Source of the DNA: an uncultured Acidobacteriota bacterium | GTDB lineage: Bacteria; Acidobacteriota; Terriglobia; UBA7540 | Direction of reading: 5' to 3' | DNA length: 64,000 bases | Assembly (NCBI GenBank): GCA_963719115.1 | Contig: CAVRBF010000028.1 | Span: 5,633 to 69,632, forward strand | Part shown: positions 1 through 64,000 of the stretch, one piece after another | Numbering within the stretch: the first letter of the stretch is position 1 | Layout: every line of letters starts with the position of its first letter | The notes under the pieces: generated by a model | What the model saw: the letters and a program-made list of their open reading frames with translations, nothing else | What the model was told of the DNA's origin: nothing | Databases searched by the model: none | Made by a program: the position numbers and the translations under genes

Positions 1-103
1 GGTGTGGTGTGTCTAAAGCACTTGGGCATTTGCAACTACGCCAGTTTTTGCCCGGCAGATGGGCTTGTTACCCAGCAAAAAAATCTTAAAGGAGAAACTG
101 CAT

Positions 104-3100
104 ATGAAGTTAGCGAAGCAGCTATGTTTGATCCTGGCGTTCCTATGCGCCTTCCCGCTCGCGGCCCTGGCGCAAACGATGGGTGGCGCCATTGAAGGAA
201 CCGTGACCGATCCCAACGGAGCAGTCGTTCCTTTGGCAAAAGTGACGGCGACCAACGTGGCCACTGGGGTCGCGACGACGGTGGCCACCTCGGCTGCCGG
301 CGTGTACTCTTTCCCCGTCCTGCCACCGGGTCCGTACAGCATCCGCGTGGAGCAGAATGGATTCAAAACCTTAATCCGGGCGGGCATTGAAGTTCGCCTG
401 GCACTGATCGAGACCATCGACATTAAGCTGGAATTGGGCACGGTTCAGCAGCAGGTGGAAGTGAAAGGGCAGGCGCCGGTGCTGACCACCAACAATGCCA
501 CCATCGGCATGAACATGAGCCCCCAGACGCTCGATTCGCTGCCGGTCTGGTTCGGCGGCAGCATGCGCCTGGCGAATGCTTTCATCGGCTACATGCCCAA
601 CGTCCAGGCCAATTCCCAGCAAACCATCAACGGTGGGCCGGGCCGGGCCATGGAAATAATGATTGACGGCGGCAGCATCGTCAGTCCCGAATCCGGCGGA
701 ATCTCGTTCTATTTCCCCGGCATGGAGCCCTATAGCGAAACCAAGGTGATTACCTCTGGCCCCACGGCGGATTTAGGCCGCACGGGCGGCGGCTTCCAGT
801 TGTTCACCACCAAGTCCGGGACCAACAATGTCCACGGTTCCATGTTCTATAACTGGGAGCGGCAATACACCAGTGCCAACTCATGGTCGGGCAATCAGAA
901 CACGACCCCTGCTAACTTTTCCTGTTTCAACCAGATCCAGACCCATGCTTGCCGCCCCAAAGTTCGCTACAACGATGAAGGCGGCTCGGCCGGCGGGCCT
1001 GTTTACATTCCTCACGTTTACGATGGGCGGAACAGAACCTTCTGGTTCTTCACCTACGAGGGTTACTGGCAGCCGGCTACGGTGGTCCAGAATCTTAACG
1101 AGGGCGTGGCCACCGCCGCGGAACTGCAAGGCAACTTCCAGGGCGTCTATGGCGCCACCAACCCAGTCATCTACGACCCCAACACCACCGTGGCGGGTGT
1201 CCGCACGCCGTTTGGTTCCGCGGGCGCCTACAACATCATTCCCGCCAACCGCTTCAGCACCATCTCCAAGAATTTCATCCCGTACATTCCGGCGGCCAAT
1301 ACGGGAAGTGGCGGCTCGCCAAACGGCGATTACTACTTTAACCAGACGACCGTGCTAACGGATAAGGACTGGTCGATCAAGATCGATCATTCCCTGGGAA
1401 CCAAGAATCACTTCTCGTTCTTTGAGACGCACCGGTATGCACCCATGAATGTGGTGCAATATCTTCCCGGTCCCATCAGCGACGGGCTGTTAAGCACCAC
1501 TGACCCGCATCAGTTCCGCGCCAGTTGGGACTGGGTTGCCACCCCCCACGTGATCCTCCATTCCTACTGGAGCGGCGACTTTGACAATCAGCAGTGGTTT
1601 AACCCCTTGCAGAACGGCTATGGCTGCAAGCTGGGCTTTACCGCAGAGTTATGCGGAACCAACCAGGACGCCACGCCACAAGTCACTTTTGCCGGGGGCC
1701 CTACCGTCTACACAAACTGGGGCATGAACCAGGGCAAAGTCAACAATGGCGGCCAGTTAAACCACATCCTGATGTACGGGCAAAGCCTCACCTGGACCCG
1801 CAACAAGCACGAATTCAAGATGGGTTGGGAAATTCGCCGGATGATCACCACGTCTAACGACTGGTCCACCACCAATGGAATCTACAATTACTCCAATGCC
1901 CAAACCGCGCTACAGGCCGGAAGTACCACCACTGGAGATTCCTTTGCCAGTTTCCTGCTGGGCACCCCCAACTCCGCCAGTCAAGGCAATGCGCCCGTCT
2001 ATCCAGGGAATATCCGTTATGCCTACACCGCGGGATACTTCATGGACACCTGGAAGATCAAGCCCAACCTGACGTTTGATTTGGGAGTCCGCTACGAGGT
2101 GCCCATCAATTGGCACTACTACAACGGGGGCGACTCCTCCTTCAGCCCGACGACCATTGATCCGACCGCCGGTAACCTTCCCGGCGGCTTTATCTTCATG
2201 GGCACAGGACCCGGCCGCACCGGCAATCTGCGCCCCTATCCCACCGACTTCTCGGACATCGGACCGCGTTTGGGCTTCGCCTGGCAGACAACCCCCAATA
2301 CCGTCATTCGCGGCGCCTTCGGTCTGATTTATGAGGGCCTGGGGAATGGCGATTGCCAATGCACGGAAGGTTTCAACGCCGGCACCTGGAGCCAGGGCGG
2401 TGACGGTTTCGATCCGGCGTTCCAATGGGACAAGAACCCCAACGGCACTCCGGGCGTTTACCCGCAACCCGGCTTTATCGGCGCATCGCTGACTCCCGGC
2501 GTTGATGAATTCAACGCGGGCAGCCTCTTCACCGGATGCTGCATTGAAATGAGCCCGAAATTCGGCTTGGCGCCACGCATCTACGATATGAACTTCACGG
2601 TTCAGCGCCAATACAAGGGCTGGCTCTTCCAAATCGGCTATCAAGGCCAGCGGACGCACAACGGCATCGCCACTGACATGGCCAATGTGCTGCCAGCCAG
2701 CGAACTCTCCCTCATGAACACGCCCACCGCGATGTCGGGCACCACTCCGGCCGGCACGGCATTTACGATTCCGGCGAATACCAACCTGCTCAAATACAGC
2801 TTCAACGATCCCACGCAAGGTCCGGAACTGAACGGCCTGGGTTACTACGCTCCCTCGGGAGTCAACAGCAAAAACCCCAGTTGCGCGGGGTGGAAGACCT
2901 GCTGGACCACCGGTTGGCCGGGGGCGCCGCAAACCTGTTTCAGGCTCTCCGTCCGTTCCCGCAGATCGGACTGGTCAACAATGCCAACGATGGTAACGGC
3001 TGGATCTCCTACGATTCCCTGGTTCTCATCGTTGAGCATCGTTTCGGCGACCTGAACCTGGAGACCAGCTACGTGCGCTCGAAAAACCTCGACATCGATG

Positions 3101-3806
3101 TCGGCAGCCAGATCTTTGGGTACTACCAAGGCGTTCAGGCCAATCAGGATCCCCAAAATCGGGCCGATAACAAGTCGTTTGCCAACTCGGACTTCCCGAA
3201 TGTGATCAACTTCACCACCAGCTATTTACTGCCCTTTGGCCGGGGAAAGAAATTCCTCGGCGGCACCAATCCGGTGGTCAATAAGCTCGTGAGCGGTTGG
3301 ACGCTTGCCGGCTGGGACAGTATCGCTCCGGTGCTCTGATCGAGATCACCAGCCCAACCAATAACCTCATGACCTACATGGGTTGGGAAATCACGAAAGC
3401 GAATTACACGGGCGCCGCGATCAGGACCGGCGTTGCTGACAGTACGTTGGATCCTGACAATCCCAACATCCGCTGGTTCACGACTTCCACTAATGCTTCC
3501 GGGGCCGTGACCGGCAGTGCTGCGTTCACCCAGGCGCCCATCGGCGCGATGGGCAACTCCTCCATCTACAACAATCAGTACCGGCAACCGTGGTACCGGT
3601 ACGAGGCCATGTCTCTCAACAAGTTGATTGGCATCTACGGAGAAGGCAAAGTTAGCCTCCGGTACACGTTATATGTGGCCAACCCCTTCCAGCGGACCGG
3701 CTTTGGTGGCATCACCAGCACCATCACCAGCGCCAACTTCGGACGCCCGACGGGCCCGGCCGACGGCGCCCGCCAGATGTCCATGGGCCTGCGCCTGTAC
3801 TTCTAA
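104..3806 (+). pseudogene. TonB-dependent outer-membrane receptor with N-terminal carboxypeptidase-regulatory-like domain. The reading frame is broken twice.
   Basis: AAGGAG RBS at 89-94 and ATG at 104. Signal peptide MKLAKQLCLILAFLCAFPLAALAQT, then a CarboxypepD_reg-like module (GTVTDPNGAVVPLAKVTATN...YSFPVLPPGPYSIRVEQNGFK). Three consecutive ORFs (59-3055, 2881-3339, 3297-3806) continue one protein in frames 2, 1 and 0, and it ends in a beta-barrel terminal motif (MGLRLYF). Breaks lie near 2865-2935 and 3315-3330. Confidence 0.8.
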
Positions 3807-4009
3807 CCACCATCAACCGCAGATACTTGGGGGGACCAAGCAACTCCCCCCAAGTTCAACTTTTGACTTAGGTGCAGAGGGATTTCTTGGGCCACGCGGG
3901 CGAAAACGAAACTCCGAACGGGGAGATCGGCAGCGCGACGCCCCCGGCGGTGACGGCAAGCGACTTCGAAAGGTTTCTCGATATTGCGTTGGGAAGGGAC
4001 GGAATCACC

Positions 4010-4774
4010 ATGTCAACGGTCGAGGCGTATTTCAACGATAGTGGCTCCCATCCCACTTCTCCCGTGGTGTGCGTCGCGGGATACATTTTTGACAAAGAGC
4101 AGGCCATCAAGTTTGACCGTGAGTGGCGCGCCGTCTTGAACATCTACCACCTTACCTTTTTCCGCATGAGCTCGTTTGCGCATGGCTCGGAGCCTTTCGA
4201 CAACCTTTCGCCGCATGAGCGCGACGCACTGGAACGCAATCTGATCGCCGTTATCAACAAGTGGATGAGCTTTGGCGTGGCCATAACGGTGGAGCCTGAA
4301 ATCCTTACCCGCGTTCTACCCGGCGATGGGGACTCGGCGGAAAGCCCATTCAGCTACTGTGCCCGATTTGTTTTGACCGGTGCGCGGCGTTGGATCGATG
4401 AGAAAAAAGTCACCGGGGATTGCGCCTACATTTTTGAGAGTGGGCACCGAAGTCACGAGGAAGCCAACGACATCATGAACCGGCTGTATCTTGACGCGAG
4501 ACAACGAAGGGCCTATCGCTATTTGTCCCATACCTTCATCGGCAAAAGCGTCGCGACCCCATTGCAGGCCGCCGATCTGCTGGCCTGGCATTGGTACGCC
4601 GATCGCCGAAGCAAAACGCGCGGTGACGCCGCGCCCCGACCGTGCGCACGGGCTTTGTTCGAGGGCGGCAGGCGCGGCGATTACAGCCTGCTCCATAGTG
4701 ACGAGCTGGCCATTCGGAGTTCGGCACTGCGTGGTGCCGCCCGAGGTAAAGTGGGTACTTCCGAGAATTGTTAA
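4010..4774 (+). CDS. DUF3800-family protein (uncharacterised)
   Basis: The internal ATG at 4010 gives an N-terminus MSTVEAYFNDSGSH, matching the D-(E/D)-S-G motif near the DUF3800 N-terminus. The C-terminal PLQAADLLAWHW matches the conserved LQxADxxA motif. The longer ORF from 3872 has no better start context. Confidence 0.6.
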   Translation: MSTVEAYFNDSGSHPTSPVVCVAGYIFDKEQAIKFDREWRAVLNIYHLTFFRMSSFAHGSEPFDNLSPHERDALERNLIAVINKWMSFGVAITVEPEILTRVLPGDGDSAESPFSYCARFVLTGARRWIDEKKVTGDCAYIFESGHRSHEEANDIMNRLYLDARQRRAYRYLSHTFIGKSVATPLQAADLLAWHWYADRRSKTRGDAAPRPCARALFEGGRRGDYSLLHSDELAIRSSALRGAARGKVGTSENC

Positions 4775-4925
4775 TCGCGTAATAGTCTTGACACCGTTTT
4801 CCCCTTTTTGACCGGCCCGCTGGCTGCCGGTGATCTTCGGTGGCCCTAATCCACCCGGGAGATCACCCGGCTCTGCCGCGGTGGCAGTAGAAGTTTGACA
4901 GCTCCGGGATTTGAGGCCGGAGACG

Positions 4926-5103
4926 AGACCCCTCACCCCCACGACAAGCGCGACCTGGGGCCCCCTTCCGTCAGCGGACGGTCAACCTCTCCCCTCGGAG
5001 AAGGTTGTTGATTTTCCCTGGCGCACGGGCGGAGCCCCGCAAGCATCCTCAGCCTCTCCCGTGGGGAGAGGCCGTCCCGATCCGTCGGGACGGGTGAGGG
5101 GTC
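4926..5103. repeat. Inverted pair of 'GACCCCTCACCC...CCTCTCCCC...GAGGCTG' elements
   Basis: 4926-5008 is a plus-orientation variant. The reverse complement of 5050-5103 (gacccctcacccgtcccgacggatcgggacggcctctccccacgggagaggctg) is about 85% identical to 8974-9026. Confidence 0.65.
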
Positions 5104-5874
5104 TCTTGCCGGCTGCGGTCAGGCCTATCTGGGGGGCCAGCAGCTTTAAAGCCTCTGCCTCTGCGGGAGGATAGTCACTGTGCCCCGATCAGGGTGCAGA
5201 TGCAACTGCCGCCTGGGGAGGCTAGCCATCCCGCGCCGGGAAGGGTGGGAAAAACCTCACAAAAGCTCGTTTTTTACCTGGTTTTTGAGGGAATTTTGCG
5301 GATCGGACGATGGACACGAAGGCCCCAAATGACCCCAATCTACTGAGGGTAAAAGAGATGGATGAAAAAGGGTGAAAAACACCCCTCGACGGAGGTTAAG
5401 TCCCTTTTGAATCATAAACTCATCGGCATCGGGCATTCTGTCTGTTTTTAAGTGGCTTATTTTTCAACAACTCATCGGGTTCTTTCACTGAATTTTGTGT
5501 TTTTCGGTCTGGCGGGTCCAAAAAGCCGACAAATTGGCGGGATGGCTCGCCTGCCGCGAGGCTAGTGCTGTTCCGATGCAAGCCCCGGCGCGAAAACGGA
5601 TACTGGACCGCGCCGCGACTGGGCATTCCTTCCGGCAGAACATAAGCCACCATAAGTAGACTAGCACATCCGGGCCGTTCTGTCAAGCGAAAAATGCGGA
5701 AACGGTCCCGATTTCGGCGCAGCGCCGCCATCGTTGGGCGCCCCGGTGCAGGTCAAACCTATTTACAGACGCCGACGGAAAGAATACGGTACCTCCGCTT
5801 CTCCCCCTGACACCGTTTCTCGCCCAAACGAGAATCTACCATCTGTGCACGCGCTACCGTGTTCCGCTAACCTG

Positions 5875-6774
5875 CTACCCTGATGGTAGCGGGAGCATTT
5901 CAATGGCCTCCTTTATCAGACTTGCATGGACGATGACCGCCAGGCCCAATTGGACCTGGCGAGCGGCTTGTTCGTAGGGGCCGGCTGTAACCTGTTGAAA
6001 CACCCTTTCCTCGGACACGAGCCCTGCGATGAAGCCGATGGTCTGGCCGAGCATCGTGCTGCCTCCGTATATTCGATTTGTAGCGATGAAGTATACCGGG
6101 CCGCCGCTGTTACCTTTGAAGATCCTGAAATCGAAGAGGAATGTTTTCGTGGCCGCCGTGGGGAGCAATGGATACGACGCGATCTTCCCACTGCGAAGGA
6201 TAGGAAAACCAGCCTCATTGGACGCGTTCCCTAGCGGATACCCGAGGCATTCAAGTTCGTCGCCTGGATGGATTTCGAATTTAGACAACATCTGATCGTC
6301 TGCCAAAAGGTCCGTAGAAAGAAGCGGAAGCCAGGAGGAGACTTCCTCCGGGAGCCTGACGTACATGACAGCCACGTCCGCGTTTGGGTGACGCAGCCAA
6401 AGCGGATTCCCGCCTGAGCGGATGGGGATCGGCCATGGCGCGAGCAGCCACTTGTTCTCTCCTTGTTTTCGGCGAAGCAGGAGGACGGCTGTGTCGGCTG
6501 ACATTTCCGACAGCACGTGTGCGGCTGTGATTAGCACATATGCTCCCCTCCGAGTGGTAGTGGGAATGGGCCGGCCCATAACGAACGCTGTACCTATCGT
6601 ATCTTGCCCTTGGGCGGTTCTCCCCGCGATCTCAAACGTACACTCCATGAGCACCGTGTTCAGGTCTGGATTCCCCGGGGGAGGCGGTTGGGGCGTCGGG
6701 GGATTTTGGGCACTCGTGCAGACGGCGGCCAGCACGACGGCTATGGCTATCAGCGCAGGACGGCTCCTTCTCAT
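5875..6774 (-). CDS. Secreted trypsin-like (S1/Trypsin_2) serine protease
   Basis: Signal peptide MRRSRPALIAIAVVLAAVCTSAQ from the ATG at 6774. Catalytic motifs TAAHV (His), DVAVM (Asp) and GNSGGPV (Ser). Confidence 0.7.
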   Translation of the reverse strand: MRRSRPALIAIAVVLAAVCTSAQNPPTPQPPPPGNPDLNTVLMECTFEIAGRTAQGQDTIGTAFVMGRPIPTTTRRGAYVLITAAHVLSEMSADTAVLLLRRKQGENKWLLAPWPIPIRSGGNPLWLRHPNADVAVMYVRLPEEVSSWLPLLSTDLLADDQMLSKFEIHPGDELECLGYPLGNASNEAGFPILRSGKIASYPLLPTAATKTFLFDFRIFKGNSGGPVYFIATNRIYGGSTMLGQTIGFIAGLVSEERVFQQVTAGPYEQAARQVQLGLAVIVHASLIKEAIEMLPLPSG

Positions 6775-6848
6775 GGGGCACACTCCGAGAGGCTTGATGT
6801 TCCGTTCTCCCCATAGTGTAGCACACGGCGAATATAAAGCGAATAACA

Positions 6849-6885
6849 GGGAGGGACGGGGACCTTCACGATATTTCCTATTCTC
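6849..6885 (-). repeat. Copy of a ~35-bp interspersed repeat (core GGAAATATCGTG-N-GTCCCCGYCCC)
   Basis: The reverse complement, gagaataggaaatatcgtgaaggtccccgtccctccc, matches the copies at 7101-7173 and 8511-8544. Confidence 0.7.
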
Positions 6886-7100
6886 TGGCGAGAGTGGCTC
6901 ACGGTATTTGCTCATGCTTTCGGCATCACGGCCGGGCAGATTCTGTCCCCGGGGGCTTTCGACGGATAGCCCCTCTGGGTGCGTTCTTCCAATGCCCGCG
7001 TGAGCTCCGCCAGCCCCAGCGGACGCGGCATTCTGAACCGGGGTGTACTACGCCAAGCAAGGGAATGATCAAGCGAGAGGTGGACGGGGCGTCAGTAGTC

Positions 7101-7173
7101 CCGGCAAAAATCGGAAATATCGTGCCTGTCCCCGCCCTCCGGCAAAAATCGGAAATATCCTGTCCCCGCCCTC
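7101..7173 (+). repeat. Two tandem copies of the same ~35-bp repeat
   Basis: ccggcaaaaatcggaaatatcgtgcctgtccccgccctc is followed directly by ccggcaaaaatcggaaatatcctgtccccgccctc. Confidence 0.8.
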
Positions 7174-7288
7174 ATTTCCCCTGGATGGGAAAACGGGGAA
7201 ACGAGGTGTCTGTTGCGGTCAGCCCCGGTCCGCCGGAGCGGGCGTAATCTGGGCGATAACTACGTGACTCATCAACAGGAGGTGGTAT

Positions 7289-7830
7289 ATGATCTCACCC
7301 ACCATTGAGGAGTCGGGGCAAACGATGAGCATAATTCGCGTCAATCACATCCAAGCAGACTGCAAGAATAGATTTTCCTCATTAATAGACATGTCTGACG
7401 TGAAAACTCCGGACAAAGACCAAAGAGAGAACGAACTCCTTACACGCTGCCTGTCAGCGTTCGTGGTTTCGGCAGTCGCAAAGGTTGACGATGATATCGC
7501 GGCTTTGTCTGTAGTGGACGAATCACATGACGACGGAATCGATGCTTTTTACTTCAGCAAGGTCGATCACGTTGCGTACTTGGTTCAATCTAAGTGGGTG
7601 AAAAATGGTACTGGTACGATTGACTTAGGATCAGTTCTCAAATTCAAAAAGGGGTGGAAGACTTCCTAAACAATCGCATAGAGCTACTCGGGCCTAAAAT
7701 GCGGAACTGCGTAGTTAACATCAATGACTTTCTCACCGATTCACAGGTTACACTTGTTCTGATAATAGCCTATACCGGGAAACCTGATATTTCCCCTGAA
7801 CCGGGTACCCCGGAGGTCATTTGGGGGTAG
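7289..7830 (+). pseudogene. 5' fragment of an AIPR-like abortive-infection gene (frameshifted and truncated)
   Basis: AGGAGG RBS at 7277-7282 and ATG at 7289. The N-terminal region contains ESHDDGIDAFYFSKVDHVAYLVQSKW, the DGGID...QSK pattern of AIPR N-termini. The frame breaks at the A5G4 run near 7648-7656 and continues (GVEDFLNNRIELLGPKMRNCVVNINDFLTDSQVTLVLIIAYTGKPDIS) to a stop at 7828-7830. Only about 175 codons remain of a family I recall as much larger, and the segment is visibly AT-richer than its flanks. Confidence 0.45.
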
Positions 7831-8062
7831 CGATGAGGTGCGCGTTCTTCAGCGCTCCTCAGCGGCTTTGCCATTCGCCATTCTCCCATGTCTGCATCTT
7901 CTCAAATCCCTCCGCACGGGTCGCAGGGGACGCAGGCGCGACATGGCGGGGATTATAGACCTCGTGCCCACCGATACAAACATGATTTCGCATGCTTGAA
8001 TTCCAGAAGAAGGGCCGCCGAGGAGCGCTGAACAACGCGCACCTCGTCGCTACCTAACCCCC
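7823..8062. repeat. Long imperfect inverted repeat (MITE-like or large hairpin), about 240 bp overall
   Basis: The left arm, tagcgatgaggtgcgcgttcttcagcgctcctcagcggc (7828-7866), pairs with the reverse complement of 8014-8052 (tagcgacgaggtgcgcgttgttcagcgctcctcggcggc) at 36/39 matches. GGGGG/CCCCC extends the arms. About 147 bp lies between them. Confidence 0.6.
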
Positions 8063-8124
8063 GGGCTACCCCGCTCGCCGGAATCCTGGCGTTTTCCTCT
8101 TGGCAAGGAAACAGTACCTGGCAA

Positions 8125-8147
8125 GAAAACGGTCCGACACCGTTTTC
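8125..8147 (-). terminator. Hairpin just downstream of brnA (possible terminator)
   Basis: gaaaacggt-ccgac-accgttttc forms a perfect 9-bp stem. On the minus strand only a short TT follows, so this is weak as an intrinsic terminator. Confidence 0.3.
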
Positions 8148-8157
8148 CCCTTCTCCT

Positions 8158-8472
8158 TCAGGCGCGGGCGTTGCGGCTTTCCTCCATGTAGGCGCGCAGC
8201 AGAGCGTTGATGCGGGTCTGATATCCGAGCCCCTGCGCCTTGTACCATGCCACCACATCAGCGTCGATGCGCAGGGTCAGTTGCTTCTTGCGGGGCACGG
8301 GCCTCAAGCCTTGTCGCAGAACGCCGCGAGCAAACATTTCGGGACTCACCGGGGGAATGTCAGAGTAGTCGATCTCCTCATCGCGCATCGCTCGCAGGCG
8401 CTTCCCATCAGTTTGCGACTTCTTTGAAGTATTGGGCTTCTTCATAACATTCATAACGTATTGTAGCTCCAT
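8158..8472 (-). CDS. brnA: BrnA-family antitoxin (type II TA)
   Basis: C-terminal KKQLTLRIDADVVAWYKAQGLGYQTRINALLRAYMEE matches the BrnA_antitoxin signature (RLD..V...K..G.GYQTRIN..LR.Y). Its ATG overlaps the upstream ORF's stop (TAATG). Confidence 0.75.
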   Translation of the reverse strand: MELQYVMNVMKKPNTSKKSQTDGKRLRAMRDEEIDYSDIPPVSPEMFARGVLRQGLRPVPRKKQLTLRIDADVVAWYKAQGLGYQTRINALLRAYMEESRNARA

Positions 8473-8768
8473 TATGTAGCTACAGCAAGTCGCGGCGTCC
8501 CCACCTCGAAGATGGGGGACGGGGCACCATATTTCCTATTTTCCAGCCAGCGGCGTGCGCCAATGATCGCGTTGTCGCCGGCCGGAATGTTGTATCGTCT
8601 ATTTGCTCCATCGGTCAGGCCACGCGCGAGCGGGCAATGAACATTCGGGCCAACCGCGTTCCACGCCCACCCTGCCGGCAGCCGTTCCCGCCGTCCACGC
8701 TCACCCGGCCCAGTAGTACGCTTCCCGATGCGGCAGGTCAAGAGACAACATGCCGGTGTGGCAAACAT
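8472..8768 (-). CDS. Possible degenerate BrnT (DUF497) toxin remnant
   Basis: It is translationally coupled to brnA by a 1-nt stop/start overlap. Only the tail (AGDNAIIGARRWLENRKY) resembles the BrnT C-terminus (RG...RIISAR.A...E...Y). The N-terminal F.WD..K...N..KHG motif is absent, and the 3' end is occupied by the 35-bp repeat. Confidence 0.25.
   Translation of the reverse strand: MFATPACCLLTCRIGKRTTGPGERGRRERLPAGWAWNAVGPNVHCPLARGLTDGANRRYNIPAGDNAIIGARRWLENRKYGAPSPIFEVGTPRLAVAT
8511..8544 (-). repeat. Copy of the ~35-bp interspersed repeat
   Basis: The reverse complement is ggaaaataggaaatatggtgccccgtcccccatc. Confidence 0.7.
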
Positions 8769-8973
8769 GACTCCTGCCCTTCCAGGCGTGGACTGGCGGT
8801 GGCAAGAGGCGATTCCGACCGTGCGTCGGCGAGATGCTGCCCGTAGTCGATAATACGGGCGAGAAGCAAGTGAAGAGCAAGACGACTGGGGTTGGCGAGG
8901 TCGTCATGTCACGCGCGAATGGGAAGAGGGATGATTCTGCGTAGGGTGCCGCATCGAACAGTCCTGTGGAAGT

Positions 8974-9026
8974 GACCCCTCACCCGCCCGAGGGATCGGG
9001 TCGGCCTCTCCCCAGGGGCGAGGCTG
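8974..9026 (+). repeat. Third copy of the 'GACCCCTCACCC...GAGGCTG' element
   Basis: gacccctcacccgcccgagggatcgggtcggcctctccccaggggcgaggctg. Confidence 0.65.
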
Positions 9027-9192
9027 TTGATCGTGTTGGGGGCGCGCGATAGCGCACCCGCACAGGGAATGCCCCCGTAAAAGCGGCGGCTTCGCCCCAC
9101 GGCCTCAAGCGTCCGGGCGACGGGTCGCGGCCACACTCAAAGCGCCTGCGGAGCAGATTCGGCCAGCCGTTGCCCGTGGGCCGTCGGCGCTA

Positions 9193-9246
9193 CGTACCAT
9201 GGCCATCTTGGCCATGCCCGAGCACGGGCAAGATGCCCGTGGTACG
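9193..9246. repeat. 54-nt imperfect palindrome
   Basis: In cgtaccatggccatcttggcca...cgggcaagatgcccgtggtacg, the 22-nt arms match at 18/22. Confidence 0.55.
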
Positions 9247-9349
9247 AAGTCGCGCGCGGAGCGCGATTCCGGATTCAGGGATTCCGGATTCCGGAGCCAA
9301 AGAGCAGTTGAAAGTCCATCGTCGAGAGTCGATAGTCAAACCGCTGCGG

Positions 9350-9561
9350 GATTCAAGATGGCAGATTCAAGATTCAAGAACAGTCGATGGTTCACAGTCG
9401 ATAGTCAACAACAGAAAAACCGCGCAAACAAAAAGGGCGGGGATGCGCCCAGGGCGATTCAAGATGGCAGATTCAAGATGCAAGGGCAGTCAATAGTTTA
9501 TAGCCGAGAGTCGATAGCAGAACAACCGCGCAAACAAAAAGGGCGGGGATGTTCTCCCCGC
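9350..9561. repeat. Tandem duplication, 2 x 106 bp, downstream of groEL
   Basis: Unit 1 starts at 9350 and unit 2 at 9456. Both begin gattcaagatggcagattcaagat and end ccgcgcaaacaaaaagggcggggatg. Confidence 0.8.
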
Positions 9562-9563
9562 CC
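9536..9563 (-). terminator. Rho-independent terminator of groESL
   Basis: The minus strand reads GGGCGGGG-AGAACAT-CCCCGCCC followed by TTTTTG, about 65 nt after the groEL stop. Confidence 0.7.
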
Positions 9564-9628
9564 TCAGTTCTTCACTATCGACTGTCAACTATCGACTATC
9601 GACTGTCTACTGTTAGCTGTCAGCTAAC

Positions 9629-11320
<1,692 letters not shown>

Positions 11321-11450
11321 TTACCTCCTCCAAATTCTTTAATCGCCTCCCGAATTGGTCCTTCGGGATCGCGGCGTTGAATCATTGATGCTGCCGCGGC
11401 GGGTTGCTTTATAAGCTGGGGAGCAGTCCGCGCGGCTCATACACGGTGCC

Positions 11451-11765
11451 TTACTTCTTGCCGGCAGCCGCCTTCGCGCCTTCAATCACGCCCAGCACTT
11501 CGTCTTCGCGCAGGATCAGGTACTCCTGGTCGTCAACCTTGATTTCCGTGCCGGAATATTTGCCGAAAAGAATGCGATCGCCCGCCTTCACGTCCAAGGG
11601 GATCACTTTGCCGTCTTCCGTCTTCTTGCCATTGCCCGCGGCTATCACTTCGCCCTCCTGCGGCTTCTCCTTCGCCGAATCGGGGATGATGATCCCGCCC
11701 TTGATCGTTTCCTTCTCTTCCACCCGCTTCACTATCAAACGATCATGAAGAGGTCTAACCGTCAT
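11451..11765 (-). CDS. groS: Co-chaperonin GroES (Cpn10)
   Basis: [44 protein letters not shown]..., 104 aa, immediately upstream of groEL. Confidence 0.97.
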
Positions 11766-11916
11766 AATGAAAGTCTCCTTTCCTCCTCAGATTTGCCCGC
11801 CGTCAGAATCGTGGGGCGCTGGTGACTTCCGCTCCCCGTCCGAATCACGGCGGACTCTTAACTACACGCAAATGGTGTGTGTTTCACTGCCACGCGACGA
11901 TCAAGGGGCACCGTGC

Positions 11917-11943
11917 TTGGCACTCCTCAACCGCGAGTGCTAA
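11917..11943 (-). promoter_or_regulatory. CIRCE operator 1 (HrcA binding site)
   Basis: TTGGCACTC-N9-GAGTGCTAA, against the consensus TTAGCACTC-N9-GAGTGCTAA. It overlaps the -10 and transcription-start region of the predicted groES promoter. Confidence 0.85.
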
Positions 11944-11970
11944 TTTAGCCTTTCCGGCGGCAGGTGTCAA
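11942..11970 (-). promoter_or_regulatory. Sigma-70-type promoter of groESL
   Basis: The minus strand reads TTGACA (11970-11965), a 17-nt spacer, then TAAATT (11947-11942). Confidence 0.55.
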
Positions 11971-11998
11971 GAACTAAATTCGAAGTTGAATCAATGGT

Positions 11999-12025
11999 TT
12001 GGCACTCGACGATGGCGAGTGCCAA
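11999..12025 (-). promoter_or_regulatory. CIRCE operator 2
   Basis: TTGGCACTC-N9-GAGTGCCAA, located upstream of the -35 box. Confidence 0.8.
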
Positions 12026-12135
12026 AGGCGCTTTGGGCCTTTAACATTGCCGCAATCTTAATTTAACTGATTGAAAACATTATGGATTTGTAGTACGTTG
12101 GGTGTTTTAGTGGCGGTTAGGGTCGTATAGACATT

Positions 12136-13341
12136 ATGTCGCTATCGACGTCATTTCGTGGCGGTTCTTTAGCCCAGAGTACTCGATTGTGGCGGAATAA
12201 CCAAAGTGCCGCTAGGCTGGGAACAGCACCATTGAGCATCTTTACCTATGTGGCATTCGCTTGCCTGCTGATGTCGCCGGTCAACAGTCGGGCACAGCAG
12301 GAGGAGGGACCAGAGCCTCCTCCGCTTCAGACACCCGCCAGTCCCATCCAACCGGACGCACTGCTTCCGAAGATCACCGCCGCCGTGCGGGGCGTCATCC
12401 ATTCCGACGCCGTCGCTGTGGCCAAGGCGCTCGGCGTTGACCAAGGGCAATCGGCGACGGGAGTTGCGTCCAACACGCTCACCCCGATCGGCGATTTGGA
12501 CGGCGATGGCGTGGCCGAGTTGCTCTTGCGGTGGGCCGCGCCGGAAGCCACCACCGGACCGGATGTGGCCCCGGCCCCTGACTCCTCGCCTTCGTGGTGC
12601 GTGTACCTGCTTTCCTGGGACGGTGCGCACTGGAACGCTTCACGCCTGGTCGCGGCCGTTGAGCACTACAGCGCTTCCGTGATTCACCTGGGCCGCCCGC
12701 TGGGGCGCGGTCTTGCCATCGTCACCCGCGAAGGCAAATCGGCAATGCCTTACCCCGCCATCTTCCAAGTCGAGAACCACGCCGCCAAACTGCTGTGGGA
12801 CGCACAGTCGGACGAGAGCCTGTATAAGCCGCTGATGCAAGGCCAAGTGAGCTTCCAGGATCACGCCAACGCCGCTGCGGAGATGGTCGTCACCGGCCGA
12901 GCCGACCCGGGGCTGCTGCAGTTCGCGCCGGAGGGACATCGCGGGTTCAAGGTTCGCGCGGTCTATCGCTGGGACGGAAAGAGCTTCACGCCCGCCAAAA
13001 CCGACTACGCGGCGAACGAGGACTACACGCTCTACCGATTCATCGCGGCGCTGCACCTGCACGATTACCGTTCTGCGTACGCACTGGTCTTGCCGGCGCA
13101 ATTCCTGCAAGTCGAGTCACCGACGCTGGACGCGTTTCGCCAGTACGTTCAAAATAATCTGGCGGAGTTTCTCCAGGACGAAGTCTTCGAGGCGCCGGAG
13201 ACCTCCGCAGGCGCTCCGGACCAGCACTTGTTTGTATTGTCCACGCAGGATAAGCGTAACGTTTATCACCCAAGCTTCTCGCGCGATGGTAAATTCCTGC
13301 TGACGGGCTTGGTTCGTACCCATGAGGCAGTGGAACAATAG
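12136..13341 (+). CDS. Hypothetical exported protein
   Basis: 401-aa ORF with a hydrophobic N-terminal segment (SIFTYVAFACLLMSPVNSRAQQ), a Pro-rich linker and a GDLDGDGVAELLL (FG-GAP/VCBS-like) motif. I recognise no family. Confidence 0.45.
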   Translation: MSLSTSFRGGSLAQSTRLWRNNQSAARLGTAPLSIFTYVAFACLLMSPVNSRAQQEEGPEPPPLQTPASPIQPDALLPKITAAVRGVIHSDAVAVAKALGVDQGQSATGVASNTLTPIGDLDGDGVAELLLRWAAPEATTGPDVAPAPDSSPSWCVYLLSWDGAHWNASRLVAAVEHYSASVIHLGRPLGRGLAIVTREGKSAMPYPAIFQVENHAAKLLWDAQSDESLYKPLMQGQVSFQDHANAAAEMVVTGRADPGLLQFAPEGHRGFKVRAVYRWDGKSFTPAKTDYAANEDYTLYRFIAALHLHDYRSAYALVLPAQFLQVESPTLDAFRQYVQNNLAEFLQDEVFEAPETSAGAPDQHLFVLSTQDKRNVYHPSFSRDGKFLLTGLVRTHEAVEQ

Positions 13342-13454
13342 CGCGGAAGTGTGAAGGATGAAGTTTGAAGTATGAAGTACGAAAGCCCTCCCGGTCGGGG
13401 GAACTTTTACCCTTTGTCCTTCACCTTTCGGACTCTGACCTGGCCGCTGAACCT

Positions 13455-14222
13455 ATGACTCTTGCTCATGCCATCCTTCTCTTTGTGGCCGCGGTTCTGG
13501 CCGGCACGATGAATTCTGTCGCCGGGGGCGGCAGCTTCTTTTCATTCCCCGCCCTGATCTTTACCGGCGTTCTTCCCATACCTGCCAACGCCACGAACAC
13601 CGTGGCGGTCTGGCCGGGTTCGGTGGCGAGCGTGTTCTCCTACTGGGACCGCCTGCCCAGGTCGGCGCGACTGATGGTTCCCTTGATTACCATCAGCCTG
13701 CTCGGAGGAACACTCGGCGCCATTGTGCTGCTGCATACTCCCCAGGCGACCTTCATGACGCTGGTCCCTTACCTGTTCGGAGTGGCCACGCTGCTGTTCG
13801 CGTTCGGCAAGCGGCTGACCGGCAAGCTCGGGCGAGTGATCAAGCGGCGCGGTCCCCCATCGTGGCGGGCTATCGTGGGCCTCACCTTGGTGCAGTTCTT
13901 CATTGCCATTTATGGCGGATTTTTCGGCGGCGGCATGGGCATCCTGATGCTCGCAATGCTGGAGATGATCCACCTCGAAGACATTCATGCTATGAACGGC
14001 CTGAAAGCCGTACTGGGCGTCGCCATCAACGGTGCGGCGGTGGTGACGTTTATTGCGGCGAAACAAGTGGTGTGGCCCCAGGGGATTCTGATGATCGTTG
14101 GCGCCGTGGCGGGAGGATATGGCGGCGCCCATGTTGCGCAGAAACTCGATCCCCGCTGGGTGCGCGCGCTGGTGATTGGCGTCGGCGCAGGGATGACCGT
14201 CTACTTCTTATGGCGATACTGA
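13455..14222 (+). CDS. TauE/SafE (TSUP) family anion exporter
   Basis: From the ATG at 13455: MTLAHAILLFVAAVLAGTMNSVAGGGSFFSFPALIFTGVLPIPANATNTVAV. This is a multi-pass membrane protein with the TSUP N-terminal signature. Confidence 0.8.
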   Translation: MTLAHAILLFVAAVLAGTMNSVAGGGSFFSFPALIFTGVLPIPANATNTVAVWPGSVASVFSYWDRLPRSARLMVPLITISLLGGTLGAIVLLHTPQATFMTLVPYLFGVATLLFAFGKRLTGKLGRVIKRRGPPSWRAIVGLTLVQFFIAIYGGFFGGGMGILMLAMLEMIHLEDIHAMNGLKAVLGVAINGAAVVTFIAAKQVVWPQGILMIVGAVAGGYGGAHVAQKLDPRWVRALVIGVGAGMTVYFLWRY

Positions 14223-14813
14223 CGCGAGCGCGGTCAGCGTGAGGAAGAGCCATGAGAGGTCGTCCGGTGTCGCGGCTCGGTCGCTTGCCGTCAAGGGCTG
14301 GAAGTGACGGATGTAATTCTGACGCGGGATTTGATAGAAGCCCATGCCGCAATCCCGCGCCTCCTTCAGCGCTCGTGCGTTGTCCCAGTTATCGTGATCA
14401 ATCCGATAAGCGGCGATGGCGCTCCCCGTGCGGTCCTCTCCAAACCGGCAGTGAACAAAGACGGCGCCACTCTTGGAATCTTCGAGGAGCGCAAGGATCT
14501 TGGCGATCTGCGGCTTCGTCGGCGGCACGAGGCCGGGCATGGGCACGTTCACGTACCGCATGCCGAGCGAAGCGACAAGCTTCGCTTCGCGGGCAGAGCG
14601 ACTCCCGTTCTCTCGAAGATCCACAATGGTATTGACGCCAATCGTGGCCAGATAGCTGAACCCGTCGGTGGTCGGTTGGGCTCCGCGATAGACGTGGCCA
14701 TTGACTTCGTGGAAGTTCTTGATCCCCTGCACGGGCGGCCCGGCCAGCGCGGGCAGACTGAAGAATAATACGGCGAGAAAACTCCGGCACAGCGACGACA
14801 TATGGGTTGGCAC
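14208..14813 (-). CDS. Exported protein-tyrosine/dual-specificity phosphatase-like protein
   Basis: Signal peptide LAVLFFSLPALAG and the P-loop HCRFGEDRTG (HCx5R(S/T)). Its 3' end overlaps the convergent TSUP gene by 15 nt. Confidence 0.7.
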   Translation of the reverse strand: MPTHMSSLCRSFLAVLFFSLPALAGPPVQGIKNFHEVNGHVYRGAQPTTDGFSYLATIGVNTIVDLRENGSRSAREAKLVASLGMRYVNVPMPGLVPPTKPQIAKILALLEDSKSGAVFVHCRFGEDRTGSAIAAYRIDHDNWDNARALKEARDCGMGFYQIPRQNYIRHFQPLTASDRAATPDDLSWLFLTLTALASVSP

Positions 14814-14872
14814 CCTGACATCAATACTTTATCTGGCCTTGGTTTGATTCGCCAAGCCCTATTCAGGTTGTA

Positions 14873-15011
14873 GAAGGACCCCCGTGTTTCGTCTTACCCA
14901 TGTGCGCGACGTGCCGTGCGCTTCGGTACGGTGCGCCCGCGCCGCGCCTCCTAAGTGCGAATGAAAAGGGTCCTTCGTCCCGATGAACTGCATCGGGACT
15001 CAGGATGACAG
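14873..15011 (+). repeat. ~130-bp hairpin-rich interspersed element, copy A
   Basis: gaaggaccccc...cctaagtgcgaatgaaaagggtccttcgtcccgatgaactgcatcgggactcaggatgacag aligns with 29041-29165. Internally it has a perfect 9-bp hairpin (gtcccgatg/catcgggac) and the distal pairing gaaggaccc/gggtccttc. Confidence 0.75.
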
Positions 15012-15012
15012 C

Positions 15013-15987
15013 TTAGTTAGAGGGATTCCGATGTGCCGCGAAGGCGCGGGCGAGGCGGGGATGAGTGGAAGCTGCCGCCTCAAGCTGGGCGGTGATTTCC
15101 GGCGGCGGCAGAGCTTGAAATATTGCCTTGATGGCGTCCTCGGCTTCAGGAGAATTCGTGCGCACCAGGTCGAGCAGGAAATCGAATCCCGCCGGCTGAC
15201 GTGTGAGGCCGATGGCGGAAAGCAGGACGCCGCGAAACCATGGGTCGTGTTCCGGAAGAAATCGGTCGTGGAGGGCGGCAAAGGCTTCCGGCGAACGACT
15301 GGCGGCAATTGCCAGGGCCGCCTCCGCCGCGGCGTCATCGGCGGCGGCGAGGAAGCGGCTGAGCCAGGGAATGGCGGCCGTGCCTTCAATGCCCATGATG
15401 CCGTTGTAGCAGCCGCCCAAGACCTCCGGTTCGTCGTTGCCTACGGCGGCCCGCAAGCGCAACAGGAGAGCGGCGGCGGGAGAACCCACCTGCTCGACGG
15501 CGCGGGCTGCCTCCATGCGCACGGACTTTTCCTTGTCGGCAAAGAGCTCAAGCAGATGCGCGAGCAGATCGTTCTCGGGAAGACTGCGGCACGGCACTAG
15601 CGCCAGGGCGCACGTGGCCCGCAGCGTGGCGGCGGTGTCCGCATGGCCGCCCCAGATCGGCTCAAGCTGAATGTGGCGCATGCCGCGAAGGTAGACGGCC
15701 GGCTCCTGATAGTCGAGCGCCGCCAGCGCATGGCTGATGGCGTTCTTCGCCCAGCACTGAGGATCAGTTTTGACGGGGTCGTCGAAATATCGCTCGAAGG
15801 CGGCCAGCAACTCGGGAATCAATTCCGCCACGCGCAACTCGCGCACCAAGTCCGCCGCCTTGGCCGCGATGTAATTGCTCCGATGGCCAAGCGCCTTGCG
15901 CAGCGGCGCGACTGCCGCCTCCAGCGGCTGGTGACGGAGCTTCTCCAATTCGGCGAGTTGCTCTTCAAACTTGCGCTTGCCAGTCAT
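15013..15987 (-). CDS. HEAT-repeat protein
   Basis: All-helical, Ala/Leu-rich 324-aa protein with repeated A..AL..L.D..-type units. It lies 9 nt downstream of the GH3 gene on the same strand. Confidence 0.55.
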   Translation of the reverse strand: MTGKRKFEEQLAELEKLRHQPLEAAVAPLRKALGHRSNYIAAKAADLVRELRVAELIPELLAAFERYFDDPVKTDPQCWAKNAISHALAALDYQEPAVYLRGMRHIQLEPIWGGHADTAATLRATCALALVPCRSLPENDLLAHLLELFADKEKSVRMEAARAVEQVGSPAAALLLRLRAAVGNDEPEVLGGCYNGIMGIEGTAAIPWLSRFLAAADDAAAEAALAIAASRSPEAFAALHDRFLPEHDPWFRGVLLSAIGLTRQPAGFDFLLDLVRTNSPEAEDAIKAIFQALPPPEITAQLEAAASTHPRLARAFAAHRNPSN

Positions 15988-15996
15988 GGGGGATGC

Positions 15997-18711
15997 TTAC
16001 CGCGGCAACTTTGCTGCGTCGCCGGTGATTTTGAGCTGAGTCTGCACGCCTGCCGTCGTCTCGGCGGGTTGGGCGCCGCCCACGAACACCGCGTATTCGC
16101 CCGGCGCGATGAGGTGTTCGCCCTGCTCGTTGACCATGCTCAAATCACGGGGCGCGAGCGAGTAGCTCAAATGGCGTGTTTCTCCCGGCGCCAAATGGAC
16201 GCGAGTGAATCCTCGCAAGGCCAACAGCGGCGCACCGGCCACGGCCGGGAACTTGAGGTACAACTCCGCCACTTCGTCACCGGCGATTTTCGAAGTATTG
16301 CGGACGTCAACCTGTACGGTAAGGGGCGCGCCGGCCTTAACAGACGCGGACGAGAGCTTCAGGTTGCTGTACGCAAACGTCGAGTAGCTCAAACCATAGC
16401 CAAAACCGTAGAGCGGCTTGCCGTCAAAATACCGGTACGTGCGGTGCGCCATGGAGTAGTCCTGGAAGGGAGGCAGTTGGTCGAGGGAAGCGTAAAACGT
16501 GACCGGCAGGCGCCCGCCGGGATTATTGAGTCCTGCCAGCGTCTCGGCCAGCGCCGTGCCGCCCGCTTCGCCGGAGTACCACGCCTCCAACACCGCCGCG
16601 GCGTGTTCCTGCGCCCAATTCACGGCCACGGCGCTGCCGCTCATCACGACGACCACGAGCGGCTTGCCCGTCGCCGCCAGCGCTTCCAGCAATTGTTGCT
16701 GCGCCGCAGGCAGGCCAATGTCCGTGCGGTCGCCGCCGTCGAATCCGGGCACCTCGATGGGCATCTCTTCGCCCTCGAGGTTCGGCGAAAGCCCCACGAC
16801 GGCCACGACGGCATCAGCTTGCTGCGCCACTTGCACGGCTTCGTTGCGCAGCACGTCCAGCGGCGGCCGCCAGTTCAGCGTAATTCCCGCCGCATAGTGC
16901 GGAGAATCGTGCGTGTATTCGAGGCGAAAATCGTGGGGGCGTGTGTCGTCAAAGTGAGCCGAAAAAGTTGTCGTGGGATTCTTCATTCCGTGCCAGCCAG
17001 TGGCAGTGGCCAGCACTGGCTTGCCGTCCAAATAGACCTGTACGGTTTCCCGGTCATCGCAGGGCCAACAACCCGGTGTGTGGAAACCGAAAGTGTAATC
17101 GCCGGGCCCCGGCGGCGTTAGTGTGCCGGTCCAACGGACGCCGAAGGTTTTCTTGGAGACTCCCACGGCGGGCGATGCCGCGTCCCAATCAAATTGAATC
17201 TGCGAATCCACGCGCGTTACCACGGGCTTACCGGAAAGGTTGGTATTTGAGAAATACTCACCTTTCAAGCCGGAGCTGGCGCTTCCCCCCGCTTGATGAA
17301 AGACGGTGTAGGGCACGGGCGCCGGCAACTGCTCAACGAACGACGAACCTTGGGCATACAGCACGTTGGCCTTGCCGGCGAAGATTTTGCGGATGCCATC
17401 CAGGGGATAGACCGGGTAGGACGGAGTGCCGTTGTAATTTCCCTCCAGCGCCAGCAATGACTCCGCGTTGGGGCCAATCACTGCAAGTGTTTTCACCGTG
17501 GGCTTCAGAGGGAGGACGCCATTATTTTTCAACAACACAATCGACTCGCGAGCTGCGCGCAGAGCCAGTTGTCGGTGCGCGGCGGAGTCGTCTTCCGCAT
17601 AGGGAATCTGGTTAAAGGCCACGGCCGCGGGCGGATCGAACATCCCCATTCGGAACCGCGCCGTGAAGAGGCGCTTCACCGCCGTGTCAATCGCGCTCTC
17701 CTGGATCAAGCCATCGCGCACGGCCTGCGGAAGTGCTATATACTCCTCCCCACAAGTGGTATCCGTCCCAGCCTGGACCGCGACGGCCGAGGCGTGCTCA
17801 TTGTCGGGAGTGAATTTGTGGCCGGCAGTGATGTCGCCCACGGCGCCGCAATCGGAGGTTACGTAGCCGTGGAACTTCCAGTCGTCGCGCAGCGTCTGCT
17901 GGAGAAGAAACTTGCTGGCACACGCCGGCGCGCCGTCCACGGCGTTGTAAGCGCACATCACGGAATCCGCGTGGCCTTCCACCACCGTGGCGCGGAAGGC
18001 GGGAAGGTAGGTATCTTCCAGGTCGTGAGGCGATGCGTCAACGTTGAAGCCGTGCCGCATTTTCTCCGGACCGCTGTGCACCGCGTAGTGCTTGGGCGTG
18101 GCGATGGCCTTGAAGTATTTGGGGTCGTTGCCCTGCACTCCCGTCACAAAGGCCACACCCAGCTTGGCCGTGAGGAAGGGATCTTCGCCCAGGGTTTCCT
18201 GGCCGCGGCCCCAGCGCGGATCGCGGAAGATGTTGATGTTGGGCGACCAGAAATCCAGACCGAAGTAAATGCTGTGGTTTCCCTCGCGCTGCGCCTGGTT
18301 GTACTTGGCCCGAGCCTCGGTGGCAATGGTTTCACCCTCGAGATGAATCAGGCTGGAATCCCAGGTGGCCGCCATGCCGATCGCCTGCGGGAAAACCGTG
18401 GCGAAGCCGGAACGCGCCACGCCGTGCAAAGCCTCGCTCCACCAGTCGTAGGAGGGAACTCCGAGGCGTGGGATGGCCGGCGCCGTGTGCTGCATTTGCC
18501 GGACCTTCTCCTCCAGAGTCATGCGGGAGACGAGATCGTCCACGCGTTTCTCGATCGGAAGGGAAGTGTCCAAATAAGCAGGAGAGGGCGCCGCGGGCTT
18601 GTTTTGGGCAACGGCGGGCAACCCGAGCCCCAAAGTGACGATAATGGCTAACAGCACTCGCACGGCATATGAGTCCTGTGGTTGATGGCGGATGTCGTTC
18701 ATGGGATTCAC
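15997..18711 (-). CDS. Glycoside hydrolase family 3 (beta-glucosidase/xylosidase-like) with inserted PA14 domain
   Basis: Signal peptide, GH3 motifs (FPQAIGMAATWD, KHYAVHSGPE, GYVTSDCGAV) and a PA14-like insert (GLKGEYFSNTNLSGKPVVTRVDSQIQFDW). 904 aa. Confidence 0.9.
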   Translation of the reverse strand: MNPMNDIRHQPQDSYAVRVLLAIIVTLGLGLPAVAQNKPAAPSPAYLDTSLPIEKRVDDLVSRMTLEEKVRQMQHTAPAIPRLGVPSYDWWSEALHGVARSGFATVFPQAIGMAATWDSSLIHLEGETIATEARAKYNQAQREGNHSIYFGLDFWSPNINIFRDPRWGRGQETLGEDPFLTAKLGVAFVTGVQGNDPKYFKAIATPKHYAVHSGPEKMRHGFNVDASPHDLEDTYLPAFRATVVEGHADSVMCAYNAVDGAPACASKFLLQQTLRDDWKFHGYVTSDCGAVGDITAGHKFTPDNEHASAVAVQAGTDTTCGEEYIALPQAVRDGLIQESAIDTAVKRLFTARFRMGMFDPPAAVAFNQIPYAEDDSAAHRQLALRAARESIVLLKNNGVLPLKPTVKTLAVIGPNAESLLALEGNYNGTPSYPVYPLDGIRKIFAGKANVLYAQGSSFVEQLPAPVPYTVFHQAGGSASSGLKGEYFSNTNLSGKPVVTRVDSQIQFDWDAASPAVGVSKKTFGVRWTGTLTPPGPGDYTFGFHTPGCWPCDDRETVQVYLDGKPVLATATGWHGMKNPTTTFSAHFDDTRPHDFRLEYTHDSPHYAAGITLNWRPPLDVLRNEAVQVAQQADAVVAVVGLSPNLEGEEMPIEVPGFDGGDRTDIGLPAAQQQLLEALAATGKPLVVVVMSGSAVAVNWAQEHAAAVLEAWYSGEAGGTALAETLAGLNNPGGRLPVTFYASLDQLPPFQDYSMAHRTYRYFDGKPLYGFGYGLSYSTFAYSNLKLSSASVKAGAPLTVQVDVRNTSKIAGDEVAELYLKFPAVAGAPLLALRGFTRVHLAPGETRHLSYSLAPRDLSMVNEQGEHLIAPGEYAVFVGGAQPAETTAGVQTQLKITGDAAKLPR

Positions 18712-18902
18712 TCCTTCAGAAAGTTGCCGTCATAGTGGCCGAATTAACCGCGACGCGTCAACCGGAAAAGACGCCGGCATTTCAGGCGAAAACAGCATCG
18801 CGCTGGACGAACGTTCCGAGAGCATGATAGAAGTTACGCCGAGTGCGCGGCGGCGAAAGCACCCGCTTGATTCTTTCATACACCTCGGATAGGGAGACGC
18901 AG

Positions 18903-21131
18903 ATGGATTGCGCTGATAAAGCGAATAAGTCGCGAATACGTTCGTTGAACGTACTCGCTCGGTACCGGGCACGGTTTCTCACCTGTCTGGTTGTCCTATT
19001 CGGTTTCATGTTGCCGCAGCCCGCGCTCACCGCTGACCGCATCGAAGTTAAAACGCTCTCGTCGCGGCCTGACATGGTGAGCGGAGGAGGCGTGCTGGTG
19101 CAAGTCACCGGTCCGGCCGAACTGCTCGCGAAAAAGCTCTCCGTCGTGATTAACGGCCGCGACGTGACCAGCGCTTTCCGTGTCAGCCCCCTCACCCAGA
19201 CACTGGTTGGCCGTGTTGAAGGGCTGGAGCTGGGGAAAAACACCTTGGAGGTCAAAACCGGTCGCAAGGTTCGGGCGCGGCTGGAAATCGTCAATCATCC
19301 CATCACCGGGCCGATGTTTTCCGGTCCCCACCAGACTCCCTTCATCTGCCAGACGGAGTCGATGGGATTGGGCCCGGCGCTCGACGCTGATTGCAGCGCG
19401 AAGACGCAAGTAACCTATGTTTATAAGTCCACCCAACCGGCGTCTCCGGCGGACCGTGCGGCGAAGCGCAACCCCGATGATCCTCCCCGCGGATTCAAGC
19501 GCTACGACCCGTCCGGCCCGGCTCCTGACGACGTCGCGGAAGTGACCACCACTCAAGGAAAGAAGGTCAAGTACATCGTGCGCCGGGAGGTGGGTACCAT
19601 CAATCGCGCCATTTATGAAATCGCCTTCCTGCACGAGCCCGGAACGCCACTGCCCGACCCTTGGACGGACACTCCGGGCTGGAATCGCCGCCTGGTTTAC
19701 AGCTTCGGAGGCGGCTGCAATGCGGGCTACCGGCAGGGGCGTCCACCGGAAGCTGTGGACGGGATGTTCCTTTCGCAGGGCTACGCGCACGCCACGTCGT
19801 CGCTTAACGTCTTTGGCAATAATTGCGATCAGGTTATCTCGGCAGAAACGCTGGCGATGGTGAAGGAGCATTTCATCAAGCGATTTGGCGTGCCGGTGCA
19901 CACCATCGGCTGGGGCGGTTCGGGCGGATCGATGCAACAGCACCTCATCGGCCAAAACTATCCCGGCCTGCTGGACGGCATTATCCCCAGCATGAGCTAC
20001 CCTGACATCATCACGGTGGTGCCGGGCGTCGTGGATTGCACGCTGATGGCGCACGCCCTCGACAACGTGACCCAGCCCTGGACAGAGGAGCAGAAAACGG
20101 CAGCGTCGGGTTTTTCAACCTGGCAGGCCTGCTCGAAGGATTCGCGCGGCAATTCGTGGATCAAGACGCATTTTTCTCCGGACCTCAACCGGCCCATGAC
20201 GTGCGATTCGAGTATTTCCCACTCATTGGTGTACGATCCCGTGTCGAACCCGAAGGGCGCGCGCTGCGACGTTTATGACAATGAAGCCAACGTTTTCGGA
20301 CGCGACCCCAAGACGGGATTTGCCCGTCGCCCACTGGACAACATCGGGGTTCAATATGGGCTGGTGGCCTTCAATAGCGGAACCATCACGGCGGAGCAAT
20401 TCGTGGAGTTGAATGAGAAGATGGGTGGCTACGATGACGACGGAAAGATTGTGGCCGCGCGCATGACCGGCGATCCAGAAGCGCTCCGCGTGGCTTACCA
20501 GACGGGCCAAGTGGATCAGGGAGCGGCTGGATTGGCCTCCATCCCGATCATCGATATCCGCGCCTATGTGGATAACGTCCCGGATATTCACGACGAATAT
20601 CGGTCGTTTGTCACCCGTGCCCGGCTCGAAGCCGCGAACGGCAGCGCCGACAATCAGGTGATTCTTACGTTTCCCTTCGTTCTTCGTCCTGGCCAAAATC
20701 TGCGCACCACATTCGCGGACGAGTTGAAGACCCTTGTGCCCTCGATGGATCGATGGCTCGACAACATTGCCAAAGACCGCTCTTCGCGCAGCGCGCTGGA
20801 GAAGATTGTTGCCGCCAAGCCCGAGAGCGTTGCGGATGGTTGCTGGTCTGACGATGGTGAGCGGATTGTTGAGGCGCGAACTTACAACGGCCCCGGCCGG
20901 TGCAACCAATTGTTTCCGCCGCACGGTGATCCGCGAATCGCCGCCGGGCAGCCACTCACGGAAGACATCCTGAAGTGTGCGTTGAAGCCCGTGGAGGCCA
21001 AGGATTATGTGCACCCGTTGACGGAAGACCTACTGGCGCGTTTAAAGGTGATCTTCCCGCACGGCGTGTGCGATTATACCCGTCCGGGGATTGGCCAGTC
21101 GCCGCCGGAGGGAAGTTGGCACAAGTACTGA
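18903..21131 (+). CDS. Exported hypothetical protein, alpha/beta-hydrolase-like (tannase/feruloyl-esterase- or DUF6351-like)
   Basis: AGGGAG RBS 6 nt before the ATG at 18903 and a hydrophobic leader FLTCLVVLFGFMLPQPALTA. It has a GWGGSGGSMQQH nucleophile-elbow-like motif. The family assignment is from memory only. Confidence 0.45.
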   Translation: MDCADKANKSRIRSLNVLARYRARFLTCLVVLFGFMLPQPALTADRIEVKTLSSRPDMVSGGGVLVQVTGPAELLAKKLSVVINGRDVTSAFRVSPLTQTLVGRVEGLELGKNTLEVKTGRKVRARLEIVNHPITGPMFSGPHQTPFICQTESMGLGPALDADCSAKTQVTYVYKSTQPASPADRAAKRNPDDPPRGFKRYDPSGPAPDDVAEVTTTQGKKVKYIVRREVGTINRAIYEIAFLHEPGTPLPDPWTDTPGWNRRLVYSFGGGCNAGYRQGRPPEAVDGMFLSQGYAHATSSLNVFGNNCDQVISAETLAMVKEHFIKRFGVPVHTIGWGGSGGSMQQHLIGQNYPGLLDGIIPSMSYPDIITVVPGVVDCTLMAHALDNVTQPWTEEQKTAASGFSTWQACSKDSRGNSWIKTHFSPDLNRPMTCDSSISHSLVYDPVSNPKGARCDVYDNEANVFGRDPKTGFARRPLDNIGVQYGLVAFNSGTITAEQFVELNEKMGGYDDDGKIVAARMTGDPEALRVAYQTGQVDQGAAGLASIPIIDIRAYVDNVPDIHDEYRSFVTRARLEAANGSADNQVILTFPFVLRPGQNLRTTFADELKTLVPSMDRWLDNIAKDRSSRSALEKIVAAKPESVADGCWSDDGERIVEARTYNGPGRCNQLFPPHGDPRIAAGQPLTEDILKCALKPVEAKDYVHPLTEDLLARLKVIFPHGVCDYTRPGIGQSPPEGSWHKY

Positions 21132-21193
21132 GGCCGGCGTCGTTGTGTCGGGTAACGCAGGGCGGCCCAAGAAATACTCAGAGGAGAAAACTC

Positions 21194-22315
21194 GTGAAAC
21201 ATGCCCGTCAGATCGGAACGGCGTGGTTGGTGCCCGCGATGAGCGCCCTTGTACTCTTCGCGTTGCTGATTTTGACGTGGCGGCGTGAAGCACGCTGCGA
21301 GCCCGCCCCGCCTAATGACTTTGCCGGATTTTCTGCTCTTAGCCCGATCGATGCTCACGCCCATCTGTTCGCCAATAATGCCGCCGCTGTGGCCCTGCTG
21401 AAAAGACTGAACGTTCACATTCTTAACATCTGTGTGGTAGTTCAGCATGGCCGTGGCTACGATGAGGCCGCGCCGCTCAACCGGACGGCGCGCGAATACC
21501 GGCATAATTCCGAAGGTCACGAGGCGTGGTGCTCCACCTTCGACCCGCAGGATTTCGAAAAGCCCGGATTCGCGGACCACTCGATCCAGATTCTCAATGA
21601 AACCTTTGCCCAGGGCGCCGTCGCGGTCAAGATCTGGAAGGCGATCGGCATGGATTTGAAAAAACGCGATGGATCCTACCTGATGGCCGACGATCCGGTG
21701 TTCGCCCCGATTTATGCGGATATCGCCGCGCACCACCACACGCTGATTGCGCACCTTGCCGAGCCCACCTCGTGCTGGAACCCGCCCAATCCGAACAGCC
21801 CGGACTACAGCTACTATCAGCAGCATCCGGAGTGGTACATGTTCCGGCACCCGGATCATCCTTCGAAGCAGACCATCCTCGCGGCGCGTGACCGCCTGCT
21901 TGCGAATAATCCCACGCTGCGAGTGGTGGGCTGCCACTTGGGAAGCATGGAACTGGACGTCGATCAGATCGCGCGGCACTTTGACCGCTACCCGAATTTT
22001 GCCGTCGATACCGCGGCGCGCGTCCAGTACCTCATGATGCAATCTCCCGAGAAGGTGCGGGCGTTCCTCACCAAGTACCAGGACCGCGTACTTTACGGGA
22101 CAGACAACGGTTTGGAGCCCGGCAACGATCCGGCCAGTACGTTGCCACGGTGGGAAGACCGCTATCTTCGCGACTGGCGATACTTCGCGACCGACGAATG
22201 GGTGGAGTATCACGGCAAGAAATACCGCGGCCTGGCGTTGCCTCAGCCTATTTTGCGCAAGCTTTATCACGATAATGCGGTGCGGTGGGTGCCGGGAATC
22301 CTGCCAGCGCAGTGA
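21194..22315 (+). CDS. Amidohydrolase_2-family metal-dependent hydrolase (membrane-anchored or exported)
   Basis: GAGGAG RBS (21181-21186) followed by GTG at 21194. It has an N-terminal hydrophobic helix and IDAHAHLF (an HxH metal motif). The ORF's upstream extension overlaps the preceding gene. Confidence 0.65.
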   Translation: MKHARQIGTAWLVPAMSALVLFALLILTWRREARCEPAPPNDFAGFSALSPIDAHAHLFANNAAAVALLKRLNVHILNICVVVQHGRGYDEAAPLNRTAREYRHNSEGHEAWCSTFDPQDFEKPGFADHSIQILNETFAQGAVAVKIWKAIGMDLKKRDGSYLMADDPVFAPIYADIAAHHHTLIAHLAEPTSCWNPPNPNSPDYSYYQQHPEWYMFRHPDHPSKQTILAARDRLLANNPTLRVVGCHLGSMELDVDQIARHFDRYPNFAVDTAARVQYLMMQSPEKVRAFLTKYQDRVLYGTDNGLEPGNDPASTLPRWEDRYLRDWRYFATDEWVEYHGKKYRGLALPQPILRKLYHDNAVRWVPGILPAQ

Positions 22316-22324
22316 AACGGAGCA

Positions 22325-24514
22325 TTGAAAATGAAACTGATCAGAACATTTCTGCTTGTGGTTCTTGTTCTCGCGCTGGCTGTGCCGCTCGGCGCGCAGT
22401 CCGCGAACAAGCTGGATTTTCTCACCGACCTTCACGACTACGCCCGCCTGCCCAGCATGTTGAAGGATTATTTGAATGCGCAGGCGTTTGCCCAACTGGA
22501 GTTGCGCCGCCAGCAGGTGGCCCGCATTTCGAACCCCGACGAAGTGGCCATGCGCCGCGCGTACTTGCGTGAGGCGATGGTGCGCGATCTCGGCGGATTT
22601 CCGGTGCGAACGCCGCTGAATGCGCGCGTCGTCGGCACGCTGGATCGCGACGGGTACAAAATCGAAAAGGTCATTTTCGAAAGCCAGCCGCATTTTTATG
22701 TCACGGGCAATCTCTATTTGCCGAAGGTCGGTTCTCCTCCGTATCCCGGCGTGCTTTTCCCGCTGGGACATGAATTGGGGGGCAAGTCAAATGGCGATTG
22801 GCAGCAGACGCTGGCCAACTTTGCGCGACGCGGATACGTCTGCTTCGCGTGGGACCCCATCGGCCAGGGCGAACGCGTGCAGCTTTACGATCCCGATCTC
22901 GAGCAAAGCAAGATTCCCGCGTCCACCGACGAGCACACGGACATCGGTCTCCAATGCCTGCTGATTGGCGACAACATTGCGCGCTACACCATCTGGGACG
23001 GCATGCGCGCGCTGGATTATCTGCTCTCGCGGCCGGAGGTTGACTCGACGCGCATCGCGTGCACGGGAAATTCCGGAGGCGGAACGCACACGGCCTATCT
23101 TTCCGCGCTCGACGACCGCATCAAGGTGGCCATGCCCTCGTGCTACATCACTTCCTGGCGGTGGCTGCTGGAAACCATCGGTCCCCAGGACGCCGAACAG
23201 TGCATTCCCCCGTGGATCAGCCAGGGATTTGACCATGGGGATTTCGTGCTGGCGTTCTCGCCCAAGCCTTATCTGATTCTCTCGGCGATCCGCGATTTCT
23301 TCTCCATCAATGGCGCGCGCGAGACATATCACGAGGAGCAGCACGTTTACGCGGTCATGGGCGCGCCTGACAAGTTGAGTCAATTCGAGGCTGACAACGG
23401 ACATGGATACTTGCAGCCGCGCCGCGTGGCGGCCTACCAGTGGCTCAGTCGCTGGTTTAAGGGGCAGGAGGACAACACGCCGGAAGTGCCCGTCCAGCCC
23501 GTGTCCGAGGAAGGACTGCGATGCACCGCCTCGGGGCAAGTGTTGGTGTCGCTGGGTGGCGAGACGGTCTTTTCCCTGAACCAGAAAAGGTACGAGGGCG
23601 TCAAGCCACAGCGGCCCTCGCTGTCCGACCCACAGGCCGTCGCCGCATTTCAGCGCAAGATCTCCGGTGCGGTTCGCCGCCGGGCCGAGCAGATTACCAC
23701 GCCCCTCGCTGAGCCCAAGCCTTTCGGCGTGATCCAGAAGGAAGGCTACCGAATTGAGAAACTGACCTACGAGAGCGAGCCTGGCATCATTATTCCCAGC
23801 CTGCTCTTTGTTCCCTCCAACATTGAGAGCCGTGCGCCTGCGGTCATCTACGTGAACTCGATCGGCAAGTCGGCCGGGGCGGGAGAAATCGAATCCCTGG
23901 TGAAAGGCGGTTTTGTGGTCCTTGCCATTGACGCGCGCGGATGGGGAGAAACCGCCGCGAATTCTAGCGAGGACGCAAGATCGTTCAACGAGCTGTTCCC
24001 GAACTACAACTTGGCGATGACCGCCATGCTGCTGGGCAAGTCGCTGGTGGCGATGCGCGCCGAAGACATTAGGCGCGGGATTGATCTCCTTGCCCGCCGG
24101 CCGGAAGTGGACGGCGAGAAAATATATGGCATGGGAGTGGACTTGGCCACGGTACCTCTTCTGCACGCGGCCGTACTCGATGCGCGGCTGAAAAAGGTCA
24201 TTCTGGAAGGCGGCTTGGCTTCCTATGACATGATCGAGACCTCTAAAATCCAACATGGCATTGTGGAAAGCGTCATTCCCGGCGTGTTGAAAGACTACGA
24301 TCTGCCGGATCTGGTGGCCGCACTGGCTCCGCGCCCGACGTGGATCGTCGATGCTCGTGACCCGCTGGGATATCGCGCGGGAATCGTCAAGGTGCGGGGG
24401 CAATATGCCGCTGCGGCAGACGCTTTCAACGCCTTGGCTGCAAAGGACGCACTCCACATTGAAGTAACCGAACCAAAAGAGGAATTCGACATTACGTATC
24501 GAGGCTTGAAATGA
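22325..24514 (+). CDS. Two-module alpha/beta-hydrolase (acetyl-xylan-esterase/Abhydrolase_7-like), paralogue 1
   Basis: Sec signal MKMKLIRTFLLVVLVLALAVPLGAQS. Module 1 carries CTGNSGGG (GxSxG). Module 2 repeats the fold (GYRIEKLTYESEPG..., VVLAIDARGWGET) but has GMGVD at the elbow. Confidence 0.7.
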   Translation: MKMKLIRTFLLVVLVLALAVPLGAQSANKLDFLTDLHDYARLPSMLKDYLNAQAFAQLELRRQQVARISNPDEVAMRRAYLREAMVRDLGGFPVRTPLNARVVGTLDRDGYKIEKVIFESQPHFYVTGNLYLPKVGSPPYPGVLFPLGHELGGKSNGDWQQTLANFARRGYVCFAWDPIGQGERVQLYDPDLEQSKIPASTDEHTDIGLQCLLIGDNIARYTIWDGMRALDYLLSRPEVDSTRIACTGNSGGGTHTAYLSALDDRIKVAMPSCYITSWRWLLETIGPQDAEQCIPPWISQGFDHGDFVLAFSPKPYLILSAIRDFFSINGARETYHEEQHVYAVMGAPDKLSQFEADNGHGYLQPRRVAAYQWLSRWFKGQEDNTPEVPVQPVSEEGLRCTASGQVLVSLGGETVFSLNQKRYEGVKPQRPSLSDPQAVAAFQRKISGAVRRRAEQITTPLAEPKPFGVIQKEGYRIEKLTYESEPGIIIPSLLFVPSNIESRAPAVIYVNSIGKSAGAGEIESLVKGGFVVLAIDARGWGETAANSSEDARSFNELFPNYNLAMTAMLLGKSLVAMRAEDIRRGIDLLARRPEVDGEKIYGMGVDLATVPLLHAAVLDARLKKVILEGGLASYDMIETSKIQHGIVESVIPGVLKDYDLPDLVAALAPRPTWIVDARDPLGYRAGIVKVRGQYAAAADAFNALAAKDALHIEVTEPKEEFDITYRGLK

Positions 24515-24557
24515 AGCGTTGCTTTTGCCGCAATTGAAAACTTACCGGGAGGGTACC

Positions 24558-26657
24558 ATGCCACGTCAACGCAAGGCCTGGGGAATGGTGTTGATCGCCA
24601 TCGGTGCTTTCATCGCGCTTGCCTTGAGTGCAGGCATGCTCCCGTTGGCCTCGCCGCCGCCCGCTCAATCCGACAGACCTCGCCCATCGTGGCTGCACAC
24701 CATGCCGATTGTGACGGTGTCGAACCACGATAGCATGCCCATCTTTCGCCGGCGCGTGGGCGGAAACCCCACCTGGCAGGAAGAGGACTACGAAAAGGAG
24801 CACACGCCTGAGGCCATCGACAAGCTCAAGGAACTCGGCGTGACCGTGGTCATCATCCACTTCTACAAGGGATTCGGACTGGAGGCGGAAAAGGAGCACC
24901 GCGAAAAAGGCATGAAACTCGCCGCGCTGGTGAAGAGCAAGGGTTTAAAGGTGGGCGTTTATGTGGGCAGCACCATCGCCTATGAAACCTTTTTGCTCGA
25001 GAAGCCAGAGGCGGAGGACTGGTTTGTCCCCGATTTTATGGGCCGGCCCGTTATCTACGATAGTCAAACGTTTCGCAAGCGCGTCTACTTCATGCACCCC
25101 GGTTACCGCGAGTACATGCGCCGCGTGTTGAAAACGGCGGAAGACGACTACCACGCGGACCTGATTCACTTTGACAACACCAGCATGCAGGCGCAGCCGC
25201 CGATTTTCCAGCACCCGCTGGCCGTCGAGCAGTTTCGCGACTTCCTGCGCGAAAAGTATTCCCCCGAGGAATTGAAGCAGCGACTGGGATTCTCCGACGT
25301 ACGTTACGTGCTGCCGCCGCGTTACGACAGGCCGCTGGGTGCGATTGACGATCCGCTGTTTCAGGAGTGGGCGGACTTTCGCTGCACCATGCTGACGCGC
25401 TATTACACGGAGATGGAGGCCCTCCTGCGCCAGCAGAATCCTGACGTAGCGGTGGAGACCAACCCACACATGGGAATTTCCGGCCGCAACACCATCTGGG
25501 ACGAAGGCGTGGACTATCCCCGCCTGCTCTCACATCTGGATGCAGTGTGGACGGAAGAGGGCGATCCCGCGGGCGTCACCGACCAGGGCATCATGGTCAA
25601 TCGCATTCGCACCTTCAAGATGACCAACACGCTGCACAACACGCTGTTCGTCGCTTCCGGCGGATCGGACGGCAACACTTTGCAGATGGCCGAGGCGCTG
25701 GCGTTCGGCCGCCAGTGCATAGGCGACGTAGGCGGAGTGCTGGCCGGCTACGACCTGCCGCAGGACCAGCGCCGCTACTTGAAGTTCTTTCACGGCAATT
25801 TCGATTACTATCGTGACATCGACAACATTGCAGACGTCGCCGTGCTTCACTCTTATGCCACCATGGGCTTCAACAACGATCGCCCGGCCGTCAGCACCAT
25901 GCTCTTTGAGCAGTCGCTGATACAAGGCAAAGTGCCTTTTGACATCATCTTCGACGACAATCTCAAGGACCTTTCCAAGTATCATGTGTTAGCCCTGACC
26001 GATCAGGAATGCCTGAGCGACGAGCAGATGGACCTGGTCCGGCAATTTGTGCGCGGTGGCGGCGGGCTGGTGGTGAGTGAACACACGTCGTTGTACACGC
26101 CCTGGAGGCAGCGAAGGCGCAACTTTGGGCTCAAAGATTTGATTGGCTTGGACGCTCCGCCCTGGCGCGGCAGCTATGAGCCCGAGCCGATTTTGAAAAC
26201 CAGCACCCACAACAGGTTCGGAAGCGGCCGGGTGGTGTACATTCCGGAAGTGAAGGCGGTCATTGCCAAGCCTCACGGCGAGCCCATGACTAGCGAGTAC
26301 TGGAAGCTTCCCGCCAATTGGAAGGAACTGAATGATTCGGTAAAGTGGGCAGCGGGTGGGCAGCTTTCCATGGAGGTCACCGCTCCCACCACCGTGGCGG
26401 CGGAGCTTGTTGAACAGCGACAAGGCAAGCGCCTGATGGTCCACCTGGTGAACTACAATGTTGCCAAAGTCCCGGCGGTGACGGGCATTCAGGTCAGCCT
26501 GCAATTGGCGCCTAAGCAAAAAGTGCGCAAGGCGTTTCTGCTCTCACCGGAACAAGAAGGCACGCGGTCGCTGATGGTGACGGAACAGAACGGCCGCGCC
26601 TTGATCACTGTACCGGAGCTGCGAACCTATGCGCTGGCGGTGGTGCAGACGGAATAA
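24558..26657 (+). CDS. Membrane-anchored GH42-like / TIM-barrel glycoside-hydrolase-like protein
   Basis: GGGAGGG RBS followed by ATG at 24558, then an N-terminal TM helix (WGMVLIAIGAFIALALSAGML). The layout looks GH42-like, with a barrel followed by a C-terminal region, but this is a fold-level guess. Confidence 0.45.
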   Translation: MPRQRKAWGMVLIAIGAFIALALSAGMLPLASPPPAQSDRPRPSWLHTMPIVTVSNHDSMPIFRRRVGGNPTWQEEDYEKEHTPEAIDKLKELGVTVVIIHFYKGFGLEAEKEHREKGMKLAALVKSKGLKVGVYVGSTIAYETFLLEKPEAEDWFVPDFMGRPVIYDSQTFRKRVYFMHPGYREYMRRVLKTAEDDYHADLIHFDNTSMQAQPPIFQHPLAVEQFRDFLREKYSPEELKQRLGFSDVRYVLPPRYDRPLGAIDDPLFQEWADFRCTMLTRYYTEMEALLRQQNPDVAVETNPHMGISGRNTIWDEGVDYPRLLSHLDAVWTEEGDPAGVTDQGIMVNRIRTFKMTNTLHNTLFVASGGSDGNTLQMAEALAFGRQCIGDVGGVLAGYDLPQDQRRYLKFFHGNFDYYRDIDNIADVAVLHSYATMGFNNDRPAVSTMLFEQSLIQGKVPFDIIFDDNLKDLSKYHVLALTDQECLSDEQMDLVRQFVRGGGGLVVSEHTSLYTPWRQRRRNFGLKDLIGLDAPPWRGSYEPEPILKTSTHNRFGSGRVVYIPEVKAVIAKPHGEPMTSEYWKLPANWKELNDSVKWAAGGQLSMEVTAPTTVAAELVEQRQGKRLMVHLVNYNVAKVPAVTGIQVSLQLAPKQKVRKAFLLSPEQEGTRSLMVTEQNGRALITVPELRTYALAVVQTE

Positions 26658-26678
26658 ATTCCCGTGGCGAGGAGTACG

Positions 26679-28892
26679 ATGATCCGACGACAATTCCTGC
26701 AATGGGCCGGCGCTTTGCCGCTCGCCTCCGCCCTGCGTCTGCCACTGGCGGCGGGGCAGGCGAATGAGTCCAGAGTTCACTCCTATAGCGACGACTATCC
26801 CGACATGCTGGTGACTTACATCGAATCCAAGAGCAACGCGCTGGCGGCGAAGTGGGACAAGGTGCGAAGCGAGATCCACACCGCCGCGGACCTGGAAAAT
26901 CGCAATCGTTTTGTGCGGGAAAAGATTCGCGAGATGCTGTGCGGTTTCCCGGAGCGCAATCCGCTGGGTCCTGTCGTAACCAAGGTGCAGCAACGGCCTG
27001 GTTATCGCGTCGAGAACGTCATGTTCCAGAGCCGCCCGAACTTTTGGGTGACGGCGAACCTTTATGTGCCCACCTCCGGCACCGGACCCTTTCCGGGAAT
27101 CATCTCTCCCTGCGGACACTACGCGCCGGCGCGCACGTATGAGGCCTACCAGTATCTCTACCAGGACCTGGTGAGAAGCGGCTTTGTGGTGCTTGCCTAC
27201 GATCCCATCGGGCAGGGCGAACGGCGGCAGTTCTGGAATCCGCAGACCAATGTCAATGAAATCGGCGGATCGCCCACGTGGGAGCACGACATGCCCGGCC
27301 ACCTGCTCTTTCTGCTGGGCGAGAACCTGACGGAGTATCGGGTTTGGGACGGCATGCGCGCCATCGATTACCTGGAGACGCGCCCGGAGGTGGACGCGGA
27401 GCGCATCGGCTGCACGGGCCACTCCGGCGGCGGCACGCTAACCCTCTACATCTCCTCCATCGATGAACGTGTGCAGTGTGCGGTGATGAACGAGGGCGGG
27501 TCGGGGCGGCGCTGGCCGATGCACCTTGGACCCGGCGACGAGATTGGCACCGGCGACGCGGAGCAGCATTTCTTTCCTGCCGGGATTTACGGCATCGATA
27601 TGTACGACACCCGCATGGCCATTGCTCCACGGCCCGCGCTGTCCACTATCGAGCACTACTCGCCCAATTTCGACACCGAAACCGAGCGCATACGTGCCGG
27701 TTATCGGCTGTTGGGAGCGCCGGAGGCTTTCGACACGCTGGAGGCTCTGGACCCGCACGCCCTGACCCCCAAGCTGCGCCTGCGCACCGTCGATTGGTTC
27801 TGCCGGTGGTTCTATCAGCGGCCCGGCCCAACTACCGAACCAGCGTTTGTCCCGGAACCACCGGAGTCGCTCGACTGCACGCCCAACGGTTCGCTTCGCT
27901 ATTCGCAGCAAGGTGAGACGGTCTTCTCTCTCATCTTGAAGAAGGGGGCTGCGCTGCCGCCATCGGGCAAGGCGCCGAGTTCGCGTGCGGAGGTGGATTC
28001 TTTCCGCCGCGAGATCGAGGGCCAAATCAAGGATTTGCTCCGGTTCCAGCCTTCGGCCTCAGACCTCAGTGTGAGGGTGTTGGAGACCACGCCGCGCCGC
28101 GGTTACCACATCGAGAAGTTGGAATTCCTTTCTGAGCCGGGGATCTATATTCCAACGTGGGTTTTTGTGCCGGACGGGAAGTTCGCACCGGCGCCGGCCA
28201 TTCTCTACGTTGACGAGGCCGGGAAGGAACAGCAGGGCATGGAATTCGGTTTCTTGGAACAGCTTGTCCGCAAAGGGCACTGTGTGGTCGCGGTGGACGT
28301 GCGCGGCGTGGGAAGCACCAAGCCCGCCCATCCCGATATGGACCCGGCCTCGCAATGGACGAATCTGGAAGATGCGCAGACGGCCATGGCGTACTGGCTC
28401 TGGGAAATCAACGAGTCACTTCTCGGGATGCGGGTGCTGGACGTGCTCCGAAGCGTCGATTACGTGCTCAGCCGCCCGGACGTTGACCGCCCGGGCGTGC
28501 ATCTTGTTGGTAGGGGGCAGGGCGCGCTGTGGACGCTCTTCGCGGCGGCGCTGGATTCACGTATATTAGCCACGGTTTGCGATCGCGGTTTGTTGTCTTA
28601 CCGGTCCCTCACGCAAGTCGATCGGTACGTCTACAGCGCCGATGCCTTTATCCCCGACGTGCTGAATCACTTCGACCTGCCGCAGGTGGCGGCTGCCATT
28701 GCACCGCGATCTGTGGCGCTGGTTGCTCCTCTCGATCCCATGAAGAACGCCGTTGATCCGGACTTGGCGCGCTCGGCCTATCAGTGGACGGAAGCTGTCT
28801 ACAAGGCCGTCGCCGCGGCGGGACGTTTTCGCGTCGCAGGCCCATGCGATGAAGGGGACCGGGCAGAGCGCTATCTGGACCTGCTTTCATGA
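26679..28892 (+). CDS. Two-module alpha/beta-hydrolase, paralogue 2 (TAT-exported)
   Basis: MIRRQFLQWAGALPLASA twin-arginine signal. Module 1 has CTGHSGGG. Module 2 has VGRGQGAL at the elbow. It is collinear with the 22325-24514 protein. Confidence 0.7.
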   Translation: MIRRQFLQWAGALPLASALRLPLAAGQANESRVHSYSDDYPDMLVTYIESKSNALAAKWDKVRSEIHTAADLENRNRFVREKIREMLCGFPERNPLGPVVTKVQQRPGYRVENVMFQSRPNFWVTANLYVPTSGTGPFPGIISPCGHYAPARTYEAYQYLYQDLVRSGFVVLAYDPIGQGERRQFWNPQTNVNEIGGSPTWEHDMPGHLLFLLGENLTEYRVWDGMRAIDYLETRPEVDAERIGCTGHSGGGTLTLYISSIDERVQCAVMNEGGSGRRWPMHLGPGDEIGTGDAEQHFFPAGIYGIDMYDTRMAIAPRPALSTIEHYSPNFDTETERIRAGYRLLGAPEAFDTLEALDPHALTPKLRLRTVDWFCRWFYQRPGPTTEPAFVPEPPESLDCTPNGSLRYSQQGETVFSLILKKGAALPPSGKAPSSRAEVDSFRREIEGQIKDLLRFQPSASDLSVRVLETTPRRGYHIEKLEFLSEPGIYIPTWVFVPDGKFAPAPAILYVDEAGKEQQGMEFGFLEQLVRKGHCVVAVDVRGVGSTKPAHPDMDPASQWTNLEDAQTAMAYWLWEINESLLGMRVLDVLRSVDYVLSRPDVDRPGVHLVGRGQGALWTLFAAALDSRILATVCDRGLLSYRSLTQVDRYVYSADAFIPDVLNHFDLPQVAAAIAPRSVALVAPLDPMKNAVDPDLARSAYQWTEAVYKAVAAAGRFRVAGPCDEGDRAERYLDLLS

Positions 28893-29040
28893 CACTTGAG
28901 GTGGTGGTGTGCTGGTGCTGTGCAATATCGTACACTGCCGAAGTTACTGTTCCGTGAATTCCAGCACCTGGTAACTTAAGTCCGCTCTTGCTTTGTAACA
29001 TGAAATGTCACTCCGTGATCCTGACCCCGCTTTTCAGGGT

Positions 29041-29165
29041 GAAGGACCCCGGTATTTCGTCTTATCCAGGCGCCGCAGCGTGCTGCGGCCGTCTGCTGCC
29101 GCGCCCGGCTTCCTACGTACAATGAAAAGGGTCCTTCGCCCTGAAATGCGGGCTCAGGATGACAG
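29041..29165 (+). repeat. ~130-bp interspersed element, copy B
   Basis: gaaggaccccggtatttcgtcttatcc...cctacgtacaatgaaaagggtccttcgccctgaaatgcgggctcaggatgacag, in the same orientation as copy A. Confidence 0.75.
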
Positions 29166-29274
29166 GGCTTTTGGTTTGTGTGAATAACTGGCGACTGTCG
29201 AGTGCGGCACGGAGGTGGTGACAGCGCTCGGTCACCCGCTCACCCGAGCACCCGATGGCCCGATGACTCGAGTC

Positions 29275-30410
29275 CTACACCTGTTCGAGAATCGCAAAGT
29301 CGCCCGGGTTCCACGCCAGCGCCATGATGTAAAACTTCTCGCCGATTTTCCTGATCGCGGCGTTGTGGATGTGGACGAAATTCGGCAGCCCCAGATCCTC
29401 CTTGATCATGATGGTTGAGACCAGCTTTTCGTTCTCGAGGATGTAGATGGGAGCGCCCTTCTTACTATTGTCCGGGCCTTCCAGCGCCGGGACCACGCTG
29501 TATGCGCTGGTCGAGGTAATTGATGTCGCAGGGCAAGCGAACCCGAAGGCATGGCCAGGCCGGAGAGGTAGTGGCCGTAGCGCGAAAAGCGTTCGAAGCG
29601 CGAATTCGGCCGGTCCGCCACGTCGAGCCGCACCATCCCCGGCGGTTTGGTGATGCCGTGCCCGGTGCGAAACTTGCCGATGGCGTCGCCCTTGCCGCCC
29701 CAGGCCAGATCGTTCCACGCCACCTGGCTGGCGTCGGGCGAAAGGCGGGCTGTGAGCACGTAATCAAGATTGCAATAGCCAGTTGTGACGTAATACAGAC
29801 CTTCCAAATACTCCACCGCCGTGGGCGCAAAATTCCCGCCGCCCAGAAGATAGTCGTGCACCTCGGGCTGTTCAAAGTTGTCGCTGGCGGTGGGAGCGTC
29901 CAGCTTGTTCACCAGCCGCCCATCGAGGGTGGTGGTAAAGATTTTGCCCTCGCCATTGGCGGGAAAGACCAGGAACGGCGTTCCATCCGTGCCGTACCAG
30001 ATGTTGGTGTCGTGCAGGTTGATCTTGCGCATCTCGTCCGGCGTCTCGACCATGCTGATGGTTTTGAAATCCGAGCTGATCTGGACGATGCCCGCGCCGG
30101 GAAGGGCGAAATAGGTTTCGTCGCGTCCGGGGCGGCGGTCAACGGCAAAACCGCCATGCGCATCCTTCAGCACCTTCTGCGCTTCGGGGGGAAGGTGGTC
30201 GGCGGTGTACAGCACTTTGAACTTCAAATCCCCCTGGCCGCTGACGCCGGGAGCGCTTTCCGCCATCGCGCCGGCAGCGTCCAGCGATGCCCGGAACGCA
30301 CGCTTGCTGAATCGCGGCGCGTGATGGTGGGCGTGCAGTGCTGTCATGTTTTGAGTCATGCCTGCCAAACCGACAAGGCCGTACATCATCCGTCTTCGCG
30401 AAAGGCTCAT
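29275..30410 (-). pseudogene. TAT-exported hypothetical protein (possible beta-propeller), frame broken near 29505-29535
   Basis: MSLSRRRMMYGLVGLAGM signal. ORF 29406-30605 loses sense after ...GHYLSGLAMPSGSL, while the C-terminus (TSAYSVVPALEGPDNSKKGAPIYILENEKLVSTIMIKEDLG...FAILEQV) continues in the frame of ORF 29275-29718. Confidence 0.5.
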
Positions 30411-30685
30411 GAGCATTTCTCCCCGAAGGAATTTTGTCGTAACCAGATTGCGGAGGTGCGCCCCAACACTGAAGCGGGAATTCGCAGAAGCAATTTCCAG
30501 CCGACTGGTAACATACCGCGAACGGCTCGAGATCGCAATGGGCAGTTGAATTTGGTGGTCACCCGCGCTAAGGTGTGCGCCTCGGTGCCGGCTTGGGTCA
30601 GTCACGGTGCGCTGGTAGCACTTGCCGCAGCGAGAGAAGCGGTGGGCAAGTTAGAACAACGGATCGGCGAAGAAAGAGGGGAACC

Positions 30686-32203
30686 ATGAAGAGGCGGACA
30701 TTCCTGCAAGCGGCGGGAGCGGCCGGGTTGGTCCAAGCGGCCAGGGCGGACGGCACGGCGAACTTTTCGACGACGTCGCAAGCCGAAGGGCCGGGTTCGA
30801 ACCGGGAATCCATCCCCGCGGTTTTGGGTGGTTACAGCAAGGATGAACATCGGCGCCGTCTGGAAAACATCGCTTATGGTGAGCGCGCCATTGCCAAATG
30901 CATGCGGAAGCACCTGATCGCTGATTACCTGCCGGGGCAATGCTCTTACAATCTGGGCGAATATCCCTGCCGCCACGTATGGGACCCGGGCGAATGGGAC
31001 GAGCGTGAACTCGACAATTTGAAGGAGCAGGGCATTCGCCTGATCCAGCTTCACGAAGAATGGAACGACGCCGAGCGCTTGTTCGGAGGGGATAAATTCA
31101 CTCCGCTGAACCCTGCGGGCTTTCGTCGGTTCGTCGATATGGTCCACCGCCGGGGGATGAAGCTCATTGTCTATGCCTCCAGCGGCTTCTTCGAACGCCG
31201 CGACCGCGATTTCCGCCCGGAGTGGGCGCGCAGCCCCGACTTGGTCGAACTCTGGTATCAGTACGCTCACTGCTCGCCGGCCAGTCCGGGCTGGCGGGCC
31301 TACCTGCTGCCGCGCCTGGTCGGGATTCTGGACGACTACGGCGTGGACGGTTTCTATAACGACCTCGGCTACGAGAATCTGGCGGGGCGCGGGGTGAAGC
31401 CCTCGGCAGATGAGGTTCCGGCAATGGAGGAGGACGAACATCACGATGGCGCCTTGGAGGACCTGCTGGCCTTGATCTACGCCGAGGTGAAGCGCCGGGG
31501 CGGAATCGTGAAGGTTCACCACGGTGGAGCCTCGCGCCTCCAGACGGATCGAAAGGTTTACGACTACCTGTGGGTGGGCGAAGGTATTCGCGATGCTGAC
31601 TCGTTCCGCGAAGCGGTGAAGAATCATCCTCCTTACGTGGTGCCCTGTCTCGACATGAGCCGCGCGACCATTGCTAATGAAAATGAACTATATCTGGGGG
31701 CCGTGCCCTACATGCAGTTTCCCCTGCTGCTGGCCGGACGGCCCTTTACCGGTGAGCGGGCCACGATTGCCGGTATCCAGTATCAGCCGGAAGAAAAGGA
31801 TTTCTGGACGCACCACTGCCGGGAGATTTGGCGGTATTACCAGTCTCACTCCCAGGGGCCGTACAGCTATGGCTGGTGGGATTCGGTACCCGGGCGTCCG
31901 GAGGCGCGACCCACCCACGCGCGCTGGCTGAAGCAGTACCTGCCCATGGTGGAGGAAGGCACTTGGGCGTGGCTGGAAATTAGCGATTCCAGCCTCTTCC
32001 CGCGGCCCTTGCCGGCGGATGTGGTGGCCTCGGCATTTGCCAATCGTGATCTCTATCTCGTGCTGGGAAACTACCGGCGCGATGCCGCTGAAGTAGTCAC
32101 AGCGGAAGCATATTGCTCCGCGGAGCAGCCATGCCAGGCACGGACTCGGTGGACGTTGGAAGCCCGCTCACTGCAAATTCTCAAGCGCGCGCGGCAGGCT
32201 TAA
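30686..32203 (+). CDS. TAT-exported glycoside-hydrolase-like TIM-barrel protein
   Basis: MKRRTFLQAAGAAGLVQAARA signal from the ATG at 30686. The central region (GIRLIQLHEEWND..., GMKLIVYASSGFF, VDGFYNDLGYE) resembles GH-like (beta/alpha)8 barrels. I did not recognise a family. Confidence 0.45.
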   Translation: MKRRTFLQAAGAAGLVQAARADGTANFSTTSQAEGPGSNRESIPAVLGGYSKDEHRRRLENIAYGERAIAKCMRKHLIADYLPGQCSYNLGEYPCRHVWDPGEWDERELDNLKEQGIRLIQLHEEWNDAERLFGGDKFTPLNPAGFRRFVDMVHRRGMKLIVYASSGFFERRDRDFRPEWARSPDLVELWYQYAHCSPASPGWRAYLLPRLVGILDDYGVDGFYNDLGYENLAGRGVKPSADEVPAMEEDEHHDGALEDLLALIYAEVKRRGGIVKVHHGGASRLQTDRKVYDYLWVGEGIRDADSFREAVKNHPPYVVPCLDMSRATIANENELYLGAVPYMQFPLLLAGRPFTGERATIAGIQYQPEEKDFWTHHCREIWRYYQSHSQGPYSYGWWDSVPGRPEARPTHARWLKQYLPMVEEGTWAWLEISDSSLFPRPLPADVVASAFANRDLYLVLGNYRRDAAEVVTAEAYCSAEQPCQARTRWTLEARSLQILKRARQA

Positions 32204-33514
32204 TTTGTCTCGGCTGGGAAAATCGGTTTGCGAAGGCGGGACGAACGGCGAGATGAGGTCCCCCGCGGCATCGAACTCCGCGGCGAAGGGAGCCTCCGAC
32301 AGGCGCCAGTTTTGGGGCAAGATCACGTCCTCGCGCAGAGCAGGAGAGATGGCAATGCGGTCCAGGCCCAGCGTATTGCGAATCCAAACGCAGCGCTGCC
32401 CGGCCGGAGTGGGGCTGCCCACATGGGCCAGGGCGAAGTCGAGCGCGGCGCGGTCCGAAGGCAAGTGCATGGGCATCATCCCGCCGGTCGGGTTCAGCGA
32501 ACTGCGGATGTTGGCGTAGGTCTTTTGCAGATCGATTTTGCGATACATGCGCTCGTGAATCAGGTCCGCGTGGCCCATGCCAGTGGCATTGCCGCCGCTC
32601 ACGTCAGTAAGATCTCGAACGTAGACGATGCTGATTTGGGGGCCGCTGCCGGGAGCCATGCCGCGAGCCCGGCCGATGACTTTGGAATCCATTCCCGCGC
32701 CGCTGATGTTCTTTCCCATTTCGTCAACAATCAGCACGTCGAGCCGGGAGAAGGGAAGCCGCGGCATCAGGTCGCGCGCCAGGGCGATGGCAGATTCTTC
32801 CATCGCGACGATGTCTTTCGGCAACGCCGCCCGCATGTCCGCGATGGCGTGCAGTTCGTTTTCCACCACCCCAACGCCGAACAGAATCTTTCCGCTCTCC
32901 AAAATTTTCGCGGAGACGGCGCGGATGGTCGGTTCAAAGCCATACTTCCAGATCTGCTTGTGGCCTTCGCCGGCGCCCTCGCGCTTGCCCAAGCCGATGG
33001 CCATCATCTTGAGCATGCCGCTTTCGATGTTGCCGATTAAATCGGAATGCGGCTTCACCCGATTGACCACCACGATGGCGTCCGATTCCCACGCCAGGCG
33101 GTCGGCAAACACCGGGAAACCCTGGGGCGTCGCGGCCACTTGCACGGTCTCAATGTTCGAACGGATTTCCACGCCCACACCGGCTTCGGTGATGCCGTAG
33201 TCCGCCAGAATCTGGCGCTGGCCCTCCGCCGTTCCACCACCATGGCTGCCCATTGCGGGAAAGACAAACGGTCGCGCGCCCTGTGCCTTCAGCCAGCCGC
33301 AGACGGTGCGGACAATTTCCTGCAAGCTGGCGATGCCCCGGCTGCCAACGGCGACGGCAACTTGCTTTCCGCTAAGCTTGTCCGCCGCCAGACCCAATCC
33401 GGTTAGACGGACTTGCAACGCCGAAGGCAAATCGCTGATTGCCGGCCGGCTTGGGCCTTTGCGCTCAAGGAAGTGAAAGCAGGACAGCGGAAGATGATTC
33501 TGTTCGCGGGTCAC
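32168..33514 (-). CDS. LarA-N-terminal-like (DUF2088) domain protein
   Basis: It aligns by eye with the LarA N-domain: VAVAVGSRGI vs VAIVVSDITR, FPAMGSHGGGT vs IATGLHRPMT, and VVVNRVKPHSDLIGNIESGMLKMM vs ISTGLIEPHFFAGFSGGRK. The 3' end overlaps the convergent gene by 36 nt. Confidence 0.45.
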   Translation of the reverse strand: MTREQNHLPLSCFHFLERKGPSRPAISDLPSALQVRLTGLGLAADKLSGKQVAVAVGSRGIASLQEIVRTVCGWLKAQGARPFVFPAMGSHGGGTAEGQRQILADYGITEAGVGVEIRSNIETVQVAATPQGFPVFADRLAWESDAIVVVNRVKPHSDLIGNIESGMLKMMAIGLGKREGAGEGHKQIWKYGFEPTIRAVSAKILESGKILFGVGVVENELHAIADMRAALPKDIVAMEESAIALARDLMPRLPFSRLDVLIVDEMGKNISGAGMDSKVIGRARGMAPGSGPQISIVYVRDLTDVSGGNATGMGHADLIHERMYRKIDLQKTYANIRSSLNPTGGMMPMHLPSDRAALDFALAHVGSPTPAGQRCVWIRNTLGLDRIAISPALREDVILPQNWRLSEAPFAAEFDAAGDLISPFVPPSQTDFPSRDKLSLPRALENLQ

Positions 33515-33574
33515 AGCACCAACCTAGCGTGGGCGAGGCGGCTTGTCAATATGGCGGGACGCTCAGGCGGCTAT

Positions 33575-33623
33575 GGGGCGGCGGCTTTACGCTGCCGCTT
33601 GGCGAGGTAAACTCGCCGCTACA
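33575..33623. repeat. Inverted pair of 'GTAGNGGC-N3-TTTAY' short repeats
   Basis: ggcggcggctttacgctgcc and gcgaggtaaactcgccgctaca belong to the same family as 49665-49753. Confidence 0.5.
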
Positions 33624-33658
33624 TCGCTTTGCCCAGATCTTTGGTCAGAGGCAACGGG

Positions 33659-34069
33659 TCAGCTCTGCTCCCGGCAAAATTGGCGAAGGTGGGTCCGCAA
33701 CTGGTCGCGGATGCGCCGGAATTCAGCCAGCCTTTGTTCCTCGGAGCCTTGGACGGCGGCGGGATCTTCCAGGCTCCAGTGAATCCTCTGGGTAGTGGCA
33801 GGGAAGACCGGGCAACTTTCCTTCGCGTTGTCGCACACGGTGATGACGTAGTCGAAGTGCTGACCGGCAAACTCTTCGACCGACTTCGAGCGGTGGCCCG
33901 AGATGTCAATTCCAACCTCCTGCATGACCGCGATGGCCTCCGGCCGCACGTGGCTTGGATGTGTCCCGGCGCTGAAAACCTCGAAGTCCGGCCCGCCATC
34001 GTGGCGGAGCAACCCTTCTGCCATCTGGCTGCGTGCTGAGTTTCCCGTGCAGAGGATCAATACTCGCAT
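33659..34069 (-). CDS. arsC: Arsenate reductase, LMW-PTP/thioredoxin-coupled type
   Basis: AGGTGG RBS 6 nt before the ATG at 34069. MRVLILCTGNSARSQMAEG (CX5R P-loop) and VITVCDNAKESCP (a Cys82/Cys89-type pair). Confidence 0.85.
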   Translation of the reverse strand: MRVLILCTGNSARSQMAEGLLRHDGGPDFEVFSAGTHPSHVRPEAIAVMQEVGIDISGHRSKSVEEFAGQHFDYVITVCDNAKESCPVFPATTQRIHWSLEDPAAVQGSEEQRLAEFRRIRDQLRTHLRQFCREQS

Positions 34070-34138
34070 GATTGGCCACCTGTTCAAGAGATATGAAACT
34101 ATACGGCTATGATCGAGCTGAAGCTGCCGGCGAAGACC

Positions 34139-34543
34139 TCAGTCGGGATAAACCTCTAACTGGACGGCAACCCGCAGCAGCCCAGCCGACGGTGCCGTCG
34201 CCACCGACAAGATCTCAACATCCCCATGGTCATACTTACTGAATTGAGAGGGCGAGCTGGCACCTTCGTGAATATGAAAATCGGGTCGCAGTTGGTCGGC
34301 CAGCCACTCATTGTATGTCTCGGCCCGGTAATTTGTCTGAAATTCCCAATCCGCGCGTGCAACCCAACCCTGAATTGCTGGCAGATGCTGATCTATTAGG
34401 CGCGAGTCGGGGGGAACGGTGCGCTTTTGCAGACGGTCAACTTCCTGTTGTAAGTGCGTGTCCGGGCGGGTCTCCGAAGTACAGCTCGTTTGCGTGCTCC
34501 AGGCCGATAGTATGAAGAGAGCCATCAGGGTCCTTAGGTGCAT
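34139..34543 (-). CDS. Hypothetical exported protein (possible lipoprotein) inside the ars cluster
   Basis: MHLRTLMALFILSAWSTQTSC leader. 134 aa, no recognisable family, tightly packed between the arsM-like gene and arsC. Confidence 0.45.
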   Translation of the reverse strand: MHLRTLMALFILSAWSTQTSCTSETRPDTHLQQEVDRLQKRTVPPDSRLIDQHLPAIQGWVARADWEFQTNYRAETYNEWLADQLRPDFHIHEGASSPSQFSKYDHGDVEILSVATAPSAGLLRVAVQLEVYPD

Positions 34544-34568
34544 GTTTATCGCTGTCCTCGTGACGGCG

Positions 34569-35348
34569 CTACGCGCTGGGCTTCTTCGCCCGCACGAGAG
34601 CGCTCATGAATTTGCCATCCACCGACGGCGCAATCGCATCCGGGTCAATACCCTTGCTCGAAAGCAGTCCACGCGCGTCCTCCACGTGGTAAACGTAGGT
34701 GGGCTGCACGCTGACCCCCTCGAATCCCACTCGGACGAGACTCTCAACGTATTCGTATTCCTCGATCGCCCTAGCCATACACCAGACCCATTGCTGCATT
34801 CTCCGCCGAAGTCCGGCGGGAACAGCCTCGCGGACCAGCATGTTCGAGATCGCAAGCCTTCCACCGGGCTTGAGGATCCGAAAGGCTTCCCGCAGCACCC
34901 TATCCTTGTTCACAGACAGATTGATGACGCAATCCGAGATGATCACGTCCACCGAGTTCTCGGGCACCGGGATGCTCTCGACTTCACCCCTTAGGAATGC
35001 GACGCAATTCATGATGATCAACTCTACCGAGGCCAAGTTGAGCGGAGTGCTTCCGATCGCGCCCGCGAGGAATTCAACGTCAATATCTCCCCTCGATCCG
35101 AGGTCGAGCACTACGTCGCCGGCCTTAAGTTCCTCTAGAGCGGGAGTACCGCAACGGAGCACGGCGAGCGGCACTTGTTGCGGAACCTGATGCATCGGGC
35201 CACCATCGCAGCGGCCGGAAGAGACGGGGTCAGGGCGACGTTGCGCCGTCAGCGCCGTCCGGTGGAGGGAACTCCCGCCTTTAGCAACGCGCGATGCAGC
35301 GCGGCGCTGTTTCCCTTCCACGACCTCCTTGACGCTCTCTATGCTCAT
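34569..35348 (-). CDS. Degenerate ArsM-like methyltransferase paralogue
   Basis: The C-terminal half is collinear and highly similar to the ArsM at 38740-39582 (VDVIISDCVINLS..., FRILKPGGRL..., [30 protein letters not shown]). However, SSCCG has become SSLHR, LGCGNP has become LRCGTP, GSGGGID has become GSRGDID, and about 13-20 residues after motif I are deleted. Confidence 0.7.
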   Translation of the reverse strand: MSIESVKEVVEGKQRRAASRVAKGGSSLHRTALTAQRRPDPVSSGRCDGGPMHQVPQQVPLAVLRCGTPALEELKAGDVVLDLGSRGDIDVEFLAGAIGSTPLNLASVELIIMNCVAFLRGEVESIPVPENSVDVIISDCVINLSVNKDRVLREAFRILKPGGRLAISNMLVREAVPAGLRRRMQQWVWCMARAIEEYEYVESLVRVGFEGVSVQPTYVYHVEDARGLLSSKGIDPDAIAPSVDGKFMSALVRAKKPSA

Positions 35349-35365
35349 TTGTCGTTACTTAAGGT

Positions 35366-36473
35366 TTATTTTCCCGATGTAATACTCTCAAGCGCGGCCA
35401 ATCCCTTCACCGCCACTGCAGCGGGTAGCGGCACGTATCCGGCGATGGGAGCGTATCGTTGCCCGTCCTGCAAACACCAACTGAAGAGGTCATGAATCAA
35501 CTTGGCTTTGGCGGCGTCCGGGTTATTTTTGCGGAGGAGTATCCAACTGTAGGTCACGATGGGGTACGAATCCGGTCCCGAGGGGTCAGGAACAAAAGCA
35601 CGCAAGTTGTCCGGCAGTTGAGCTCCCGCTAACGCTGCAAGGATGCTCAGTCCCGACGCTTTGACGAACTTGCCTTCTTTGTTCTCGAGTATCGCCGTCT
35701 TCAGTTGCAGCTCTTGAGCAAATCCATATTCGACGTAACCAATGGAGCCCTCCGATTGCTGGATCCTGCCGGCCACTCCCTCGTTGCCCGGCGCGCGCAT
35801 CGCCATCCCCGGCCAATCGACCAGGGTTTCAGCGCCGTACCGGGAGCGCCATTTGTCGCTGATCGCGGCCAGATGATTCGTGAATGCGTAGGTCGTGCCA
35901 CTCCCGTCCTGGCGCACGACGGTCGTAATGGTAAGGTCGGGAAGCTTGACGCCAGGATTTGACTCGGCGATCAGCTTGTCGTCCCAATTGGTGATCTCCC
36001 CAAGGAAAATGCCGGCGTAGGCCTTTCGAGAAAGCTTAAGGTCGCCCTCGAAGCCGGGAAGATTGTAGGCGAGCACGACGCCGCCGGCGGTGATCGGCAC
36101 CATCAAAACATCCTGGCCGGCAAGGGCGATCTGGGCATCTGACATGGCGGAATCACTGGCGCCAAAATCGACCTTGTCCTCGTCGCTTAACGTTCTTTCC
36201 GATGAAACGCCGGACACCCTCGCCGCTGCCCACCACATCGTAGGTGATGTACGTGTTCGGGTTGTCATGTTGAAAGATCGCAAACCATTGCTTGAACAGA
36301 ATCGAATCAAAGGTGGAGCCGGCGCCCGCTAGAGCGACTGCGCCGACTGGCACTTTGGTTTCCGTGGTCCCGCGGCCCGAGGAGGAACAACTCGTCAAAA
36401 AGCTCCCCAGCAAGGCCGCCGTTAGGACTGGCAATACTCTGACACTCGTCGAATACATCATCTTCGTTCGCAT
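35366..36473 (-). pseudogene. pstS: Phosphate-binding lipoprotein PstS, frame broken near 36185-36200
   Basis: GGAGG RBS 6 nt before the ATG at 36473 and lipobox LLGSFLTSC. ORF 36153-36545 gives AGAGSTFDSILFKQWFAIFQ...VVGSGEGVRRFIGK. ORF 35366-36310 continues with DEDKVDFGASDSAMSD...TTVVRQDGSGTTYAFTNHL...IGYVEYGFA, which are PstS hallmarks. Confidence 0.8.
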
Positions 36474-36638
36474 ATTGCGCCTCCATCTGCCGACAAGAAC
36501 GCTGCACGCCGTCGTGCCTGGATTAAGGAGCGCTGATCCCCTCATCGCCGCCTCCGATAACCCGGAATTCCAGATTTCCTCCCATGCGATTCGATCCTTA
36601 CTTGAGCGGCTGACCGTTCGCCGTCAACGGGCGGACAA

Positions 36639-37058
36639 TCAGCCTTCCTTGGCGATGAGTTCGCGGACATGGTTCTCAATCTCATCGCGGACTTGGCGAA
36701 ATACCGCAAGGTGCTCAGCGGCGGTCCCTTCAGCAGCAGCGGGATCCTGGATGTCCCAATCTAATCGCCAGATGGCGCCCGGAAAGATGGGGCATCTTTC
36801 TTTCGCCTTCTTGCATACGGTAATCACATATTGAAACCGCTCGCGGAAGAACTCTGCGGAGTCCTTTGCCCAATGGCTGGAGATATCGATTCCCACCTCT
36901 TGCATCACGTGAACGGCGAGTGGATTGAGTTCCGTGGGGGTGGTCCCGGCACTGGTGACTTCAAAACGGTCTCCCGCCATGTGGCGGAGAAAACCTTCCG
37001 CCATCTGGCTTCGGCAGGAATTGGCCGTGCAGAGGAATAGGACGCGCATCTTATTCAC
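36639..37058 (-). CDS. arsC: Arsenate reductase, LMW-PTP/thioredoxin-coupled type (second copy)
   Basis: AAGGAG RBS 6 nt before the GTG at 37058. MRVLFLCTANSCRSQMAEG and VITVCKKAKERCP. Confidence 0.85.
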   Translation of the reverse strand: MNKMRVLFLCTANSCRSQMAEGFLRHMAGDRFEVTSAGTTPTELNPLAVHVMQEVGIDISSHWAKDSAEFFRERFQYVITVCKKAKERCPIFPGAIWRLDWDIQDPAAAEGTAAEHLAVFRQVRDEIENHVRELIAKEG

Positions 37059-37131
37059 GTCGGGCTCCTTTCTTTCGCCTGGCCTCCCCAGGCACTATAT
37101 GCGTATAAGCGAATATACCGGGTGAAAAAAA

Positions 37132-37488
37132 CTACGCCGGACAACAACCTCCGGACTTGTGGACTAATCCCGCGCGCTTCGCATCGTCGGCAATTTCAGG
37201 AACATCGTGAAAGCAATTGCCCAAACACTTCAGAAGATTGCGGTGGAAGGCGGACTTGGCGCTTGCCAACCGATAGTGCACCCAAAGGCCGTTCTTTCGT
37301 GTTTCCACCAATCCCGCTCTCCTCAGGTAGCTCAAGTGACGCGAAGCAGTCGGCTGAGGGACCCGCAGAACCTTCACCAAGTCTCCCACGCACATCTCTC
37401 CACCCGTTAGAAGGCAGAGGATTCGGAGTCGGGTCCGGTCGGAAAATGCCCTGAAAATCAGGTTGACGTGTGCTTTGCTCTTCTCCAT
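37132..37488 (-). CDS. arsR: ArsR/SmtB-family metalloregulator (copy 2)
   Basis: From the ATG at 37488: FRAFSDRTRLRILCLLTGGEMCVGDLVKVLRVPQPTASRHLSYLRRAGLV (winged HTH), with a Cys-rich C-terminus (KCLGNC...GGCCPA). Confidence 0.8.
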   Translation of the reverse strand: MEKSKAHVNLIFRAFSDRTRLRILCLLTGGEMCVGDLVKVLRVPQPTASRHLSYLRRAGLVETRKNGLWVHYRLASAKSAFHRNLLKCLGNCFHDVPEIADDAKRAGLVHKSGGCCPA

Positions 37489-37587
37489 ATTCGCCCACGC
37501 GAATGTATCACACGCAAGCGGACATCGAAAGTTCCAAATTGCCGACCCAAATAGATGGACCGCCATGCCGGTGCCGACTGTCCGGCC

Positions 37588-38674
37588 CTATCGCGAGACC
37601 ATGTTGGCCACTGGCACCGGCGTTGGGCTCGGCAATGGAAAATACTTCTGGCAGCGGAGTGAGACTCCAACCAGCCCGATCAACACAGGAACCTCCACGA
37701 GCGGCCCGATCACCGCCGCGAATGCCTCTCCTGAGTGAATCCCGAATACGGCGACGGCCACCGCGATGGCCAATTCAAAATTGTTGCTGGCCGCGGTAAA
37801 GGAAAGCGTCGCCGTTTTGGAATAATCGGCGCCCGAGCTTCTTGCCCATGTAAAACGAGACGAGGAACATCACCACGAAGTAAATCAACAGGGGCACCGC
37901 AATCCGCAATACGTCCAGCGGTAGTTGGACGATGTATTGCCCTTTGAGCGAGAACATCACGACGATCGTGAACAGCAAGGCCACCAGTGTCAGTGGGCTG
38001 ATCCGGGGAACGAACTTCTTTTCGTACCATTCCCGTCCCCGCGCGCGCACCAGCGTGAATCGGGTGATCATTCCCGCCAGGAAGGGAACGCCAAGGTAGA
38101 AAAAGACACTTTGCGCGATCTGCTTCATCGAGACATTCACAATCGTTCCTTTCAAGCCGATCCACGATGGCAGCACGGTGATAAACAGCCAGGCATAGAC
38201 CGAATAGAAAAGTACTTGGAATACCGAGTTGAAGGCCACCAGTCCGGCCGCATACTCCGTGTCTCCCTTGGCAAGTTCATTCCACACGATCACCATGGCG
38301 ATGCAGCGCGCCAGGCCGATCATGATGAGACCTACCATGTATTCGGGATAGTGCCGCAAGAAGGTGACGGCCAGGACGAACATGAGGACGGGTCCGATGA
38401 TCCAGTTCTGAAGCAGGGAAAGCAACAGGACACGCTTGTTGCGGAAGACCTCGCCCAATTCTTCGTACCGGACCTTTGCCAGGGGCGGGTACATCATCAG
38501 AATCAGTCCGGCGGCAATGGGAATGGAGGTGGTGCCCACCTGAAATGCTGTGATGGCCTTAACCAGGCCCGGCAGAAAATATCCGCTTCCCACTCCCAGC
38601 GCCATGGCCAGGAATATCCAAACCGTGAGATAGCGATCAAGGAACGAAAGCTTACGTGCCACATGCTCTGACAT
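37588..38674 (-). pseudogene. acr3: ACR3-family arsenite efflux permease, frame broken near 37843-37848
   Basis: [28 protein letters not shown]...[14 protein letters not shown]...[12 protein letters not shown]. After MGKKLG the ORF runs into a stop. The expected [53 protein letters not shown] appears one frame over (ORF 37588-37773). The break sits at a GGG run (ctcgggcgccgat). Confidence 0.85.
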
Positions 38675-38739
38675 CGAGAGTTGCCTTTCCAAACGTAATT
38701 TCGGGACGTGCGTGACTGCCCGATGAGCCGGACCTTTAC

Positions 38740-39582
38740 TCAGGCCGCGCGGTGATTTTGTTTCGCGGCAGGCTTTCTGGCGCGCACAAAAGCACTGATG
38801 AACTTGCCGTCCACCAACGGTGCAATCGCATCCACATCGATCCCCTTGCTGGAGAGCAGTTCGCGCGCATCGGCCACGCAATAAGTCCTGGTGGCTTCGA
38901 CGCTCACGGTTTCGAAGCCGGCCTGACGAAGCTTGGAGAGGTACTCGTTTTCCTCGAGTGCCCCCGCCATGCAGCCCACCCAAAGCTCGACGCTCTTGCG
39001 GATTTCGTTAGGGACGTCGCCGCGAACCACAATGTCGGAGACGGCGAACCGCCCGCCGGGCTTGAGCACGCGAAAAGCTTCGAGCAGCACGCGGTCCTTG
39101 TCCGCGGAGAGATTGATCACGCAATTGGAAATGATGACATCCACGGAATTATCCGGCAGCGGAATGTTCTCGATCTCGCCGCGAAGGAATTCCACGTTCT
39201 CGACGCCGGCCTTGCGCTGGTTCTCTTGCGCCAGCGCCAACATTTCGTCTGTCATGTCCAGGCCATAGGCCTTTCCCGTGGGGCCGACGCGTCTGGCTGA
39301 AAGCAGAACGTCAATGCCGCCTCCGGAGCCCAAGTCGAGCACCGTTTCACCCGGCTTCAATTCGGCGAGCGCGGTGGGGTTGCCACAGCCCAAAGAGGCC
39401 AGCAAAGCTGCTTCGGGGATTTGGCCGGCTTGGACGGCATCGTAGAGATTGGAGGTAATGGGATCCGGACAGCCCTCCACAGCGGGTGCGGCTCCACAGC
39501 AGGAACTTCCTCCCTTGATGACGCGTAGAGCGGCCTGCCCGTACTTTTCCTTCACGACTTCCTTGATGTCGGGTGTACTCAT
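38740..39582 (-). CDS. arsM: Arsenite S-adenosylmethionine methyltransferase
   Basis: GGSSCCG...GCPDP, LGCGNP, the SAM motif [10 protein letters not shown], and WVGCMAGAL. The ATG overlaps the arsR stop (ATGA). Confidence 0.85.
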
Positions 39583-39959
39583 TTGCTTTTCCTTTCCGGA
39601 CCGCAGTTCGTCGCCGGTCCAATTCCCACCAGTTCATGCGGCTCAATGGCCTTGTTGCGGGTGCAACACTCGGCATACAGAAAATTGATGATTTCCTGCA
39701 AGACCTCGGTGTTGGCGGTGTACCACAAGAACGTGCCATCCCGCCGGACTTTGACCAAATCCTCGTTCTTGAGCTTGTCGAGATGATGGGACAAGGTCGA
39801 GGCGGGGATTCCCAGCTCATCCTGAATGTCGCCGACGACCAACCCTTGGGGATGTGAGGTCAGAAGAAGCTGCATGATGCGCAGGCGGGGCTCCGCCCCC
39901 ATGGCGGCGAACATGTCGGCATAACGAGTGACTTGTTCCGTGCTTGGGGTATTTTTCAT
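39579..39959 (-). CDS. arsR: ArsR-family metalloregulator (copy 1)
   Basis: From the ATG at 39959: FAAMGAEPRLRIMQLLLTSHPQGLVVGDIQDELGIPASTLSHHLDKLKNEDLV. There is no CVC in helix 3, but there is a C-terminal ECC...C cluster. Confidence 0.8.
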   Translation of the reverse strand: MKNTPSTEQVTRYADMFAAMGAEPRLRIMQLLLTSHPQGLVVGDIQDELGIPASTLSHHLDKLKNEDLVKVRRDGTFLWYTANTEVLQEIINFLYAECCTRNKAIEPHELVGIGPATNCGPERKSK

Positions 39960-39965
39960 GGTTCG

Positions 39966-39993
39966 ATTATATTGGAAGTATGGAATAATACAA
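39966..39993 (-). promoter_or_regulatory. Candidate promoter of the ars operon, implying a leaderless arsR mRNA
   Basis: The minus strand reads TTGTAT, a 16-nt spacer, then TATAAT (39971-39966). Only 6 nt (cgaacc) separate the -10 from the ATG, and there is no Shine-Dalgarno sequence. Confidence 0.35.
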
Positions 39994-40160
39994 GAACCAT
40001 TTTCAATTCGCCCGATAACCCTGCTCTTCAGCGAATTCTCCTTAAAGATTGTGCTTGACAAAGACTTAAGAATATGCTAAAAGCAACTGGTTAAGAGTGG
40101 CGGGTTCAGCAGTGGACTCGGGCAACGTCCGGCGGAATGACAGAATGTCAGTAAGAAGCC

Positions 40161-40253
40161 AAAGCCGCCAAGTTGTTGAAGGCAATATGCTTGTGAGGCG
40201 GATTTCGCCCCACCAAAGCCACCACGTTATTGAAAAGAAAGCCGGTTATTGAA
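40161..40253 (+). repeat. Three direct repeats AAAGCC-N-GTT(G/A)TTGAA
   Basis: aaagccgccaagttgttgaa (40161-40180), aaagccaccacgttattgaa (40215-40234) and aaagccggttattgaa (40238-40253). Confidence 0.5.
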
Positions 40254-40735
40254 ACGTTGGGGAAAACCGCCAGTCGGGCATCTTGTCCGCTGCCCTCCAT
40301 TTTCCTGAGCGCTTCACGTACCTCGCACCATCACATCCCTTTCCCCTATCATCCCCACGCCGCTGAGGGCTGTAGCGGTTCAGGGATATTTAATATTAGA
40401 TAATTCACGATACATTATGTTATGTCCATGGTTAATGGCATGGGGGCTCTCCGACCAGAAATCCAGTATCTCCTCTCCCGCGTCACCGCGAAATTCCCGT
40501 GGACAAATCAACGGGCATATTAGAGACTCGCGTGTTCTGCTCGCGCCGTTCTCTCCCGACGCCGGTCCCGGAGTGGTCTGCCGGTCTTCACAAGGATCGC
40601 GACTGCGTCGGAGCGGCCGGATCTGGCGATCGGATATTCCCATGCGACTGCAATGCTGGCACGACCGTCCGAATCAGCTCGCCGCAGTCACCCCGCGGTG
40701 GAACCGCCAGCGAAGGAGCAACCTTTGAGCGACCG

Positions 40736-43700
40736 ATGTCTTCATCAAAATATTTCCGTGTGGCATCTTCATCGTCATCGCCGTCAGTCTATTCTCCTCA
40801 CCTGCTTTCGGCGAGACCCTTTGGCAAATCGGAACGTTCAACTTTACATCTTCCGAATTCAACCACGGGCAGAATGGGCCGCCGTTGTTCGGCCAGCGCT
40901 TTCCCCAGGGGGAACTGATTTACGTGGTGGGGAAGAGCACTCCCGAAAAGGACTGGCCCGCCTATCAGCCAGCTTCGCCCCTCGGGAGTGCGGGAGTCGC
41001 GGCGCATCCTTACACCATCGAGTTCGATCTCGCCGACATCCCGCGCGGACTCGTGACCCTCAAGGTATCGCTGCTGGTGGAGACGTCGCGCGCACCGCAC
41101 CTGGGCGTGGAGATCAACGGGCATCGCGCCATCTTCTACCAACGCCCTGAGCCGGACTACAACGGCGGCGACCGCGAATTGGTGGTGAACCCCATCGCTG
41201 CCTCGGACACGATCTTGGCGGAGATCAACCCGGCCTTTCTCGTGAAAGGACCGAACAAGCTGGTACTGACCGCCGTGGTCGAGCCGGGAGAAGGAGATCA
41301 CCCGAGCTATGGCGGCATCTATTACGACGCCATCGCGCTGGAGCACAACCCCGACGCGCGCTTCAATCCCGGCCTGGTCAGCGCGGAAGTGACGCCCACT
41401 ATCTTTTATGAGCACAAGGGCGACGGGCTCGCCGAACTGGTGGACGTCGCCGTTCGCAGCAATCGCTCGCTGGTGGGCGGTGAAGTGGCGCTGAAGTTAG
41501 GCGGGCAGACCTTTACGCACAAACTCGCCAACCGCGATTTCGGCGAAGACGTGGCGGAATTTTCCGTGCCGGATTTTCCGCCGAACAGCGCCGCGGAAGT
41601 GACCGCGAAAATCGGCAGCAACACGCAGCGCTTTCCGGTGACGGTCAGCCCCGCCAAGAAGTGGCTGTTGTATGCGGTGCCACACGAACACCTGGACGTC
41701 GGCTACTCGGACTTCCAGGCGAAAGTTGCCGAGGTGCAGAGCCGCGCCATCGACGAAGCCATGGAGATGATCAAGACCCATCCGGAATTTCGCTACAGCC
41801 CGGATGGCAACTGGTGCGCGGAGGAGTTCCTGGCCGGCCGCACCCCCGCCGAACGCGCGCGCTTTCTGGAAATGATCCGAGACAAGAAGATCTTCATTCC
41901 TGCGCAGGAGGCGAGCCTGCTGACGGGCATTACCAGCCTCGAAGTCTTGTTCCGTTCGCTGTACGGCGGCTTCGCGTTCAATCAGAAAAACGGCGGCAAC
42001 TTTGACTACGCCAACATCACCGACGTGCCTTCCTACTCGTGGTCGTATGCCTCGGTTCTGGCGGACGCAGGCCTGAAGTACTTTGTCGCGGCGAGCGATA
42101 ACGACAATGGCCCGATTCTCGTTCACGGCCGGCTGAACACGCAGTCGCCCTTCTGGTGGGAAGGCCCCGACGGCCAAAAGATTCTGATGTGGTACGCGCG
42201 CTCCTATTTTCAAGTGGCCAGCCTGTTCGGATTGCCGCCCTACCTCCCGGCCGGGCGCGACTCGCTGCCGATCTTCCTGAAACAGTACTCGCGTCCAGAT
42301 TACAAGTCCGATGCGGCCATCATCTACGGCACGCAGGTGGAGAACACGGATCTTTACCCGCAAGTGGCGGGCATGGTGGCGGACTGGAACCGCCGATACG
42401 CGTATCCGAAGATGCAGTTCTCCGGCTTCGCCGAGGCGATGCAGCACATTGCCGGGCAGTTGGGCGACTCCATTCCCACCGTGCGCGGCGATGGCGGGCC
42501 GTTCTGGGAATTCGGCAACGCCTCCGACGCGCGCTACGTGGCGATGGAGCGTGCCAACGAGCAGCGCGCGCTTTCGGCGGAGAAGATTTCCACCATCAGC
42601 ACGCTCACCAGCCCCGTCGTCCAGCCTGACCACCACCGCTTGAACCGCATGTGGCGCGACATGGTGTTGATGGACGAACACACCTGGACGGCCGACCGCG
42701 CCGCTTCCGACCCCGGCACGGACGAGGCCAAGGTACAGACCGCAGTGAAGGAACGTTATGCGGACGACGCCCGCCTGGACATTGATTACTTCGTGCGGCG
42801 GCACTTGGCGGCCGTCGCCAATTCCATCGACGCACCCCGGGGAACGCTGGTGGTGTTTAATCCCCTCAATTGGCAGCGCAGCAGCCTGGTGGAGTACGAC
42901 CTGCGCAAGGGCACGTCCTTGGTGGATCTGACCACCAAGAAGGAAGTCCCTTACGAAGTTCTTTCCAGTCGCGACCAGAGTTACCTGCGCATTCGCTTTC
43001 TGGCTGAGGATGTGCCGCCCGTGGGATACAGGTGCTATGCCCGCGTTGCCGCCACGGCGGAATCCTCACGCCCACCGCGGCTTGGCGGTGAAGTGCTGGA
43101 GAACGCTCACTATCGCATCACGCTCGATCCTGGGAGCGGCGCGGTCCGCAGCATCATCGACAAAGACCTGCACGAGGAGTTGGTCAATACTTCGAGCCCT
43201 TACCGGTTTGACCAGTACCTCTACGTGACCGGCGGCGACAAGTTCCCCAACCGCCTACAGGAATTCAGTTCGGCCACACCCATTCCGCCGCTCGATATTG
43301 ACGCGGCGAACGGCGGCCGCATCGTGTCGATCACCCGGCAGCCGTTCGGCACGGTGGCGAAACTGGAAAGCTCCGCTCTCAACACGCCGAACATCTCAAC
43401 GGAGATCGTTCTGTTTGATGGCGAGAAGAAGATCCTCTTCACGCACCGCGTGAACAAGTCGGCGTATTACCGCAAGGAGGCGGTGTATTTTGCCTTCCCC
43501 TTCCGCATGGAACGACCGCACATTCGCTACGACGCGCAGAACGGATTTATCGATCCGGTCCACGACCAGATGCCGGGGGCAGGAAAGGAATGGTATTCGG
43601 TCCAGCACTGGGTGGAAGGCTTTAAGGGGAACACCAGCATCGCCGTTCTGCCGGTCGATGCGCCCCTGATCACCCTGGGCGACATCGTGCGAGGAAAATG

Positions 43701-44223
43701 GCCGACCGATCTTTACCTCTGGCGTGGCGACATCTTCTCCTACGCGATGAACAACTATTACTTTACCAACTGGCCGGCGGCACAAGGCGGAGACTTCACC
43801 TTTCGCTACGTCGTTACCAGTGGACCCGACATGAGCCCGGATTCCCTGAGCCGGCTGGGGCGCGAGGCAACCACGCCGCTGGAGACCGACGAAGTCACCT
43901 CCCAGGATAAAGCTGTGCCGCGCCCTGAGCCCCTGCCCGCGGATCAGTCGAGCTTTCTTGCCACGGATCGCTCCAACGTCGTCCTGGTTACGTGGAAGCA
44001 AGCCGAGGATGGAGACGGAATGGTTTTGCGTTTTCTGGAAATTGCCGGAGAAGAGGGCGCGGTGAAGGTGCGCATTCCCTTGCTCAACGTTGAGGCCGCG
44101 TGGAAATGCAACGCCATGGAGCAAAAGATCAGCGCGCTTTCTGTGTCGCCGCACGGATTTAGTTTTAGCGTGAAGCCGTTCCAGATTGTTACCGTGCGGG
44201 TGAAAGGAATGCCAGCCCTGTGA
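40736..44223 (+). CDS. Glycoside hydrolase family 38 (alpha-mannosidase-like) with an N-terminal extension of about 250 aa
   Basis: GH38 start motif VPHEHLDVGYSD (HxHxDxG(W/Y)). The first canonical start in the main frame is the TTG at 40885. However, that frame is open from 40729 and encodes a signal-like FIKIFPCGIFIVIAVSLFSSPAFG. The only ATG (40736) is one frame off, which is consistent with a missing A in the aaaa run at 40747-40750. Confidence 0.75.
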
Positions 44224-44231
44224 GTTGTGGG

Positions 44232-45302
44232 TTAGCCGGCCTGGACTTCTTCCTTAACGGCGACCGACTCGACTTGCATCAGCGGGGCGCAAGATTCCCG
44301 GCGAATAAGCCGGGTGGGAAGGGTCACGACCTCAGGTTTAACGTCCAGGCGCGAGATCTGCTTCAGGAGCAACTCCGCCATCTGTTTGCCGAGTTGGTCC
44401 ATAAAGACGCGCACCGAGGTCAGGGGCGGGATAAGCGCCGCCGCCTCGATGGTGTCATTGACGCCAATCACGCTGACGTCAGCGGGAATTTTGAGGCCGT
44501 TATCGGAGAGCGCGCGATACGTGCCGCGCGCCGTGGTGTCATCACCGGCAAGAATCGCGGTAATCGCCCGGCCTTCGTTGAGAATTGATTTCGTGGCCAG
44601 ATAGCCGAGGTCTTCGGCGCTGTCCACGTTTAAGTCACGAATAAGAGGTGTAAGGCCCGCCTCTTCCATAGCCCGGCGATAGCCCTCGCGGCGGCGGGCG
44701 AACCAGGTGCGCTGGCAATTGCCGACATACCAGATATCCCGATGTCCCAACGACTGCAAGTAACTCGTTGCTTCCTGAGCGCCGCCGATGTCATCGAAAT
44801 ATACCGCGCTGTATTCATCACTGCGCCAGTCGCCAATAACGTTGTTGCCCAGGCATACGATGGGCATATGCTGGTCGGTCAGTGCGTCGAGGAGGTTCTG
44901 GGAGTTCGTGCCGGCGGTAATGACCCCGCGAACCACCCGGCGATTCTGCAAGAGCCGGGGGATGTGCAGCTCCTTCCACGGCAGCTTGGGCGAGTATTGC
45001 ATCGGGAGAAACAGAACTCCAAAGTCATTCGCGGCGCAGTGGGCCTCCGCGCCCACCATCACGGCAGAGTGAAAAGGATGAAGCACGTTGCGATTGCTGA
45101 GCAGATAGGCAACAATACGCGAATCGGTCCTGCGATTCAGATTGAACCCTAACTTCAGAGCGGCTTTGATAACTCGTTCGTGGAGCTTGGGCCGGACGCG
45201 CTCACTTCCATTCAGGACGCGCGAGACGGTGGCGTTGCTGAGGCCCGCAGCGCGGGCGACGTCCTGAATCCGTACCTTCGATCGGGTCGCTTTCTTAGTC
45301 AT
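44232..45302 (-). CDS. LacI/GalR-family transcriptional regulator
   Basis: The N-terminal HTH VRIQDVARAAGLSNATVSRVLNG is followed by a periplasmic-binding-protein-like sugar-binding domain. 356 aa. Confidence 0.9.
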   Translation of the reverse strand: MTKKATRSKVRIQDVARAAGLSNATVSRVLNGSERVRPKLHERVIKAALKLGFNLNRRTDSRIVAYLLSNRNVLHPFHSAVMVGAEAHCAANDFGVLFLPMQYSPKLPWKELHIPRLLQNRRVVRGVITAGTNSQNLLDALTDQHMPIVCLGNNVIGDWRSDEYSAVYFDDIGGAQEATSYLQSLGHRDIWYVGNCQRTWFARRREGYRRAMEEAGLTPLIRDLNVDSAEDLGYLATKSILNEGRAITAILAGDDTTARGTYRALSDNGLKIPADVSVIGVNDTIEAAALIPPLTSVRVFMDQLGKQMAELLLKQISRLDVKPEVVTLPTRLIRRESCAPLMQVESVAVKEEVQAG

Positions 45303-45772
45303 TCACAGCCTCTGAGGGGGTTTGAAAACTTGCTGCCCCGGCTTCTTGGACGCACGCTGTCAGAAGTCGTACGGCCTCATCACCGGAAACCGCTATCGGA
45401 ATTTACGATAACTTTTGAAAATTTTCAAGAATTATTCGCGATCAAGATGATTTCCTGCACGAACTCTTTGCAAAGTGCAAAAAGCCGAACCGGCGCAGGG
45501 ATGGCGGGAAGCGAACTTCTGCAAGGTGGCGGTACGCCGGGCCGTGCGGTTGAACTCGTTGTTCGCATAGATGACTAAAAGCATTGATTTTTAAGTTGAA
45601 ATTGCAGTCTGCCGAAACTCTGGGTATGCGAGCTGATAATTTTGACGCGCCGCTGCGACATACGGCAGTTCCCAGGGTGTCATTCAAGGCGCGTGACGGA
45701 TCGTGTCGGGAGAAAGCGGCGAACAATAAGACCGCAATCGGGACGTGTTTGCAGAATCCCGTGAAATTTTTC

Positions 45773-45801
45773 TTGACAATAGGATATTGTATCAATATAA
45801 A
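45773..45801 (+). promoter_or_regulatory. Sigma-70-type promoter upstream of the second TonB receptor
   Basis: TTGACA (45773-45778), a 17-nt spacer, then TATAAA (45796-45801). The spacer contains the inverted repeat ACAATA-GGA-TATTGT (45776-45790). Confidence 0.45.
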
Positions 45802-45984
45802 TAGCAATCATCTTCGCTGCGTTCCGCCTCCTGCGCCTTTAGGAGCGAGTCGAGGCGTCCGGGAGAAGGAGCTTGAAAGTTAGTCATCGTCGAGGGTCTG
45901 GAAACGGGTGGTCTGAATTTCCCTGGAAAATCCTTTTGCGCGCCAGCCTTGGGGGCTGAGATTTGCCATTTGGAGGGTACATCG

Positions 45985-48900
45985 ATGATGAAGAGTAGGT
46001 TCTTAGGCGAGAGAGCGGCGAGGACCCGGAGACTTCTGCCGGCGTCGGCGCCTTTTTCCTTTTTGCTGTTAATGCTATTCCTGCTAAGTCTGCCGTCTGT
46101 TGCCGGCGCGCAGACCACGGCTGTCGCAGAAGTCAGCGGAACAGTGACGGATGCGAGCGGCGCGGTGATCGCCGGCGCCCAGGTCACCATGACGGAGACC
46201 GACAAAGGTGTGGCCCACACCGTCACAACCGACTCCGGCGGCAGGTACACATTCACCGACCTTCCGGTCGGGCCCTACCGGCTGGAAGCGAAAATGGCAG
46301 GATTCAAGGATTTTGTTGAATCCGGCATCGTGCTGGTGGTCAACAACAATATTGAAATCAACGTGACCCTGGAGGTCGGCTCCGCCACGCAACGGGTGGA
46401 AGTAAAGGCCAACACAACCATGGTCGAGACCAAAGAGACCTCGGTCTCTAACATGGTCGACACGCAGCGCATCGAGGATCTGCCGCTGGACAACCGGCAG
46501 CCCACGCAGTTGATTATCACCCTCGGCGCGGCCGTGTACGCCGACTCGGGGGACCTCGGAAGCAAGTCCTTCTGGAGCGCCACCCGGATCTCGGTGGCCG
46601 GCGGACAGGGGAACGGCACGGCCTATCTGATGGATGGAGGGGATTACACCGCCCCGATGTCAAACGTCAACATGCCTTTCCCGTTCCCGGACGCTCTTCA
46701 GGAGTTCAGCGTCGAGACCAGCGCGGTATCCTCGCGCTTCGGGACGCACCCGGGAGCGACCGTCAACGCGGTCACGAGGTCAGGGTCAAACCAAATCCAT
46801 GGTGACCTTTTTGAATTCCTCCGCAACGGCGACCTGGACGCGCGCAACTTCTTCGCGAAGACACACGACAGCCTGAGGCGCAACCAGTTCGGCGGAACGA
46901 TTGGCGGCAAGATCATTACGGACAAGTTGTTTTACTTTGGAGGATATCAGGGCACGCGAAACCGGCTTGTCTCGCCCTCCAATATCACCCATATTCCCAC
47001 TGCGGCGATGGTCTCCGGGAACTTTACCACGATCGCCTCGGTCGCGTGCGGGAAAGCCGTTACTCTCAAGGCTCCCTTTGGAACCGGCGGCTACGCGACC
47101 AACACGATTAACCCCACGCTGTTCGATCCGGTGGCCATGGCGATGATTTCCAAGTATATAGCACCTCTTCAGAGCCAAGCTAGCTCGTGTGGCCAACTCG
47201 CTTATAGTATTCCCGTCACAGGGGACTCGAACGAGTACATCGCGCGGATCGACTATGCCCAGAGTTCAAAGAACAATATCTATGGGCGGTATTACGGGCA
47301 GGCTTACACGAATCCGCCGGTTTTCACCAATGTCTTGACCACCACGTCGCCGGGGGACCTGGAATTTGCGCAATCGGGCACCATCGGCGACACGTATACG
47401 TTCGGCGCCGGAACCCTGAATACCTTCCACATCAGTTACAATCGCGTCCGCAACGATCGCGGGCCAACATCCACTCCCGCCAATTGGACGCTCCTCGGGC
47501 AGGCAGCGGGTATTCCCGCGTCACAACTAATGTACAGCGCCGTGCCCAACTTCCTGCTGATTTCAAGTATGAGTGGCGGCTTTGCCACCTTCTGCGGAAC
47601 CTGCGCCCCAGGGTGGTTCAACGTGAACGACGAGCAGATCGCCGACGACGTGGACCTGATTCGCGGGAGGCATGAAATTTCCTTGGGCTTCAACGTTATC
47701 CGAGTCCAAAACGACACCATTTCCGGTTTCGACGAGAATGGGGCGCCGACTTGGAACGGATCGTTTACCGGCCTGGGCATGGGGGATTTCATGGTCGGGG
47801 AGATGAGCGACTTCGAGCAAACCAATGCCACGCCCGACGACTTGCGGCAATGGGTCATGAGCTTCTACGCGCAGGACAGCTTCAAGTTCTCCAAGCATCT
47901 CACCTTCAACTTCGGTCTGCGCTGGGAGCCGACGTTCGCCGACCCCGACAAATATGGCCGCGGCACTTCCTTCAACGAGACGGCCTTCCTGGCGGGCACG
48001 CGCAGCACGAAGGACCCGACGGCGCCTCCGGGATTATTCGTCCCCGGCGATCCGGGAATTCCTCCCGCCAACTGGAATGGGCACCTTGCCAACTTCGGGC
48101 CGCGCGCCGGCCTGGTGTGGAATCCGAGCGGCACGGGCCGCGACACCCTCCGCATCGGCGCGGGACTCCTCTACGACTCGCAGGAGACCTGGTTTAACGA
48201 GCGCGAAACCACCAATCCTCCTTATGGCAATGCCATCGACGTTGGGTCGACGGGCTTACTCAGCAATCCGTGGGTGGGTTATGCGGGCGGGAAACCCGTT
48301 CCCCCAGAAACCCGGAGCCCTGTTCTTCCCCAACTTCGGCGCGTACATCAACTTTCCGATCAATCCTCCCCCCACTTACATGGCGCAGTGGAACGCTACC
48401 TATCAGCGGCAGCTCCCGGGCAACTGGGTCGCTTCGATCAGCTATTTGGGCAACGAGACAACCCACATCTGGATCGCCCACGAATCGAATCCCGCGGTAT
48501 ACAATAACCTTGCCTCGTGCGTCCTCGGCGGCGTCACCTACACACCCTGTGCGAGCACCAAGGACACGAACCAGCGGCGTCTGTTCTACACGGCGAACCC
48601 GGCCACGGGCATCTACTATGCGAGCGTCAATACCATGGACCCCGGAGCGGTAGCCCGCTACGAAGGCGTCCTCCTATCGGTAACGCATCGCTTGAGCAAC
48701 AATTACACGGCACTTGCGAATTTCACGGACGCCGAATGTTGGTCTGACTATGACTTTGGCGCCGCCTTGGCAGGATCCACCAATTCCCAGCCGTTCAATC
48801 GCCAGGCGGACTGGGGACGGTGCATTTCCGACACCCGCACCAACTTCAATTTATCGCTGGTGGCGCACAGCCCGTGGAACCCCGCCAATCCCTGGGCAGC

Positions 48901-49414
48901 CCGCGCGCTCCGAGACTGGGAGATTGCGCCGCTGATTCACGCTTCCGGCGGCCAGCCCCTGAACATCACGACCGGCACGGATAACTCGCTCACGGGCCTG
49001 GGGAACGATCGCCCCAATTATACGGGCCAAGCCCTCCGTTCGAGCGCTCCAAATTCTTGTCCGACCGCCCCCTGCTTCCAATTCCTCAATCCGGCGGCGT
49101 TCACTCCCAATCCCACCGGTACGTACGGGGACGTCGAGCGCAACGGCGTGCGCGGGCCTAACTACTTCGGATTCGACCTCGCACTGGCTCGGAGCCTGAA
49201 GGTGAACGAGAGGTTCGGTCTGCAAATCCGCGCCGAGGCGTTCAATATTCTGAACAAGGTGAACTTCTTTGGGCAAACCGTCCCGTCCGGGCTGCCGGTA
49301 AGTGCATTCAATGCAGGAACGGTCAGCCAGGCTCTAAATTCTTCGAATTTCGGACAAGCCACTGGCGCCTACGACCCGCGCATCCTTCAGTTCTCCATGA
49401 AGGTGCTTTTCTAA
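45985..49414 (+). pseudogene. TonB-dependent receptor with CarboxypepD_reg-like domain, frame broken near 48290-48300
   Basis: GGAGGG RBS followed by ATG at 45985. Signal FLLLMLFLLSLPSVAGAQT, then VSGTVTDASGAVIAGAQVTMTE...YTFTDLPVGPYRLEAKMAGFK. ORF 45949-48507 and ORF 47954-49414 join at NPWVGYAGG|NPFPQKPGALFFPNFGAY (a gggaaaccc run). The C-terminus is FSMKVLF. Confidence 0.8.
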
Positions 49415-49602
49415 TGGGCGGTGGCGATGCGGCCTTCGGGCCGCATCGGCGTCGCACAGAATGACGGTACGTTCGGGAACGTTCAAGTGGCAATTGAGTT
49501 GCGTGTTTTGCAATGGGTTTTGTTGTTTTACTTCTTGTCTGGCCTTCCATAGTGTCGGGATCGGGTCTTCCAGTGCAGGACCAACAAACTGGAGTTGGCG
49601 AG

Positions 49603-49642
49603 GCGGGGCAGGACGAAACGCGTTCTGCCCCGCTCGCTTTTT
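49603..49642 (+). terminator. Rho-independent terminator downstream of the receptor gene
   Basis: The stem gcggggcag (49603-49611) pairs with ctgccccgc (49625-49633), with a 13-nt loop, followed by tcgcTTTTT. Confidence 0.55.
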
Positions 49643-49664
49643 GGCGGGGATGCGGTTCGAATTC

Positions 49665-49753
49665 GTAGCGGCGGGTTCATCTCGCCTGGATTTTGTAGCG
49701 GCAAGTTTATCCGTCACCTGACGGACCAAATGGCGGCGTAAAGCCGCCTCTAC
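49665..49753. repeat. Cluster of 'GTAGNGGC-N3-TTTAY' short repeats (two direct, one inverted)
   Basis: gtagcggcgggttcatctcgcc, gtagcggcaagtttatccgtcacc and the inverted ggcggcgtaaagccgcctctac. Confidence 0.55.
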
Positions 49754-49862
49754 ATTTCGCCGCAGTTATCCCTTGAACTGAACGGTGGGAGAGGCTAACC
49801 TTGGCCCGGAATTGTGTGTGGTGCGGCTAAATCTCTCAAGAACTGCGAGACGACGAACACCG

Positions 49863-50906
49863 ATGCGGCCCGAACAATGGAAGCAATTTAAGGCAGCAGC
49901 AAAACTACAGCACACGGACGGCGTGCCTCTGGCGCTGATCATCGACAGTCCCTGGCTGCCGGGATATCTGGGCATCAAGCATGTCGATTATTACTTCGAT
50001 CCGGAGGTTTGGTTTCAATCCAACCTTCGCATCGAGCAGGAGTTTCCAGAAGTCACCGTCTTCCCGTCGTGGTGGGTGGAGTACGGCATGGCGATTGAGC
50101 CTTCCGCCACGGGCGGCAGGGTACGGTTCGCGGCGGACCAGACTCCGTCCGAACTGCCAACACTGTTTCATCTGGAAGACTTGGACCAGTTCGCGGAACT
50201 CGATCCGCAAAGCGACGGCCTGATGCCCGTAGCTCTGCGGCAATACCGAACCCAGAAGGAGCGCATTTTTGCCGCGGGTTACACCATTCCCGCGGTGGCG
50301 GCGCGCGGCCCGCTGGCGCTGGCAGTGTTCCTGCGCGGCCTGACTCCGTTCATGATGGACCTTGTTGACAACGCCGCCGGCGTGCACAAGCTCTTGGCCT
50401 ACACCACCAACGCCACGGTCCAGTGGCTGAAAGCGCAGGCGCAGGCGGTGGGCGACAGCGTGGAAGGCGTTCTGGTCCTTGATGACATCGTCGGCTTTCT
50501 TTCCCGCAAGCACTACCTGGAGTTCGCTCATCCCTACTTGCAACAGGTCTTTGCCAGCTTTCCCACCGATTGGGTAAAGGTGTACCACAACGACGCCCGC
50601 GTCGATCCGTTTCTGGAAGATCTGGCCCAAGCGGGATTCGATGTCTTGAACTGGACCCACAAGCTCGATTTTGAGGACGCGCGCCGTCGAACGGGAGGGA
50701 AGATCTGTCTGATGGGAAACGTCCCGCCGCTCGACGTGGGCGTGCGGGGTACACCTGAGGATGTCAAGGCGGCGACGCTCAGCCTGCTGCGCCGCGTGGG
50801 CAGGGAAGGCGTCGTCGCTTCCCTGGGCGGCGGGGTGAGCCCGGGAATGCCTGGCGAGAATATCCGTGCGATGGCAGAGGCGGTCAGGGAATTCAATTCG
50901 CTTTAG
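49863..50906 (+). CDS. Uroporphyrinogen-decarboxylase (URO-D) family protein, non-zinc type
   Basis: URO-D-fold length and layout from the ATG at 49863. At the position where MT2 enzymes have H-x-C it has YHNDA, and it has GGGVSPG instead of the distal Cys. Confidence 0.6.
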   Translation: MRPEQWKQFKAAAKLQHTDGVPLALIIDSPWLPGYLGIKHVDYYFDPEVWFQSNLRIEQEFPEVTVFPSWWVEYGMAIEPSATGGRVRFAADQTPSELPTLFHLEDLDQFAELDPQSDGLMPVALRQYRTQKERIFAAGYTIPAVAARGPLALAVFLRGLTPFMMDLVDNAAGVHKLLAYTTNATVQWLKAQAQAVGDSVEGVLVLDDIVGFLSRKHYLEFAHPYLQQVFASFPTDWVKVYHNDARVDPFLEDLAQAGFDVLNWTHKLDFEDARRRTGGKICLMGNVPPLDVGVRGTPEDVKAATLSLLRRVGREGVVASLGGGVSPGMPGENIRAMAEAVREFNSL

Positions 50907-50932
50907 GTTTTAAGCGGTCGGAGCGATACCGC

Positions 50933-51265
50933 TCATTTCGCGAGTGACACCACGCAGCCGCCTGCGACAATCAGAAGTCCCCCGATCAGGATCATGGGTG
51001 TGGGCTTCCGATCGAAGGCGAGCCACGAAACCGCTTGTGCCACGACAAAGAAGAAGACCACATATACTCCCAAGAGCCGTCCGAAGTTCCAGGGTGGAGA
51101 GTTGACTGCGCACGCGTACAGAGTCAGCACCAAACCTCCAAGCACGACGAATATCACCGTACGCGAGTGGGTCGCGTTGCGCATACCCATTCGCACCAAC
51201 GCATCCCCGCCGGCTTCCAGGCAGGCCGCGCAGAACAACACCACCATGGCCACGCTGTATCGCAA
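50933..51265 (-). CDS. ynfA: YnfA/UPF0060-family small membrane protein
   Basis: 110 aa with four TM segments. FCAACLEAGGDALVRMGM... and ...GGLLIVAGGCVVSLAK resemble YnfA. Confidence 0.7.
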   Translation of the reverse strand: MRYSVAMVVLFCAACLEAGGDALVRMGMRNATHSRTVIFVVLGGLVLTLYACAVNSPPWNFGRLLGVYVVFFFVVAQAVSWLAFDRKPTPMILIGGLLIVAGGCVVSLAK

Positions 51266-51488
51266 ATAGTTCCCCTTTGAGTGTTTGCCCCTTCCACATA
51301 GACATTATACCTTGCGCAAGCCTGCCTTGTGGCGCTGGGCACCCGAATCTTCTCCTTTCATCTCGTCAGACTTTTTCAGTAAACTGCTAAATGGGGCGAG
51401 GACAGGTTGAGCGGCTGCGCGTGTGCGGCGTCGGCTCCTCTGAGACCTTCAGAAATCTTCATACTTCACCGGTGGGGTGTTATCCAAT

Positions 51489-52706
51489 ATGAAAATTCCG
51501 GGGCTTGCGCGGCTGGCGTGGGTTGGCGCGGCGGCGTTCTTGGTGGTGTTGGGAATAAGGGTGGAGGTGGCCAGGGGGACTGGTGTGGAACTGGTAACAG
51601 ATCTTGCCAGGCCTTTGCCGGGAATGCCTCCGGTGCTGGACCCGCACGACATCTATTCCGCCGACGCGCCCGGCCGGATGAGCCCGGTGGTGAAGCATTA
51701 TCCCTCGCGCATCTACGTGCCCAACACCGTCAGCAACACGGTGGACGTGATCAATCCGGCTACGTACAAGGTCATTGGACATTTCGCGGTGGGTCGCCAG
51801 CCGCAGCACGTTACGCCGTCCTACGACCTCAAGACTCTGTGGGTGCTCAACGACTTGAACGACACGGAAACCAAAATCGACCCTGCCACCGGGAAAAAAG
51901 GCAAGACCATTCACGTACTGGATCCTTACAACATGTACTATACGCCCGACGGCAAGTTTGCCATTGTCGTCGCGGAACGCTTGAAGCAGCTCAATTTTCT
52001 CAATCCCCAAACGATGAAGCTCAAACACGCTCTGAGTGTGCCCTGCCGGGGCATCGATCATATGGACTTTTCCGCCGACGGCCGCTACCTGATTGCGAGT
52101 TGCGAATTCTCCGGGTCGATGCTGAAGGTTGATGTGGCGAAGCAAAGCGTTCTCGGAGAACTGGAACTGCCGCACAGGGGGACGTCGGAGGGCATGAAGC
52201 ACCACCTCGACGCAGAATATATCAAGGAAGGTGTCGTGGAGGGCCAGGGAATGCCGCAAGACGTCAAGCTCTCGCCGGACGGCAAGATCTTCTACGTGGC
52301 GGACATGGCTGCTGATGGCGTGTACGAGATCGATGGTGACGCCTTTAAGGTGATCGGATTCATCCCCACCGGCAAGGGCGCCCACGGCCTTTACACCAGC
52401 CGCGACTCGCGCGTGCTCTATGTTTCCAACCGCGGCGAAGGGAGCGTCTCACTGATCAGCTTTGCCGATCGCCGCGTGGTGGCGAAATGGGAGATTCCCG
52501 GCGGTGGCACCCCGGACATGGGCGGTGTTTCCGCCGACGGCAAGGTTCTGTGGCTGTCGGGCCGCTATAACTCGGAGGTCTACGCCTTCGATACCGCCGA
52601 CGGCAAATTGCTGGCCCGCATTAAGGTGGGAAAAGGTCCGCACGGCTTGTGCGTCTACCCGCAGCCCGGCCGCTATTCCCTCGGGCATACCGGCATTTTT
52701 CGGTAA
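51489..52706 (+). CDS. YVTN-family beta-propeller repeat protein (exported)
   Basis: MKIPGLARLAWVGAAAFLVVLG leader. It carries repeated ~40-residue units (IYVPNTVSNTVDVINPATYKVIGHFAVGRQPQHV..., LYVSNRGEGSVSLISFADRRVVAKWEIPGGG...). Confidence 0.7.
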   Translation: MKIPGLARLAWVGAAAFLVVLGIRVEVARGTGVELVTDLARPLPGMPPVLDPHDIYSADAPGRMSPVVKHYPSRIYVPNTVSNTVDVINPATYKVIGHFAVGRQPQHVTPSYDLKTLWVLNDLNDTETKIDPATGKKGKTIHVLDPYNMYYTPDGKFAIVVAERLKQLNFLNPQTMKLKHALSVPCRGIDHMDFSADGRYLIASCEFSGSMLKVDVAKQSVLGELELPHRGTSEGMKHHLDAEYIKEGVVEGQGMPQDVKLSPDGKIFYVADMAADGVYEIDGDAFKVIGFIPTGKGAHGLYTSRDSRVLYVSNRGEGSVSLISFADRRVVAKWEIPGGGTPDMGGVSADGKVLWLSGRYNSEVYAFDTADGKLLARIKVGKGPHGLCVYPQPGRYSLGHTGIFR

Positions 52707-52794
52707 CCCCGAAGCGCCGGCCGCTTGAATCGTGCAACGATGTGGCGGCATCTCATGGGAGGTAGGGAAACAAAACGTCCAGAGGTGGAAAACC

Positions 52795-53409
52795 ATGGCA
52801 GAAGCTCAGCAAGTTTCGCAGTCGCATCACATCCACGACGAATCACTGAAGCAGCTTTTTCACGAGGGTCGCACGTTTGCCTCGTGGCACTCCAAACCTA
52901 TTCCCACGGAGACGCTGCGGAAAGTTTATGAGTTGGCGAGTCTGGGTCCGACCAGCGCGAACTCCAGCCCCGCGCGCTTCGTGTTCATTGAGAGCGAAGT
53001 CGCCAAGGCGCGACTTCTTCCCGCCCTTGCACCTGGTAATGTGGAAAAGACCAAGGCGGCGCCGGTCACCGTGATCGTTGCCTGGGACACGGAATTCTAC
53101 GAGAAGCTTCCCCACCTATTCCCGCAAGCCGATATGCGTTCCTATTTTGTGGGGAAGCCGGCCTTTATTGATGAGAACGCCCTCCGCAATAGCTCTCTGC
53201 AAGGCGGCTACTTCATCATGGCCGCGCGCGCCCTGGGATTGGATTGCGGCCCCATGTCCGGCTTTGACGCCGCGAAAGTGAATGAGGAGTTCTTCCCCGA
53301 CGGGAAATGGAAAGCGAATTTCCTCTGCAACCTCGGTTACGGCGATCGCAGCAAACTGCATCCCCGCAATCCGCGGTTAAAGTTTGAAGAGGCATGCACG
53401 GTGCTCTAA
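52795..53409 (+). CDS. Nitroreductase-family protein (RutE/YdjA-like)
   Basis: From the ATG at 52795: [18 protein letters not shown]..., [21 protein letters not shown]..., LCNLGYGD...[12 protein letters not shown]. Confidence 0.75.
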
Positions 53410-53494
53410 GAGCGGGCAAGGTCCCCGTGCTGGGCCGGAACGAAGTATGACCGTAAATCGTCCTGCTCGGTGGGGACAAGCCGGGGTTGGCATC

Positions 53495-54067
53495 TCACGA
53501 TTTCCTCGCATAGTAGGCAAAACCGGCAAGAGCACACGCCAGAGTGAAGAGCAGGACGTAGGATGCCAGGTTCGCCCGGTACACGCCGAGGCGAACTTGC
53601 GCGGCGTCGGCGTTCTTCCATATTCGGCGACACACGCGCCTTTCGATCCACACCGAAAGGTAGAAGCACGGTATGAGCAACACGGCCAGGCTGACTGCAA
53701 TTACCCATATATTGTTGTCCCCTTGATCTTCGATCCACGCACTGCTCATGATGATGGCGACCACGTCGAACAGCGGCCCTTTGGGATTCCAATTGAACTT
53801 GTCTGCAACGAGCGCCATGGGAAGCCCGACTGCCATCTGCGCGGCAAACATGACCAGCCACGCCAAGGGAACGCCTACCGCAGTCGAGACGGCGTTGGCA
53901 GCAGCGATCCCTTTGAACGCCTCCCGCTCCGACAGGGGTACCCAGCGTCGAATCAGCAAGGCTTCCACAACAATGACCGGGACTAGCGCCAGAATCATCA
54001 GTGGCCACGCGATGATAATCATCGGTAAGCCAACGTCCGCGAGCGCGATGACATGAGCGGCGGGCAT
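53495..54067 (-). CDS. Hypothetical integral membrane protein
   Basis: 190 aa with several hydrophobic helices and no recognisable motif. Confidence 0.4.
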   Translation of the reverse strand: MPAAHVIALADVGLPMIIIAWPLMILALVPVIVVEALLIRRWVPLSEREAFKGIAAANAVSTAVGVPLAWLVMFAAQMAVGLPMALVADKFNWNPKGPLFDVVAIIMSSAWIEDQGDNNIWVIAVSLAVLLIPCFYLSVWIERRVCRRIWKNADAAQVRLGVYRANLASYVLLFTLACALAGFAYYARKS

Positions 54068-54133
54068 GAACGTCCTGATGAACCTGAAGGAGCACTTCTT
54101 GGCAATGATACCATCAATGGCAAATGAGACCGC

Positions 54134-56227
54134 TTATTGCCGCTTCACCCAGATCGGACTGGACCACGCCATGGCCACGCGGGTTCGCACCATGCGGACT
54201 TGCCGCAGGCGCAGATAGTAGATCGAATCTTCCTTGAACTCCGCGTCGGTGCCCGCCCAGTGGAAATCCGCGTCATCGGGAAAGAGCTTGTGGATCACCA
54301 TGAATGTCCCGTCCGATTTTCCAAAGCGCAGAATCTCGATAAACTCGATGGCGTCGGTGCCGTGTACCTCCACCTCAAGCTTCGGCGGACCTGAAGCCAT
54401 GACCCTTCCTCCCATGGGCTCGCCGTTGATGGTGAAGTCCAACAGGATCTTGACCCCCGTTGTGCCGTAGGTGCGGCGATGATAGAGCCCGTCGAAAATC
54501 TCCTCGCGCGTCAAGCCCGTTGCCGCCACGGCGGTTCTGCCGAAATGCGGCTGGCCCGGGTGTGCGCGATGGTCGTCGCTGGCCGCCACGGTGCTCAGTT
54601 CAAGGCCCTGCATCCAGGCGTCCTGCACAAATTGCGGGCCGGTGACGGATCGGCTGGCTTCGGTGAAAAGGCTGCGCTCAAAGGACAGCGGGCCGCGGGG
54701 ATCGTATGCCTCGCTCAGGCCGTGGGCGGAGTAAATCTCGATATTCCGATCGATCTCGTCGTTGTGGGGAAACCAGAAAATCGGGCGGGGGAATTTGCCG
54801 GTGTGATGAGGGATGGTCAACGCTTCGCCGGCGGTCAACGCGGCCCAGAGTTCCGGCAGAGTCACGTCATCTTCGGCCAGCAACGGTCCGGGTTTGCTGC
54901 GGAAGAACACGTTGTGATGGCCGTACGGCGCGCCGAAGGAGCATTCGTAGGCGTGGATGGTGGCGAACTTTCCCGGTTCATAGAACCTGTCGGTCTTGGC
55001 CGTGTACTCCTCCCAAACGTGCGGGCCCAGGCCCTGCGTATAGCGTCCCATGTTGGGATTGCTGTGGTCCGTCATGGCGTAGAAATCGAGTCCGGAGACG
55101 TGCCGCGCGTAGAGGAAATTGTCGTGGCCCACGCCGTCCCAACTGTAATGCGTATGCGAGTGCAGTTCGCCCCAGTAGGTTTTCAGTTTGGGCTCGGTTT
55201 CGTGCACGCGCATCGGATTGCTGAACGCGCGCGTGCCGGTTTGTTCCGGTGCGACTTCGCCGAACGCCGCTTCGCGCTGCGCAATCGGCCGGGGCTTGTC
55301 CATGTTCACTTCGTGAATCACTCGCGCTTCGAGGCGCAGAATCCCCGTCGAGGTCGGCACGAACGGAACACTCATCCACCCGTCACTCGCTTGAAAGCGC
55401 ACGCTGGCAGGCACTTTGGCGGCACCCTTGGTGACGCGCAACTCTACCTCGCCATCGAACGGCGCGGGATTGGCGTTGGCATCGACTGCCGCCAGACCCA
55501 GTTCCGCCGGCTTGTCCTTGATGAGCGTCGCTGGTCCCCAGACCATCAGTTCCACTGGCGGCCCGGCGTGCGACACCAGCGTGGGCCGGTTCGGATGCAT
55601 GCGGAATGTGCCCGTGCCGGCGGAATCCACCGCCAGCATCAGCGCCTCGGGCTGAGTGCGAATCACCGCGGCGCGCATGCCCTTGCTGCCGCCGCTGGCG
55701 TCGCCATAAATCACCGTAAGCGTGTCGCCCTCGTGCAGTTCTCCCTCCGTAACCCAGACGCGGACGACGTAGATATAGCGCTCGTAGCGGCCGTCGAGGC
55801 CATGACGCGCGTTCTTGACCAGCGACTCGCCCGCCGGTGGCTCATCTTCCACCCACGTCCGCAGCTTCACTCCCGCCCGCGAGCACCGCGCGTTGATGCA
55901 GTTCTCGCCGCGCGGGTCGGACGATTGCAGGCGATTGGCGGAGTTGCGAATGCCTGCATGCCACGAGTCGGGCAACTGTACGCGTACGCCGCCGTGTTGG
56001 CGAATGCCGTTTGGGCCCACGCGATAGGTCACGCTCCAGGTGCCGAATTCTCCCGCCACGCCCTCTGCGGGTTCTACCGTCACCGCGCCGCCCGAGGTGT
56101 CGGGTTCCAACGTTGCGTGGTCGACCGGCCCCTCGTTGGCTGCGGCCTCAGAATTCGCTGGCGGGACGGCGAGCGCGCCCATCGTCCCGGCGCTGAGTTG
56201 GAAGAACTTTCGTCGCGAGTGCTTCAC
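54134..56227 (-). CDS. TAT-exported DUF3604-family (PHP-like metal-dependent) protein
   Basis: GGGAGGT RBS followed by GTG at 56227. MKHSRRKFFQLSAGTMGALAV twin-arginine signal and the DUF3604 core YWGELHSHTHYSWDGVGHD...FYAMTDHSN. Confidence 0.75.
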   Translation of the reverse strand: MKHSRRKFFQLSAGTMGALAVPPANSEAAANEGPVDHATLEPDTSGGAVTVEPAEGVAGEFGTWSVTYRVGPNGIRQHGGVRVQLPDSWHAGIRNSANRLQSSDPRGENCINARCSRAGVKLRTWVEDEPPAGESLVKNARHGLDGRYERYIYVVRVWVTEGELHEGDTLTVIYGDASGGSKGMRAAVIRTQPEALMLAVDSAGTGTFRMHPNRPTLVSHAGPPVELMVWGPATLIKDKPAELGLAAVDANANPAPFDGEVELRVTKGAAKVPASVRFQASDGWMSVPFVPTSTGILRLEARVIHEVNMDKPRPIAQREAAFGEVAPEQTGTRAFSNPMRVHETEPKLKTYWGELHSHTHYSWDGVGHDNFLYARHVSGLDFYAMTDHSNPNMGRYTQGLGPHVWEEYTAKTDRFYEPGKFATIHAYECSFGAPYGHHNVFFRSKPGPLLAEDDVTLPELWAALTAGEALTIPHHTGKFPRPIFWFPHNDEIDRNIEIYSAHGLSEAYDPRGPLSFERSLFTEASRSVTGPQFVQDAWMQGLELSTVAASDDHRAHPGQPHFGRTAVAATGLTREEIFDGLYHRRTYGTTGVKILLDFTINGEPMGGRVMASGPPKLEVEVHGTDAIEFIEILRFGKSDGTFMVIHKLFPDDADFHWAGTDAEFKEDSIYYLRLRQVRMVRTRVAMAWSSPIWVKRQ

Positions 56228-56473
56228 ATTACCTCCCGATGCAGAGTTTCCACAATGTTCGTGCGTGCAGATTGGAAAAGGCGCTTGCCAAGGCGTTCAC
56301 CCAAACGCCAATCCGCATGGCCTTGATGTCTGCGCCGCTGTATTGCCGTGATCAAGCCGGAATCGGGATTCTCACACAGAGTTGGGCCAGTCCGCAATCG
56401 CTCGTTCGCATTCGCTAGGCAGCGACTGCCGACGGGCGGCGATTTGTCCCACATCTCTAGGCTCATTTTCCGC

Positions 56474-56502
56474 TTGACACGAGGCTATTTATATGGTATA
56501 TG
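56474..56502 (+). promoter_or_regulatory. Candidate sigma-70 promoter about 560 nt upstream of the next plus-strand gene
   Basis: TTGACA (56474-56479), a 17-nt spacer, then TATATG (56497-56502). This is the same architecture as the groES and receptor promoters in this window. Confidence 0.35.
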
Positions 56503-57068
56503 AAGAGACGACGGCGGCATCGGGGGTTCGATGCCGCTGCGGTTACTGCCTATGAGAAGTTCCACCTTCCGCCCCATGGGCGGCGCACGAAGACTCCAAA
56601 AACAACAAAATGTCATTCGCGGGGATGGGTTCGGGGAAAAAAGATGTTAGTTTTCGACGACCGAAGCTTAGATGTGTATGAAAACACAGGAACTAGTGAC
56701 AATATGTCATCGAAAAAGGGGGACATTTTCAGCAATTCGGGACCTGGTTGATGTGCATTTTGGTGATTCATGTACGATTTGTGCAGACAAAAACGCCTTG
56801 GCAAGAGCCATTTGAGGTGAAATTGCGTTTCGAACCCGCTGCAACACGTCTTTCGCGCCCGCGATCATCCGGTGCCACATCGTCGGCGCGGAGAGTTTGG
56901 GTCAATATCGGTGGCGCACGAAGTCAGCGCGTCATGTGATCGTCACCATGGTCAAACTGCCCGAGTCCTCACAGCCGATGATAGCGGCGATGAATCGCGA
57001 ATTGGCACTTTGGTTGCTCACATCACTAGATTGGCATACAGCCGTAGAAATTAGCTCGGAGGAATTTC

Positions 57069-58121
57069 ATGCGTTCGCTTGAGAGAGTCCGCGCGCTCGT
57101 CGCCGGTCAACCGGTCAACCACCTTCCCGTTCAGCCTGTCGTGATGATGTTTGCCGCCAAGCACCTGGGCATTCCCTTCATTGACTATACCCGCGACGGA
57201 ACCAAGATGGCCGCCGCGCAGAGCAAGTTGGTGCACGACTTTGGCATCGATTGCCTGCTCACCTGTTCCGACCCGGCGCGCGAGGTGATCGACATTGCGG
57301 GGGAGGGAAGCATCGGCTGGTATCAGGATCAGGGGCCGGCGATTCGCGAGGAACGCGCCGCCCTGCTCGAGAAATCGCGCCTTAAGACCTTCCGCATCCC
57401 CGACCCGTTGGGCGGCGGCCGCATGCACGACCGCATCAAAGGGATTGAGGTGATGCACCAGGAGTTCGGCGGCGAAGTTTCGATTGTCGGGTGGGTGGAA
57501 GGCCCTTTGGCGTTGGGTGCCGAACTGCGCGGCCTGTCTCGCGCCATGACGGACTTTATTGACGATCCCGCCTTCATGAACGACCTGCTTGATTTCACGG
57601 CGGAAGTGGCCATGGCCTATGCCCCGGCGCAGATTGAGCACGGCGCCGACACCATTGGTATGAGCGACGCCGCCGCCAGCATGATGGGTCCGGATCGCTA
57701 CCGCGAGTTTCTGTTCCCGCGGCAGTTGCGTGTGGTGGAGTCGATTCGCAAGGCTTACCCGGAGGTCATTATCCGCCTGCACATGTGCGGAAACACTGAC
57801 GCCTTGATCCCCCAGATGAGGCAATTGCCTGTGCATATCTTCGAGCTGGACTCACCCACCAACCTGGCCGCGGCGCGGGCCATTCTGGGACCGGACCGTG
57901 TGATTCTGGGCAACGTGTCGACCATTACCGACATGCTGGAGGGCAGCCCCGATCACGTCTATGCGGCCAGCGCGCGATGCCATCGGACCTGCGGGAAGTC
58001 CCACATCGTGGGCACGGGCTGCGAAGTACCGCCCACAACGCCGTCCGAAAACCTGCACGCCATGGTCCGCTACTCGCGCGAGCACCGTCCGGAGGAGTTT
58101 GCGTCTGTCGCGGCGGCGTGA
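57069..58121 (+). CDS. URO-D-family protein with MT2 (MtaA/MtbA-like) zinc motif
   Basis: GGAGG RBS before the ATG at 57069. It has HMCGN and, 78 residues later, GTGCEVP, which is the H-x-C...C pattern of methylcobamide:thiol methyltransferases. Confidence 0.65.
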   Translation: MRSLERVRALVAGQPVNHLPVQPVVMMFAAKHLGIPFIDYTRDGTKMAAAQSKLVHDFGIDCLLTCSDPAREVIDIAGEGSIGWYQDQGPAIREERAALLEKSRLKTFRIPDPLGGGRMHDRIKGIEVMHQEFGGEVSIVGWVEGPLALGAELRGLSRAMTDFIDDPAFMNDLLDFTAEVAMAYAPAQIEHGADTIGMSDAAASMMGPDRYREFLFPRQLRVVESIRKAYPEVIIRLHMCGNTDALIPQMRQLPVHIFELDSPTNLAAARAILGPDRVILGNVSTITDMLEGSPDHVYAASARCHRTCGKSHIVGTGCEVPPTTPSENLHAMVRYSREHRPEEFASVAAA

Positions 58122-58183
58122 GCGGCGACTCGGCGCCCATCCGCACATCCAATCTTGGTAACGAAGGCCACAGAGTGTTCCCC

Positions 58184-60382
58184 ATGAATTCCACCCCATC
58201 TAAATTGACACTATCCTCAGGTGTTGCATCCCGCCGAGATTTTCTCCAGACGCTCGTGGCGACCGGCGCGGTCGGCGCATCCGGCTCCAGTTCGGCGAAT
58301 GCTACCCCCCCGCCTAACGGTGTCGTGCCCGACTCCTCTGACGAAGGGGTGATGTCCCTCGACGCGCTCGGCGGCGACTGGATGCGCATGCGCGACCTGG
58401 GCAACAACCCCGCCATCAACAATTTCTGGGGCGCGCTGCAAGTGACGGACAACCTGCTGGCGGTGACAGAGCTTACGTTTCCACCCTTTTCGCAAGGTCA
58501 GCACAGCGGCTATCTTCGCATCAACGGCGAGGAATTGAAGGCGGACGAGAGCCGTTGGTACGCCTACCAGATTCTCCGGCGAGCGCGCACGACAGACCTT
58601 GAGGTGGAAAGCACCGTCCGCATGGTTTTTGAGAATCGCGGCCTGCTGTTCCGCTTGCGATTCAGAAACCTCCAGAGTTCGGCGCAGCAGGTGGAGGTCA
58701 GCGCGGACCTGGACGGGTACATCGCCCGCTACGATTCCGACTGGGCGTTTCGTTTCCCCCGTCCCCATGATCCCGAAGAGTTTGCCGCGGCGCTGGCCGC
58801 GGGTGGAAGCACACTGCTGGTCCGGCACGCCAAATCTCCGGCGCGGGTGGCGTTTGGGTTTCGGCATCAGCCCGATCGATTGGAGCCGGTGTGGACTCAC
58901 GGGCGTGCAACTTGGAAAATCACCGTCAATCCCGGGGAAGAGCGAGCCGTCGACTTCGTCATGGCCGTGGGAAACGGCGATGACGAGGCCCTGACGCTAG
59001 CCCGCAAGTGGACCACGGAATTCGAGTCCACCTTCGAAGCTGCCAGGACGCAATGGGAGAAGCGCTACACGGAGGCGTTCGTTCCGGGCAACGGCTATTA
59101 CTCCGGGAATCTGCCGGTGCTCATGACCTCGGACGAAGCCATGCGGCGCGTCTACTACATGGGCGTCGTCTCGCGGCTGCAATTGCTGCGCACCAACCTG
59201 CCCGTTCAACCGCGCATCATCGTGACCGGCGGGCCGCAGTTCGCCGTGACGGTCACGTACTTCTGGGACAACACGCTGCTGCTGATGTCGATGCTCGACC
59301 CCGAGATGATGCGGCAGCAATTGAAGCGTTGGCTGGAACTCGACATTTACAAATGGAACGCGCAGGACTGCCTGAGCGGCGAGGGTCGCGGGCGTTGGTA
59401 CTCCGCCAATAATCTCTCCGTGTTCGGGCTACTTCAGGGCTATCTGCGCGTCACCGGTGACTACGCCCTGCTGGATGAAAAGGCGGGAGACAAGACGATT
59501 CTGGAGCACATGAAGGGCTTGGTGACCGGGTGGAAGCAGCTTGTTCTCAAAGGCGGACAACTGGCGGACTACGGCGGTGCGCCGAACCTGTTGGAGTGCG
59601 ATTCGACCTATATCCACGCCGTGGCCTCGCTCAACGCTGCGAACGTGGGAATGATGCGCATGCTCGCCAGCCTCCTGGAATGGCGTGGCGACACGGCCGG
59701 CGCCTCAGCCTTGCGGGCGGAGGCCAGGCAATTGGCGGCGGCCGTGCTGAAGCTCTACGTGCCGGTTGAGGGCGTCTGGCTGGCAGTGCAGCCTTCAGGG
59801 AAAGCCCTCAAGGTGCGTCACGTCTATGACTTCATTACGGTCGTCAAATGGATGATGGAGGATCTCGCGCCGCAAATGCGCCGCGAGATGGTGGCGTTTG
59901 TCGAGCGTGAACTTCTGACCGAGTGGTGGATGCGGGCATTGTCACTTCAAGATCCTGCATGGTCCGGCTCTGCACGTCCCGACCATGGCCCCATGGGGGC
60001 TTACGATGAGTGGCCTGCCCTCACGCTTGAATCCCTCTGCAAGCTTGGCTATCGGAAGGAAGCCTTGGACGCTTTCTACCGCTTCGAGCGGGTCACGCAC
60101 GAGGGACCGTACGCACAGGCCCACGAACTGCTGGACAACTATTACAGTGCCGGGGTGCGTGTTGCCACGAAAGGCGCCATGACCACGCATACGATGATCG
60201 GCACCGTCTTCAGCGAACTTATCGTCAGCTCGTTCTTCGGCTTTCAGCCGGATTGGCAGGGCAAGCAGGTGTTGGTGGAACCCACCCTGCCTCCCGGCTT
60301 CGAGGGCAGACTGGTTGGATTGTCCTATCGGGGCAAGCGTCACAATCTGATTGCGGGTGCAGCCGGTGTCACGATGACGTGA
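58184..60382 (+). CDS. TAT-exported putative six-hairpin (alpha/alpha)6 glycoside-hydrolase-like protein
   Basis: SRRDFLQTLVATGAVGA signal from the ATG at 58184. An N-terminal beta-rich region is followed by a helical region (YFWDNTLLLMSMLDPEMMRQQLKRWLELD). This is a fold-level guess only. Confidence 0.4.
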   Translation: MNSTPSKLTLSSGVASRRDFLQTLVATGAVGASGSSSANATPPPNGVVPDSSDEGVMSLDALGGDWMRMRDLGNNPAINNFWGALQVTDNLLAVTELTFPPFSQGQHSGYLRINGEELKADESRWYAYQILRRARTTDLEVESTVRMVFENRGLLFRLRFRNLQSSAQQVEVSADLDGYIARYDSDWAFRFPRPHDPEEFAAALAAGGSTLLVRHAKSPARVAFGFRHQPDRLEPVWTHGRATWKITVNPGEERAVDFVMAVGNGDDEALTLARKWTTEFESTFEAARTQWEKRYTEAFVPGNGYYSGNLPVLMTSDEAMRRVYYMGVVSRLQLLRTNLPVQPRIIVTGGPQFAVTVTYFWDNTLLLMSMLDPEMMRQQLKRWLELDIYKWNAQDCLSGEGRGRWYSANNLSVFGLLQGYLRVTGDYALLDEKAGDKTILEHMKGLVTGWKQLVLKGGQLADYGGAPNLLECDSTYIHAVASLNAANVGMMRMLASLLEWRGDTAGASALRAEARQLAAAVLKLYVPVEGVWLAVQPSGKALKVRHVYDFITVVKWMMEDLAPQMRREMVAFVERELLTEWWMRALSLQDPAWSGSARPDHGPMGAYDEWPALTLESLCKLGYRKEALDAFYRFERVTHEGPYAQAHELLDNYYSAGVRVATKGAMTTHTMIGTVFSELIVSSFFGFQPDWQGKQVLVEPTLPPGFEGRLVGLSYRGKRHNLIAGAAGVTMT

Positions 60383-60386
60383 AGCT

Positions 60387-61781
60387 TCAGCACCTTTCGC
60401 CCGGAAGCACCGTGTTGAGGCAGAGCGCGCACATGCCGCCGGTGGCGATTCCCGAGGAAAGCGTCTGGCGAAGCAGACTCGGGAGGTATTGAAGAATGTC
60501 GGGGACAAACGTGACGCCCAGCCCCAAACCGATCGAGACGGCAACAATCACGGAAGCCCGGCGATTCATTCGCACGCCCGCGAGTATTCGAATGCCCGCC
60601 ACTGCCACCGTTCCGAACATCACGATGGTCGCACCTCCCAAAACGGCTTGGGGAAGCGCCTGCACGAGCCCGCCCACCGCCGGGAACAGTCCGAGTGCCA
60701 TCAACATCACGGCGATGAACGTTCCCGCATAGCGGCTGCCCACACCGGTCAGTTGAATGACCCCGTTGTTCTGCGCAAAAGTCGTGCTGGGAAAGGAATT
60801 GAAAAGAGCGGCCAGCAGGGAATTGATTCCATCTGCCAGAATGCCGCTGCGCATTCGGCGGAAATAGAGATCGCCCGTGATCGGCTGGTTGGTCAGCGAG
60901 GATGTGGCGGTGAGGTCGCCCACGGATTCGATCACCGTGATCAGATATAGAAAGGCGAAGGGCACAAACGCGCCGCCGTTGAAACCCAAACCGTAGTGCA
61001 ACGGGAAGGGAATGGTGATCAGCGGCAACTCTCGCAGGCCGTGAAGATCGACCTTGCCGAGGAGGAGAGCCGCTAAATAGCCCAACGCCAATCCCAGCAC
61101 CACCGAAGTCATGCGCAACTGCGGCAGGCCACTACAGTTGAGTATGACAATGGTGGTGAGCACGAGCCCAGCCAGGCAGAGATTGAGGGGACTGCCAAAC
61201 GTGCCGTCGCGCTTGGCGTCAAACCCACCGCCCATGGTGGTGATTCCAACCTCGATCAAAGTCAGGCCGATCAGCGTGACCACGGTTCCCGTCACCATGG
61301 GCGTGATAACCCGGCTCGCGACACGAATGCATTGACTCATGACGATCGCCACGGACGACCCTGCCAGGCACAATCCGAAGATGATGGCGAGCGCAGTTCG
61401 CGGTGAGGCGCCGGCCGCGATGCTCAGACTTGCAGTGGAGATGATCGGCCCAAGGAACACGAAGCTGGTGCCTTGAATGCTCAGGAGGCGCGACCCAATG
61501 GGACCAATTCCATGAGATTGGAGCAGCGTCGCCAGGCCGGATACGAACAGTGACATGCTTACGAGGAACACCGTGTTTGCCCGGTCGAGCTTGAGGGCGT
61601 TGCAGATGATCAGCGGCGGCGTGATGATCCCGACGAAAACCGCAAACACGTGCTGGAGGGCTACGAAGAACGTTTCGCGAAACGGCGGCCGGTCTTCGAG
61701 ACCGTAGATGAGCTCGGTTTCCTTAGCACCGGTGATTTCCAGGGCCGGGATTTCAGCCATGCCGTCTCCGAATTTACCCAT
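60387..61781 (-). CDS. NCS2-family nucleobase (xanthine/uracil) permease
   Basis: ALQHVFAVFVGIITPPLII..., SIQGTSFVFLGP..., FPSTTFAQNNGVIQLTGVGSRY are typical NCS2 motifs. 464 aa. Confidence 0.85.
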   Translation of the reverse strand: MGKFGDGMAEIPALEITGAKETELIYGLEDRPPFRETFFVALQHVFAVFVGIITPPLIICNALKLDRANTVFLVSMSLFVSGLATLLQSHGIGPIGSRLLSIQGTSFVFLGPIISTASLSIAAGASPRTALAIIFGLCLAGSSVAIVMSQCIRVASRVITPMVTGTVVTLIGLTLIEVGITTMGGGFDAKRDGTFGSPLNLCLAGLVLTTIVILNCSGLPQLRMTSVVLGLALGYLAALLLGKVDLHGLRELPLITIPFPLHYGLGFNGGAFVPFAFLYLITVIESVGDLTATSSLTNQPITGDLYFRRMRSGILADGINSLLAALFNSFPSTTFAQNNGVIQLTGVGSRYAGTFIAVMLMALGLFPAVGGLVQALPQAVLGGATIVMFGTVAVAGIRILAGVRMNRRASVIVAVSIGLGLGVTFVPDILQYLPSLLRQTLSSGIATGGMCALCLNTVLPGERC

Positions 61782-61813
61782 GGCCCGGCATATCGTTCCG
61801 CGCAGGGTCAGGT

Positions 61814-62005
61814 TTGTGGAATTATAATCGCAGTAAGGGCGGCATGCCGAAAGTAATACCTTATAGGTTGCTGCGAGTCATGGTTATGGACTTAAGGGAC
61901 GAACTCAGACTCCGCATTGGCGACTATCGGCTCTTTTTCGTTTGTCCCGATGCCGACACTCTGGAGGTTCTCGCAGTTGTTCATCGCAAGCGGGCCTACC
62001 GCTGA
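61814..62005 (+). pseudogene. N-terminally truncated RelE/ParE-family toxin remnant
   Basis: The C-terminus [33 protein letters not shown] matches the RelE/ParE tail. Only about 30 residues precede it and there is no room for an antitoxin. It overlaps the metH stop region. Confidence 0.45.
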
Positions 62006-64000
62006 TGCAGGACTGCGGCCTCCGAGGAGGCTTCTCGCGGCGATTCCTGAATGTCCGGATCGTAGTTAAGAATGGGCCGCAGCCAGCGCTCCACGCTGCG
62101 CAGATCCATGCCTTTGCGGCGGTGGTAATCGTCCACCTGATCGTGGTCGATCTTGCCGACAGCGAAATACTTCGCCTGCGGGTGCGAGAAGTAAAACCCG
62201 CTCACGGAAGCGGCCGGAGCCATGGCGAAATTTTCGGTCAGGTAAATACCGGCATTCTTCTCCGCCTGCAACAGGTCAAACAGTTTCCGTTTCTCGGTGT
62301 GGTCGGGGCAGGCGGGATAGCCGGGCGCCGGGCGGATGCCACGGTAGCGCTCGTGGATCAAGTCCTCGTTGGTCAGGTTTTCATCCTTGCCGTAACCCCA
62401 GAATTCGCGAGCCCGCTTGTGCATAAGTTCCGCCAGTGACTCTGCCAGACGGTCGGCCAGAGCCTTGGTCATGATGGCGTTGTAGTCGTCGTGCTCCTGC
62501 TGGAACTTCGCCAGCAGCGGCTCGATATCGATCCCGGCCGTCACCGCGAAAAGGCCGAGATAATCTTCCACGCCCGTGTGTCGAGGGGCAATCAGGTCGG
62601 CGAGCGCCCAATTGTAATGCCCGGCTGCCTTGTCCATCTGCTGCCGCAGTGTATTGAATACGGTCAGTACGGAGGAGCGCGAGGCGTCGGCGTACACCTC
62701 GATATCGTCGCCGACGCTGTTTGCCGGAAAGAATCCCATCACCGCATTGGCGGTGAGCGCCTTTTCCGCCACAATGCGGGCCAACAGCTTTTGGCCGTCT
62801 TCCAGCAGTTCACGCGCTTTGCTGCCCACCACGCTGTCATCCAGAATCTTCGGATACGTCCCGCGCAGCTCCCACGCCTGGAAGAGGGGCGACCAGTCGA
62901 TGTAGGGGGTGATTTCCGCCAGCGGCAAGGCCGGGAACGTCTTGACGCCGATGAAATCAGGATGCGGTGGCTGGGCCTGGCTCCAATCAATGGGAGGTTT
63001 GCGTCGGCGCGCCTCGTCCAAGCTCAAGAGCTTCTGCACCACGGCTTGATGCGAAGCGCGGAGCTTCTCCTGTTCCCGTTGGTTGGCTTCCTGGAATGCC
63101 GGCCGCGTTTGCGGGTTCTTCAGCTTGCTGACCACGCCCACGGCGCGCGAAGCGTCGGTAACGTGCACCACGGGCTGACGGAAGTGCGGGGCGATTTTCA
63201 CCGCCGTGTGCACGCGACTGGTGGTGGCGCCGCCGATGAGCAGCGGAATGGTAAACCCCTCGCGCTCCATTTCCTTGGCCACGTGAACCATCTCGTCGAG
63301 CGAAGGTGTAATAAGGCCGCTCAAACCGATCATGTCCGCGTGCGTCTCCCGCGCGGTTTGCAGAATCTTCTCGCACGGAACCATGACGCCCAGATCGATG
63401 ATCTCGTAGTTGTTGCAGCCCAGTACGACGCCCACGATATTCTTGCCAATGTCATGCACGTCGCCTTTCACGGTGGCCATCACCACCTTGCCCTCCGCGT
63501 GCGACTGTCCGCCCGCTTGCTTTTCAGCTTCCATGAAAGGGAGCAAATAGGCGACGGACTTTTTCATCACCCGCGCGCTTTTCACCACCTGGGGCAGAAA
63601 CATCTTCCCCGAGCCAAACAAGTCCCCCACCACGCTCATTCCCGCCATCAGCGGACCTTCAATGACGTTCAGCGGGCGGCCGAGCTTTTGCCGGGCTTCC
63701 TCGGTGTCGGCTTCAATGTAATCGGTAATGCCTTTTACCAGGGCGTGCTTCAAACGTTCTTCAACGCTCGCTTGCCGCCAGGCGTCTTCCTGGACTTCCG
63801 CCCGTCCGCGCTGCTTGACGGATTCGGAGAAGGCAAGCAGGCGCTCCGTGGCGTCCGCCCGGCGGTTCAACAGGACGTCTTCCACCAGTCCCAGCAGGTC
63901 GCGCGGCAGTTCCTCGTAAACGGCGAGTTGGCCCGCGTTCACGATTCCCATATCCATCCCGGCGCGGATGGCGTGATAGAGAAATGCCGAGTGGATGGCC
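61996..64000 (-). CDS. metH: Cobalamin-dependent methionine synthase, C-terminal part (5' end beyond the window)
   Basis: [25 protein letters not shown]..., the B12-binding [26 protein letters not shown], and the AdoMet-activation domain ([13 protein letters not shown]). The frame is open to position 64000. Confidence 0.95.

Follow-up and report, generated by a model that had tools for sequence, protein, structure and literature searches.

Organization of the locus

The window analyzed here, a 64,000-nt stretch of DNA from an uncultured Acidobacteriota bacterium, carries five intact ORFs on the + strand, g1 to g5. They encode a DUF6351 serine hydrolase (g1, 18903..21131), an Amidohydro_2 enzyme (g2, 21194..22315), a two-module esterase (g3, 22325..24514), a GH42-architecture protein (g4, 24558..26657) and a paralogue of g3 (g5, 26679..28892). 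The successive spacers measure 62, 9, 43 and 21 nts, a purine-rich Shine-Dalgarno-like motif lies upstream of every start codon, and GC3 in the reading frames, taken as a coding signal, is 0.68-0.76. Each of the five proteins has an export-signal-like N-terminus. An earlier note on this DNA had described a five-gene + strand cluster of exported hydrolases without assigned function. Its coordinates, its gaps and its view of the proteins as exported and functionally unassigned were all confirmed, as was its statement that no regulator or transporter gene lies inside the block; the closest outer membrane barrels and a LacI gene are found 12-17 kb away. No promoter-like or terminator-like site was found on the + strand inside the block, which is probably transcribed as a single transcript.

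The flanking GH3 and LarA-like genes reported by the same note are also present. The first (15997..18711, - strand) is divergent from g1 and encodes an exo-glycosidase with Pfam GH3 N and C domains, a PA14 domain and an Fn3-like domain. Its top NCBIfam model is the Xyl3A beta-xylosidase, with a score of 890 bits, under the 1250-bit cut-off. The 191-nt intergenic region between the GH3 gene and g1 (18712..18902) is the presumed promoter region of the block. Its sequence contains a GGGAGA motif 6 nts upstream of the g1 ATG at 18903, but the placement of a promoter there is presumptive because no sigma-70-like site scored in this interval. On the other side, g5 is convergent with c23 (29278..30410, - strand), a gene located by tblastn and encoding a Tat-exported NHL-type beta-propeller with a weak NHL/PAL-like PDB match. 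In the window, c23 is split over two reading frames, with two tblastn HSPs (30410-29535 and 29502-29278) that lie in different frames because 32 nts separate them. The g5-c23 intergenic region contains a long imperfect hairpin (29015..29163; -91.6 kcal/mol, z = -7.25) with 35-nt arms that are 89% complementary. This hairpin, which occurs once within the window and is not conserved in relatives, forms the 3′ boundary of the block; it could terminate transcription in both directions or represent a small insertion. The LarA-like gene lies further downstream (32168-33514, - strand).

Esterases of the block

The 742-aa g1 protein matches PF19878 (DUF6351, tannase-like clan) over its full length (E 4e-249). 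In an alignment of 16 homologues, the G338-x-S340-G-G motif, H563 and 12 cysteines are invariant. A sequence search for relatives of g1 in the PDB found none.

In each of g3 and g5, Pfam detects two alpha/beta-hydrolase stretches. The Sec-exported g3 and g5, which carries the twin-arginine motif RRQFL of Tat-exported proteins, are paralogues sharing 35% identity. The top PDB match of g3 is BT1017 of Bacteroides thetaiotaomicron (6GOC, E 1e-22), which g5 also matches (E 4e-13). BT1017 is the founding CE19 pectin methylesterase, encoded in the RG-II PUL, and its S282/D352/H388 triad was verified by mutagenesis (PMC7939467). The CE19-like N-module of g3 (about aa 100-385) aligns Ser250 (nt 23072-23074), Asp324 and His360 with this triad, and the corresponding serine of g5 is Ser249 (nt 27423-27425). 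Both N-modules share with BT1017 the alpha/beta-hydrolase fold and the G-x-S-G-G-G elbow, and the serine and histidine are invariant among 34 aligned family members, whereas an Asp is absent from g5-type proteins at the position aligned with the acid of BT1017. In addition, g3 and g5 differ from BT1017 in that they lack its DUF3826 domain and carry a second alpha/beta-hydrolase domain instead, and in that their genomic partner is a GH42-architecture protein, while those of BT1017 are RG-II enzymes.

The C-modules match Abhydrolase_7 and CE7-type esterases (3NUZ, 3G8Y, 6AGQ) over about 250 residues but differ from them at the nucleophile. In g3 (about aa 465-729), which retains the alpha/beta-hydrolase fold, the serine is replaced by Asp606; in g5, alignment to the G-F-S-L-G of 3NUZ and the G-G-S-Q-G of 6AGQ places G-R-G-Q-G at the elbow, with Gly613 (nt 28515-28517) at the serine position. 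All 34 two-module family members aligned have lost the nucleophile: most carry Gly at its position, the others Asp, Ala, Ile or Met. Judged from these alignments, g3 and g5 each contain one BT1017-related esterase module, predicted to be active, and a further alpha/beta-hydrolase domain from which the nucleophile serine has been lost. The esterase content proposed earlier thus amounts to three predicted catalytic modules (g1 and the N-modules of g3 and g5) and not five.

The GH42-architecture protein g4

The g4 protein, N-terminally anchored or exported, consists of a TIM barrel, a GH42-type trimerization domain and a beta-sandwich. Its Pfam match to Glyco_hydro_42 (PF02449) is marginal, and a weak GH29 match covers residues 120-212. 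A Foldseek search with the AF2 model, which is of medium confidence (pLDDT 71.6), gave as best match a GH151 structure (6TVK, E 1.7e-23). GH42 beta-galactosidases (Gan42B, 4OIF/5DFA), which share the TIM barrel, the Glyco_hydro_42M domain and the C-terminal beta-sandwich, were matched with E about 1e-20 and a TM of about 0.6. However, the N-E motif that bears the GH42 acid/base after beta4 is N-T in g4, this position being occupied by F, Y, V, L or T across the family and never by Glu (position 208, 0/101 sequences 26-53% identical to g4), and the family has no conserved Glu after beta7, unlike GH42. In the same set, D206 is invariant (101/101) and position 333 is acidic in 98 of the 101 sequences (97%). 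The candidate catalytic residues are therefore Asp206 (nt 25173-25175), at the end of β4, and Glu333 (nt 25554-25556), at the end of β6.

In GH151, the catalytic residues are located at the ends of beta4 and beta6 (PMC10154630). The GH151 alpha-L-fucosidase ALfuk2 (6TVK), also the top profile-sequence match of g4 (E 1.5e-9), has an identical three-domain layout, and its catalytic Asp and Glu lie on the strands bearing D206 and E333, the correspondence being by strand. Sequence similarity to ALfuk2 is restricted to domains 2 and 3, with about 15% identity, and g4 differs from it by an N-terminal anchor and by a helical insertion of roughly 90 residues between beta4 and beta5. Because Asp206 and Glu333 match the GH151/GH29 type, the model and the conservation pattern suggest that g4 is a retaining alpha-glycosidase, a putative assignment that extends to its alpha-specificity and to the catalytic roles of both residues.

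The Amidohydro_2 enzyme g2

The 373-aa g2 protein matches PF04909 with 43 bits (Pfam cut-off 26.4 bits, E 6e-11), and H55, H57, H187, H248 and D304 are invariant in its family. By these sequence features, it is assigned as a divergent, exported or membrane-anchored, metal-dependent Amidohydro_2 hydrolase. A Foldseek search with its AF2 model (pLDDT 86.8) returned only distant ACMSD-type matches (E about 1e-8, TM about 0.5, 13-15% identity). These enzymes (gamma-resorcylate decarboxylase 2DVT, LigW 4L6D, LigY 5VN5 and LigJ 6DXQ) have the same (beta/alpha)8 amidohydrolase fold and conserved HxH...H...H...D ligand set as g2, but they are cytoplasmic whereas g2 is exported or lipid-anchored. Among nine g2-family members located near g4 homologues, six have a clear signal or lipoprotein N-terminus; in the other three it is unclear or absent. 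The lactonase activity suggested earlier for g2 found no specific mark, the distant fold neighbors being ACMSD-type decarboxylases and hydratases. The other domain labels of the earlier note were reproduced in outline by Pfam, with the qualifications that g1 is full-length DUF6351, that neither g3 nor g5 has a nucleophile in its C-module and that g4, with conserved carboxylates of GH151/GH29 geometry, is GH42-like in architecture only.

Conservation of the block

The gene order GH3 (-), g1-g2-g3-[c12]-g4-g5, c23 (-) is wholly or partly kept in five related Terriglobia genomes (L001, L002, L009, L043 and L082), a single clade in which it could partly reflect shared descent. The earlier note had named a gene order conserved in no related genome as grounds for refuting the cluster, and the order is wholly or partly kept in these genomes. 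An additional gene, c12, lies between g3 and g4 in four of the five and is absent from the window, L002 is devoid of g1 and g2, the GH3 gene is divergently upstream in L002, L009 and L082, and c23 follows g5 in L002, L009 and L043. Nucleotide identity between these relatives and the window is only about 75-79%, and synteny ends on both sides of the GH3...c23 unit while persisting within it.

Of 35 fully flanked loci with a g4 homologue, 17 have a two-module esterase at most 6 kb away from it, among them loci of Bacteroidota (L022) and Kiritimatiellota (L032), and g5-type orthologues adjoin g4 homologues in many loci. The g4-g5 pair is the deeper conserved unit, common to Acidobacteriota, Bacteroidota and Kiritimatiellota, and the only part of the block whose linkage extends from one phylum to another. 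The presence of g1-g2 and of c12 varies between close relatives. Homologues of g2 with 55-59% identity are located in housekeeping contexts that have no relation to glycan use, and a Tunturibacter g1 homologue lies in a different glycan-type setting, adjoining GH38 and an AraC regulator. Hence, the five genes are not all tied to a single pathway.

The block resembles PULs, whether the SusC/D loci of Bacteroidota or the TonB-dependent-barrel loci of acidobacteria, in its co-oriented exported glycosidases and esterases. Unlike PULs, it is devoid of its own transporter, binding protein or regulator. Elsewhere, g4 homologues are in PUL-like settings, adjoining genes for sugar catabolism and for transporters of the OMP_b-brl_4 or SusC/D-like type, with GH20, GH109/GFO, NagA/B, sulfatases and altronate dehydratase in their loci. 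These partners vary between loci, pointing to different glycans.

Functional interpretation

On balance, we lean towards g1-g5 being a real, probably single-transcript cluster of exported enzymes in a soil acidobacterium of the Terriglobia, which together with the GH3-PA14 enzyme would form a periplasmic or cell-surface glycan-trimming locus, its target most likely being a decorated polysaccharide. The g1 enzyme and the CE19-like N-modules of g3 and g5 would act as three serine esterases removing ester substituents that block glycosidases, and the nucleophile-less C-modules may serve for binding or as scaffolds. With Asp206 serving as nucleophile and Glu333 as acid/base, g4 would follow a GH151/GH29-type retaining mechanism on a GH42 architecture and take off a terminal sugar in alpha linkage. 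The GH3 enzyme would take off beta-linked xylose or glucose, and g2 would be a metal-dependent accessory hydrolase. De-esterification would presumably precede trimming.

That the block is a CAZyme island without a common substrate, in which independent exported hydrolases are co-oriented and packed by chance and synteny reflects common descent, not joint function, is a serious but unlikely alternative. The separate lives of g1 and g2 homologues, the fluid content (absence of g1-g2 from L002 and of c12 from the window) and the lack of a regulator or transporter all fit such an island. However, gaps of 9-62 nts with Shine-Dalgarno-like motifs and no internal terminator-like sites argue against it, as do synteny that breaks outside GH3...c23 and holds inside at about 75% nucleotide identity, and g4-g5 adjacency repeated in three phyla.

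Other alternatives concern the substrate. If the locus removes side chains from hemicellulose or lignin-carbohydrate complexes, the GH3 enzyme would be a beta-xylosidase, g3 and g5 would hydrolyze acetyl or 4-O-methyl-glucuronoyl esters, g1 would be an esterase of the feruloyl/tannase type, g2 would act on the released phenolic acid and g4 would remove an alpha-linked side sugar. We regard this as improbable: the Xyl3A model is the top GH3 match but scores under its cut-off; g3 and g5 match AXE1, fungal glucuronoyl esterase and CE15 structures, but the AXE1 and CE15 matches are short and centered on the nucleophile elbow, and the top match is the CE19 enzyme BT1017. Similarly, DUF6351 is filed as tannase-like and the fold neighbors of g2 include aromatic-acid decarboxylases and LigY/LigJ, yet export of g2 would be unusual in aromatic-acid catabolism, no gene for a xylanase or for a GH43, GH67 or GH115 enzyme was seen, and g4 partners elsewhere are GH20, NagA/B and sulfatases. 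Another possible substrate is a glycan rich in amino sugars, fucosylated or sulfated, either a microbial EPS or a host-like glycan, on which an alpha-L-fucosidase-like g4 would act alongside a CE19-like partner removing O-acyl or methyl groups. GH20 and sulfatases, present in several g4 loci, would suit such a glycan. The GH151 fold match and weak GH29 match of g4 favor this substrate, as do a GH29 gene adjoining a DUF6351 gene (L083) and a PUL (L024) with SusC/D-like genes, SASA, GH109, two NagB-like genes and an SDR, enolase-superfamily and Amidohydro_2 set resembling non-phosphorylative deoxy-sugar catabolism. This proposal is equally doubtful, as the catalytic domain of g4 has no significant GH151 sequence match, only domains 2 and 3 aligning, and no sulfatase, GH20 or fucose catabolism gene lies near the block in the window. 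Degradation of pectin or RG-II, with g3 and g5 as CE19 pectin methylesterases feeding uronate catabolism, is very unlikely. Although their top solved relative is an RG-II methylesterase and altronate dehydratase occurs in about six g4 loci, no pectate lyase, GH28, GH105, GH78 or GH106 was seen either within the window or among the recurrent g4 partners, and about half of CE19 (clade CE19_3) is without known or predicted substrate (PMC13450560).

An esterified glycan, as the earlier note had proposed, remains a reasonable substrate class for a glycan-trimming locus, but the dedicated pathway it envisaged is not one indivisible unit. Evolution of this locus would be modular, with g4-g5 an old functional pair in three phyla and g1-g2-g3 (and c12 in relatives) lineage-level additions. 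The cluster itself is ordinary in kind, but it includes two uncharacterized enzyme families that are found together in three bacterial phyla.

Organization and boundaries of the block

The block consists of five consecutive plus-strand genes for exported enzymes, g1 (window 18903-21131), g2 (21194-22315), g3 (22325-24514), g4 (24558-26657) and g5 (26679-28892). All five are intact open reading frames, with successive spacers of 62, 9, 43 and 21 nt, in agreement with the same-strand cluster described in the earlier note. Third-position GC in these frames ranges from 0.68 to 0.76, and a purine-rich Shine-Dalgarno-like motif is located upstream of each of the five starts. No plus-strand promoter-like or terminator-like sites were found in the interior of the block. 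The short gaps, the Shine-Dalgarno-like motifs and the lack of internal terminator-like sites suggest that the five genes are probably co-transcribed.

Upstream, a GH3+PA14 gene (15997-18711) diverges from g1 across an intergenic region of 191 nt. Rfam and tRNA scans of the whole window returned zero hits, indicating that neither a riboswitch nor a leader RNA is present ahead of g1. Downstream, 385 nt separate g5 from the convergent gene c23, and this spacer contains a 149-nt hairpin (29015-29163) with 35-nt arms that are 89% complementary and a folding energy of -91.6 kcal/mol (z = -7.25). The hairpin occurs as a single copy within the window, is not present at related loci and may act as a terminator in both directions or represent a small insertion. 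The c23 gene itself (29278-30605, minus strand) encodes a Tat-signal NHL-type beta-propeller, which also adjoins g5 in three related loci (L002, L009 and L043). In the window it is broken across two reading frames near 29503-29534, which points either to a pseudogene with a frameshift or to an error in the assembly.

Export-signal-like N-termini are carried by all five block proteins (5/5): a classical signal peptide in g3, the twin-arginine motif RRQFL in g5 and hydrophobic anchors or signal peptides in g1, g2 and g4. Neither an outer-membrane transporter (SusC/D or TonB-dependent barrel) nor a regulator is located within window 15997-30410. The OMP_b-brl_4 genes closest to the block lie at 17-3055 and 45877-48507, and a LacI gene at 44232-45302. 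An adjacent transporter and regulator, the criterion for a polysaccharide utilisation locus (PUL), are found at many loci of g4 homologues but not at the block.

One predicted active and one dead module in g3 and g5

The paralogous g3 and g5 (35% identity) are each composed of two alpha/beta-hydrolase parts, an N-module and a C-module. The pectin methylesterase BT1017 (PDB 6GOC), on which CE19 was founded, is the closest relative of both N-modules, with an E-value of 1e-22 for g3 (residues 108-380) and 4e-13 for g5. Ser250, Asp324 and His360 of g3 align with the BT1017 triad S282/D352/H388, which was verified by mutagenesis (PMC7939467). The Ser and His of the N-module are invariant across 34 family members. 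In the g5-type N-modules, where both are kept, the aligned acid position is occupied by Ser or Asn and a conserved Glu is found three residues upstream. For the CE19_3 clade, which makes up about half of CE19, substrates are neither known nor predicted (PMC13450560).

The C-modules of both proteins resemble Abhydrolase_7/CE7-type esterases, with the nucleophile Ser replaced by Asp606 in g3 and by Gly613 in g5, whose elbow G-R-G-Q-G aligns with G-F-S-L-G of 3nuz and G-G-S-Q-G of 6agq. Because Ser occurs at this position in none of the 34 family members (0/34), g3 and g5 each combine one predicted catalytic esterase module with one dead alpha/beta-hydrolase domain. The proposal of two active modules per protein is consequently rejected, and neither g3 nor g5 is a double esterase.

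A glycosidase-like fold with a predicted catalytic pair in g4

The GH42 Pfam match of g4 is marginal, and in a single-sequence PDB search its best relative, the GH151 alpha-L-fucosidase 6TVK, reached an E-value of only 0.016. [quoted passage not shown] This is the three-domain architecture of GH42, and the Foldseek matches cover all three domains. Ranked by Foldseek, 6TVK comes top (E 1.7e-23), followed by GH42, GH96, GH164 and GH167. The trimerisation-type model PF08532 was found in all 13 g4-family members searched (13/13). The family comprises 456 clusters at 50% identity (E <= 1e-30), and a literature search on a trimerisation-domain protein in Acidobacteria found no report.

In an alignment of 101 representatives with 26-53% identity to g4, the candidate catalytic residue Asp206 is conserved in 101/101 and position 333 is Glu or Asp in 98/101 (97%). 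At the site of the GH42 N-E acid/base motif, g4 reads D206-N207-T208, and Glu occurs at position 208 in 0/101 sequences, the residues there being F, Y, V, L or T. An alignment with the GH42 beta-galactosidase Gan42B begins just past the acid/base site, with no Glu available. Since it lacks the acid/base Glu of GH42, g4 is rejected as a beta-galactosidase; the GH42-like character suggested previously therefore holds for the architecture and not for the type of catalyst.

In the model, D206 closes strand β4 (202-206) and E333 comes right after strand β6 (329-332). Strand beta7 (362-364) is followed by A-S-G-G without a conserved carboxylate, in a loop of pLDDT <50. In GH151, the nucleophile Asp ends β4 and the acid/base Glu ends β6 (PMC10154630). 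D206 and E333 agree with this layout when matched by strand position, not by superposition. A profile search of g4 against 6TVK gave no significant match in the catalytic domain, aligning residues 420-522 and 592-696 only (domains 2 and 3), and a weak GH29 Pfam match is seen in 4/13 family members, ending in g4 at residue 212. On the basis of the fold ranking, the missing GH42 Glu, the conserved Asp206 and Glu333, the GH151 layout and the weak GH29 match, we read g4 as a putative retaining glycosidase with a GH29/GH151-type mechanism, predicted to be alpha-specific, on a GH42-like body. It probably belongs to neither GH29 nor GH151.

The putative serine hydrolase g1 and the putative metal hydrolase g2

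The g1 protein matches DUF6351 (PF19878) over profile positions 1-654 of 655, with 829 bits against a cut-off of 22.4 (E 4e-249). This was the only Pfam model found at E <= 0.01, and the tannase/feruloyl esterase model PF07519 was unmatched. A literature search for DUF6351 returned a single, unrelated mention, leaving the family essentially without literature. Across 16 homologues of at least 41% identity, a G-x-S-G-G elbow (Ser340; G-G-S-G-G in g1), His563 and twelve cysteines are invariant, a pattern that fits an exported, disulfide-rich serine hydrolase. In Tunturibacter, a g1 homologue adjoins an AraC regulator and a GH38 gene. PDB sequence searches found no solved relatives of either g1 or g2.

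The match of g2 to Amidohydro_2 (PF04909) scores 43 bits (cut-off 26.4) and aligns profile positions 123-287 only. The metal-ligand set tested for this family, HxH (beta1), His (beta5), His (beta6) and Asp (beta8), is full and invariant (H55-x-H57, H187, H248 and D304), the residues lying at or beside strand ends in the AF2 model (pLDDT 86.8). The Foldseek neighbours of this model are distant (E ~1e-8, TM ~0.5), the leading ones being ACMSD-type decarboxylases, a hydratase and a C-C hydrolase, including LigY and LigJ; Atu3138 ranks no higher than 43. The possibility raised in the earlier note that g2 is a sugar lactonase is rejected, since it lacks specific support and the closest fold relatives are not lactonases. 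Among nine g2-family N-termini inspected, six carry a clear signal or lipoprotein motif, including in Bacteroidota, and three are unclear or have none. The neighbours of g2 homologues at 55-59% identity are housekeeping genes.

Conservation of the block in related genomes

Scanning a single genome from each species yielded 77 loci with g4 homologues (47-84% identity) in Terriglobia, Bryobacterales, Bacteroidota, Kiritimatiellota and others. The fullest order was found in L009, where a minus-strand GH3 gene is followed by g1, g2, g3, c12, g4 and g5 and then by c23 on the minus strand. L043 has g2-g3-c12-g4-g5 followed by c23, L002 has a minus-strand GH3 gene, g3-c12-g4-g5 and c23, and L001 has c12-g4-g5, while L082, a metagenome contig, carries a minus-strand GH3 gene, followed by g1, g2 and a third gene that is cut off. 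The additional gene, c12, encodes a 576-aa signal-peptide protein (e.g., L043:4567-6297) for which no Pfam or NCBIfam match was found. It sits exactly at the g3/g4 junction in 4/4 relatives that reach it (L001, L002, L009 and L043) and is absent from the window, where g3 and g4 are 43 nt apart. The nucleotide identity of the block to relatives of the same order is ~75-79% and synteny is lost outside the GH3 to c23 unit, which is thus under some constraint.

Distant relatives keep only the linkage of g4 with a two-module esterase. This linkage is seen at 35/77 loci overall. When only the loci flanked by 5 kb or more in each direction are counted, it is seen at 17 of 35, two of them being L022 from Bacteroidota and L032 from Kiritimatiellota. 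Hence, of the single dedicated five-gene set proposed earlier, the g4-g5 linkage proves deep and the other genes are lineage-specific additions; the evolutionary unit is g4-g5 plus these additions.

The second commonest partner of g4 homologues is c2, a cluster of Tat-signal proteins of ~430 aa present at 20 loci (L034:18104-19393 and 19 others), for which no family match was found. In Acidobacteriota, Bacteroidota and Kiritimatiellota, c2 genes often form tandem pairs directly after the g4 homologue. An HMM of c2_429, a recurrent beta-propeller-like partner, found zero copies in the window, so that the locus here is without a c2 partner. Exported Amidohydro_2 proteins occur near g4 homologues at 9 loci, together with a second type. 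Further partners are OMP_b-brl_4 or SusC/D-like transporters, two-component regulators, GH20, GH109/GFO oxidoreductases, NagA/NagB, sulfatases and altronate dehydratase.

One of these loci, L024:1077-22048 from a Puia sp. MAG, is a Bacteroidota PUL with a g4 homologue. Its order is SusC/D-like, NagB-like, enolase-superfamily dehydratase, SDR, SASA esterase, g4 homologue, two c2, GH109-like, exported Amidohydro_2, second NagB-like, PfkB kinase, MFS transporter and GFO oxidoreductase. This PUL would be well suited to a search for what the g4 family acts on.

Other genes in the window

Beyond c23, a plus-strand gene (30575-32203) encodes a protein of 542 aa that starts with a Tat-type RRTFLQ signal, has no Pfam or NCBIfam match and is conserved beside c23 in L043 (76% identity). 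It is followed by a LarA-like gene (32168-33514, minus strand), which scores 444.5 bits against a cut-off of 400 with the NCBIfam equivalog 'nickel pincer cofactor-dependent isomerase, group 22'. Searches against NCBIfam were uninformative for g1-g5, c2, c12, c23 and the 30575 protein. A second glycan locus comprises a GH38-like gene with an N-terminal PL4-domain-III/CBM-like module (40729-44223, plus strand), a LacI-family regulator (44232-45302, minus strand) and an OMP_b-brl_4 outer-membrane barrel (45877-48507, plus strand). No Pfam match was found for an 860-aa protein encoded at 57800-60382 (plus strand).

Proposed function and candidate substrates

The block is best explained as an exported glycan-trimming enzyme set working with the divergent GH3. 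The esterases would strip acyl or methyl substituents, after which terminal sugars would be taken off by g4 and the GH3 enzyme. In this scheme, g2 would be an accessory metal hydrolase and the dead alpha/beta domains of g3 and g5 would probably serve in substrate binding or as a scaffold. The earlier interpretation as a whole is partly supported, with the corrections that each two-module hydrolase has a single active module, that g4 is no catalyst of the GH42 type and that a lactonase lacks support.

Several substrates may be considered. Hemicellulose or lignin-carbohydrate side chains are suggested by the resemblance of the GH3 protein to Xyl3A and by AXE1/CE15-like elbow matches; however, the GH3 score falls under the Xyl3A cut-off. 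The resemblance of g4 to GH151 and GH29 and the partner genes at other loci would instead be consistent with fucosylated, sulfated or amino-sugar glycans. Pectin or RG-II is the weakest candidate and was down-weighted because pectinolytic partner genes were not found.

More broadly, we speculate, as a rather unlikely possibility, that the g4 family, with its ~456 clusters at 50% identity from Acidobacteriota, Bacteroidota and Kiritimatiellota, is an undescribed GH family, joining a GH42 body to GH29/GH151-type Asp/Glu catalysis. It would be obligately paired with an esterase of CE19 origin, in which the duplicated dead domain serves as a substrate-binding module, and the two enzymes would make up a conserved unit that first de-esterifies and then cleaves, acting on a glycan decoration.

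As a system, the cluster is an ordinary CAZyme gene cluster and implies no new biology beyond its families. The interesting part is two families, g4 and the CE19-like esterase with a dead domain, both of them widespread and uncharacterised and physically linked to each other. Among degraders of complex carbohydrates, the soil Acidobacteriota are abundant and poorly understood. With Asp206 and Glu333 as predicted catalytic residues, the g4 family is a concrete target for enzyme discovery, and the CE19-like enzyme that recurs beside it, with its fused dead domain, is a second one. Their characterization may add a GH family to those known, give an assignment to the half of CE19 without a known substrate and illustrate how a pseudo-esterase can be taken over as a binding module.
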